NCBI GenBank assembly: GCA_033762915.1
Contig: JANRLD010000094.1
Location: forward strand, 16,469-48,468
Direction of reading: 5' to 3'
Source: Meiothermus sp.
GTDB lineage: Bacteria; Deinococcota; Deinococci; Deinococcales; Thermaceae
DNA length: 32,000 bases
The position numbers were made by a program, and so were the translations under genes. The notes under the pieces were generated by a model. That model did no database searches and was not told where the DNA came from. It was given only the letters and a program-made list of their open reading frames with translations. Shown piece after piece: positions 1-32,000 of the stretch. Positions within the stretch are counted from its first letter, which is position 1; the number at the start of each line of letters is the position of its first letter.

Positions 1-76
1 ATGGTGAGCGGCCATCCGACCAACCGCCTGTCCGAAATGGCGGAAAGTGCAGATTGCGCTACCAAGCGCCTTGCTC

Positions 77-96
77 GGACGCACAGCCGTGCGTCC
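77..96 (-). terminator. Hairpin downstream of cinA (GGACGCAC-agcc-GTGCGTCC)
   Basis: Perfect 8-bp stem with a 4-nt loop about 13 nt beyond the cinA stop codon. No clear U-tract. Confidence 0.35.
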
Positions 97-109
97 CTAC
101 GGGGAAACA

Positions 110-1315
110 TCACCCCTCACCCCGCAGTTCGGAGACCAGGAAGGCCAGGGCGGCGTGGGCGGCACGCCCTCGGAGCATCTCGCGGTTGGCTCCGGGGAGG
201 CGCACATGCTTGTGCTTGACGCCCCCTGGGGTCGCCAGACCAATGTAGACGGTGCCGACCGGCTGGCCCTCGAGTTCGTCCGGCCCCGCCACACCGGTCG
301 TGGACAGCGCGTAGGTGGTCTCGAGGTTGGCCCTGGTTTGCTCCGCCATCGCCTCGGCGAAGGTGGCGGTGATGAAGCCGCCCTGCCCGGCCTCGCCGCT
401 CACCAGCTTGGCCTTGACCCCGCCACCATAGCCGATCAGGCCGCCCGCGTAGACCCTGGAAGCACCCGCCGCGCTGGTCAGGAGCTGGCCCAGCAGCCCC
501 CCGGTCATGGACTCGAGGGTGGAGAGGGTAGCGCCGCGGGCCTCGAGCAACCTTAGCACGCCCTGCGGCAGGGTCTCGCTGCCCTCGCCCCAGACGAACT
601 CGGCGATCAGGGGCTTGATTTGGGCGGCGAAGCGCTCCACGCCTGTCGGCTCGCCGCGCACCACCACGTGAACGCCGTCCATCTTGGCGTAGGTGCCTAC
701 CTCCACATCACCTTCGCGCCGGAACAGGTCGCCCAGCAGTTCGACGATCCGCGACTCGCCCAGCCCGAAAGTCTTGTAGGTCACCTGCGCGTAGGGCTCG
801 GAGGGCAGGTTCAGCTTGGGGAGCACCTCGGCCCACATCGGCTTCCACTCGCCCGGCGGCCCCGGCAGACAGACCAAATCCTTGCCGTCTCTGGAAATCC
901 ACCAGCCGGGCGCGGTACCCCTGGGGTTCTCGAGCCAGACCGCGCTGGGAATCTTCATGGCCTGCTTGCGGTTGGCCTCGGGCATCTTCCAGCCCCGGCC
1001 CGCGAACAGCGCCTCGAGCCAGGCCAGCTTCTCGGGGTCGAGGCTCATCTCCTCACCCAGCGCCAGCGCGACGGCCTCGCGGGTCACATCGTCCGGGGTC
1101 GGCCCCAGCCCGCCAGAGAGCACCGTGAGCCGGGCCGAGTTCCAGGCCGAGCGCACCTCGGCAGCCAGGACCTCGAGGTCGTCGGCCACCCGCAGCGTCC
1201 GGCGCACCGCCACCTTGTAGGGCTGCAGGCTCCGCGCGATGTCAGAGGTGTTGGTGTCGTTGGTCTCCCCGTACAAGAGTTCATCCCCCACGCCGATAAT
1301 TTCTGTTAACAGCAT
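110..1315 (-). CDS. cinA: CinA-family competence/damage-inducible protein (MoCF-binding domain plus NMN amidohydrolase PncC-like domain)
   Basis: 401-aa ORF. The N-terminus MLLTEIIGVGDELLYGETNDTNTSDIA is the typical CinA start. LSGGLGPTPDDVTREA is the MoCF-biosynthesis-like motif. The C-terminal half has ESMTGGLLG and STTGVAGP, typical of the PncC deamidase domain. Confidence 0.9.
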   Translation of the reverse strand: MLLTEIIGVGDELLYGETNDTNTSDIARSLQPYKVAVRRTLRVADDLEVLAAEVRSAWNSARLTVLSGGLGPTPDDVTREAVALALGEEMSLDPEKLAWLEALFAGRGWKMPEANRKQAMKIPSAVWLENPRGTAPGWWISRDGKDLVCLPGPPGEWKPMWAEVLPKLNLPSEPYAQVTYKTFGLGESRIVELLGDLFRREGDVEVGTYAKMDGVHVVVRGEPTGVERFAAQIKPLIAEFVWGEGSETLPQGVLRLLEARGATLSTLESMTGGLLGQLLTSAAGASRVYAGGLIGYGGGVKAKLVSGEAGQGGFITATFAEAMAEQTRANLETTYALSTTGVAGPDELEGQPVGTVYIGLATPGGVKHKHVRLPGANREMLRGRAAHAALAFLVSELRGEG

Positions 1316-1443
1316 AATTGGTCTCCGGTTTTATTGCAAGAGGCGGTGAAGGCCAAAGGCGGAAAGGGAGAAGAGGAAAGCGGAAAAGCAGGCAAAAACG
1401 GGATGCACGTGGTTTCTGGTTCCTCCCCGCCCTCTCCTGGCAT

Positions 1444-2442
1444 TTAGATTCCTGGCACCAAATCCAGCGGCAGCAGCGCCAGGGTGGCGGAAGTCTCGCC
1501 CACCTGGACCTGGTCGCCGACGTTGAGTTCCTTGCGCACCAGGGCCAGGGCCAGGGCACCCAGCTTGGGGGAGACCACGGAGGTCTTGACCTCGCCGACT
1601 TTCTTGCCGTCGCGCAGGACGGGCGAACCGCTGAACATCTCTTTCTGGCCCAGCAGGCCCATCACCTGATAGCGGGTATTGCCGCGCGCCTCGAGCCGCG
1701 CCATGATCTCCTGACCCAGGTAGCAGCCCTTCTTGTAGCTGACGCGGTACTCCCAGCCGACCTCCTGGGGCAACTCGCCCAGGCTGTCCTCGAGGTCGGC
1801 GATGCCGCGCTCGACGCGCCAGATGCGCCAGGCCTCGCGGCCCGTGGGCTTGGCCCCGGCCATAATCAGCGCTTTGGCCAGGGCTTCGGCCTTGCCCGCC
1901 AGCACCCACAGCCACGCGCCGTACTCGTCCCGGGCCATCACCCAGTCCTCGGTCGCGCTCACGCCCCAGACGCCGGGGAACTGCTCGGTCAGGCTCCTGG
2001 CCACGTAGCCGGTCTGGAGGCCATTCAGGCGCAACAGCACCCACCCCTCGGGCTGGGCGATCTCCACCGCGTCGAAGATGATATAGCGGCGAAAGCGCTC
2101 GGCCAGGGCGGGGGCGGTGCGGGCGGCAATCCAGAGCTTTTCGCCGCGCCGCACCACCAGGGCGGCGTGCTCGACCTGGCCCCGGTTGTTAAGGAAGCAG
2201 GTTTCGAGCCAGCCCTCCTCGGGCATCTTCTTGATATTGGAAGTGCACTGGTTGTGGACGAACTCGAGGGCGTCCTTGCCGCTGACCTCGAGCAGCCCGT
2301 AGTCGGAGAAGTCCAGCAGGGCGGGGCCGTAGTCGAGGGACTCGAGCTCGACCCGCAGCGAGTTGTAGTTCCACACCACCTCGCGCTCGCCCTCGTAGCC
2401 CCAGGAGGCTCCCAGGGTGTCGTGCAATGAACGCAACCGCAT
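1444..2442 (-). CDS. ygfZ: YgfZ/GcvT-like folate-binding protein
   Basis: Aminomethyltransferase-like fold with the YgfZ signature KGCYLGQE near the C-terminus. I prefer the internal start MRLRSLHD (2442) over the track start at 2478. Confidence 0.8.
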   Translation of the reverse strand: MRLRSLHDTLGASWGYEGEREVVWNYNSLRVELESLDYGPALLDFSDYGLLEVSGKDALEFVHNQCTSNIKKMPEEGWLETCFLNNRGQVEHAALVVRRGEKLWIAARTAPALAERFRRYIIFDAVEIAQPEGWVLLRLNGLQTGYVARSLTEQFPGVWGVSATEDWVMARDEYGAWLWVLAGKAEALAKALIMAGAKPTGREAWRIWRVERGIADLEDSLGELPQEVGWEYRVSYKKGCYLGQEIMARLEARGNTRYQVMGLLGQKEMFSGSPVLRDGKKVGEVKTSVVSPKLGALALALVRKELNVGDQVQVGETSATLALLPLDLVPGI

Positions 2443-2716
2443 GGCGTTTAGTCTACGCCCTGGATGTGCGGAACACACGAAGCGAGGTCACTTATGGGCG
2501 GGCACCAGGAGAGGGCCCCGCCTTAGGCCAGGTCGCCTGCGCTTTTGGGCCTGCCGAGGCGGTAGCGAAAGCGCTCGAGGCGTCGGGCGCTCAACCGCTG
2601 GGGTGGGTTCCGACCCTGACCGGTCCAGCCGTTCGGCCTTTCACCTGTTTGCCCCGTCCTCCGCGGTTGGTAAAAGTGCCGTGTTCCCCTCGAGCCCCGC
2701 CTGATACCCTAGACCC

Positions 2717-3466
2717 ATGGGGGCGAAGTACCGATTCGTGCGGGGGAGCCTGACCCTGCTGCTGCTGCCGCTGGCTTGGGCGGTGTGGGGGCTGGGGCTG
2801 GCGGGGGCGGTCGCACTGATGCCGGTGGGGATCGCGCTGTCGAACTGGGCGGCGGCCAGGGGGCTGGGGCGGATGAGCCGGGGGCTGCCCAGGAGCATCA
2901 GCCTGGCCCTGCGCGGGCTGGGGCTGGGGGTGGTGCTGCTGGCCCTGGCCGACACCGTGCTGGGCTACCGGCTGTGGACGGGCGGCGAGGCGCTGCGCGG
3001 CCTAAACGACGCGCTGTACGTGGCTGGGGCACTTACCGTGGCGGCGGCGGGGGCCGCGTTGCCGTGGGCGGTGGAGGGGCTGGGGCTGCACCCCAAGGGG
3101 CACGCGTTGCGCCAGACGCTGATCGCCTTCGGGTCGGGCGTCCTGCTGACGCTGGGCGTCGCGGCGCTCCAGACGCCGCTGGCGCCGATCCTCTACGTCT
3201 TCCTGGCCATCTCGATCGGCCTGGCGGTGCTGTTCTTGCTCGAGGCCCAGGCCATGCACAACATCCGGCTCAGCCAGGGCATCCGGGCGATCGTGTGGGC
3301 CCTGGCGCTGGTGGCGGTGGGGCGGATCGTGGGCTCGTTCGGGGGCGCCGAGCCGTCGCAGCTCACCCTGGCGCTCTACGGCCTGTTCTGGCTGGCGGCG
3401 ATGAGCCTGCTGGCCTGGGTGGGGCACCTCCAGCGCTTCCAGGCCCGGCGGGCCACTTCGGGCTAG
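2717..3466 (+). CDS. Hypothetical multi-pass membrane protein
   Basis: 249-aa ORF with about 7 hydrophobic Leu/Ala/Gly/Val-rich segments and coding-like third-position GC. No recognisable catalytic motif. Confidence 0.55.
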   Translation: MGAKYRFVRGSLTLLLLPLAWAVWGLGLAGAVALMPVGIALSNWAAARGLGRMSRGLPRSISLALRGLGLGVVLLALADTVLGYRLWTGGEALRGLNDALYVAGALTVAAAGAALPWAVEGLGLHPKGHALRQTLIAFGSGVLLTLGVAALQTPLAPILYVFLAISIGLAVLFLLEAQAMHNIRLSQGIRAIVWALALVAVGRIVGSFGGAEPSQLTLALYGLFWLAAMSLLAWVGHLQRFQARRATSG

Positions 3467-3506
3467 GCGCGGAGGACTTTGCAGCACACGGGATTCGGGA
3501 GAGATT

Positions 3507-4016
3507 TTGGCCAAGGTGCAGCTGTTCAGCCGCTCGAGTCTGGTCAAGGCCAACCTCGAGGCCCTCGCGCAGAATTGGCGGTTTGAGCGCGGGGTGACGC
3601 TGGTCCTGGACTACCCCGCCGGGTTCGCCCTCGAGGTACTGCCGATGCTCGAGCCGCCGGTGGTGATCGTCACCCCCAGCCTCTCGCCCTACTACTGGCA
3701 AAACCTGATCGACCACGGACCATCGGCCCTCCTGACCGAGCCCGCCGCCATCGAGGCCGCGCTGACCAAGGCCGCCACCGGCCAGCCCGGCAGCTTCCCC
3801 GCCGTTCCCGCCGACCAGCGCCTGACCCCCCGCGAGCGCGAGGTGCTGGGCCTGCTGGTGAAGGGGATGAGCGACAAGGAAATTGCGCGGGAGCTGGGAC
3901 TCGAGCCCAAGACCGTCTCGCACTGGGTGCTCAACATCCGGGGCAAGATGGGGGCGGAGAACCGGGCGCAAGCCATTCTGATCTACTGGGGATTGCTGCC
4001 GGGTCTGACGGTCTGA
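3507..4016 (+). CDS. LuxR/FixJ-type HTH transcriptional regulator with degenerate receiver-like N-terminal domain
   Basis: The C-terminal LTPREREVLGLLVKGMSDKEIARELGLEPKTVSHWVLNIRGKMGAENRAQA is a canonical LuxR-type HTH. The N-terminal roughly 100 aa has receiver-like periodicity but lacks the acidic DD pair. Start is TTG. Confidence 0.8.
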   Translation: MAKVQLFSRSSLVKANLEALAQNWRFERGVTLVLDYPAGFALEVLPMLEPPVVIVTPSLSPYYWQNLIDHGPSALLTEPAAIEAALTKAATGQPGSFPAVPADQRLTPREREVLGLLVKGMSDKEIARELGLEPKTVSHWVLNIRGKMGAENRAQAILIYWGLLPGLTV

Positions 4017-4125
4017 TCGCGTTCCCCGCCCTTACCTCCCTCGCGGCGGCAGGTAATGTACTCCCTCAAGCAAAAACCGCCCGCTTTAGCGCCGTAGAGA
4101 GAATACGTGGGAATCGCTGTGAGGT

Positions 4126-4923
4126 TTACTTGCGCGTCAGCTTGGCCCCCAGATCGGCGAACCCTAGCGTCAACAGCACGAAGGCCAGGGCGGGCAGGAA
4201 GAGCTGCTCGGCGGCGGCCAGCCACTCGAAGCGGGCGGTGGCGATCATCTGGGCCAGGTCGGGGTTGAGGGGCATGAAGCGGCGCATGGGGACGTTCTCG
4301 AAGCCGCTGCCAAACTCCACCCAGTAGCCCGTGGTGGCGAAGTAGCCCAGCACCGCCAGCTCGGCCATCCACAAGAAGGCCACCCCGATCCCCACCGCCA
4401 TCGCCGAGGGCAGAACTGGGAAGAGGTGCGGCAGAACGTGGCGGGTGAGAATATGCCAGCTCGAGCCCCCCATCGCCCGCGCCCCCTCGATGAAGGGCTC
4501 GAGCAGCACCGTTCGCACCCGCACCGCCACCAGCCGGGCCAAATACACCGCCAGGCCCAGGGCCAGCACCCAGGTGTAGGCCCCGTTGCCCAGCAGCAGG
4601 ATCAGCCCAGCCAGCACGAATATCTCGGCATAGAGCCCAACCGTCAGGCCACGCCAGCCCAGCAGCAGGCCCAGCAGCAGCGCCACCGGCAGGGCCAGCA
4701 GCAGCACGTTCAGGGCGACCTGAAGGCTCTGGCGCACGCCGCGGGCCACCAAACAGGCGGTATCGCGCCCGTCCACGTCGGTCCCCAGCCACGCGCCGGG
4801 GGTGCCGGGGGGCGCGGGCGGTACAACGGTCTGGCCGCCCGCCTGGATCAGGAGCTGGCGCGGGCAGCCTTGCGGCGGGGCCAGCAGGGCGATCAGGAGC
4901 AGCGGGAGCAGTACCCAGCGCAT
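4126..4923 (-). CDS. ABC transporter permease (DppC/OppC-like)
   Basis: Has the LGTDxxGRD motif typical of the N-terminus of peptide/nickel ABC permease subunit C, plus multiple TM segments. Its start overlaps the upstream gene stop (TGATG), which implies translational coupling. Confidence 0.8.
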   Translation of the reverse strand: MRWVLLPLLLIALLAPPQGCPRQLLIQAGGQTVVPPAPPGTPGAWLGTDVDGRDTACLVARGVRQSLQVALNVLLLALPVALLLGLLLGWRGLTVGLYAEIFVLAGLILLLGNGAYTWVLALGLAVYLARLVAVRVRTVLLEPFIEGARAMGGSSWHILTRHVLPHLFPVLPSAMAVGIGVAFLWMAELAVLGYFATTGYWVEFGSGFENVPMRRFMPLNPDLAQMIATARFEWLAAAEQLFLPALAFVLLTLGFADLGAKLTRK

Positions 4924-5744
4924 CAGACCACCCCCCGCTGGCGCGGGTCGAGCCGCCGCGCCAGCGCCTCTACCCCCACCGCATAAGCCCCCGCCATCAG
5001 CAGCAGGAGCAGCAGCCCGCCCGAGGCCTGCGTCGCGGGCATCTGCACCCCCAGGTTCAGCCCCTCCACCGCCCCGCCGCTGGCCAGGATGTTGTAGACC
5101 GAGAGGCCCAGGCCGGGGAACTGCAGGAGCCCCTCCAAGAGCATCACCGCCACCGCCAGCCCGAAGGCCTCACCGGCCAGCAGGCTGACCCCCTCAGGCA
5201 GCGCGACCCTGGCGGCCTTGGCCCGCACCCTCGGCTCACTCAGCCCGATGGCGCGGGCGGTGCGGGTGAAGTCGGCCCCAGCGTACTCTTGGCGGCGCAG
5301 CTCGAGGTACTGCGCCACGCGGGCGGCGGGCGGCAGCAGCAGGGCCAGGGTGAGTACCGCGATCACCCAGGGCTGTCCCGGCTCCAGGGGGGTGAAGAAG
5401 CGGAAGACCGCCGCCAGCCAGAAGATCACGAAGATCGCCAGGGTGAGCAGGAAAAAGCCCGGCAGGCTTCCCAGCAGCCAGCGCACCCCGGCGGGCGCCC
5501 GCTGCAACAGCAGGATAGCCGGCCAGGCCAGGAGCGCTGCCAGGGTGAAGTAAACCCCGGTGGTGGGCAGCCCGACCAGGAACTGCGCCATCGCCCCGCC
5601 GGAGAGGGTCTGCCAGAGGTGCAGCGGGTAGCCCAGCAGGCCCCCCAGGACGCTTCCGAAGCTGACCGCCTCGCCCAGCTCACGCTGGCGCAGTCCCAGG
5701 TACACCAGCAGGTGTACGGGAATCAGGGCCAGCAGTATCCGCAT
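4923..5744 (-). CDS. ABC transporter permease (DppB/OppB-like)
   Basis: DFTRTARAIGLSEPRVRAKAARVALPEGV resembles the DFVRTARAKGLSE EAA-loop region. The C-terminal RRLDPRQR resembles the usual LDPR ending. About 6 TM segments. Confidence 0.75.
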   Translation of the reverse strand: MRILLALIPVHLLVYLGLRQRELGEAVSFGSVLGGLLGYPLHLWQTLSGGAMAQFLVGLPTTGVYFTLAALLAWPAILLLQRAPAGVRWLLGSLPGFFLLTLAIFVIFWLAAVFRFFTPLEPGQPWVIAVLTLALLLPPAARVAQYLELRRQEYAGADFTRTARAIGLSEPRVRAKAARVALPEGVSLLAGEAFGLAVAVMLLEGLLQFPGLGLSVYNILASGGAVEGLNLGVQMPATQASGGLLLLLLMAGAYAVGVEALARRLDPRQRGVV

Positions 5745-5828
5745 CAGGGTCAGGCTACCACCTTGCCCCGCTCATACTGAATCCACCGTTTGGTTAATTG
5801 CCGAGGGTGGGGGATCTCCGGTTAGGCT

Positions 5829-6308
5829 ATGCGAATGGGCTGGGTGCTGATGGCGTTGGGGGTCGCGGCGCTGGTCTGGGCGCTGCGAACCCGGGAGCGC
5901 CGGGCCGAGTGGCTGCTGTGCGTGGCGCTGTTGTTCGGCGTGGGGTTCACCCAGGTGGTGGACTCGCGCAACGTGCCGCAGAACCCCGACTTTGCCAGGG
6001 GGCGCACCAGCCAGGGCTCCTCGAGTGCCCTAACCGGTCAGGCCTTCGGCGGCGGGATCAGCTACAAGGACATCCGCTGGCTCGAGGAGGGCGGCAAACG
6101 CTACATCGCCGGTACGGTCGAGAACACCTTCAGCGAAGCCTGGCGCACGGTCTACGTCAGCTTCGAGGTCTTCGACAGCGCAGGCAACCCCATCGGGGTG
6201 GTGGAGCAGATGTTCATGACGCTCGAGCCCAAAAAGCCGGTGGAGTTCCGCCTCGAGGTAGCCCTCCCCAACGCCAGCCGGTTCACTATTCTGAGATGGA
6301 GCAACTGA
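5829..6308 (+). CDS. Hypothetical membrane-anchored protein (FxLYD-like beta-sandwich C-terminus, tentative)
   Basis: N-terminal TM helix (GWVLMALGVAALVWAL) followed by a roughly 90-aa soluble domain. The start among the M codons at 5829/5835 is uncertain. Confidence 0.5.
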   Translation: MRMGWVLMALGVAALVWALRTRERRAEWLLCVALLFGVGFTQVVDSRNVPQNPDFARGRTSQGSSSALTGQAFGGGISYKDIRWLEEGGKRYIAGTVENTFSEAWRTVYVSFEVFDSAGNPIGVVEQMFMTLEPKKPVEFRLEVALPNASRFTILRWSN

Positions 6309-6349
6309 TATAGAGTCCGTTTGTTCCCTTTTCGTTCGCAAGGGCGTGG

Positions 6350-6381
6350 CGTAGGGGCAACCACAAGGGATCGCCCCTACG
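6350..6381. terminator. Intergenic hairpin between convergent genes (CGTAGGGGC ... GCCCCTACG)
   Basis: 9-bp stem with a 14-nt loop, T-rich upstream and A-rich downstream on the plus strand. It lies between the convergent CDSs ending at 6308 and 6478. Confidence 0.3.
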
Positions 6382-6477
6382 AAAAACCAGCAAGTTTCTC
6401 GGAGCGCGCTTCCTACTGCCTCAGCCAGACCGAGAATACCGAAACACCGACGGGTTGCATCGCCTCTCGAGCCTCCG

Positions 6478-7131
6478 CTAAATCCGGCTGCGGAGTTCTC
6501 GAGCCCGCTCCAGCAGCGGCGTCCCCTTCCCGGCGAGTTGGGCCTGGAACTCCAGCGCGACCACCGTGGCTGGTTTCAATCCGCGCCCGTCGGGGTTGGG
6601 GAAGAGGCTGTCCAGCAGGCCGAAGTCGCGCTCGGAACGCCAGCCCGCCTCTTTCCTGAGCAGGTCGAGGTAGCCCCACTGGAAGCGCTCCTCGGACAGC
6701 TCGCCCTCCAGGAAGCGGTCAAGCAGGTTGGCGTAGGGCTTGAGGCTCACCACCTCGGGGTTCTGCACCGGCTGGCCCACCTCCGGCGGCAGGTGCTGCG
6801 CGAGGAGGGGCTCGAGGTTGTCGGGGTTGATCTTGAAGTTGTCGAGGTCGAAGAGCGGCTTGGCCTTGTGAAAGAGGATGAACTGTGGGCTATGGTGGCG
6901 GATGCCGGTAAGTTCTTCGACGCGGTCGGAGGCGGGGCGGTCTTCGGGGATGCGGATCATCCCCACCGCCACGTCGGGTCGGGGCAGCAGGTATTTCTCG
7001 ACGTAGCCGTAGGCCTCGACGGTCTTGTCGGTGGTGCTGGCCTTAAAGACGGCGGCGTAGAGGTACTGCTGCAGGAAGTGGTTGACCGCTTCGGGGCTGG
7101 TCAGCTGGAAGGAGCGCTCGCGCAAGCTCAT
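6478..7131 (-). CDS. YtxJ/DUF2847-like thioredoxin-fold domain fused to a colicin-immunity-like C-terminal domain
   Basis: VFKASTTDKT ... PEDRPASDRVEELTGIRHHSPQFILF parallels the YtxJ pattern FKHSTTCPIS ... DR.LSN.IA...GV.HESPQ. The C-terminal FLEGELSEERFQWGYLDLLRKE resembles the self-protective colicin-like immunity domain. The start could be 7131 (ATG) or 7161 (TTG). Confidence 0.55.
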   Translation of the reverse strand: MSLRERSFQLTSPEAVNHFLQQYLYAAVFKASTTDKTVEAYGYVEKYLLPRPDVAVGMIRIPEDRPASDRVEELTGIRHHSPQFILFHKAKPLFDLDNFKINPDNLEPLLAQHLPPEVGQPVQNPEVVSLKPYANLLDRFLEGELSEERFQWGYLDLLRKEAGWRSERDFGLLDSLFPNPDGRGLKPATVVALEFQAQLAGKGTPLLERARELRSRI

Positions 7132-7184
7132 GTCGCGATGATAGCGGTGGGGCGGCGGCAAGACCGTTGGGGGGGATGCAAAAG

Positions 7185-7949
7185 TTATGGGCTATCCGTG
7201 GTGAGCGCCTCCATGCCCTCGATCGCGCCCAGCCGCAGGCTGAGGTGGGCGGCGGCGGAGAGCGGGGTTTCCTCGGGGTTGATCTCGATCAGGAAGCCGC
7301 CCGCCCGCCTAGCGAAGCGCCCCAAGCTGGCGGCGGGCTCCACCACCCCGCTGGTGCCGATCACCAGGGCCACCTCGCAGCCGGCAAAGGCCCGCTGGGC
7401 GGCGTCTAGGGCGTCTTCGGGCAGGTACTCGCCGAACCAGACCACGTTGGGGCGGCCCCGGCCGCCGCAGCCCGGACACCGCGGCGGCAACACCAGGGCT
7501 TCTGGCTCAGGCAGCGGAAAGACCTCGCCGCAACGTTCGCACCGCGCTTGGGTCAGGTTGCCGTGGAGCTCGACGACGTTGCTCGAGCCCGCCCGCTGGT
7601 GCAGCCGGTCCACGTTCTGGGTGACGATAACGAGCCCCTCTCCCGCCGGGAGGGGGGAGAGGGGCGAGGGGCTTTTGGCCTGTTCCAGCTCTGCCAGCAG
7701 CTCGTGTGCCCGGTTGGGCCTGGCCTCGAGGACGTTGCGGTAGCGCCAGCCGTACCAGTCCCAGACCTTCTGCGGGTCGCGCCGGTAGGCGCCGGGGGTA
7801 GCGTACTCCTCGATGTCGAAGTCCTTCCACAGCCCCGCCGCGTCGCGGAAGGTGGGGATACCCGAGGGCTTGGAAATCCCCGCGCCGGTGAGCACCGCCA
7901 CACGCTTGGCGGAGCGGAGGCGGGAGCGGGCGGTCTCGAGGGGGCTCAT
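7185..7949 (-). CDS. cobB: NAD-dependent protein deacylase (Sir2/CobB family)
   Basis: Carries GAGIS.PSGIPTFR, TQNVDRLH.RAGS..VVELHG, a CxxC...CxxC zinc ribbon (CERCG...CPGCGG), RPNVVWFGE and VIGTSGVV. Confidence 0.9.
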   Translation of the reverse strand: MSPLETARSRLRSAKRVAVLTGAGISKPSGIPTFRDAAGLWKDFDIEEYATPGAYRRDPQKVWDWYGWRYRNVLEARPNRAHELLAELEQAKSPSPLSPLPAGEGLVIVTQNVDRLHQRAGSSNVVELHGNLTQARCERCGEVFPLPEPEALVLPPRCPGCGGRGRPNVVWFGEYLPEDALDAAQRAFAGCEVALVIGTSGVVEPAASLGRFARRAGGFLIEINPEETPLSAAAHLSLRLGAIEGMEALTTDSP

Positions 7950-8003
7950 AGGGTACTAGGGTAACGGCAAAATCGGCGGTTTTGCCGTTACCCTAATTAC
8001 CGT

Positions 8004-9476
8004 ATGCATCTCTACACCCCCCAGGACATGCGCGAGGCGGACGCCAAGGCCGCCCTTCTGGGCTATCCGAGCCTGCTGCTGATGGACACCGCCGGGCGCA
8101 TAGCGGCCCGGACGCTGGTGCGGGCCTGGCCGGAACGCAAGGCGGTGGTGCTGTGCGGCAAGGGCAACAACGGCGGCGACGGACTGGTGGCGGCGCGGTG
8201 GCTGCACGTCTGGGGTAACGAGGTCGAGGTTTACGCGGCCGAAGGCCAGAGTGGGGACGCCCTGCTGGCCCGCCAGGCACTGCTGGCGCACGGCCTCGAG
8301 ATCCGGCCCCTCGAGCAGTTCCGCCCCGAGCGGCACACGGCCATCCTGGACGCGCTGGTGGGGACGGGGTTGAGGGGCCAACTCGAGGGCTTTTATGCCG
8401 AACTGGTCGGGCTAATCAACGGCTCGGGGCTGCCCATTCTGAGCGTCGACGTGCCCTCGGGTCTTCCCTACTCGCCGCACGTCCGGGCCGGGCGGACCGT
8501 GGCGCTTGCGGGGCTGAAGCGAGAGCACGTCTTCTACCCGTGGCGACAGAGCTGCGGGCAGATTTACCTTAACGCCATCGGAATGCCCCCGGCGGCGCTG
8601 GGGCGCCCTGACCTGCCGGAAATCCTGACCCCTGCGGCCATGCGGGGGCTGCTGCCTGCGAGGGAGGGCAAGGCCCACAAGGGCTCGGTGGGGCGGGTGC
8701 TGGTGGCGGGCGGGTTCCGCAGCTACACGGGTGCGCCCAGCCTCTCGGCGCTGGGGGCCTACCGGATTGGGCTGGGGCTGGTGACGGTAGCCTACCCCGC
8801 CGACTGCGAGGTGCAGCCACCGATGGAGGCCGTCCGGCTGCCGCTGTTTGACTGGAACCTGGCGAACCTCCAGACCGCCAAGGCCGACGCGGTTGCGGTG
8901 GGGATGGGGGCGGGTGACGGGGGAACCCAGGCCGCGCTGGCGGCGCTGGAGCTGGTGCTCCCCGCCGTCCTCGACGCCGACGCGCTGCAGCCCAGGGTGC
9001 TCTCCGCCTACAGCCAGGCGGGTATCCCAACTGTGGTCACCCCGCACCCCGGCGAGGCAGGCCGCCTGCTGGGCGTTCCCCCATCAGAGATTGCCAATAG
9101 GCCGCTCGAGTACGCCGCCGAGCTGGCCGGGAAGTACCCCAATCTGGTCGTCGTGCTCAAGGGCGGCCCCACCGTGATCGCGCACAAGCCCTCGATCCAG
9201 GCCCCACTTCTGGCCGTGAACAGCACCGGCAACCCCGAGATGGCCACGGGCGGCATGGGCGACGTGCTCTCCGGGGTGATCGCGGCCCTGCTTTCCAAGG
9301 GGCTCTCGGCTTGGGACGCCGCCCGTCTGGGCGTCTACCTGCACGGCCTTGCGGGCGACCTGGCCCGCAAGCCCGGCCTGATGGCCCGCGAGGTCGCCGA
9401 GGCCCTGCCGGGGGCCATGGAGCGGCTGGGGAAGGGGGCGGTGCGGGCCTACTGGGAGGCAGAGGGCGACGGGTAG
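8004..9476 (+). CDS. nnr: Bifunctional NAD(P)H-hydrate epimerase / ADP-dependent NAD(P)H-hydrate dehydratase
   Basis: The N-terminal YjeF_N domain has GKGNNGGDGLVAAR. The C-terminal carbohydrate-kinase domain has HKGSVGRVLVAGG, VTPHPGE, GNPEMATGGMGDVLSG. Confidence 0.9.
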   Translation: MHLYTPQDMREADAKAALLGYPSLLLMDTAGRIAARTLVRAWPERKAVVLCGKGNNGGDGLVAARWLHVWGNEVEVYAAEGQSGDALLARQALLAHGLEIRPLEQFRPERHTAILDALVGTGLRGQLEGFYAELVGLINGSGLPILSVDVPSGLPYSPHVRAGRTVALAGLKREHVFYPWRQSCGQIYLNAIGMPPAALGRPDLPEILTPAAMRGLLPAREGKAHKGSVGRVLVAGGFRSYTGAPSLSALGAYRIGLGLVTVAYPADCEVQPPMEAVRLPLFDWNLANLQTAKADAVAVGMGAGDGGTQAALAALELVLPAVLDADALQPRVLSAYSQAGIPTVVTPHPGEAGRLLGVPPSEIANRPLEYAAELAGKYPNLVVVLKGGPTVIAHKPSIQAPLLAVNSTGNPEMATGGMGDVLSGVIAALLSKGLSAWDAARLGVYLHGLAGDLARKPGLMAREVAEALPGAMERLGKGAVRAYWEAEGDG

Positions 9477-9551
9477 GCCAAGGGTGTAGGGGTGCTCGAG
9501 AACTCGGTCAACTTCCAGCCCCCCGCCCCCGCCCACCCCTTATGATGGTTT

Positions 9552-10442
9552 GTGATGCTGGAGGTTCGCGTTCCCGCCACGCTGGCGAATCTGGGTTCGG
9601 GCTTCGACGCGCTCGGGGTGGCGCTGGGGCTGTACCTCGAGGTCTCTGCCAAGCCCGCCGCCACAGACGAGTTTCACTACTCGGGGCAGGGCAGCCTGCC
9701 CGACTCGCCGGACAACCTGATTCACCAGGGCTTCCGGGCGGCCTTCGCTGACCTGGGAGAGCCCGCTCCCGCGGTCGCCGTCACCGCCCGCAACCCCATC
9801 CCGCTGGCGCGAGGCATGGGCAGCAGCTCGGCGGCGCTGGTGGCAGGCGCGGCGCTGGCCGACGCAATGAGCGGGGGTAAGCTGGGGCGCGACGGGGTGT
9901 TTCGGGTGACGGCGCGGCTGGAGGGCCACCCCGACAACGTGGCCCCAGCGGTCTACGGGGGCTTCGTGGCGGCCCTGGCCGACCCACCCCTGGCGCTGCC
10001 GCTCCCCGCGCCTGAGGGCCTGCGGTTCGTGCTGGGGGTTCCGGCCTATGAGGTGCCCACCCCGCTGGCCCGGGCCGCCCTGCCCCAAACCGTCCCCTAC
10101 GGCGACGCGGTGTTTAACCTCAGCCGGGCCGCGCTGTGGCCCGCCGCGCTGTACTCCGGACGCTTCGAGGCGCTGCGCGAGGCGGCCCGCGACCGGCTGC
10201 ACCAGGGCTACCGTGCCCACCTAATGCCCGGCCTCGAGGGGGCACTCGAGGCCGCCTACGCGGCAGGGGCGCTGGCGGCCTTCGTGGGCGGCGCGGGGCC
10301 GACCCTGGCAACCCTGGTGCACCCGCAGCGGGCAGACAGTGTGGGCACGGCCCTACAAAGCTACATTGGTGGGGGCAGAGTATTGACGTTGGACCTGGGA
10401 GCGGGAGTCTCATGGAAGGAAGCCTCAGCACCATCGCACTGA
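9552..10442 (+). CDS. thrB: Homoserine kinase
   Basis: GHMP kinase motifs: VRVPATLANLGSGFD, PLARGMGSSSAALVAG, EGHPDNVAPAVYGG. Confidence 0.9.
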   Translation: MMLEVRVPATLANLGSGFDALGVALGLYLEVSAKPAATDEFHYSGQGSLPDSPDNLIHQGFRAAFADLGEPAPAVAVTARNPIPLARGMGSSSAALVAGAALADAMSGGKLGRDGVFRVTARLEGHPDNVAPAVYGGFVAALADPPLALPLPAPEGLRFVLGVPAYEVPTPLARAALPQTVPYGDAVFNLSRAALWPAALYSGRFEALREAARDRLHQGYRAHLMPGLEGALEAAYAAGALAAFVGGAGPTLATLVHPQRADSVGTALQSYIGGGRVLTLDLGAGVSWKEASAPSH

Positions 10443-11191
10443 CCGATGTCCTCGAGGTCGTCCACAGCAACCGGGGCACCGGGCTGCTGAGCCTGGGCGT
10501 ACCGCAGGGCATCGGACGGCTGCCGCTGGAGTTGCGCTTCGTGGAGGGCGAGGTGGTGGGCGGGGCCATCCTGGACTGGGAGGGCCTCGAGGCGGTCTCG
10601 ACCTTCCCCCTGCACGCCCGCAAAGGACAGTTCAGCTTCGGCCTGCAGCCGGTGGCGGGGGTGCCGCTGCTGCCCTTCAAGAACTTCATGGGCGAGTGGG
10701 CGCGGCTGGGCGAGCAGTGGAACCGTCTGCGCGCCCAGATCGATTCCCCCAGCCGCGTCCTCGACACCCCCAAGGCCAAGGAGCCTTACGGCGTGTTCAT
10801 GGGCGGGCGCAGCATCCGGGGCGCGGCGAAAGCCTGGGGCGTCCCGCTGATCATCGCGATGGACCGTACCGTGCGCGGCCTCGAGGAGGAGGCCATCGCC
10901 AAACTGCGCAAGTACGCCTGGTATGGCCTGCGGGTGCGCCACCCGGCCTCCCGCCGCACCCAGTCCGACATCACCGACTCCTACCACCTGACCGCCGTCC
11001 TCGACGGCAGCCGCAACCTCGGCGAGCTGATCCAGTCCGGCATCTCCCTGCGGGTGATGCGCGAGTACCTGGTGCAAGAGCTTTCCACCGGCGAACTCGA
11101 GGTGCCCGGCAAGGGCTGGCTGCTGCGCGACCTGCTGTGGGAGATGGAGGCCGAGGAGTCGGGGCTGGTGACAGGCGAAAAGAAGCCGTGA
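10412..11191 (+). CDS. DUF4388 (PatA-N-like) domain protein
   Basis: MEGSLSTIALTDVLEVVHSNRGTGLLSL fits the DUF4388 N-terminal signature (G.L....l.dvlq.l....tG.L). The track ORF start at 10136 would run through thrB, so I use the ATG at 10412, which overlaps the thrB end by 31 nt. Confidence 0.65.
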   Translation: MEGSLSTIALTDVLEVVHSNRGTGLLSLGVPQGIGRLPLELRFVEGEVVGGAILDWEGLEAVSTFPLHARKGQFSFGLQPVAGVPLLPFKNFMGEWARLGEQWNRLRAQIDSPSRVLDTPKAKEPYGVFMGGRSIRGAAKAWGVPLIIAMDRTVRGLEEEAIAKLRKYAWYGLRVRHPASRRTQSDITDSYHLTAVLDGSRNLGELIQSGISLRVMREYLVQELSTGELEVPGKGWLLRDLLWEMEAEESGLVTGEKKP

Positions 11192-11228
11192 GCGATGCGC
11201 GGTGGGCTTAAGTGTCTTCATGGCTGAA

Positions 11229-11407
11229 GTGCGAACTATCGCCCGCCAGCTCCCGCAGGGAATTGCGCCTCGGGTAGCCGCTCTGCGGCTATGGCGCACG
11301 CCACTCCGCCCTGGGTAGCCGCTCTGCGGCTATGGCGCACGCCACTCCGCCCCAGCACGTATTTGCCGCTTCCGCCGATTCCGCACTTCTACCCTGGCGC
11401 AACTTAC
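11229..11407. repeat. Intergenic repeat element, copy A
   Basis: Shares long near-identical blocks with 18866-19053 and 24249-24320, including CGCCCGCCAGCTCCCGCAGGGAATTGCGCCTCGGGTAGCCGC and TTTGCCGCTTCCGC..ACCCTGGCGCAACTTAC. All three copies are in the same orientation. Confidence 0.75.
11272..11353. repeat. 41-bp tandem duplication inside repeat copy A (GGGTAGCCGCTCTGCGGCTATGGCGCACGCCACTCCGCCCT x2)
   Basis: The two adjacent units are identical apart from the last base. Each unit contains a TAGCCGC-tct-GCGGCTA hairpin. Confidence 0.85.
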
Positions 11408-11475
11408 TCCGCTTTAGCGCACGCATTACCGCACGCTTTAGCGCCGTACCTGGGCGGAGTAGTGGTGGGAGGCCT

Positions 11476-12560
11476 CTATGTCAATACTTCGCACAGAGCG
11501 CGGTAGACCGAACGACAGACTTGGCGTTTGGTGGCCCGCGTGGCCTGTCGGGCGGCCATCCCGGCCTGTCGCTTGCCGTCGCGGTAGGTTCGGGTGTCGG
11601 GGTCACGCTTGAGGCGATTCCAGGTGATGAGTTCAATGGTCCGGTTGAGGCGTCGGTTGCCTCCTGGATTAACCTTGACTCGCTGATTGTTGGCCGAGGA
11701 GTGATCCTTGGGGGCTTGGGGGCCACGCCGGCATAACTGGCGAAGGCGGCTTCGCTGCGGAAGCGCCGCATGTCCTGCGCCTCCCCGATCAACACAGCGG
11801 CACTCACCAGGCCGATCCCCGTAGCGTTCAGGAGGGCTCGGTAGGGTTCTAGCAGTTTCTCCAGCACCTTTTCAAGTTCCCGAATCTGCTGCTGTAAGGT
11901 GGTGTACACCGCCTCCAGGCTGGTCCTGACCTGCGGCAAGGCGTAGGGCTGGGCCGCCAGCGCCTCGATCTGCTGTCCGATGGCGACCCGTTGAGCCACT
12001 AAGCTCTCCCGACTACGCTCCAGGCTCTGGATTTGTAGGGCAGAGGTCGGTAGCCGCAGGGGGAAACGCTTCTCCCACACACTGGCTTCCAGCAGAACCG
12101 TCGCGGCCTGTCGAGCATCTTCAAAGTCGTTCTTGACCTTCTGACGACGCTTGCGCATATGGGCAATCTCAGTGGCTGGGATGTCGTAGACCTGCTGCCC
12201 CTGAGACAACAGGTACCAACTCAGGCCCAGCCCGTAGCCTCTGGCGTTCTCCACTGCAAAGACCAACCCTGACCCCGACTCTGACTCCGACTCCAAATCT
12301 GACTCCGACCCCGACTCCGACTCCGACTCCAACTCTGACCCTGTTCCCAATCCGCAGCCGTGTTCCTTCAATCCCGACAGCAGTTGAGCATAGCCCGCCT
12401 GGGTATTGGGTAACTCGCCCTGAGTTTTGACCCCTCCGCCGAGTCCGCCGAGTCCTGTCCCGAGCAGCACGTAGCTAAAGCTCCGCTTGTGGGCATCCAC
12501 CCCTACCACCCATTTGACCTCAGACCCTGCACTCAGCGGTAGTTGAGCTAGACTATTCAT
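11476..12560 (-). pseudogene. IS110-family transposase (DEDD N-terminal domain plus transposase_20 C-terminal domain), frameshifted
   Basis: N-terminus VGVDAHKRSF. C-terminal domain TGIGLVSAAVLIGEAQDMRRFRSEAAFASYAGVAP. After AGVAPK the track frame turns into nonsense. Shifting frame gives DHSSANNQRVKVNPGGNRRLNRTIELITWNRLKRDPDTRTYRDGKRQAGMAARQATRATKRQVCRSVYRALCEVLT and a stop at 11476-11478, the expected IS110 C-terminus. The cause is an 8-bp tandem duplication at 11707-11722. Confidence 0.85.
12271..12340 (-). repeat. Hexanucleotide (GACTCC-like) microsatellite inside the transposase gene, encoding SELESESESGSESDLESESESGSG
   Basis: The plus strand reads gaccccgactctgactccgactccaaatctgactccgaccccgactccgactccgactccaactctgaccct. 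It forms a low-complexity insert between the DEDD-domain strand LLSGLKEHG and LVFAVENARG. Confidence 0.85.
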
Positions 12561-12746
12561 GGCTCCCCCTGTACCCGACTGCCCAGAACATTTCTGTGGC
12601 CAGCGCTTTGGCGCACGCTTCTATCGAGCTACTGGGGGAGTCGAGTCTGTTTGGCTAGGGCGGGAAGCAACTCCCACTCGGCAACTTAGGCTAAACGCGA
12701 TCGAGCTATCCTGCCCTCCTTCTACTCTAATCCCACAGAAACGCGA

Positions 12747-12863
12747 TCAGTTGCCGGTAACCGCCCAGGTGACGGCGGCCTGGAACAGCCAGCCCCCCAC
12801 TAGGCGGTGTCAACCAGGGTGGAGCTGGTGTCCTGGAACATGAAGGCCACGCGGAGGGCGCGG
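12747..12863 (-). pseudogene. Relic of the 3' end of a subtilase paralog (C-terminal domain type of the 20540-22408 gene)
   Basis: DNA homology to 20540-20650 (gatcagttgccggtaaccgcccaggtgacggcggcc vs gatcagttcccgctgaccgcccaggtgacagcggcc). The translation ARALRVAFMFQDTSSTLVDTA(stop) then, after a frameshift, GWLFQAAVTWAVTGN(stop) matches APARRVAFFMRDNQASKLTPVGWNLFEAAVTWAVSGN(stop). Confidence 0.75.
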
Positions 12864-12874
12864 GCAAAACAGTA

Positions 12875-12896
12875 CCCCTCGAGCAAGCTCGAGGGG
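12875..12896 (-). terminator. Terminator hairpin CCCCTCGAG-caag-CTCGAGGGG after subtilase 1
   Basis: 9-bp GC-rich stem with a 4-nt loop, 19 nt beyond the stop at 12915. The same sequence recurs after subtilases 2 and 3. Confidence 0.6.
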
Positions 12897-12914
12897 CACC
12901 TGCCCTACCGGGTT

Positions 12915-14687
12915 TTACGGGTTGCGCACCAGGCGCATATCGTCTACCAGAACCGTGCTGGTGCCGTGGCCGCGCCACAGCACCACGTTGAGATGGGTGG
13001 TGGTGGGGCCGGTGGTGATGGTGAGCGAGCGGCTGGTATAGGCGGTGGTGTCGCTCTTAACCGAGGTGGTGGTCCGCTCGAGCAACATCGAGGCGGCATC
13101 GGACTGGTCGAGGCTGAGGGAGGCGGCGTCGGCAAGGTTGGCGAAGCGAAACCAGGCCGTGACGGTGTAGCTGGTGTTGGGGCTGACCGGAATCCGGTGG
13201 CTCCAGGCCCCGCCCATCCCGACCGAGAGGGCTCCAGAGCCCGAGCGCTGCCCGCTGGTAGCGCGGGAGGCACTCTCGAAGCCCCACGACGCAGTGGTCT
13301 CGAGGCCGCCGTTGGGGAGCAGGTTGGTGGCCGAGGCTACCGCAGCGGGCTCGGCAAAGCCGGGCAGCGATCGCAGCAGGTTGGCGCTGTCCACCATCCC
13401 CAGGCCCAAGCTCAGCCACGCGCCGCCTCGAGCTTGGCTGGTGCGGTTCCACATGTCGTTGGTGAAGGCCGAGTCCACGGCCAGCTGCCACAAGTTGGCC
13501 CGGGCGGTGACGTTGGTGGTCTCGCCGAAGGCCAGGGCCAGGGCGCCCGAGACCAGTGGGGCGGCGAAGGAGGTGCCGGTGAACTGGGCGGTACGGCTGC
13601 CGGGGAATGCGCTCACCACCCCCTCCCCCACCCCGCCCAGCACGAAGTTGTTGCCGTAGGCCGAGAACAGCGACAGCTCGGAGCGGCGGTTGAAGCTGCC
13701 CACGCTGAAAAGGAAGGGGTGCACCTGCTCCCACCAGGCGTAGCGGGCGGGGTAGGTGAGGGCGTTCTCCTGGCCGTTGTTGCCCGCGCTGGCCACCACG
13801 TAGACCCCCCTGGCCTTGGCCGCCGAGAGGGCGGTCAGGAGGGCGTCGCTGGGGTCGGTGGCGCCGAGCGAGACGTTGATAACCCGGGCCCCGCTGTTGA
13901 GGGCGTGGTTGACCCCGGCGATCACGCGGTCCAGGGTGCCTACGCCGTTGGGGCCGAGGACCCGGATGGGCAGGATGGTGGCCCTGGGCGCCACCTGGAG
14001 GATCAGCCCGGCCACCCCGGTACCGTGCCCGAAGGCGTTGGGAGTGCCCGAGTTGACCTCCTGGGGATTGTTGTCGCCGTCGACAAAGTCGCGCCACTCG
14101 GCGCTGGGGGCTAGGCGGCCCGCGAACATGGGGTGGGCGGTGTCGAGGCCAGTGTCGACAACCGCGACCTTGACCCCCGCCCCGAAGTTCCTGGCCAGGG
14201 CGTGGGCCTGCCGCAGTTGCATCATGGTCCAGACGGCGTTGTTCTCGGCCGGGGGCTGGGGAGGAGTGGTGCCGCCACTCCAAGCGTTCCAGCCACCGCT
14301 CCAGGCGTTCCACCCACTGCTCCAGGCGTTCCAGCCGCCACTCCAGGCGTTCCAGCCGCCGCTCCACCCGTTCCAACCCTGGGCGGTGGCCATCGGCACG
14401 TTGAGCGCGGAGTTGGCCTCGAGGGTGGTGTTTTGCATGGAGATGCCGCGGACTTGCAGCTGGGCCACCGCCTCGCCGGTCATCCTGAGGATGGCCTGGC
14501 CGTCTAGCCAGGCGATCACCTCGCCGCCATAGCGCTGGGTTACTGCTTCTTGGGTGTCGGCTGGCTCGAGCCGGACCGTCAGCAGGTAGTCGCTGCCGCC
14601 CGGCGAGCTGGCCGTGGGGGCGCTCCCGCAGGCCGCCAGGAGCGCGACCAGCACGACCGCCACGCCATGTTTAAGTTTGAAAGTCAT
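12915..14687 (-). CDS. Lipoprotein S8 subtilase 1: I9-like propeptide, 5x GWN(A/G)WS(G/S) repeats, catalytic domain, CBM4_9-like C-terminal domain
   Basis: Lipobox LLAAC|GS. Triad motifs VAVVDTGLD, HGTGVAG, GTSFAAPLVSG. AGGAGG RBS 8 nt upstream of the ATG. The C-terminal roughly 140 aa (LPNGGLETTASWGFES...SYTVTAWFRF...VLVDDMRLV) looks like a CBM4_9/galactose-binding-like module. Confidence 0.9.
   Translation of the reverse strand: MTFKLKHGVAVVLVALLAACGSAPTASSPGGSDYLLTVRLEPADTQEAVTQRYGGEVIAWLDGQAILRMTGEAVAQLQVRGISMQNTTLEANSALNVPMATAQGWNGWSGGWNAWSGGWNAWSSGWNAWSGGWNAWSGGTTPPQPPAENNAVWTMMQLRQAHALARNFGAGVKVAVVDTGLDTAHPMFAGRLAPSAEWRDFVDGDNNPQEVNSGTPNAFGHGTGVAGLILQVAPRATILPIRVLGPNGVGTLDRVIAGVNHALNSGARVINVSLGATDPSDALLTALSAAKARGVYVVASAGNNGQENALTYPARYAWWEQVHPFLFSVGSFNRRSELSLFSAYGNNFVLGGVGEGVVSAFPGSRTAQFTGTSFAAPLVSGALALAFGETTNVTARANLWQLAVDSAFTNDMWNRTSQARGGAWLSLGLGMVDSANLLRSLPGFAEPAAVASATNLLPNGGLETTASWGFESASRATSGQRSGSGALSVGMGGAWSHRIPVSPNTSYTVTAWFRFANLADAASLSLDQSDAASMLLERTTTSVKSDTTAYTSRSLTITTGPTTTHLNVVLWRGHGTSTVLVDDMRLVRNP
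14274..14378 (-). repeat. 5 tandem 21-nt repeats encoding GWNGWSG-GWNAWSG-GWNAWSS-GWNAWSG-GWNAWSG
   Basis: Direct reading of the translation (aa 104-138 of subtilase 1). The periodic ccaggcgttccagcc units are visible in the DNA. Confidence 0.95.
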
Positions 14688-14756
14688 AGATCTGCCTCCT
14701 CAAGACCTTTTGCCTGGTGAGCTTACACAGGCCGACCAACATGGGTTGAGCTACTT

Positions 14757-14788
14757 AACCGTTACAAACAAGGCGTGCGTTACAGCGG
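14757..14788 (-). promoter_or_regulatory. Conserved bipartite upstream motif of subtilase 1 (gene sense CCGCTGTAACGC-N11-GTAACGGTT)
   Basis: The same two boxes with an identical 11-nt spacer length occur upstream of all five paralogs, 58-74 nt from each ATG. An AAC ... CGG spacing of about 17 nt resembles ECF-sigma promoters. Confidence 0.6.
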
Positions 14789-14905
14789 GATTCAACCCAT
14801 GGCCTGCGAACACCTCGGTGGAATCCACTCCCCGCCGTGTTTTCGGGGTGCGGTGTCGCGGCCAAACAATCTGCCAACCGCTGTAGGGATAGGGGCGCAG
14901 GAAAA

Positions 14906-14927
14906 CCCCTCGAGCAAGCTCGAGGGG
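14906..14927 (-). terminator. Terminator hairpin CCCCTCGAG-caag-CTCGAGGGG after subtilase 2
   Basis: Identical hairpin to 12875-12896, 14 nt beyond the stop at 14941. Confidence 0.6.
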
Positions 14928-14940
14928 CCTCCTCTGGGGC

Positions 14941-16731
14941 TCAGTTGCGCACCAGGCGGACATCATCGATCAGGATAGCCCCTGACCCACCGGCCCGCTG
15001 GAAGTAGAGGGTGAGCGAGCTGGTGCTGGGGCCGGTGGTGAGGGTGACCGAGCGGCTGGAGTAGCTGGTGGTGAAGGGGTTGACGGTGGTCTCGGTCTTG
15101 CCCAGGAGGGTGTTGCTCGAGCTGCGCTCCTCGAGGCCGAAGAGGGCCGCGTCGCCGGCGGCGGTGGAGGGGAAGCGCAGCCAGGCCGTGACGGTATAAC
15201 TGGTGTTGGGGCTGACCGCGACCGTGGTGCTGGCGATCCGCCCCGCCCCCAGCGACCCCGCCGCCTTGCCCGAGCGCTGGCCCGAGGTGGTGCGGGCGGC
15301 CCCGCCGCTGTAGGTCCAGCCGCCGCTGGTGCTCTCGAAGCCGGGGTTGGCCGAGGCCAGGTTGGTGGCGGTGGAGGTGGGCTCGACAAAGGTGGGCAGC
15401 GAGCGCAGCAGGTTGGCCGCGTCCACCATGCCGTTGCCCGAGCCGAAGTAGGTGGTACCGGCGGGCAGACGGCCGGAGGCGATGCTGCGGTTGAGGCTGT
15501 CGTTGGTGAAGAGGGTGCGGAGCAGGCGGTTCATGAGGTCGGCCCGAACCGTTGCGTCGGTGGTCTCGCTTAGGGTTAGCGCCAGTACCCCCGAAACCAG
15601 CGGGGTGGCGAAGGAGGTGCCAGTGTACTGGGCGATCTGGCCGCCGGGGTAGGCGCTGACCACCCCCTCGCCCACCGCCCCGACCATAAAGGTCGAGCCG
15701 TAGGCCGAGAACGGCGAGAGCTGCGAGCCGCGGCTGAAGCTGCCCACCCCCATCACATAGGGGTAAGCGCCTTCGGTGAGGCTGAAGATGGCCGGGAAGA
15801 GGATGCCCTCCTGCTGGCCATTGTTGCCCACCGCCGAGGGCACGTAAACCCCGTTCTGAACCGCGGCGCCCAGCGCGGCCACCAGGGCGTCGCTCCAGCC
15901 GCTGGCCCCCAGCGAGAGGTTGATGACCTTGGCCCCCCTGGCGATGGCGTGGTTGATGGCGGCGATCACATTGTCCAGGCTGCCCGAGCCGTTGGGGCTG
16001 AGCACCCGGATGGGCAGGATGGTGGCCTTGGGGGCTACTTGCAAGATGATCCCCGCCACACCCGTACCGTGCCCAAAGGCACTGGGGGTGGTGCCGGCGT
16101 TAACCTCCTGGGGGGTGGTGTCCCCGTCAACGTAGTCCTTCCACTCGGTGCTGGGGGCCAGCCGCCCAACGAACATCGGGTGGTTGAGGTCGATCCCGGT
16201 GTCGATCACCGCAACCTTGATCCCCGAACCGTAGTTCTTGGCCAGGGCGTGGGCCTGGCGCAGTTGCATCATGGTCCAAATGGTGTTGTTCTCGGCAGGC
16301 AGCGCAGGCACTGTGCCGCCGCTGCTCCAGGCATTCCAGCCGCTGCTCCAGGCATTCCACCCACTGCTCCAGGCGTTCCAACCGCTGCTCCAGGCATTCC
16401 AGCCGCTGGCCCCCGTGCCCAGCGCGCTGGCCATGGGGGTGCTGAGGACGGAGTTGGTCTCGAGGGTGGTGTTCTGCATCGAGACCCCACGGGCCTGCAT
16501 CTGCGCCACCGCCTCCCCCGACATCTTGAGCACGGCCCTCTCATCGGTCCACAGCAGCAGTTCGCCGCCGTAGCGCTGGGTCACTGCTTCTTGGGTGTCG
16601 CCGGCCTCGAGCCGGACGGTGAGCAGGTGGCCGCCGGCGCCCGGCGAGCCGGCGGTGGGCGCGCTCCCGCAGGCCGCCAGGAGCGCGACGAGGGAAAGGG
16701 CCAGGGCTTGTTTGAGACGTTGAAAGGGCAT
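14941..16731 (-). CDS. Lipoprotein S8 subtilase 2: I9-like propeptide, 4x GWNAWSS, catalytic domain, CBM4_9-like C-terminal domain
   Basis: Start chosen at MPFQRLKQALALSLVALLAAC|GS (ATG 16731, AGGAGG 6 nt upstream). The track start at 16800 would run into the promoter motif. Triad motifs VAVIDTGID, HGTGVAG, GTSFATPLVSG. Confidence 0.9.
   Translation of the reverse strand: MPFQRLKQALALSLVALLAACGSAPTAGSPGAGGHLLTVRLEAGDTQEAVTQRYGGELLLWTDERAVLKMSGEAVAQMQARGVSMQNTTLETNSVLSTPMASALGTGASGWNAWSSGWNAWSSGWNAWSSGWNAWSSGGTVPALPAENNTIWTMMQLRQAHALAKNYGSGIKVAVIDTGIDLNHPMFVGRLAPSTEWKDYVDGDTTPQEVNAGTTPSAFGHGTGVAGIILQVAPKATILPIRVLSPNGSGSLDNVIAAINHAIARGAKVINLSLGASGWSDALVAALGAAVQNGVYVPSAVGNNGQQEGILFPAIFSLTEGAYPYVMGVGSFSRGSQLSPFSAYGSTFMVGAVGEGVVSAYPGGQIAQYTGTSFATPLVSGVLALTLSETTDATVRADLMNRLLRTLFTNDSLNRSIASGRLPAGTTYFGSGNGMVDAANLLRSLPTFVEPTSTATNLASANPGFESTSGGWTYSGGAARTTSGQRSGKAAGSLGAGRIASTTVAVSPNTSYTVTAWLRFPSTAAGDAALFGLEERSSSNTLLGKTETTVNPFTTSYSSRSVTLTTGPSTSSLTLYFQRAGGSGAILIDDVRLVRN
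16321..16404 (-). repeat. 4 tandem 21-nt repeats encoding GWNAWSS x4
   Basis: aa 110-137 of subtilase 2. Confidence 0.95.
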
Positions 16732-16800
16732 TGAAAGCCTCCTTGATAATTGCGCTATGGCCCAGGATAAAAGGCGGGTGTGAATGTGTTTGAGACACAC

Positions 16801-16828
16801 AACCGTTACCCCGCCACTTGGCGTTATG
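16801..16828 (-). promoter_or_regulatory. Conserved bipartite upstream motif of subtilase 2 (CCATAACGC-N11-GTAACGGTT)
   Basis: Same boxes and spacing as the other paralogs, 70 nt upstream of the ATG at 16731. Confidence 0.55.
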
Positions 16829-16839
16829 GATCAAAGAAA

Positions 16840-16865
16840 GGCCCCTCGAGCAAGCTCGAGGGGCC
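16840..16865 (-). terminator. Terminator hairpin GGCCCCTCGAG-caag-CTCGAGGGGCC after subtilase 3
   Basis: 11-bp stem with a 4-nt loop, 15 nt beyond the stop at 16880. Confidence 0.6.
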
Positions 16866-16879
16866 CGGTGTAAATCCAC

Positions 16880-18598
16880 TCAGTTCATCAACTGCAGCCG
16901 CCAGCGCTGGTTGTTGGCCCCGTTGCAGCCCCACTGCACTGCGCTGGCATCGACGGCCAGGGAGCCCCCGCTGATGCCGACGCATTTGTTGGAGTGGCGG
17001 GCCACCAGCTCGTACACACTGCCCACCGGGCGCAGCGTCCACTGCTGGTTGTTAGCGCCGACCCAGCCCCACTGCTGCACCCTACCGCCATCGGCGGTAG
17101 TGGAGGCGGATACCTCCAACACCTTAGCGCTGTTGTTGTTGACCAAGCTGTAGAAGCCGCCCGCAAAGTCCAGCCGCCAGCGCTGGCTGCTGTCGGAGTT
17201 GCAGGTTTCCTGCCGCACCACAGCGCCGTCGGATCTGGACGAGCTGGCCACGTCGAGGCAGAGGTTGCTGTTGTTGTTGACGATGCGGTACTGCGGCTGG
17301 GTCCAGCCGGGCAGCACCCGGATCAGCCGCTCCACGTCCAGCAGCCGTGCGCCCGTGATGCCGGGGTTGGGGGTGTTGGTGTTCATGCTGCCCCACAAGG
17401 CCTCGGCCACGGTATTGAAAGTAAGGCTGGGGGCTTCAGACATGGCCAGCGCAGCCGCACCACTGAACATCGGGGCGGCGAAGGAGGTGCCGGTCACGCG
17501 GGCGGTCTGGCTGCCGGGGTAGGCGGCAGCGATGGACTCCCCGGGGGCAATGCCGTAAATGTCGGTGGCACCGTTGTTGGTGGGGTCGAGCAGGGCGGTG
17601 AAGCTCGAGATCACGTTGTCCGAGCGCACGCTGCCGATGCCCACGGTTTTCATGTAGGTCTGGTCGTACCAGCTCAGATTGGCGGGGAACAGGGCGTTGG
17701 TGTTGTTGCCGGTGTTGCCGGTAGAGGCGTAGATGTACACGCCCCGGCTGTTGGCCCAGGCGGCGGTATCGAAGAGCGCATCCGACCAGGAGGTGCTGCC
17801 CAGCGAGACGTTGATGACCCTGGCCCCCATGTTCACCGCATGGGTGATGCCCGTGAGCACCACATCGAGGCTCCCCGCGCCGTCCTGGTTCAGCACCCGA
17901 ATGGGGAGGATGGTGGCCTTGGGAGCGACCTGCAGGATGATGCTGGCCGCAGCCGTACCGTGCCCGAAGCCCCTGTTGGAGGAAGTCCCCACCTCCTGGG
18001 GGTTGTTGTCGTTGCTCACGAAGTCGCGCCACTCGCTGCTGGGGGCCAGCCGACCGCTGAACATAGGGTGCGCGGTATCGATGCCGGTGTCCAGCACCGC
18101 CACCTTGACCCCCGCTCCGAAGCGGCGGCTGATGGCGTGGGCCTCGCGCAGCCGGATCTGGTTCCAGGCGGTGTTATTCTCCGACGGCGGCGCACCCCCC
18201 ACCCCACTGCTCCAGGCGTTCCAGCCCCCGCTCCACGCGTTCCAGCCGCTGCTCCAGGCGTTCCAGCCGCCCGACCATGCGTTCCAGCCCGCCGCCGTGA
18301 CCGGGGCCGCCACTGGGGTGTTGGCCGCCAGGGTGGTGTTCTGCATCGAGATGCCCCGGGCCTGCAGCTGCGCCACGGCTTCGCTGCTCAACTTGAGGAT
18401 GGCCTTATCGTCCAACCAGGCCACCATCTCGCCGCCGTACCTCTGAACGATGGACTCCTGGGTGTCACCTTCGCTGAGTTTGATGGTGAGCAGTTGGTCG
18501 CTGCCGCCTGGCGAGGTCGCCTGAAGCGGTGCACCGCAGGCCGCCAGCAGGGCGACCAGCGATACCGCCAGGGTCAGTTTGAGCGTTTGAGCGATCAT
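16880..18598 (-). CDS. Lipoprotein S8 subtilase 3: I9-like propeptide, 4x GWNAWS(G/S), catalytic domain, ricin-type beta-trefoil (CBM13-like) C-terminus
   Basis: Lipobox LLAAC|GA. Triad motifs VAVLDTGID, HGTAAAS, GTSFAAPMFSG. The C-terminal roughly 135 aa has three QxW-type repeats (SSQRWRL, NNQQWTL, NNQRWRL), characteristic of ricin B lectin domains. Confidence 0.9.
   Translation of the reverse strand: MIAQTLKLTLAVSLVALLAACGAPLQATSPGGSDQLLTIKLSEGDTQESIVQRYGGEMVAWLDDKAILKLSSEAVAQLQARGISMQNTTLAANTPVAAPVTAAGWNAWSGGWNAWSSGWNAWSGGWNAWSSGVGGAPPSENNTAWNQIRLREAHAISRRFGAGVKVAVLDTGIDTAHPMFSGRLAPSSEWRDFVSNDNNPQEVGTSSNRGFGHGTAAASIILQVAPKATILPIRVLNQDGAGSLDVVLTGITHAVNMGARVINVSLGSTSWSDALFDTAAWANSRGVYIYASTGNTGNNTNALFPANLSWYDQTYMKTVGIGSVRSDNVISSFTALLDPTNNGATDIYGIAPGESIAAAYPGSQTARVTGTSFAAPMFSGAAALAMSEAPSLTFNTVAEALWGSMNTNTPNPGITGARLLDVERLIRVLPGWTQPQYRIVNNNSNLCLDVASSSRSDGAVVRQETCNSDSSQRWRLDFAGGFYSLVNNNSAKVLEVSASTTADGGRVQQWGWVGANNQQWTLRPVGSVYELVARHSNKCVGISGGSLAVDASAVQWGCNGANNQRWRLQLMN
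18206..18289 (-). repeat. 4 tandem 21-nt repeats encoding GWNAWSG-GWNAWSS-GWNAWSG-GWNAWSS
   Basis: aa 104-131 of subtilase 3. Confidence 0.95.
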
Positions 18599-18671
18599 GA
18601 TCAGGGGCCTCCTAAGACTTTGCTTCGTCTGTTCAAATTACGTGACAGGAACAGCATGGACTCACCAACAC

Positions 18672-18703
18672 AACCGTTACTCGAGTCCCCCGCGTTACAG
18701 CAG
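18672..18703 (-). promoter_or_regulatory. Conserved bipartite upstream motif of subtilase 3 (CTGCTGTAACGC-N11-GTAACGGTT)
   Basis: Same boxes and spacing as the other paralogs, 74 nt upstream of the ATG at 18598. Confidence 0.6.
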
Positions 18704-18865
18704 TTTGCGGGCTGATTACCGCCGCACCACACAGCGAAAACGCGCTGTGAAGAACAGATTTCAGACCCCCAGGTTTTTGCAGAGTTGGGAGCGAAATCCG
18801 CTAAGGCCACGATGTGACCCCAAGCCCGGGCAGGGCCGCACCCGACCGGGCGCAGGAGACTTATG

Positions 18866-19053
18866 AGTCTCCATAGTTGCAAAGCGACACACCAGCTCCT
18901 TCAAGAAATTGCGCCTCGGGTAGCCGCTCCGCGGCTATGGCGCACGCCACTCCGCCCTGGGTAGCCGCCCTGCGGCTATGGCGTACGCCACTATGTCCCG
19001 GCACGTGTTTGCCGCTTCCGCTGATACTGCGCTTCTACCCTGGCGCAACTTAC
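18866..19053. repeat. Intergenic repeat element, copy B (also with two 41-bp units, 18918-18958 and 18959-18999)
   Basis: Collinear with copy A from AATTGCGCCTCGGGTAGCCGC to ACCCTGGCGCAACTTAC. Its left end, TCTCCATAGTTG, matches copy C. Confidence 0.75.
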
Positions 19054-20324
19054 CAGGGCGCAGCGTTGAGGAAGTTGGCGACCTGTAGTCGGCTGGAGCC
19101 GAGCTTGCCGAAGAACGGCAGGTTCTTGAGGGTGATGGAGATGCCGTTGTTGGTCAGGGTGCCCTTCAAGCTGGATAGGTTCCCCCGGCCCTGCCCAAGG
19201 GCCAGCGCCAGCGAGCCCGAGACCAGCGGGGCCGCCATGGATGTCCCACTCCAGCTGGCAACCCGGCTGCCGGGCGCGGTGGTGGCGATGCGCTCGCCGG
19301 GCGCGGTCATGTCCAGGCTGGAGCCGTAGTTGGCAAAGCCGGACTTGACGTCGCTGGCGTCCACGCTGCTCACGCTGACCAGGTAGCTCGATGTCCCGAC
19401 TAAGTCGAGGGTCTTGGACTGGCGGGCCGGGTAGTCGAGGCCGTCGGCGTTGGCGTTGCCGGCCGCCGCTACTACGTAAATCTTCCTCGAGGTGGCGCTG
19501 TTCAAGACCGCGGTGAGGGCCGCAGAGGGGCTGTCAGCGCCCAGGGAGAGGTTGATGACCTGGGCGCCTGCGCCGATGGCGGTGTTGATGGCCGCGATGA
19601 CGTTAGACAGGCTGCCCGAGCCGTCGGGGCCCAGCACCCGGTAGGCCATAATCATGGCGCTGGGGGCCACCTGGGCCACGATCCCCGCCACCGCCGTCCC
19701 ATGCCCGAAGCCGCGGTCGCCCATCATCCCAACCTCCTGGGGAATGCCGTCGTTGTCCACGAAGTCGTAGCGGTCGATCAGACGCGAGGCCAGGGCCGGG
19801 TGATTGAGGTCGACGCCGCTGTCGATCACTGCCACCTTAACGTTTTGGCCCAGGTTGGAGGCCAGGGAGTGGGCCTGGCTAAGGCCGATCTGGGTCCAGA
19901 GGGCGTTGTTCTCAGTGCTGAAATTGGTGATGGAGCCGGTGCCGCTGCTCCAGGCATTCCACCCGCTGCTCCAGGCGTTCCAGCCGCTGCTCCAGGCGTT
20001 CCACCCCACCGCATTAACGGTGGACGGGGTTCTCACGCGGGTGTCGCCCTCGAGCGTAGTTCCCTGCATCGAGACCCCCCGGGACTGCAGCTGGGCCACC
20101 GCCTCGCCCGTCATCCTGAGGATGGCTTGGCCGTCCAGCCAGGCGATCACCTCGCCGCCATAGCGCTGGGCCACAGTCTCCTGGGTGTCGGCCGGCTCGA
20201 GCTGGACCGTGAGCAAGTAGCCGCTGCCGCCCGGCGAGGTTGCCTGGGTTGGAGCGCTGCCGCAGGCCGCCAGCACGGCGACCAGCGAGCCCACCAGGGC
20301 GAGTTTGAGCGTTTGAGCGATCAT
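19050..20324 (-). CDS. Lipoprotein S8 subtilase 4: I9-like propeptide, 3x GWNAWSS, catalytic domain, no C-terminal module
   Basis: Start at MIAQTLKL (ATG 20324, AGGAGG upstream), parallel to subtilase 3. Lipobox VLAAC|GS. Triad motifs VAVIDSGVD, HGTAVAG, GTSMAAPLVSG. It ends at ...QVANFLNAAPW, where paralogs continue into a C-terminal domain. Confidence 0.85.
   Translation of the reverse strand: MIAQTLKLALVGSLVAVLAACGSAPTQATSPGGSGYLLTVQLEPADTQETVAQRYGGEVIAWLDGQAILRMTGEAVAQLQSRGVSMQGTTLEGDTRVRTPSTVNAVGWNAWSSGWNAWSSGWNAWSSGTGSITNFSTENNALWTQIGLSQAHSLASNLGQNVKVAVIDSGVDLNHPALASRLIDRYDFVDNDGIPQEVGMMGDRGFGHGTAVAGIVAQVAPSAMIMAYRVLGPDGSGSLSNVIAAINTAIGAGAQVINLSLGADSPSAALTAVLNSATSRKIYVVAAAGNANADGLDYPARQSKTLDLVGTSSYLVSVSSVDASDVKSGFANYGSSLDMTAPGERIATTAPGSRVASWSGTSMAAPLVSGSLALALGQGRGNLSSLKGTLTNNGISITLKNLPFFGKLGSSRLQVANFLNAAPW
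19944..20006 (-). repeat. 3 tandem 21-nt repeats encoding GWNAWSS x3
   Basis: aa 107-127 of subtilase 4. Confidence 0.95.
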
Positions 20325-20397
20325 GAGCAAGGGCCTCCTTAGACTTTGCTTCGTCTGTTCAAATTACGTGGCACGAACGGCGTAGACTCATGAATAA

Positions 20398-20425
20398 AAC
20401 CGTTACTCGAGCCCCCCGCGTTAAT
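20398..20425 (-). promoter_or_regulatory. Conserved bipartite upstream motif of subtilase 4 (GCATTAACGC-N11-GTAACGGTT)
   Basis: Same boxes and spacing as the other paralogs, 74 nt upstream of the ATG at 20324. Confidence 0.55.
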
Positions 20426-20435
20426 GCTAAAACGT

Positions 20436-20463
20436 GGCCCCTCGAGTCCTGGCTCGAGGGGCC
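20436..20463 (-). terminator. Hairpin GGCCCCTCGAG-tcctgg-CTCGAGGGGCC downstream of subtilase 5
   Basis: 11-bp stem with a 6-nt loop, with the same stem sequence family as the other inter-paralog hairpins. Confidence 0.5.
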
Positions 20464-20492
20464 ATCTGGGAACACCAAAGCGGTTTCCATGA

Positions 20493-20527
20493 ATACTCGG
20501 CACGGCAACCAACGCCGTGCCGAGTAT
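20493..20527 (-). terminator. Hairpin ATACTCGGCACGGC-aaccaac-GCCGTGCCGAGTAT immediately after subtilase 5
   Basis: Perfect 14-bp stem with a 7-nt loop, 13 nt beyond the stop at 20540. Confidence 0.6.
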
Positions 20528-20539
20528 CGGGAAACGTGA

Positions 20540-22408
20540 TCAGTTCCCGCTGACCGCCCAGGTGACAGCGGCCTCGAAGAGGTTCCAGCCGACCGGGGTG
20601 AGCTTGCTGGCCTGGTTGTCACGCATGAAGAAGGCCACGCGCCGGGCCGGGGCGGTGCGCCCCACCATCTGGGCACCGGTGTCGTAGGCGAAGAGGTTGG
20701 CCTGGGCGGCGTTGTTGGCCATCCGCCCCACCACCACCGCGCCGCTGCCGGGTACGCCCCAGGAGAACCACTCCCCGGCGGTGTAGACGGCGGGGTTGGA
20801 GGGGGCGCTGAGGCCCGCCGCCAGCGGGTGGGTGCCGTTCACCAGGCTGACCTGAGTCAGCTTGTCGGTGGTGCCGGACTGGCCAGCGGCGGTCAGACCC
20901 ATTTCGTCGAAGACGTCGGCCCGCCACACCACCACCGGAACCGCGACCGCGGCGAACTTGGTGTTCACGTCGCCGCCGCTGGCAGTGGCCGAGATTAGCA
21001 CCAGGTCGCGCCCGGTCGCATCGGCTGTGCGGGCCTTTTTGTCTTCCCTGGGAGTCACCGAGTAGCCGAGGGACTGGAGGCGGCTGATCAGCAGGTCGTC
21101 GTTGGCGTTGGGGCTGGCTCCGCCGTGGACGAAGAGCGCGTTCTCGAGCTGGATGCCGGGCAGTCTCTGCGCGAAGCTGACCGTGTTAATCAGCCCAAAC
21201 CGGCTGTTGGTGGTGCCCGCCCCGAAGGTGGAGGTGGACAGCCAGGTCGAGAGGCTGGACCAGCTGAGGCTGGAGGTCTCGCTCATGGCCAAAGCCAGGA
21301 TGCCACTGACCAGCGGGGCCGCGAAGGAGGTGCCGCGCACGGTGGCGACCCGGCTTTCCGGATAGGCGGTGACGATGTTCTCGCCGGGGGCCATGAACTC
21401 CAGCGCCGTGCCCGAGTTAGAGAAGCTCGAGCGGTTGCCGTTGCCGTCCACGCTGCCCACACTAATCAGGCGGTCGGAGTTTGTGGCGTTGGCGGCCGGG
21501 AAGTCGAGGCTACCGCCCCTGTTTCCCGCCGCCGCTACAACGTAGACGCCCAGGCCGTTGACGTAGCTGATCTGGGTACGCAAGGCGGACACGTTCACGT
21601 CGGTGCCCAGCGAGAGGTTGATGATCTGCGCGCCCTGCTGGCGGGCCCAGTCGATGGCCGCCACCACGTTGTCTACGTTGCCCGAGCCGTCTGAACCCAG
21701 CACCCGGATGGGCAGGATGGTGGCGCGGGGGGCGACCTGCAGGATCAGCCCCGCCACCGCCGTACCGTGCCCATAACCCTTGTCGCCCGGTACATCTTGG
21801 GGGTTGCTGTCGCCGTCTACGTAGTCCTTCCACTGGCTGCTGGGAGCCAGCCGGCCGGTAAACATCGGGTGGGCGAGATCCAGGCCGGTGTCGATCACCG
21901 CCACCTTGATCCCACTACCATAGTCGCGGGCTAGCGCGTGGGCTTGGGGCAGCTTGATCTGCAAGAAGGCGGGGCGGTTGCTGGGGGGTATCACCGGGAT
22001 GCTGCTGCTGCCGCTGGCCCAGGCGTTCCAGCCGCTGCCCCAGGCATTCCAGCCGCTGCCCCAGGCGTTCCACCCGCTGCCCCAAGCGTTCCAGCCGCTC
22101 ATGGTGGCCGGGGTGCCCACGTCGGCGTTGGCCTCGAGGGTGGTGTTCTGCATCGAGACCCCCCGGGCCTGCAGCTGGGCCACCGCCTCCTCGCCCATCC
22201 TGAGGATGGCTTGGTCGTCCAGCCACGCGATCACCTCGCCGCCGTAGCGCTGGGCCACGGTCTCCCGGGTGTCGGCCGGCTCGAGCCGGACTGTGAGCAG
22301 ATAGCCGCTGCCCCCCGGCGAGGTTGCCTGGGGCGGAGTGCCCCCACAGGCTGCCACAACCGCAATGAGCGAAAGCGCAAGAGCCTGTTTGATGTACCGA
22401 AGTCTCAT
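20540..22408 (-). CDS. Lipoprotein S8 subtilase 5: I9-like propeptide, 4x GWNAW(G/A)S, catalytic domain, uncharacterised roughly 200-aa C-terminal domain
   Basis: Lipobox VVAAC|GG. Triad motifs VAVIDTGLD, HGTAVAG, GTSFAAPLVSG. I cannot assign the C-terminal domain (NALFVHGGASPNANDDLLISRLQSLGY ... VGWNLFEAAVTWAVSGN) to a known family. It has an alternating alpha/beta-like pattern. Confidence 0.9.
   Translation of the reverse strand: MRLRYIKQALALSLIAVVAACGGTPPQATSPGGSGYLLTVRLEPADTRETVAQRYGGEVIAWLDDQAILRMGEEAVAQLQARGVSMQNTTLEANADVGTPATMSGWNAWGSGWNAWGSGWNAWGSGWNAWASGSSSIPVIPPSNRPAFLQIKLPQAHALARDYGSGIKVAVIDTGLDLAHPMFTGRLAPSSQWKDYVDGDSNPQDVPGDKGYGHGTAVAGLILQVAPRATILPIRVLGSDGSGNVDNVVAAIDWARQQGAQIINLSLGTDVNVSALRTQISYVNGLGVYVVAAAGNRGGSLDFPAANATNSDRLISVGSVDGNGNRSSFSNSGTALEFMAPGENIVTAYPESRVATVRGTSFAAPLVSGILALAMSETSSLSWSSLSTWLSTSTFGAGTTNSRFGLINTVSFAQRLPGIQLENALFVHGGASPNANDDLLISRLQSLGYSVTPREDKKARTADATGRDLVLISATASGGDVNTKFAAVAVPVVVWRADVFDEMGLTAAGQSGTTDKLTQVSLVNGTHPLAAGLSAPSNPAVYTAGEWFSWGVPGSGAVVVGRMANNAAQANLFAYDTGAQMVGRTAPARRVAFFMRDNQASKLTPVGWNLFEAAVTWAVSGN
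22013..22096 (-). repeat. 4 tandem 21-nt repeats encoding GWNAWGS x3 plus GWNAWAS
   Basis: aa 105-132 of subtilase 5. Confidence 0.95.
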
Positions 22409-22465
22409 GTTATACCCCCTGCACCATCCAGCATAGGTCGCAGGGTTGGCGGGGGTTCATCATGC

Positions 22466-22497
22466 AACCGTAACGCAACCGTCTTGCGTTACAGCGG
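22466..22497 (-). promoter_or_regulatory. Conserved bipartite upstream motif of subtilase 5 (CCGCTGTAACGC-N11-GTTACGGTT)
   Basis: Same boxes and spacing as the other paralogs, 58 nt upstream of the ATG at 22408. Confidence 0.6.
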
Positions 22498-22565
22498 TTT
22501 TACCGCGCGTCGCCGGTTGCGCGTGGCCGTATGCACATTGAGGGGTACCCGGCCCCAAACACGGT

Positions 22566-22581
22566 TCTGCCGTGCGGCAGA
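22566..22581 (-). terminator. Small hairpin after the GyrI-like gene (TCTGCC-gtgc-GGCAGA)
   Basis: 6-bp stem with a 4-nt loop, 27 nt beyond the stop at 22608. Weak. Confidence 0.3.
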
Positions 22582-22607
22582 CCGCGGTTCTGGAAAATCG
22601 GTGGCCC

Positions 22608-23231
22608 TCAGCGTACGGGCTGGCGCAGGACGGTTTTGAGCCTGTCGGGCCGGCTCTTGCGGGGGTCGCCGAGGTAGATTTCGTGGTGTTTTTGCACCCG
22701 CCCATCAAAGCGGCAGCCCCCGGCGTGGATGAAGCCGTGCAACTTTTGGACGGTCGGGCCTTCGGCACTGTAGGGGCCGAGGTGCAAGACCTGGGCGGCG
22801 TGCCCTTCGCAGAAGGGCTCGAGCCGTACCTTATCCAAAGCGGGCAGGTGCTTCTTGCGGCGCAGCTCACCGCGCAGCTGTTCAAGCCGCTCGGGGGTTA
22901 CTGCGGCGGGCTGGGCGATCATCATCGTCCAGCGCCAGTCACCCTTGCGCTCGAGGCCGAACTCGGCCATGTCCTCGGCCCACCACAGCCCCTCGAGCGG
23001 CCCCACCTTATAGTCCTGGCCTCCGGCCTTCTTTAGGGCGAACTTGAGGCCGTAAGCGAGGGCGTACAAAGCTTCGAGGGCCTGGTGGTAGCCCTCGGAG
23101 GTGTTGGGATCGCCTTGCCCGTCGATCATCAAGAACTGCGCGGCGGGCACTTCAACCCACTCGGGGGTGGTGCGGGCCTGGTAGAAATCCTCGAGGCCCG
23201 TGGAGACCAACCTGACCTCGCCCGTATTCAT
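22608..23231 (-). CDS. GyrI-like small-molecule-binding domain protein
   Basis: 207 aa. The pattern ...FLMIDGQGDPNTS..Y..A.EALY...Y.LKF..K......Y.V.PLEGLWW ... G.H.EIYLGDPRKS.P..LKTVLRQPV is typical of GyrI-like/YdhG-type proteins. Confidence 0.75.
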   Translation of the reverse strand: MNTGEVRLVSTGLEDFYQARTTPEWVEVPAAQFLMIDGQGDPNTSEGYHQALEALYALAYGLKFALKKAGGQDYKVGPLEGLWWAEDMAEFGLERKGDWRWTMMIAQPAAVTPERLEQLRGELRRKKHLPALDKVRLEPFCEGHAAQVLHLGPYSAEGPTVQKLHGFIHAGGCRFDGRVQKHHEIYLGDPRKSRPDRLKTVLRQPVR

Positions 23232-23291
23232 AAGAGCGCTCCTTTAGGTGTCGGCTGGGACGGCTCTGACAGTCCCGGCCGACGGCACAAA

Positions 23292-23762
23292 TTAGTTGCG
23301 GGCGTAGTAGCGCCGCACCGAGGGCAGCACACACAGTCCGCAGATCAGCAAGCCCAGCGCGAACATGGCCGGCTGTAGCCAGAACAGCCACCCCATCGTG
23401 GCGACCTGGTAGACGATCCAAACCATCTGGGCCAGCCCAACCCCAAAGGCCAGGCCCCAAACCCAGTGGATGTGGAGCGTGTTCTCGAGGCCACCCGCCA
23501 GGCCCCAGTCGGGCCGCAGCCAGAGCACAAACACCGTGAGCATGGGCAAGACCCCCAACACGGTGAACAGCAGCAGGCCGGGTATGAAGTAGTCGGAAAA
23601 GGCTGTGCGGGAGAGCCACTGGGTCGGCAGGCCCATCCGCCCGCCGCTGGGATCGCTCAGAAGGCTGTAGCCGCCGTACAGGGCTCCGGCGCCCACCACC
23701 ACCAGCGCCCCCGATAGCCCATACAGCCCCGCAGGCCGAACTTGTCGCGTCGCTCGCATCAA
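23292..23762 (-). CDS. Hypothetical membrane protein (about 4 TM)
   Basis: 156-aa ORF with four hydrophobic segments. It sits 10 nt downstream of the CoA-binding gene on the same strand. Confidence 0.55.
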   Translation of the reverse strand: MMRATRQVRPAGLYGLSGALVVVGAGALYGGYSLLSDPSGGRMGLPTQWLSRTAFSDYFIPGLLLFTVLGVLPMLTVFVLWLRPDWGLAGGLENTLHIHWVWGLAFGVGLAQMVWIVYQVATMGWLFWLQPAMFALGLLICGLCVLPSVRRYYARN

Positions 23763-23772
23763 GCCACCTCCT

Positions 23773-24243
23773 TCAAACCTGCTTGGGTATTCCGCCCGTC
23801 AGGTTCATCCACCAGCGAACGCAGCGGTGTCCGACGTCGGCGGTGCGGCAGTACATCATCGGGCAGCCGCCGGGAATTACCGTGAGGCCCTTGCCGCGCC
23901 CGTAGGCCACGGCCTTATCGCAGACGCTGCTGCCCATTCCCCTGTGCATCCAGACCCGGCCGATGCCCAGCTCCGCACACTGCTCGACGATCTTTTCGGT
24001 CACTTCGGGCCGGGTGACGATCACCGCCCCGTCCACCTTGATTGGGATGGATTTGAGGTCGGGGTAGGCGGGGTCGCCCTCGAGGGTCGTGGCCTTGGGG
24101 TTAACCGCGAAGACCCTGTAGCCCTCGGCGCGCAGCTTGCGGTAGATGGCGTTGGCGGCGTCGTCCTTGGTGCTCGAGACCCCCACCACCGCAATGTTTT
24201 TCTGGCTCAGGAACTCTTGGGTTGCTTGCTGCATGGTCGGCAT
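23773..24243 (-). CDS. CoA-binding domain protein (YccU/YneT-like)
   Basis: KNIAVVGVSSTKDDAANAIYRKLRAEGYRVFAVNPK ... DLKSIP.KVDGAVIVTRPE is the classic CoA-binding Rossmann pattern. Start chosen at MPTMQQ (ATG 24243, GGAG 6 nt upstream). The track start at 24372 reads through repeat copy C. Confidence 0.8.
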   Translation of the reverse strand: MPTMQQATQEFLSQKNIAVVGVSSTKDDAANAIYRKLRAEGYRVFAVNPKATTLEGDPAYPDLKSIPIKVDGAVIVTRPEVTEKIVEQCAELGIGRVWMHRGMGSSVCDKAVAYGRGKGLTVIPGGCPMMYCRTADVGHRCVRWWMNLTGGIPKQV

Positions 24244-24248
24244 AGGTG

Positions 24249-24320
24249 TCTCCATAGTTGGAATGCGAAATTTCGCCCGCCAGCTCCCGCAGGGAATCGC
24301 GCCCCGGGTAGCCGCTCCGC
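24249..24320. repeat. Intergenic repeat element, partial copy C
   Basis: TCTCCATAGTTGGAATGCGAAATTTCGCCCGCCAGCTCCCGCAGGGAATCGCGCCCCGGGTAGCCGCTCCGCC matches the left parts of copies A and B, then diverges. Confidence 0.7.
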
Positions 24321-24373
24321 CTCGGAACGCAACACTTGCCCCCTCGGAACTAGCAGATTCACTGCGGCGCACC

Positions 24374-25150
24374 TTAACGCACCCGGACGATGTCCATGCG
24401 GCCGGCCCCGCCGATCACCTCGAGGTCAACCCGATTTCTAGACCACTCAAAGCCCGGCGAGGTGTAGGTGGGTCGCACCCGGCCAAAGACCTCGATAATG
24501 CCGCTGGTCACCCGAACCACCCGCACCCGCACCGCCAAGTTGCGCGGGACCCGAATCACCGAGCGGCCGCCCCCACCCGTCACCTTGGCCGAGACCACGC
24601 CGCTGTCGGGCAGGGTCAGGCTCAGGCGGCCGGTCTGCGCGTCCACCTCCAGGCGCACCACCTTCAAGCCGCGCAGGTTGATTTCCGAAGAGGAAATGGG
24701 GTTCTTGACGCTCAGGGTCAGCGGGACTTTGGGGCTGAGTTTGAGGCTCCACTGGGGCCACCTCAGGGCTTCGCGCAGGGCCGGAGGTCGCTGGGAAACC
24801 AGGCTGTACACCGCCGTGCTGCCCCGCACCTGGGCTTGCTCGTCCCGGCGCTCGAGGTCGAGGTTTTGCACGCTGCCCTCGAGCAGGTTCTCGTCGGAGG
24901 CTTGGCCCGCCAGGACCAGACGGGCGGTGCCCGGCGAGAGGGTCAGGGCTGCGCTCTGGGCGCTGCCCAGCGGGTATCGGACGGTCTCCGCTAAGCCCAG
25001 CTTGCTCCGCGACAAGGTGTTGTAGGCCCAGAAGGCCCCGACCAGCGGCACCGCCAAGGCCACGAGCAGCGCCACAGACCTGCTGGTCCAGGGCTGCCTC
25101 GAGGGCCCTGCGGCGGGCCGGGTCGGCGGATTGGGTGTATGGGTGGCCAT
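24374..25150 (-). CDS. Membrane-anchored beta-rich protein, toastrack/DUF4097-like (tentative)
   Basis: Pro-rich N-terminus and one TM helix (SVALLVALAVPLVGAFWAY). This is followed by repeated short beta-strand patterns (LTLSVKN, INLRGLKVVRLEVDAQTGRLSLTLP, VIRVPRNLAVRVRVV) like LiaF/LiaG-type toastrack domains. Confidence 0.5.
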   Translation of the reverse strand: MATHTPNPPTRPAAGPSRQPWTSRSVALLVALAVPLVGAFWAYNTLSRSKLGLAETVRYPLGSAQSAALTLSPGTARLVLAGQASDENLLEGSVQNLDLERRDEQAQVRGSTAVYSLVSQRPPALREALRWPQWSLKLSPKVPLTLSVKNPISSSEINLRGLKVVRLEVDAQTGRLSLTLPDSGVVSAKVTGGGGRSVIRVPRNLAVRVRVVRVTSGIIEVFGRVRPTYTSPGFEWSRNRVDLEVIGGAGRMDIVRVR

Positions 25151-25308
25151 GGTCCCTCCTTTTTCACGCGACGGCTCGGCCGCATGGGTTGGCGAGCCGG
25201 ACGCTCAGACCCCGAACGCCCTCGCCCCCGCAAGCCGTCCGCCCTCAGCGCGGCCCACAGCCGGCCCCCTCAACATGAGGGACGCTTCGTGGCTCCATTT
25301 GCGCCCCA

Positions 25309-26442
25309 TCACCAGCGCTCGAGGCCCGCCAGCCCGCCCAGCCGCTCCACCAGGCGGGTCTCGGCCTGGCCGCGCACAAACTCGAGGCGGGTGGCGTAGC
25401 GCTGGCACAGCTCGGGCAGCACCCGGCGCAGCTCCACATCCTGGATGCGCCCCGCGCCGTGGGCGATCGCGCCCTCGGTGCTACCGCCCACCCAGTCGTC
25501 TGGCGCGCGGTAGGCTTGGCCTTGCAGGTTCCAGGGGGCCACCACTAGCCGCAGGCGGCCCTGCTGGAGCAGCTCGAGGGTCTGATCCAAGCCCCCCACC
25601 CCACGCTCGATCAGCCCGTCCACCAGCTCGCTTTCGCGCTGGCGCTCGAGCGGCTCGAGGGCGGCCTCGACCCGCCTCAACACCTCGTCGGCGTGGCTGG
25701 AGGGGGTGGTGAGGGCGGGCAGCACCGTCCAGACCTTTTCGCGCAGGCGGCGCGGCAGCAAGGTCTCGAGGGTCTGCACCTCAGAGGGCTGGCCCATCAG
25801 CACCAGCCGCTGGATCTCGCGCCCGTGCAGCAGGCCCTCGAGCTGGCCCACCATCTGCTTATAAAAGCGGTAGGTCCAGGCCTCGAGGCGGCGCTCGAAG
25901 TGATCGGAGTCGGCCCCCCCGCCCAGGGTCATGCCCTGGCTGTAGCGCCGCCCCAGGCCGTCCTGGCGCAGCTGCCGCCACTCGCCGGGGTCGACGGGCC
26001 GGAAGGCGCCGGACAGTTCCTCGATTTCACCCAGGAACACCTCGAACATCCGCCACTTCTCGCTGTCCAGGAAGACCACCCCCACCCGCGGGTATTCTTC
26101 CAACAGGTAAAGCAGCGGGGTCAGGTAGGGCTCGCCCCAGCGGGCCTCCACGCCCTGCACCAGGGGCAGCTCGGCCTGCAAATCGTAGATCTCCATCAGC
26201 CCCTGGCCCGCAAAGACGATCCGGCTGCGGCCCTGCGGGGGGGCGGCCTCGAGGGCGCTCAGCAGGCTGCGGGCGAGGGGCCGGGGCACCTCGAGGGCCT
26301 TGAGCGCCTCCTTGACCCGCAGCGCATAGGCTTTGCCTTGGTTGGCGGGCCGGGCGGCGGTGTCCAGGTAGAGTGAGAAGACGGGAGAGGCCCGAGGGAC
26401 CACAAACTCGCGGACATGACGGGTCGCGGCTTGGGTGAGCAT
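25309..26442 (-). CDS. Bacterial eRF1/Pelota-like (baeRF/VLRF1-type) protein
   Basis: The three-domain layout and central segment LGRRYSQGMTLGGGADSDHFERRLEAWTYRFYKQMV resemble the GG(Q)-loop region plus following helix of aeRF1/Pelota-type proteins. The C-terminal domain has the usual ...LVDGLIERGVGGLDQTLELLQQGRL..L pattern. Start probably at MLTQAATR (26442). Confidence 0.55.
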   Translation of the reverse strand: MLTQAATRHVREFVVPRASPVFSLYLDTAARPANQGKAYALRVKEALKALEVPRPLARSLLSALEAAPPQGRSRIVFAGQGLMEIYDLQAELPLVQGVEARWGEPYLTPLLYLLEEYPRVGVVFLDSEKWRMFEVFLGEIEELSGAFRPVDPGEWRQLRQDGLGRRYSQGMTLGGGADSDHFERRLEAWTYRFYKQMVGQLEGLLHGREIQRLVLMGQPSEVQTLETLLPRRLREKVWTVLPALTTPSSHADEVLRRVEAALEPLERQRESELVDGLIERGVGGLDQTLELLQQGRLRLVVAPWNLQGQAYRAPDDWVGGSTEGAIAHGAGRIQDVELRRVLPELCQRYATRLEFVRGQAETRLVERLGGLAGLERW

Positions 26443-26568
26443 ACACACCTCCAACCCCCATTGAACCCGCGAGGCGTTACCCCGGCATTACCAAGTTGCG
26501 CGACTGTGCAACTGCCCAACGGCAGGGGCGGCCAGCCCAGAGGCGATGGATTGTCGTAGACTCTCGGC

Positions 26569-27051
26569 ATGGACAAAGCCAAAGACCTGGGGCGCGTCGC
26601 CCTCCAGGAGCGCCGTCTGCGCTTCGCCAGCTTCGACCACGCCACGGCCTGGGCGATCGGCTCGAGGCTGCGCCAGCTGGCCCACGAGCGCGGCCTGAGC
26701 GTCGCCATCGAGGTCCGACTCCACCACCAGCCGCTGTTCTTCGCCGCCCTGCCCGGAACCACCGCCGACAACGCCGACTGGCTGCGGCGCAAGCACAACG
26801 CCGTGGTCCGCTTCGAGCGCAGCTCGTACGCGCTGGGGCTGGACATCGGGGAGGAGCGGCTCGAGCAGACCTGGGGCCTGGGCCGACGGGACTACGCCCT
26901 GCACGGCGGCTGCTTCCCGGTCTTCGTGGGCGAAACGTGCGTGGGGACGGTCGGGGTCTCGGGGCTGCCGCAGCGCGAGGATCACAAGCTGGTAGTGGAG
27001 GTGTTGGCCGAGCACCTGGGGGTGGGGCTGGAGGAGGTCGGTCTGGACTGA
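26569..27051 (+). CDS. UPF0303/heme-degrading (GlcG/HbpS-like, DUF336) domain protein
   Basis: 160 aa. F....A..LG..L...A......V.I.V......LF..ALPGTT.DN..W..RK.N.V.RF..SS, ending in GG.FP......VG...VSGLPQ.EDH..VV, is the UPF0303 pattern. Confidence 0.75.
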   Translation: MDKAKDLGRVALQERRLRFASFDHATAWAIGSRLRQLAHERGLSVAIEVRLHHQPLFFAALPGTTADNADWLRRKHNAVVRFERSSYALGLDIGEERLEQTWGLGRRDYALHGGCFPVFVGETCVGTVGVSGLPQREDHKLVVEVLAEHLGVGLEEVGLD

Positions 27052-27120
27052 ACCCGCGCCCGGGAGAGCCTTTTGGGCTCCCGGGCGGAGTGCCTTTTGG
27101 CGGAGACCGGCCAAGCAAAC

Positions 27121-27147
27121 AGCCCCTCGATTCTTCACCGAGGGGCT
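27121..27147. terminator. Bidirectional terminator hairpin AGCCCCTCG-attcttcac-CGAGGGGCT between convergent genes
   Basis: 9-bp stem followed by T-rich gtcctcttcgtt on the plus strand. It lies between the CDS ends at 27051 and 27170. Confidence 0.55.
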
Positions 27148-27169
27148 GTCCTCTTCGTTCCACCCTCCG

Positions 27170-29851
27170 CTACGCCTTCTCCAACACCTCCCGCTGCTTC
27201 TCGATCTGCATCAGGATGCGCGAGAGGAGGTTCTTGTCGGCCAGCACCACCAGGCCCTTGGTGCCCAGCGGCAGCAGCACCACCACCAGGCTGGTCAGGG
27301 AGATCACCGAGAGCTGCGGGGTGCCGCTCTTCATCTCGCTGGCGAGGTGGATCAGGTCGTCGAAGACCGACTGGGCCATGCGGCTCTTAATGGGGAGGTT
27401 GCCCCACAGCAGGTTGCCGCCCTCTATCAGCGCCACGGCCTCCACGCCCCGGAACTGGAAGCTGGCCAGGGCCTCGGTTAGCTCGGCGGGCAGGGCCGCG
27501 TTGACCACCTGCACCGGCCTGGGGGCCTCCTGCAGGGCGGGCGTGGCCACCACCGAGGGGCTGTCGAACACGTCCAGCAGGGAGTCCAGGTCGGCCCCCT
27601 TGAGCTGCTTCATCACCGTCTGGGCAGCCTTAAACTCGCCCTCGAGTACCGCCTCGATGCGCTCGGCATCCTCCAGGGCGCGGCGCACCTCGAGGAGGCC
27701 GCTGGCCCCCAGCCGGTCCAGGCGCTGCGAGGCCGACTGCAGGAAGTCGCACATCGGCTTTAGGCGCAGCACGGTCTCGCCGCCCACGCTCTTGTGGGCC
27801 TCGTAGGCCTCCACTAGGGCGCTGATGCGGCCCCCCAGCTCGGCGCGTAGCGCCTCCTGGGCGCGGCGCAGGCGGGCCAGTTGGCCCTGAATCTCCTCGA
27901 GGTCGGGGAAGCGTCCGGCCTGAAGCTCGGCACGGGCGGCGGCGACTTTCTGCTCGAGGTCTTCCCCGCCCAGGCCCTTCATGCTCCTGGCGGTCATCTC
28001 GTAGCGGGTGAGCTCCTCGGCCATGCTGCTGCGGCGGTTAACGATCACCTCTTGCAGGCCGCGCTCGAGGCCGCTGGTGTCGACGAAGCGGCCCTGGGCC
28101 AGGCTCTCGCGCACGCCCTGGAGCTGGGCGCGGGGGCCGTCCAGCCGCTCGCGCAGGGCACCCTCGAGGGCGGTGAGCTGGGCCTCGAAGGCGGAGAGCT
28201 TCTGGGCCACGATCTGCCTGGAATGGGCCAGCAGCGAGGCGATGGCCGACTCGATCTCGCCGATGGGGGTGTGCTCGAGGCGGCCCAGCAGGGCGGCCTT
28301 GTGCGGCTCGAGGCCCTCCAGCGAGGGGATGGCCTGCACGGCGGCCCGCAGCCCCACCCGCCGCAGGCTCTCCTCCTCGCGCTCGCGGGTCAGTTGGGCC
28401 AGCAACTCCGAGAGGCCCTGCTGGGCCCGCCCGATGGCCTCCTCGGTGGGGGGCAGGTCGGCCAGCGTGACCAGGAACATCTCGACGTCAAAGTTGTCGG
28501 TGAAGGAGGCCAGGCTGGCCTCCGCGTCCTGCCGCACGGTGGCGAGTTGGGCGCTCAGGCGGGCGGTGCGCTCCTGCGCCTCACGCTGGGTGCGTTCGTC
28601 GGCCTCAAGGGCCTCCAGGCCGCGCTCGAGCTCGCCGAGCTCGGTGGGGAGGCCGCCCCCTTGCAGGGTCTCCCCCACCACCCGCAGCTTGGCAGCCAGG
28701 CCGCCAGACTTTGCGCGGGCCAGATCGAGCTTCTGCAGCCGGGCCAGCAGGGCGTCGTAGCGGGTCTTGCTCTGGGCCAAGCGCTCGGAGTACAGGTTCT
28801 TAAACTGCTCCTCGAGGGCCGCGATGCGCTCGCCCACCGGGTTGCCCTTGCCCAGTTCGGCCAGCAGGGCGTTGCTCTCATCAACCACCTTGGGGTGCGA
28901 GACCAGCATGGCGTAGCGGTCGAGCAGGGCCTCGAGGCGGCGCTGATCCTCGGCCACGTCGATCTCGCGGATGCGGGTCTGCTGCTCGGCGGAGAGGCTC
29001 TCGAAGTCGAGCTCTACCACCAGCTCGGTGTCGTCCCAGGTGGGGTCGCGCCCAGCCTGCACCACGTCGTCCTCGACGGTTATGGCCATCTCGCCGGTGG
29101 GGTTCTGCACCACGCTCGACTCCACCAGCTTGCGCATCTCGGCGGCCAGCAGCCGCGCCCGCTCGACCTCGGCCTGGGCCAGGGTCTCCTGGCCGTGGGC
29201 CTCCTGGATGGCCTTAATGTAGTTGTCCAGGCGGCGCACCTTGGGGCCGCCCACGCTCTGCACACGCTCGAGGGCGGCGTGAAGCTCCGAGATGTCGCGG
29301 GTCTGGCGCAGCAGGGCGGCCTGGAGCTTGTCCTCTAGCTGGGAAAGCACCTCCTGACCCTCGCGCACCAAGGCCCGCACGGTAGAAGCCTCGGGGTCCT
29401 GGCGGATCACCCCGATCAGGCTGCGCAGGCGGCCTACCTCTGGCCAGTCCAGGTACATGCTAAAGCGCTTGAAACCCGCCTCGAGGTCTTGCAGCGCGTT
29501 CTGGGTCTGGGCCTCGGCCTGGGCCTCGGCGGCCTTGGCGGCGGCCGGAGCGTTGCTGCCCGACCCCAGATCGCGCAGCAGCTCCTCGATGCGGCTGCGG
29601 GCGGCCGCCGGGGACATCTTGGACTGCAACTCCCGGTAGACCAGACGCTTAAGGATCACCTCGGCCTGGGCCGCGTCGAGCTGGTCGGGGTTGATGCCCA
29701 GCCGCCGGACGCCCTCCTCGAGGATCATCGAGGTGCGGTCGCCCAGCACGGGCACCAGGGATTGGTTTAGGTTCTGATAGAGCGACAACCGCTGACCTCC
29801 GTCGGGAATGCGTCCCGGTGATATTGACGCCACTTCTCCAAGGCGCTTCAC
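27170..29851 (-). CDS. Large coiled-coil protein with C-terminal Roadblock/LC7 (MglB-like) domain
   Basis: 893-aa ORF. About 650 aa is heptad-rich E/L/A/R/Q sequence. The last roughly 110 aa (FRGVEAVALIEGGNLLWGNLP...QLSVISLTSLVVVLLPLGTKGLVVLADKN..LSRILMQIEK) fits the Roadblock/LC7 pattern. The GTG start at 29851 is uncertain. Confidence 0.7.
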   Translation of the reverse strand: MKRLGEVASISPGRIPDGGQRLSLYQNLNQSLVPVLGDRTSMILEEGVRRLGINPDQLDAAQAEVILKRLVYRELQSKMSPAAARSRIEELLRDLGSGSNAPAAAKAAEAQAEAQTQNALQDLEAGFKRFSMYLDWPEVGRLRSLIGVIRQDPEASTVRALVREGQEVLSQLEDKLQAALLRQTRDISELHAALERVQSVGGPKVRRLDNYIKAIQEAHGQETLAQAEVERARLLAAEMRKLVESSVVQNPTGEMAITVEDDVVQAGRDPTWDDTELVVELDFESLSAEQQTRIREIDVAEDQRRLEALLDRYAMLVSHPKVVDESNALLAELGKGNPVGERIAALEEQFKNLYSERLAQSKTRYDALLARLQKLDLARAKSGGLAAKLRVVGETLQGGGLPTELGELERGLEALEADERTQREAQERTARLSAQLATVRQDAEASLASFTDNFDVEMFLVTLADLPPTEEAIGRAQQGLSELLAQLTREREEESLRRVGLRAAVQAIPSLEGLEPHKAALLGRLEHTPIGEIESAIASLLAHSRQIVAQKLSAFEAQLTALEGALRERLDGPRAQLQGVRESLAQGRFVDTSGLERGLQEVIVNRRSSMAEELTRYEMTARSMKGLGGEDLEQKVAAARAELQAGRFPDLEEIQGQLARLRRAQEALRAELGGRISALVEAYEAHKSVGGETVLRLKPMCDFLQSASQRLDRLGASGLLEVRRALEDAERIEAVLEGEFKAAQTVMKQLKGADLDSLLDVFDSPSVVATPALQEAPRPVQVVNAALPAELTEALASFQFRGVEAVALIEGGNLLWGNLPIKSRMAQSVFDDLIHLASEMKSGTPQLSVISLTSLVVVLLPLGTKGLVVLADKNLLSRILMQIEKQREVLEKA

Positions 29852-30084
29852 CTTTGAGGTCAGTGTAGCCCAGACCCGCCCCGGGTTATGGTCAAAAAAA
29901 CACCAGCCACGTGCCTGTTGCGTGGGTTAGTTAACGCTAGGTTTTTATGAGAGCATCATGCACCGGCCGGGGCCTGCTTGCCTTCTTCTTCGGCCCGCAC
30001 ATCTGCCCTAAGCCCGGGGCATGGGCGGACTTGCCAAAACCAGCCCGAGCGTCGCGCCGCTGGACCTGCTGCCGTGGCTAAGCC

Positions 30085-30119
30085 GCCAGGGCGGGGGTCA
30101 CATCGACCCCCGCCCTGGC
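30085..30119 (-). terminator. Terminator hairpin GCCAGGGCGGGGG-tcacatcga-CCCCCGCCCTGGC after the nuclease gene
   Basis: Perfect 13-bp stem with a 9-nt loop, 25 nt beyond the stop at 30144. Confidence 0.6.
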
Positions 30120-30143
30120 AGAACAGTTGGGCGCGGCTCGAGG

Positions 30144-32000
30144 CTACCGGACGAAGTTGAAGTTGGCCCGGTAGGTGGTGCCGTCGGTGTAGCGCACCAC
30201 CAGCTGGCGGCAGGTGCCCGCCCAGCTCCGGTCGGTCTTCCAGACGTAGGTGTAGAGGCCGCTGGCAGGGTCGTAGCTGAGACCGCTGTTGCTGGCGGTC
30301 GGGTCGGTACCGTTAACCGGGGCGGTGGAGCCGCAGGGGACGGTCTGCGACTTGGGGAAGCCCGGCGCGAAGACGTTCAGGCCCTTATTGCCGCCCAGGC
30401 TGAACTTAACCGGGATGGACTGGCCGGAGTTGGCGGTGTTGAAGGCCGGGAAGTTAGCCACCGGGCTGCGGAACCAAGCCACGGCATTCAGGTTAAGGCC
30501 CACCAGCACCGGGTCGTGGTCGGAGACGCGGAACTGGTCGGGGGCGTAGAGGGAGCTGATCAGGTTGGGGGTCTTGAAGTCGGTGTTGTAGTCGAGCACG
30601 CCGGGCTCGTCGGCATTGATGTGGTAGTCGGCCACGCCACTCACCTGGGCGTTGAGGGCGCTCGAGGCCAGCGCGTGGTCGAGGTAGCCCCACTGCCCGT
30701 CGAACACGTAAGAGTAGGCGTCCGGCCCCAGGCGGCCCTCGATCAGGTTGACGAAGCCCGCGCTCTGGAAGGCGATGATGGGGTCTTCCTTGGCGTAGGA
30801 GTTGTAGTCGCCGATCAGCAGCACGTCCGGGTCGACGATTCCGGTGGGATTGGTGTTTAGCCAGGTCATCAGCAGAATGGAGGCGATGGTGCGCACGGTG
30901 TTGCAGTTGCCCTGGCCGTCGCCCGCGTCGGGGGCGTCGCAGGCCGAGCCCTTGCTCTTGAGGTGGTTGACGTTGACCACAAAGGTCGCGCCATTGGCGT
31001 TCTGCTGGAAGGCCTGGGCCAGCGAGGCCCGGTTGCGCGGGGCGCTGTCGCCGCCGTTGACAAAGGCCGCCTCGTTTAGCACCGCGGTCTGGCCAACCGG
31101 CAAGACGCTGGCGGGCTTGTAGATCAGGCCCACCTTGATGGCGTCGGTGCCTAGTGCATTGACCTGCCCGGTGGCAGCGTCGGCGTCGATGAAGGCGTAG
31201 GTTCCGGGCGCGGTGGCGTCGTTGAGCCTGTCCACCAGGAAGGCGATGGCGCTGCTGGGGCCGTAGCCGTCGTTCTCGAGCTCGTTGAAGCCCAGCACAT
31301 CGGGGTTCATGGCCAGGATGGCGGCCACCGTCTTGGGCCACTGGCGGTCGAACTCGGCCTGGGAGTTGGCCCCCCGGCAGTCGCCGTCGTTGCCGCTGGG
31401 GAAGCATCCGGGGGTGCTGGAGTTGCCGTCGGCAAAGGTGTTGAAGAAATTGAGCAGGTTCATCCCCACCACCTTGAGGCTGCCGCCCACGGGCGGAACT
31501 GAGGTGGGGCGGGGGTTGGCGGCCTGGAAGTTGACCGAGCCGCCCAGTGCATTAATCGGGCGCACCCGGAAGGCGTTGGGGCTGGCGTTGTTGCCGGCCC
31601 AGGTGTAGGTCATCACGCCCACGATGCCTGTGGCGGTGTCGCCGCCGCGCAGGGTGTTGGAGGCCGAGAGGGGCTGGCCACCGCGCCCGAACAGGATGGG
31701 GTCGGGGTTCTGGTTTTGCTGGGCGTCGTCGAGGATGATGCGGTTGAGGTTGTTCTGGGCCTGCAGGGCGTTGGCCGCAGCGCCGGGGGTGGTGACGTTG
31801 GTGGGTTGCGCGAGCCTCCCCCCGGACGACAGCACCACCTGCCCGAAGCGCCCGAGCTGGAAGTGCTCGGTCACGTAGAGGGTCTGGGGCAAGCGCACCA
31901 GCATGCCCTCAAAGCGCTCCGCGTCGGTCGGAGAGGCGAAGGGGAGGGTCACGTCGGTCGGGGCAACGGTGCCGGTGCCGCACTTGACCACCGAGGTCGC
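30144..32000 (-). CDS. ExeM/NucH-family extracellular endonuclease (EEP fold) with PxKF-type C-terminal domain; 5' end outside window
   Basis: FEGMLVRLPQTLYVTEHFQLGRFGQVVLS, LKVVGMNLLNFF, VLGFNELENDG and RVSDHDPVLVGL are ExeM/NucH and endonuclease-exonuclease-phosphatase signatures. The last roughly 110 aa contains IPVKFSL (PxKF motif). The reading frame stays open to the window edge. Confidence 0.85.
   Translation of the reverse strand, partial: ATSVVKCGTGTVAPTDVTLPFASPTDAERFEGMLVRLPQTLYVTEHFQLGRFGQVVLSSGGRLAQPTNVTTPGAAANALQAQNNLNRIILDDAQQNQNPDPILFGRGGQPLSASNTLRGGDTATGIVGVMTYTWAGNNASPNAFRVRPINALGGSVNFQAANPRPTSVPPVGGSLKVVGMNLLNFFNTFADGNSSTPGCFPSGNDGDCRGANSQAEFDRQWPKTVAAILAMNPDVLGFNELENDGYGPSSAIAFLVDRLNDATAPGTYAFIDADAATGQVNALGTDAIKVGLIYKPASVLPVGQTAVLNEAAFVNGGDSAPRNRASLAQAFQQNANGATFVVNVNHLKSKGSACDAPDAGDGQGNCNTVRTIASILLMTWLNTNPTGIVDPDVLLIGDYNSYAKEDPIIAFQSAGFVNLIEGRLGPDAYSYVFDGQWGYLDHALASSALNAQVSGVADYHINADEPGVLDYNTDFKTPNLISSLYAPDQFRVSDHDPVLVGLNLNAVAWFRSPVANFPAFNTANSGQSIPVKFSLGGNKGLNVFAPGFPKSQTVPCGSTAPVNGTDPTASNSGLSYDPASGLYTYVWKTDRSWAGTCRQLVVRYTDGTTYRANFNFVR

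Follow-up and report, generated by a model that had tools for sequence, protein, structure and literature searches.

The 32,000-nucleotide stretch of DNA analyzed here (the window) carries a head-to-tail array of five S8A protease precursor genes, p1 to p5. In the explanation that we consider likely as a whole, these genes are separately transcribed and probably co-regulated, and they represent an unannotated yet widespread variant, found in Deinococcota, of a well-known family of proteases. The five same-strand ORFs proposed in an earlier note were all recovered at the same positions, on the minus strand (Table 1).

Table 1. Features of the protease gene array and its borders (window positions)
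Feature	Position	Strand	Description and basis
Degraded IS110-family transposase ORF, array border	11481..12560	-	Partial DEDD_Tnp_IS110 and Transposase_20 matches
Relic of a sixth, p5-type gene	12750..12794	-	Last 15 codons, stop codon, start of 3' UTR; tblastn, GW-LFQAAVTWAVTGN*
Hairpin after p1, terminator-like	12874..12897	-	GCCCCTCGAGC-TT-GCTCGAGGGG; repeat analysis
p1 subtilase precursor	12915..14687	-	590 aa; ORF; Peptidase_S8 E 2e-38; lipobox, propeptide, 5 heptads, S8 domain, CBM_4_9-like C-domain
p1 heptad array	14274..14378	-	5 units, GWN(A/G)WS(G/S)
p1 upstream element	14757..14782	-	TAACGC-N11-GTAACGGTT, then weak -35 and -10 TAAGCT
Hairpin after p2, terminator-like	14906..14930	-	Repeat analysis
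p2 subtilase precursor	14941..16731	-	596 aa; ORF; CBM_4_9 C-domain
p2 CBM_4_9 domain	14998..15348		aa 462-578
p2 heptad array	16321..16404	-	4 units, GWNAWSS
p2 upstream element	16801..16826	-	Motif scan
Hairpin after p3, terminator-like	16839..16866	-	Then T-rich tail; repeat analysis
p3 subtilase precursor	16880..18598	-	572 aa; ORF; ricin B lectin C-domain
p3 ricin B lectin domain	16901..17302		aa 433-566
p3 heptad array	18206..18289	-	4 units
p3 upstream element	18672..18697	-	Motif scan
Dispersed repeat copy, ~160 nt	18892..19053		Abuts p4 stop codon; repeat analysis
p4 subtilase precursor	19050..20324	-	424 aa; ORF; without C-terminal module
p4 heptad array	19944..20006	-	3 units
p4 upstream element	20398..20423	-	Motif scan
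Two hairpins after p5	20436..20528	-	20493-20528 and 20436-20463; repeat analysis
p5 subtilase precursor	20540..22408	-	622 aa; ORF; GATase1-like C-domain
p5 C-domain	20543..21151		aa 420-622; structure model
p5 S8 domain	21164..21988		aa 141-415
p5 heptad array	22013..22096	-	4 units, GWNAW(G/A)S; disorder predicted
p5 propeptide	22115..22303		aa 36-98
p5 upstream element	22466..22491	-	Variant GTTACGGTT, dyad with first half-site; motif scan

Five intact genes

The sequence derives from a MAG. p1 to p5 are identical to the public proteins P0112, P0111, P0113, P0116 (MDX2007576.1), and P0006 (MDX2007577.1), all from one 80,624-bp Meiothermus sp. MAG contig. Translation of p2 starts at the ATG at 16731, preceded by AGGAGG, in agreement with the public 596-aa protein P0111. 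Both the decayed IS110 element and the repeat element reported at the array border were located. The ~160-nt repeat is 90% identical between 11246-11407 and 18892-19053, with a partial copy at 24235-24320. The reading frame and 3' UTR of the sixth-gene relic agree with a p5-type gene. The IS110 ORF has an internal 18-nt tandem repeat at 12266-12355.

A MAG source, together with repeats and mobile-element remnants in and beside the array, is what would be expected if the array were a metagenome-bin assembly artifact (collapsed or chimeric paralogs) or if some copies were pseudogenes. We regard this as most improbable: none of the five ORFs is disrupted, all retain the catalytic residues and a coding-type GC3 of 0.88 to 0.90, every gene has a promoter region to itself, and the comparison of array size suggested by the earlier note found arrays of two or three family genes in other genomes, in independent assemblies. 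Collapse in particular is unlikely because the paralog copies differ by 10 to 50% in every 90-nt window.

Probable separate transcription units with a common upstream element

Exactly five copies of the motif TAACGC-N(8-13)-GTWACGGTT are present in the 32 kb, one for each gene, 63 to 79 nt ahead of the ATG. None is expected by chance, and none of 100 shuffled sequences contained a match. Family genes in other Thermaceae-type genomes, L003 and L010, are also preceded by the element, and L004 and L007 have variants of it; in L003, L004, and L010, it lies 10 nt ahead of a TTGAC -35 box. A consensus scan for sigma-70 promoters returned none. Every ATG is preceded by a ribosome-binding site (AGGAGG type; GGGGG in p5), so that the individual RBS and conserved upstream motif claimed for each gene were found in all five. 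GC-rich hairpins, mostly missing T-runs, follow p1, p2, p3, and p5, and no hairpin terminator was found downstream of p4, which is the four-of-five pattern reported before. With a common cis-element, their own RBSs, and these hairpins, the genes look like the parallel transcription units that had been proposed, and they are probably co-regulated.

A propeptide recognizable by its predicted fold

A lipobox opens each precursor; the L-A-A-C attributed to all five is correct for p1 to p4, and p5 has V-A-A-C. Each precursor then has an N-domain of ~65 aa. No sequence-level match linked this domain to Pfam Inhibitor_I9, PDB propeptides, or the subtilisin E propeptide. In an AlphaFold2 model of p5 (pLDDT 90.3), the N-domain has the topology beta-alpha-beta-beta-alpha-beta. 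The top PDB matches of this model in Foldseek were unautoprocessed precursors, with alignments spanning both propeptide and catalytic domain: 404 columns for IS1-inserted pro-subtilisin E (3whi; TM 0.80 on the target) and 441 to 446 for pro-Tk-subtilisin (2z2z/2e1p), versus only ~280 for mature subtilisins. The predicted structure thus argues for the N-domain as a docked propeptide of the I9 type; the earlier proposal of such a propeptide (~60 aa) is borne out by fold rather than by a Pfam sequence match. A near-invariant Pro six residues past the propeptide EPN motif is at odds with the canonical cleavage register.

The sole Pfam prodomain model touched by any N-domain of the set was Fervidolysin_NPro-like (PF22148), with weak, probably subthreshold matches in 6 of 35 N-domains (best E value, 0.008). 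Fervidolysin, the Fervidobacterium pennivorans keratinase, is likewise a thermophile subtilase that has an N-terminal prodomain plus additional domains at the C terminus, but it lacks a repeat linker, and its C-terminal domains are unlike those of the array proteins.

Conserved catalytic domains and divergent C termini

All five proteins match Pfam Peptidase_S8 (E values of 1e-36 to 1e-45), and each has an intact catalytic set, with no variation at the Asp, His, and Ser of the triad or at the oxyanion Asn. The catalytic domains are 33 to 36% identical to those of the classical S8A enzymes thermitase, subtilisin BPN'/E, and Ak.1 protease; triad, oxyanion Asn, propeptide fold, and docking mode are the same in both groups. 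The classical enzymes lack a lipobox, junction linker, or C-terminal binding module, whereas the array precursors carry the lipobox and linker; classical propeptides match Inhibitor_I9, and the array N-domains do not. The top NCBIfam match, type VII secretion mycosins (TIGR03921), scored 113 to 145 bits, well under the 278.75-bit cutoff. The S8 core is alignable with mycosins across ~250 residues, but the array genes lack ESX context, and the mycosin anchor is a C-terminal transmembrane segment rather than an N-terminal lipobox.

The C-terminal ends differ among the five proteins. The CBM_4_9 score of p2 (33.2 bits) exceeds the 25.9-bit cutoff; p1 scores 16.7 bits, below it, in a region that aligns with the p2 C-domain. 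The p3 domain matches RicinB_lectin_2 (E value, 8e-33) and Ricin_B_lectin (E value, 9e-19), and p4 ends without a module. A model of the p5 C-domain resembles class I glutamine amidotransferases (Foldseek TM, 0.55 to 0.63), but with no conserved Cys.

A tandem heptad linker at the propeptide junction

The tandem GWNAWS repeats described before were counted in every gene, at three to five heptads each. Residues 105 to 135 of p5, the repeat region, have a pLDDT of <50, and disorder is predicted for the heptads. Across the family, the unit takes forms such as GKNAWGGG, GWNAWSGG, and GFNSWAGG, and Trp is retained in 421 of 424 units. Differences between units within genes are mainly synonymous (53 versus 15), which points to purifying selection on the heptad peptide. 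Copy number in Deinococcota has a mode of 4 (0 to 9 in a count of 104 homologues), and longer arrays occur outside that count (>10 in some members; 3 to 15 copies kept). The near-invariant Trp and the 3 to 15 retained copies are more than a simple linker accounts for.

The earlier note did not recognize the architecture with this repeat as a described family, but the repeat has a known counterpart in the same position. In pro-Tk-subtilisin from Thermococcus kodakarensis (2e1p, 2z2z), an I9-type propeptide is also docked on an S8A domain, and these precursors were the best structural matches of the p5 model. A Gly-rich, Trp-containing insertion there, IS1 (GKPSWLGGGSTQP), separates the scissile bond from the canonical mature N terminus. 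The junction, EFDHQAVLL/GKPSWLGGGSTQPAQTIPWG, was checked against PDB chains: 3a3p and 2zrq, both mature, begin at GKPSW, and other mature chains, beginning STQPAQ or QPAQT, lack IS1. IS1 has been grafted into pro-subtilisin E (3whi; Uehara et al., Biochemistry 2013;52:9080, as cited in PMC8767453 and PMC8183432). IS1 has 13 residues (GKPSWLGGG) in one copy, in contrast to the tandem heptads. Counted from the Trp of the last unit, the conserved PWG aromatic of the mature N terminus lies 18 residues away in the array; the distance is 15 residues for Tk-subtilisin and 14 for relatives that carry one to three units. Tk-subtilisin comes from an archaeon, lacks both lipobox and C-terminal module, has extra Ca-binding insertions, and is only ~23% identical in the catalytic domain, versus 33 to 36% for thermitase and BPN'. 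Because relatives in other phyla carry one to three copies (a single unit in the betaproteobacterial MAGs L022 and L040; two or three hexads in Acidobacteriota), we interpret the heptads as a tandem amplification of an IS1-like junction insertion, an analogy of short Gly/Trp motif and position that could be convergent.

Subtilisin subsite preferences fit the conservation pattern of the heptads. The units might be reiterated autoprocessing sites with W-N-A-W at P4 to P1 and small residues next, at which the enzyme would cleave its linker in several equivalent places. P1 would be the Trp of 421 of 424 units, P2 is Ala, Ser, or Thr in all, P1' and P2' are Gly, Ser, or Ala, P3 is variable, and P4 is mostly aromatic; purifying selection is consistent with this, and the repeats would be accessible because of their predicted disorder. 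Such cutting would assure release from the anchored propeptide and liberate several W-containing heptapeptides as a by-product or signal. However, Lys, Thr, Ser, Met, or Arg often occupies P4, mixed inside single proteins; Tk-subtilisin is cut five residues ahead of the Trp, so that its homologous motif is downstream of the scissile bond; and the neighborhood holds no genes for peptide modification, export, or reception. We consider this reading rather unlikely.

We also think it quite improbable that the heptads remain on the mature enzyme once the propeptide is gone and retain it at the envelope, with Trp side chains binding the membrane interface or cell-wall/S-layer glycan, in which case the enzymes really would be surface associated. 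A near-invariant Trp at seven-residue spacing goes beyond the needs of a spacer, by analogy with Tk-subtilisin the units would lie on the mature side of the junction, and the zymogen would be made beside the membrane because of its lipobox. Against this, AlphaFold2 predicts no fold for the heptads, the Tk-subtilisin chains lacking IS1 are mature, C-terminal CBM and lectin modules already supply targeting, and Deinococcus relatives have GSLGLWAD or GAFVTA in place of the unit.

In the amplified-insertion reading that we prefer, each precursor would be exported and, judging from the lipobox, lipid modified on the Cys that opens the pro-region. The propeptide, docked on the catalytic domain, would act as intramolecular chaperone and inhibitor. 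The disordered Gly/Trp linker of three to five heptads (G-W-N-A-W-S-G) would separate its tail from the canonical mature N terminus and, as an IS1-type insertion, could leave that tail in the active site while the mature N terminus already holds its native place. We infer that autoprocessing near the linker start frees the catalytic domain and C-terminal targeting module from the lipid-anchored propeptide and that the linker is trimmed after release. The envelope-anchored protease battery of the earlier note is upheld as to lipoprotein-type precursors; because the lipid anchor sits on a removable propeptide, "envelope anchored" probably applies to the zymogen only, and the mature enzymes are more likely released.

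Old duplications, local gene conversion, and a widespread family

Recent duplication or gene conversion combined with diversification had been proposed for the array. The near-identity of 78 of 81 nt between 14459-14539 and 20090-20170 is exact. dS, 0.5 to 0.8 in the background, drops to 0.17 in the p3-p4 signal peptide and 0.22 in the p4-p5 propeptide. The p3 and p4 upstream regions and signal-peptide codons are 88% identical across 164 nt. Mosaic identity and low-dS patches indicate local gene conversion, and this part of the proposal holds. Recency does not, except for p1/p2: since p3, p4, and p5 have full-length relatives in other organisms that are closer than their array mates, most duplications are old and only p1/p2 looks lineage specific. 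For p3 and p4, the S8 domain is nearest to same-architecture relatives, not paralogs, and p4 is 55% identical over its full length to a short-type relative of 431 aa (P0156). Propeptide identity is 55 to 78% among the five paralogs versus 23 to 48% to same-architecture relatives. The array was probably built by old duplications and one newer one (p1/p2), with patchy gene conversion keeping the 5' parts alike and the catalytic and C-terminal parts diversifying.

The N-terminal module has no Pfam or NCBIfam model, and no paper on it was found in the literature, in keeping with the view that the architecture is undescribed; it is not rare, however. The module family comprises 227 clusters (about 200) at 50% identity, its named members are all Deinococcota, and its annotation is limited to "S8 peptidase." The four C-terminal variants of the array recur across the family.

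Five tandem genes encode predicted lipoprotein subtilase precursors

The window contains five tandem minus-strand genes, p1 to p5, at exactly the positions that the earlier note had read from the sequence. Their composition is of the coding type (GC3 of 0.88 to 0.90), and their products are identical to five proteins annotated as "S8 family serine peptidase" that lie together on a Meiothermus sp. MAG contig of 80,624 bp (p4 is MDX2007576.1, and p5 is MDX2007577.1). All five match Peptidase_S8 (PF00082) with 125 to 154 bits against a cut-off of 21.8 (E values of 1e-36 to 1e-45). The five paralogs were aligned with 99 full-length homologues. The catalytic residues D178, H221, and S373 and the oxyanion-hole residue N303 (p1 numbering) are invariant in p1 to p5, and the catalytic D, H, and S are invariant across all 104 sequences. 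The expected complete D/H/S catalytic domain is thus present in each protein, and by sequence criteria all five are assigned to Peptidase S8 subfamily S8A. The T7SS mycosin model TIGR03921 (NCBIfam) scored 113 to 145 bits, below its curated cut-off of 278.75. In an alignment to the BPN' sequence, the equivalent of its calcium ligand Asp41 is Met182 in p5 and is apparently not conserved, which makes the Ca1 site doubtful.

Each signal peptide has a positive n-region, a hydrophobic h-region, and a lipobox of the form [LVI][ASTVI][GAS]C (LLAAC in p1 to p3, VLAAC in p4, and VVAAC in p5), so that p1 to p5 are predicted Lgt/LspA lipoprotein substrates. The lipobox cysteine is invariant in the 104 homologues, where it stands ahead of the propeptide.

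Positions of the array genes and of other features in the window
Feature	Position	Strand	Remarks
p1	12915-14687	-	ORF
p2	14941-16731	-	ORF
p3	16880-18598	-	ORF
p4	19050-20324	-	ORF
p5	20540-22408	-	ORF
Relic of a sixth, p5-type gene	12750-12794	-	45 nt; last 15 codons (GW-LFQAAVTWAVTGN), stop, first 3'-UTR bases
IS110-family transposase ORF	11481-12560	-	partial matches; first half of Transposase_20 only
18-nt tandem repeat	12266-12355		interrupts IS110 ORF; encodes a (Ser-Glu/Ser-Gly)n stretch
Dispersed repeat of ~160 nt	11246-11407, 18892-19053, partial 24235-24320		MITE-like; copies 85-90% identical
GerE-domain ORF	3507-4016
baeRF_family10 (release-factor-like) gene	25309-26454
HbpS-like gene	26569-27051
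893-aa ORF	27170-29851	-	no Pfam match

The N-terminal domain is modelled as a docked propeptide

The standard example of propeptide-assisted folding is the subtilases. The first ~140 residues of p1 to p5 are covered by no Pfam or NCBIfam model, and the suggestion that a ~60-aa segment here resembles an I9 propeptide is borne out by predicted fold but not by sequence. Inhibitor_I9 (PF05922) matched none of 35 N-terminal domains at E values up to 10, and a Fervidolysin_NPro-like match was weak and confined to 6 of the 35 (best E value of 0.008). A profile search of PDB sequences with the N-terminal domain returned nothing relevant, and hhalign found nothing when the domain was compared with pro-subtilisin E.

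The AF2 model of p5 has a mean pLDDT of 90.3, with confident S8 and C-terminal domains. Residues 36 to 98 have pLDDT above 90 and the topology beta-alpha-beta-beta-alpha-beta, with strands at 36-41, 58-62, 66-71, and 90-93 and helices at 48-55 and 73-82. The best Foldseek matches of this model in the PDB are unautoprocessed precursors: pro-subtilisin E carrying the junction insertion IS1 of Tk-subtilisin from Thermococcus kodakarensis (3whi; 404 aligned columns, TM of 0.80 on the target), followed by pro-Tk-subtilisin (2z2z and 2e1p; 441 to 446 columns). In contrast, mature subtilisins align over just ~280 columns, which indicates that the N-terminal domain of the model is docked as a propeptide, in the canonical position. 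By its predicted fold, N-terminal position, and modelled docking on the catalytic domain, it can be classed as an I9-type propeptide. In the propeptide, p5 and a protein from another MAG share 96% identity, but in the S8 domain just 77%; the propeptide is under tighter constraint than the enzyme that it folds.

Tryptophan heptads occupy the junction of propeptide and catalytic domain

Each of the five genes contains a 21-nt periodic repeat that encodes tandem GWNAWSG-type heptads between the propeptide and the S8 domain. In the 104 homologues the unit reads G-[W>F>K>T>S>Y]-[N>S>T]-[A>S=T]-W-[G>A>S]-[G>S], the tryptophan at position 5 is retained in 421 of 424 units, and the copy number has a mode of 4. 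Other family members have up to ~15 units, with variants such as GMSAWSD, GRGAWSG, and GMSVWSG. Spacing downstream is fixed across the alignment, the VAVIDTG motif beginning 38 residues after the end of the last unit, which itself ends 14 residues ahead of the invariant N144 and 18 ahead of the conserved W/F148. Differences between the units within each window gene are mainly synonymous (53 codon differences versus 15 others), which means that the peptide sequence is under selection and not just newly produced by slippage.

Several explanations for the repeat were considered. A folded repeat domain is unsupported, since the p5 heptads (residues 105 to 135) are modelled with pLDDT below 50 even when the 104-sequence alignment is supplied. 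A RiPP or darobactin-like nature of the heptads was rejected, since the window has no radical-SAM enzyme, cyclase, transporter, or other maturation gene; the other genes flanking the array are unrelated housekeeping genes and include no enzymes of peptide maturation. The idea that the repeats serve thermal adaptation is weakened by the heptads of low-GC Trueperaceae-type MAGs (43 to 48% GC), which we take to be nonthermophilic.

The nearest S8 relatives carry related units at the junction. A GTDB-wide contig scan was made with the 104-sequence alignment, an earlier pattern, GWNAW[SG]SG, having been too specific (no confirmed hits). S8 relatives in Deinococcus and other Deinococcales have octads or heptads (GSLGLWAD five times, GSMAIWAG twice, or GFGAWAT five times), those in Acidobacteriota have two or three hexads of G(R/H)SW(A/S)(I/V) or GNTWSV, and two betaproteobacterial MAGs have a single copy each (GRSAWAVGG and KNVAWAIG). 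In all of these relatives the unit immediately follows the EPN-type last strand of the propeptide and lies 14 to 18 residues before the conserved aromatic residue of the mature N terminus. A nearly invariant proline six residues past the EPN motif is at odds with the classical cleavage register.

The same layout of propeptide, junction unit, and mature N terminus is found in Tk-subtilisin, whose IS1 (GKPSWLGGGSTQP) resembles the family unit (GKNAWGGG, GWNAWSGG) and places its tryptophan 15 residues ahead of the PWG aromatic. IS1 reportedly lets the mature N terminus take its native place before cleavage. In PDB chains the junction reads ...VEKVEFDHQAVLL followed by GKPSWLGGGSTQPAQTIPWGIERVKAP; mature Tk-subtilisin chains 3a3p and 2zrq start at GKPSW, and shorter chains start past the insertion. 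The family shares the hallmark of IS1, an extra glycine-rich segment between the propeptide C terminus and the mature N-terminal motif (PWG or the Gln2 equivalent). IS1 was the subject of a study of 2013, as cited in PMC8767453 and PMC8183432. We read the heptad array as an IS1-like junction segment amplified in tandem, which by analogy would belong to the mature enzyme's side of the primary cleavage site. If so, the family and its relatives offer a natural series with 1, 2 to 3, and up to ~15 junction copies in which effects of linker length and sequence on zymogen activation and release could be studied.

The predicted lipid anchor precedes a probably removable propeptide

The five proteins had been described as envelope-anchored proteases. 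All have the lipobox cysteine, but it precedes a propeptide that may be removed, so the tether probably applies to the zymogen only. Should the propeptide be lost, as happens in other subtilases, the catalytic domain would be freed together with the C-terminal module; just the zymogen, or a noncovalent propeptide-enzyme complex, would then be tethered to the membrane, and release of the mature enzymes is more probable than their anchoring. The proteins would depart from textbook subtilases in two respects, the lipid anchor being on the propeptide itself and the junction insertion of one archaeal enzyme having been amplified to a conserved Trp/Gly repeat.

A speculative idea, to which we give a low probability, is that the heptads are a functional cassette made from the amplified junction, either cut at each unit during activation to release several copies of a tryptophan heptapeptide as a protease-coupled peptide signal or timer or kept on the mature enzyme as a tail of regularly spaced tryptophans for retention in the envelope. 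In either version, a lipid-anchored chaperone and inhibitor propeptide with a released enzyme would be an undescribed means of setting the place and time at which a secreted protease is activated in the diderm envelope of Deinococcota.

C-terminal modules and extent of the family

The C-terminal regions differ among the paralogs. That of p2 matches CBM_4_9 (PF02018) with 33.2 bits against a cut-off of 25.9; the corresponding region of p1 aligns with p2 but scores 16.7 bits, below the cut-off, and PF02018 is present in many family members. The p3 protein ends in a ricin B lectin module that exceeds the gathering score (PF00652, 68.4 bits; PF14200, 113.4 bits), and p4 has no C-terminal module. 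The 200-aa C-terminal domain of p5 has no Pfam match. Modelled separately (pLDDT of 90.9), it resembles class I glutamine amidotransferases in Foldseek (2a9v and 1i1q; TM of 0.55 to 0.63). These enzymes have a Cys-His-Glu triad, and no cysteine is conserved in the alignment of the p5 domain, which is therefore probably a noncatalytic GATase1-like module. Each of these architectures (GATase1-like, CBM_4_9, ricin B, and none, four in all) is found repeatedly across the family. The family is also a source of thermostable proteases whose targeting modules are interchangeable. Meiothermus is a genus already studied for heat-stable keratinases.

A family profile of propeptide, repeats, and linker was searched among 1.84 billion proteins and retrieved 227 representatives (50% identity) at E values of ≤1e-3 and 156 at ≤1e-10. 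The named members are from Meiothermus, Thermaceae, Trueperaceae, Deinococcaceae, and Deinococcales and are annotated as "S8 family serine peptidase," "thermitase," or "hypothetical protein." Full-length queries were used in a word-indexed protein search, as the first 145 aa alone retrieved only five truncated gene calls. Full-text literature searches with the motif strings, and others on lipoprotein subtilases from Meiothermus or Deinococcus, gave nothing relevant. With 227 clusters under generic annotations and no relevant literature, the architecture is undescribed yet common within one phylum. The earlier note had not recognized it as a described family; this is correct as to description and to the lack of a Pfam or NCBIfam model for the N-terminal module, but the family is phylum-wide and its repeat has a single-copy counterpart in IS1. 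The N-terminal module (~200 clusters at 50% identity) merits a family definition of its own.

The array combines old types, one newer duplication, and signs of gene conversion

Three of the paralogs have closer relatives outside the array than within it or find their best full-length matches there. The p5 protein shares 67% identity with a protein of another Meiothermus MAG versus 45 to 57% with its array neighbors; the best full-length matches of p4 and p3 are a 431-aa short-type protein from elsewhere (55%) and ricin-type proteins (44 to 46%), respectively. In contrast, p1 and p2 are closer to one another (60%) than to any outside relative (42 to 46%). The array therefore joins four architectural types, all old, with a single newer duplication, and a recent duplication of all five genes is ruled out by the outside relatives of p3, p4, and p5.

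Recent duplication or gene conversion combined with diversification, as had been proposed from a pattern of nearly identical and strongly diverged DNA segments, survives in part: the count of 78 identical bases of 81 (14459-14539 versus 20090-20170) is exact, patchy conversion is supported, and p1/p2 is a newer pair, but most of the duplications are old. The propeptides are 55 to 78% identical among the five paralogs versus 23 to 48% to relatives of the same architecture, whereas the S8 domains of p3 and p4 are closest to same-architecture relatives. Synonymous divergence among the paralogs is generally 0.5 to 0.8 (dS) and falls to 0.17 in the signal peptide of p3 versus p4, where low divergence continues into 88%-identical upstream DNA, and to 0.22 in the propeptide of p4 versus p5. 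The local drops in dS and the likeness of the propeptides support gene conversion in patches of the 5' module. Farther along, over the C-terminal half of the S8 domain (13500-14100, 15540-16100, and equivalents), dN of 0.43 to 0.81, inflated by alignment uncertainty, approaches dS (0.62 to 0.84), which fits relaxed or diversifying selection. Arrays of two genes occur at four loci of other assemblies (L005, L006, L011, and L088) and one of three at L089, making five the largest array among those seen.

Each gene has its own predicted expression signals

The pattern TAACGC-N(8-13)-GTWACGGTT, also written TAACGC-N11-GTAACGGTT, matches five times in the window, once ahead of each gene, and never in 100 shuffles. 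A sigma-70 consensus scan found no promoter; manual alignment of the five upstream regions, anchored on ACGGTT, made conserved -10 boxes and weak -35 boxes visible. After ACGGTT come a spacer of 6 to 7 nt, a weak -35-like hexamer (TCAACC, TCAAAC, TGAGTC, TGAGTC, and TGAACC in p1 to p5), a spacer of 18 nt, a TAnnnT -10 box (TAAGCT, TATCCT, TAATTT, TAATTT, and TATGCT), and a leader of ~30 nt with an AGGAGG-type ribosome binding site ahead of each ATG. Every gene except p4 has a GC-rich hairpin behind it. Upstream elements and hairpins together make five parallel transcription units, rather than an operon, well supported at the sequence level, and the claims of an individual motif and ribosome binding site for every gene and a terminator-like hairpin for four of the five are all upheld.

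An operator-like element placed immediately before a weak -35 box points to activator dependence. The element also precedes family genes in other genomes (exact at loci L003 and L010 and as variants at L004 and L007), and at L003, L004, and L010 it lies 10 nt ahead of a good TTGAC -35 box. A HisKA_3/GerE two-component pair adjoins the family gene at L003 (7484-9614) and L004 (11916-13780), as does a gene for a TPR-GGDEF protein of ~580 aa at L005 (14577-16322), L006 (7753-9504), and L089 (5610-7364). We regard both as candidate regulators, as leads and not as evidence. An array with a common promoter element would be a compact regulon for finding the regulator. Overall, the locus is predicted to be a diversifying battery of subtilase precursors that looks co-regulated and bears marks of gene conversion. 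A single GerE-domain ORF occurs in the window, 9 kb away from the array.

Array borders and neighboring ORFs

As the earlier note had stated, the array is bordered by an IS110-type ORF, here with partial family matches, and by a dispersed repeat. One copy of the repeat (18892-19053) touches the p4 stop codon, where other genes have a hairpin terminator. Between the p1 terminator and the IS110 remnant lies the relic of a p5-type gene; its presence downstream of p1 means that the locus has been remodelled, and it points to past recombination or deletion at the array edge. Scans of the window for Rfam families and tRNAs were negative. Farther along, an 893-aa ORF with a strong coding signal (GC3 of 0.91) lies downstream of the baeRF_family10 and HbpS-like genes.

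In low-GC Trueperaceae-type MAGs, a co-oriented ORF of 54 to 60 aa begins 10 to 13 nt after the stop codon of p5-type protease genes; no such ORF is found in the window. The sites are L005 (11883-12047 and 14214-14384), L006 (11901-12083), L089 (9641-9823), L090 (4019-4201), and L008 (11 nt past the stop). The translated cases end in ...LLLCWAY (L005 twice and L008) or ...VLYLWMD (L006); the 60-aa ORFs of L089 and L090 are gene calls. The small ORF could encode a cognate peptide, inhibitor, or substrate. Behind the p5-type genes of L003 (a Meiothermus genome; 11893-12264) and L010 (a Deinococcota MAG; 15 nt past the protease stop) there is a conserved 123-aa ORF with no Pfam match on record, which reads ...AILVMDSRKTSLAVR.QNFT..WSQLYKAGDFYLDLSLKPD...IEI up to its stop.

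Follow-up and report, generated by a model that had tools for sequence, protein, structure and literature searches.

Tandem tryptophan-glycine repeats between the pro-domain and catalytic domain of Deinococcota S8 proteases, and their possible role in maturation

Five S8 protease genes and their repeat arrays

The window, meaning the whole 32,000-nucleotide stretch of DNA analysed here, lies on a contig of a Meiothermus sp. metagenome-assembled genome (MAG). It contains five S8 protease genes, all on the minus strand, each with an in-frame array of three to five 21-nucleotide units encoding the heptad GWNAW[SGA][SG]. The arrays lie exactly where the first-pass annotation had placed them. Tandem Repeats Finder reports them with a period of 21, 3.1-5.0 copies and scores of 114-154, and the two-unit DNA pattern for WNAWxxGWNAW has 14 matches in the window, while 100 dinucleotide-preserving shuffles gave none. 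Each of the five genes matches PF00082 in Pfam (E 1e-36 to 1e-45) and encodes a lipobox, either LLAAC or VVAAC, as well as intact Asp, His and Ser motifs. In each product a lipobox Cys is followed by an I9-like propeptide and the Trp-Gly array; a spacer some 10 residues long then leads into the S8 domain, and a binding module comes last where there is one.

S8-1 (12915-14687; Pfam E 2.1e-38) encodes a lipoprotein subtilase of 590 amino acids, identical to P0011, which is named Meiothermus sp. MAG S8 peptidase. Its pro-region (14379-14687), consisting of a signal peptide with the lipobox LLAAC, an I9-like domain and a tail, was delimited by alignment and by homology to the S8-4 model described below. 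It is followed by an array of five units (14274-14378; GWNGWSG, GWNAWSG, GWNAWSS, GWNAWSG, GWNAWSG), the PF00082 domain (approximately 13467-14183), and about 180 C-terminal amino acids that have no Pfam assignment. S8-2 (14941-16731) is a lipoprotein subtilase of 596 amino acids from its ATG, as is P0013, with a pro-region at 16405-16731 (lipobox, I9-like domain and tail, by alignment), an array of four units, all GWNAWSS (16321-16404), a catalytic domain at approximately 15529-16230, and a C-terminal CBM_4_9 domain. Its open reading frame reaches upstream to a GTG at 16800. S8-3 (16880-18598; 572 amino acids, a lipoprotein subtilase identical to P0019) has the same type of pro-region, again by alignment (18290-18598), four units (18206-18289; GWNAWSG, GWNAWSS, GWNAWSG, GWNAWSS), a catalytic domain at approximately 17384-18118, and a C-terminal ricin-B lectin domain.

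The shortest of these lipoprotein subtilases, S8-4 (19050-20324; 424 amino acids, 100% identical to P0009), has no C-terminal module. It contains a pro-region with a predicted I9-like domain (20007-20324), three GWNAWSS units that are predicted to be disordered (19944-20006), and a catalytic domain at approximately 19182-19850. Finally, S8-5 (20540-22408; 622 amino acids, a lipoprotein subtilase identical to P0012) has a pro-region with the lipobox VVAAC, an I9-like domain and a tail (22097-22408, by alignment), an array of three GWNAWGS units and one GWNAWAS (22013-22096), a catalytic domain at approximately 21194-21919, and a C-terminal domain of about 210 amino acids with no assignment. As had been claimed, the paralogs are otherwise diverged: their catalytic domains are 46-64% identical, compared to 72-96% for the repeat region.

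Predicted structure of the pro-region

Pfam detects no I9 domain in the pro-regions. The description of the N-terminal domain as an I9 propeptide survives as a statement about its predicted fold, which appears I9-like. In the AlphaFold2 model of S8-4 (P0009; mean pLDDT 87.7, and 93-98 over residues 41-100), residues 33-106 form a β-α-β-β-α-β domain of this type, whose last strand (103-106) abuts the array. The best Foldseek match to the model is unautoprocessed pro-subtilisin E (3WHI; TM 0.80, normalised to target length, over 411 aligned columns), followed by pro-Tk-subtilisin. A TM of 0.80 over so many columns requires the pro-domain to be docked, and the model therefore has the canonical docking. 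Disorder is predicted for the array, which follows the tail of the pro-domain: pLDDT is below 50 at residues 107-123 of the full-length model, and is also below 50 for the array in a truncated construct. It is the pro-domain tail, not the repeats, that adjoins the cleft, and no repeat unit is docked in the cleft in any of the AlphaFold2 models, including a construct from which the pro-domain was removed.

Alignment to subtilisin BPN' puts the end of the array at residue 128 of P0009 and BPN' A1 at about residue 136. The array is thus correctly placed between pro-domain and S8 domain, but the proposal that it coincides precisely with the site of autoprocessing holds only approximately, because 7-8 residues separate its end from the downstream position that aligns with the mature N-terminus, and it is the pro-domain tail that comes near the cleft.

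The window genes share with pro-subtilisin E and BPN' (3WHI, 1SPB) the predicted fold, pro-domain docking, catalytic machinery and Pfam S8 match. They differ in being lipoprotein precursors, in the missing Pfam I9 match, and in an insertion of repeat plus spacer, 30-60 residues long, between pro-domain tail and mature N-terminus. The array adds 20-60 residues to what in pro-subtilisin is a direct join. Extra sequence between I9 core and mature domain is also found in proteases of the WF146 and pernisine type, for which trans-activation is possible. WF146 protease reportedly has, besides its core propeptide, a linker peptide that is trimmed stepwise. The same protease is activated in trans by other proteases, and pernisine is truncated at its N-terminus after maturation (PMC10580911). 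Their linkers are neither tandem repeats nor rich in Trp, unlike the arrays described here.

Conservation of the array

The array had been presented as a feature of the five paralogs. It is present in all of them but is not theirs alone: 214 of 236 relatives from Thermaceae and Deinococcales carry 2-8 units with a seven- or eight-residue period in the corresponding position. We regard it as a conserved and undescribed hallmark of the whole Deinococcota S8 protease clade, whose role we infer below. What is conserved clade-wide is the second Trp of the heptad and the Gly three residues later, with two small residues between them. In the unit logo the invariant Trp is preceded mostly by A, S or T, and followed by A/S/G, then G or S, then the invariant Gly; this pair holds without exception in the units of about 200 clusters formed at 50% identity. 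The first Trp is elsewhere replaced by F, Y, R, K or S. Units of eight residues have Arg or Lys where seven-residue units have the first aromatic.

Units are near-identical within one protein and differ between lineages. Copy number, mostly 3-4, is steady within clades (for example 4 in 15/16 and 3 in 16/19 members). The order of unit types is position-specific, with F-F-W-W kept among orthologues and, elsewhere, two GSATWSS followed by two GWNSWVS, and the outermost units of an array are degenerate.

Within the window GWNAW is kept in 19 of the 20 units, while synonymous (third codon position) sites differ between units and identity at third positions stays at background. This indicates that the peptide, not the DNA, is under purifying selection, as had been suggested. 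The synonymous differences, together with the clade-stable copy number, argue for such selection and not for slippage noise, and the earlier expectation of slippage-driven variability in copy number is not borne out: copy number is stable within clades, and the units are non-identical in DNA.

Related repeats in other proteins

Near-identical heptads (GGYNSWS, DGFDSWA) occur at the C-terminus of AprX-like S8 peptidases (P0176, P0182, P0268, and metagenome loci L126, L201 and L203). The unit G-[FYW]-[ND]-S-W-[AS]-[GD] is fused to an S8 enzyme, as in the window, but these enzymes belong to a different S8 subfamily, and their C-terminal arrays run to 15-50 units, with Cys-containing spacers breaking them up and, in some cases, an acidic composition. 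We found no published description of them. The only enzymes matched by repeat-only scans were S8 peptidases. Looser arrays (W-x-G-G-x-N) occur in unrelated small non-protease proteins. W/G/N-rich arrays are also seen in other secreted or lipoprotein-type proteins. The array matches no known binding-repeat family in Pfam or NCBIfam. A sequence search of the PDB gave a single match, to the Lpp variant 1T8Z (E 2e-4), which has a similar Trp spacing and which we take to be an engineered Trp-zipper pentamer.

Possible functions of the array

Our tentative preference, held with limited confidence, is that the array is a disordered linker, cleaved at multiple sites as maturation proceeds in steps. 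The gene product would be a lipid-anchored subtilase zymogen, in which each unit (x-x-x-W, then small-small-Gly) would be one of a series of self-cleavage sites with Trp at P1; for the window heptads this would put the first Trp at P4, Ala at P2 and Ser-Gly at P1'-P2'. A first cut in cis at the junction of I9 tail and array would expose the array on the new N-terminus, which would then be trimmed after Trp, whether autocatalytically or through the action of co-expressed paralogs. Trimming would free the catalytic domain from its lipid-anchored inhibitor, leaving short peptides with Trp at their end, and might serve the timing or efficiency of activation or release. If this is correct, GWNAWSGGWNAWSG peptides would be cut after Trp by the catalytic domains.

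By established subtilase specificity the logo is well suited to subsites S4-S2', with the BPN' junction AHAY↓AQ as a comparison, and an aromatic is found at P4 in 95 of 131 seven-residue arrays. The place of the array between I9-like tail and mature N-terminus, the canonically docked predicted fold, the predicted disorder, the finding that S8 peptidases were the only enzymes matched by the repeat-only scans, and the selection on the peptide all appear to favour cleavage, and the trimmed linker of WF146 protease offers a precedent. So would the heptads in the AprX-like C-terminus, because this is the other region that is often auto-removed in subtilases. On the other side, the AlphaFold2 models place no unit in the cleft, repeat type shows no preferential co-variation with substrate-cleft columns (5-6 cleft positions in the top 30, p about 0.25), and Thr predominates in the clade at the residue equivalent to BPN' Gly166 on the floor of the S1 pocket, which may be unfavourable to Trp in S1. 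If the units were simply redundant cleavage sites, neither a clade-stable copy number nor a position-specific order would be expected, AprX-like arrays of 15-50 units are hard to account for as cleavage sites alone, and the W-x-G-G-x-N arrays in non-proteases also count against cleavage.

A close rival, though somewhat unlikely in our judgement, is that the array remains after the I9-tail cut as an aromatic N-terminal 'sticker', which would keep the protease localised, whether at the membrane interface, on the envelope or on a polymeric substrate. It would replace a lost lipid anchor: the lipobox is on the propeptide side in 193 of 211 relatives, so that without such a tail the mature enzyme would be set free. 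Interfacial Trp anchors and 'sticker-and-spacer' regions likewise have evenly spaced aromatics in a Gly/Ser/Asn matrix with favourable calculated interfacial energy, although the window array sits inside a protease pro-region. On the Wimley-White scale seven-residue arrays have a strongly favourable median of -9.3 kcal/mol per array, and the Arg or Lys that takes the place of the first aromatic in eight-residue units is likewise interface-seeking. Against an anchor, eight-residue arrays are only weakly hydrophobic (median -3.8 kcal/mol), and the acidic DGFDSWA variant is approximately neutral. A stable copy number is expected of a tuned affinity, the AprX-like arrays occupy the usual place of anchoring modules in secreted proteases, and similar arrays are found in other secreted proteins; however, no known binding-repeat family is matched, and no enzymes other than S8 peptidases have the heptad. 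A disordered aromatic-rich segment beside five broad-specificity subtilases should moreover be digested unless protected.

It had also been proposed that the protease releases the units as tandem peptides of 7-8 residues, acting as a signal, antimicrobial or nutrient cue. We consider this improbable, having found no positive evidence for it. Precedents for S8 processing of repeat precursors are yeast α-factor with Kex2 and the fungal Kex2-processed repeat proteins, and these, like enzyme-fused RiPP precursors, tie tandem identical short peptides to an S8 protease. The resemblance is one of analogy: the window arrays lack dibasic or other signals between units, tailoring genes are absent, and the units are contiguous and edge-degenerate, with the protease in cis. 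Purifying selection on the unit, near-identical units that differ between lineages, and the 15-50 copies in AprX-like enzymes would fit released peptides, as would the histidine kinase/response regulator pairs that adjoin the homologues at loci L118 and L119, but the GAF sensors of these kinases are cytoplasmic. There are no RiPP tailoring genes near the S8 genes in the window, and no conserved tailoring enzyme, transporter or receptor nearby in the window or at L118 and L119. Equal selection on every product copy would not yield degenerate edges and position-specific order, clade-wide conservation is limited to W and G, and copy numbers are low.

Also proposed earlier, and similarly improbable, is a passive spacer or slack loop, in which length alone would seat the mature N-terminal segment before cleavage or tune the off-rate of the inhibitor, the sequence being incidental. 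The predicted disorder, the 20-60 added residues and the conserved copy number are all consistent with this, but a pure spacer would not hold an invariant Trp and Gly per unit over about 200 clusters, or keep GWNAW constant while synonymous sites drift. A folded repeat missed by AlphaFold2, such as a Trp-ladder, a polyproline-II or β-solenoid stack or a Trp-zipper coiled coil, is very improbable: W at i, i+3 and i+7 does correspond to heptad a/d positions, as the 1T8Z match and the long regular AprX-like arrays might suggest, but each unit contains Gly-Gly or Ser-Gly, AlphaFold2 gives no helix and a pLDDT below 50, the first Trp is unconserved in the clade, and eight-residue periods break the a/d pattern.

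The five subtilases and their arrays

The five subtilase genes of the window, which has a G+C content of 67.8% over 32 kb, are arranged head to tail on the minus strand. All five proteins match PF00082 (E-values of 1e-36 to 1e-45, 125-154 bits against a gathering cut-off of 21.8) and contain the D(T/S)G, HGT, GN and GTS(F/M)A motifs; across 180 relatives, the columns of the Asp-His-Ser triad and the oxyanion Asn show no variation. The mycosin family of type VII secretion, TIGR03921, scores only 113-145 bits, below its curated cut-off of 278.75, and these scores reflect generic S8 similarity only. S8-1 (12915-14687) has a C-terminal stretch of about 180 residues with no Pfam match, S8-2 (14941-16731) a C-terminal CBM_4_9 domain and S8-3 (16880-18598) a C-terminal ricin-B lectin domain. 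S8-4 (19050-20324), at 424 residues the smallest of the five, has no C-terminal module, and S8-5 (20540-22408) ends in a domain of about 210 residues (20540-21190) with no Pfam match. It is worth adding that this last domain recurs in two relatives of 813 residues with arrays of 7-8 units (P0140 and P0155), where it is followed by a further domain. In the protein database, P0009 is 100% identical to S8-4, and P0011, P0012, P0013 and P0019, from the 80,624-bp metagenome-assembled Meiothermus sp. contig to which the window belongs, agree in length and Pfam domains with the other four genes.

All five precursors begin with a lipoprotein signal, LLAAC or VVAAC. Tested with the pattern [LVI][ASTVI][GAS]C at the end of the signal peptide, a lipobox is present in 193 of 211 relatives, and the lipobox Cys is kept in at least 90% of 120 relatives. 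The lipobox is followed by a predicted I9-like domain with its tail, the array of tandem GWNAW[SGA][SG] heptads, and the catalytic domain. The arrays lie in frame, and exactly where the first-pass annotation had placed them: five units in S8-1 (14274-14378), four in S8-2 (16321-16404), S8-3 (18206-18289) and S8-5 (22013-22096), and three in S8-4 (19944-20006). Tandem Repeats Finder gives each a period of 21 with scores of 114-154, and the two-unit DNA pattern occurs 14 times in the window and in none of 100 shuffles.

At the protein level GWNAW is constant in 19 of the 20 units, while the third codon positions vary freely (GGC/GGT/GGG, AAC/AAT, GCC/GCT/GCA/GCG and AGC/AGT/TCG). Mean nucleotide identity is 0.82-0.94 within an array and 0.80-0.93 between arrays, and for conserved residues the identity of third positions is 0.67-0.84 over the repeats against 0.60-0.72 over the catalytic domains. 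The synonymous drift around a constant GWNAW, together with these identities, indicates that the units are old and under purifying selection on the peptide. The earlier suggestion of selection on the peptide itself is thus borne out; that of slippage is not, these being old units rather than recent slippage copies.

Gene conversion among the paralogs was also considered. At third codon positions, the pro-region and repeats (identity 0.63-0.84) differ little from the catalytic domains (0.60-0.72), so there is no sign of recent conversion. The pro-regions are 58-73% identical in amino acids and the catalytic domains 46-64%, with no rise in synonymous-site identity. Outside this organism, the proteins closest to S8-3, S8-4 and S8-5 in the catalytic domain have other repeat units. 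This might suggest a unit that tracks the genome rather than the catalytic lineage, but GWNAW is widespread in the Thermaceae and ancestral retention explains the observation.

Predicted structure of the precursor

AlphaFold2 was used to predict the structure of S8-4 from an alignment of 120 sequences, with a mean pLDDT of 87.7. The catalytic domain has the subtilisin fold (TM-scores of 0.86-0.91 against thermitase and BPN'). A beta-alpha-beta-beta-alpha-beta domain spans residues 33-106, and its block-mean pLDDT is 93-98 over residues 41-100. Within the array, residues 107-123 fall below 50 and have no predicted secondary structure, and confidence rises again from about residue 131.

The top match of the model in the PDB is unautoprocessed pro-subtilisin E (3WHI; 411 aligned columns, TM-score 0.80 normalised by the target), followed by unautoprocessed pro-Tk-subtilisin. 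Normalised by the query, the TM-score is 0.68 for 3WHI against 0.57 for mature enzymes alone, which implies that the pro-domain superposes too, in the canonical docked position. The N-terminal domain is therefore predicted to have an I9-type fold, to dock on the catalytic domain and to point its tail towards the active site, and the array next to it to be disordered. In canonical subtilase complexes the tail of the propeptide enters the active-site cleft. The first unit begins right after the final strand of the pro-domain (residues 103-106), and in the modelled precursor we infer that this strand occupies the cleft.

The I9 propeptide of the first-pass annotation is in this way supported by predicted fold and docking, but not by Pfam, where I9 (PF05922) gave no match to the window proteins even at E-values up to 10. 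An hhalign comparison with pro-BPN' aligned only the catalytic domain and not the propeptide; it places residue 1 of BPN' at about residue 136 of P0009, in which the array ends at residue 128. When S8-4 was cut to start at the first repeat, AlphaFold2 gave the array a pLDDT of 28-40, with only a low-confidence hairpin, and no unit was docked in the cleft.

The array across the clade

Although real in the window paralogs, where it was first noticed, the array is not particular to them, but is found throughout the clade: a periodic array occupies the equivalent site in 214 of the 236 relatives in which the catalytic Asp motif is present and the upstream region complete. Most of the 22 proteins missed by the pattern have degenerate arrays. 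A full-length search returned 2005 relatives, the named sources among the best 120 being Meiothermus, Thermaceae and Deinococcus, and a profile of the N-terminal region returned 212 cluster representatives (50% identity) among 1.84 billion proteins. Where this profile matched through the repeat region alone, the proteins were again S8 peptidases, save one spurious low-complexity protein. A genome-wide scan with the DNA pattern WNxWxxGWNxW was too loose, with many out-of-frame matches; 8 of the 117 loci listed were relevant, all of them from Deinococcota, and at each of them the array (nine arrays in all) immediately precedes an S8 domain.

Of the 214 proteins, 162 have arrays of period 7 and 52 have arrays of period 8; the copy number ranges from 2 to 8, being mostly 3 or 4. 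The sequence of the unit varies from lineage to lineage, for example GWNAWSG, GFNSWAG, GYTAWSG, GWSTWGS, GRSNMWAG, GSIAAWAG and GKTSMWSG. Throughout the clade, one Trp is invariant, as is the Gly at the third position beyond it; two small residues (A/S/G then G/S) separate them, and A, S or T usually stands before the Trp. The position of the first Trp of the window heptads is aromatic in 95 of 131 seven-residue arrays; eight-residue arrays have S, I or V there, immediately preceded by R or K. The last Trp precedes the catalytic Asp by 40-43 residues in 179 of 211 proteins, so that the array adjoins the point where the catalytic domain becomes ordered.

Within a clade defined by the catalytic domain, the number of copies hardly changes: proteins resembling S8-5 (51-89% identical) have four copies in 15 of 16 cases, and in another clade 16 of 19 have three. 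The order of units can also be position-specific, as in the order F-F-W-W common to several Meiothermus orthologues.

Related repeats in other proteins

Among the proteins that the N-terminal profile matched through the repeat region alone are relatives whose N-terminal arrays are very long, and AprX-like S8 peptidases. The latter (P0176, P0182 and P0211/P0268) have an ordinary N-terminal pro-domain and 15-50 heptads at the C-terminus, of the form GGYNSWS or the acidic DGFDSWA. The unit is almost identical to that of the window proteins, but is carried at the opposite end by a different S8 subfamily. Further AprX-like loci with C-terminal arrays were seen in metagenomes (L126, L130, L137, L192, L198 and L201-L203); in some of all these AprX-like enzymes, Cys-containing spacers break up the array and a conserved tail, ...GDPAWAAAFAxLQNVP..., closes it.

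An unbiased metagenome scan with the pattern W-x-G-G-x-N-x-W-x-G-G-x-N-x-W found 93 loci, about 14 of them Deinococcota-type S8 genes, whose arrays are N-terminal, and about 9-10 AprX-like S8 genes or fragments, whose arrays are C-terminal. The remainder were out of frame or were small Gly/Trp/Asn-rich ORFs (GGGNPWG, GGGNHWG, Cys-flanked GGGWNTW, GGVNPWV and GGSNNWR). The GGGWNTW ORFs, of about 100 residues and from soil metagenomes, have three heptads flanked by a repeated Cys motif, RCAPYRW...NGCPPGYTIQGGNCAPYR (L133, L136, L152, L156, L158, L159, L162, L169, L180, L194, L195 and L209), and are a separate small Cys/Trp/Gly-rich family with no protease domain. Four Bacteroidota loci (L001, L010, L013 and L054) encode lipoprotein-like proteins with GWGWNNWGW-type Trp/Asn/Gly tracts and then long Ser/Arg-rich tails, and one from Clostridia (L030) a small Cys-rich ORF with GGWNNWG heptads at its end; these are low-complexity families unrelated to S8.

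A further search, with a 43-residue query of repeats only against 5.8 billion proteins, gave 46 word-sharing candidates and none at E <= 1e-3, the query being probably too short and compositionally biased. No family of Pfam or NCBIfam, wall- and choline-binding repeats included, matched the arrays of the window proteins, P0176, P0211 or P0223. The looser W/G/N arrays belong to a wider low-complexity theme in secreted proteins. In the profile search and the metagenome scan, the unit proper, G-aromatic-[ND]-[SA]-W-[SA]-G, turned up in fusion with S8 peptidases alone.

Neither the enzyme class nor the logic of its propeptide is new, subtilase maturation being a textbook case of propeptide-assisted folding and auto-inhibition. 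The periodic Trp-Gly array at the junction of propeptide and enzyme, and its twin at the AprX-like C-terminus, appear undescribed. No account of the array was found in the curated families (Pfam, NCBIfam) or the literature, which is weak evidence since subscription journals were mostly outside the search. The Meiothermus keratinase MtaKer, with an N-pro-peptide of 100 residues, a mature enzyme of 278 residues, a triad of Asp39, His72 and Ser224, and disulfide bonds, is judged from its description to be of a different S8 subfamily. The array is a conserved feature of a clade numbering about 200 clusters (50% identity), most of them from Deinococcota that are thermophilic or resistant to radiation, and a second S8 lineage bears its heptad at the other end.

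Possible functions of the array

We tentatively favour the view that the array is a linker that is cut stepwise during maturation, while regarding it as far from assured. A first cut, in cis, would be made where the tail of the pro-domain meets the array; the exposed array would then be trimmed after its Trp residues, and the catalytic domain would thereby be freed from its lipid-anchored inhibitor. In each unit, P1 would be Trp, P2 small and P4 often aromatic, with small residues at P1' and P2', which fits the broad preference of subtilases for aromatic residues; on this view, GWNAWSGGWNAWSG would be a candidate peptide substrate. It is moreover unlikely that a disordered aromatic segment would survive beside five co-encoded proteases of broad specificity. 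There may be a precedent in the WF146 protease, which reportedly matures with a core propeptide plus linker peptide. The tail preceding the array was tried as a degenerate unit, but in seven-residue clades the in-register residue is T, S, A or Q and not hydrophobic, and it was rejected as support for cleavage sites. As a multi-site activation linker, the array would be a new means of timing when a lipid-anchored zymogen is let go, and could be put to use in the engineering of thermostable proteases.

Several observations weigh against stepwise cutting. Cleft columns are not enriched among those with high mutual information with repeat type (180 sequences, p 0.23-0.26, with phylogeny as a confounder), and the position at the floor of S1 is mostly Thr in the clade. 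The clade-stable copy number and position-specific unit order, the very long AprX-like C-terminal arrays and the related arrays in non-proteases also count against it, as does, at the level of a predicted model, the failure of AlphaFold2 to dock a unit.

A close rival, which we hold to be somewhat less probable, is that the array is retained as an aromatic anchor, replacing the lipid anchor lost with the propeptide. The lipoprotein context of the precursors, favourable calculated interfacial energies, the Arg or Lys that replaces an aromatic residue in eight-residue units, the stable copy number and the wider presence of such arrays all speak for it. Such an anchor would show how a protease that loses its lipid on activation stays on the cell.

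We consider it improbable that the precursor is a self-processing polyprotein, from which activation would free tandem Trp-ending peptides of 7-8 residues (for example SGGWNAW) to act outside the cell as a signal or effector particular to the lineage; the AprX-like enzymes, with their 15-50 C-terminal copies, would then be a high-output version of the same device, and the peptides would define a new class of protease-fused repeat precursor. The multi-core precursor proposed from the first pass found no positive support: pathway genes are absent near the S8 genes, units at the edges of the arrays are degenerate, and unit order is position-specific. Among the neighbours in the window there is no radical-SAM enzyme, cyclase, ABC/C39 exporter or other peptide-tailoring gene, and no RiPP tailoring or transport gene is conserved beside the homologues in L118 and L119, which share only a two-component system.

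A pure spacer and a folded repeat are also less likely. For the latter, the Trp spacing of the window heptad fits the a and d positions of 1T8Z, which we take to be a Trp-zipper coiled coil, but this was rejected because of the Gly-Gly or Ser-Gly in every unit, the lack of predicted helix (pLDDT below 50) and a first Trp that is not conserved across the clade.

Surroundings of the genes

The genes flanking the cluster are housekeeping genes, an IS110-type transposase and unrelated genes. The IS110-family ORF (11481-12560), beside a perfect 41-nt tandem duplication (11272-11352), contains a (GACTCC)n array (12271-12339) encoding Ser/Glu repeats and matches only half of the Transposase_20 model; this element at the edge of the cluster is possibly a decayed insertion sequence. 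On the other side, a baeRF_family10 gene (bacterial eRF1-like; 25309-26454) is near an 893-residue ORF with no Pfam match (27170-29851). In the two Thermaceae loci with a two-component system, a GAF-HisKA_3 histidine kinase and a NarL/GerE regulator adjoin the S8 homologue (L118, 7484-9614; L119, 11916-13780); in the window, a GerE-type ORF (3507-4016) stands alone, some 9 kb away from the subtilase genes.
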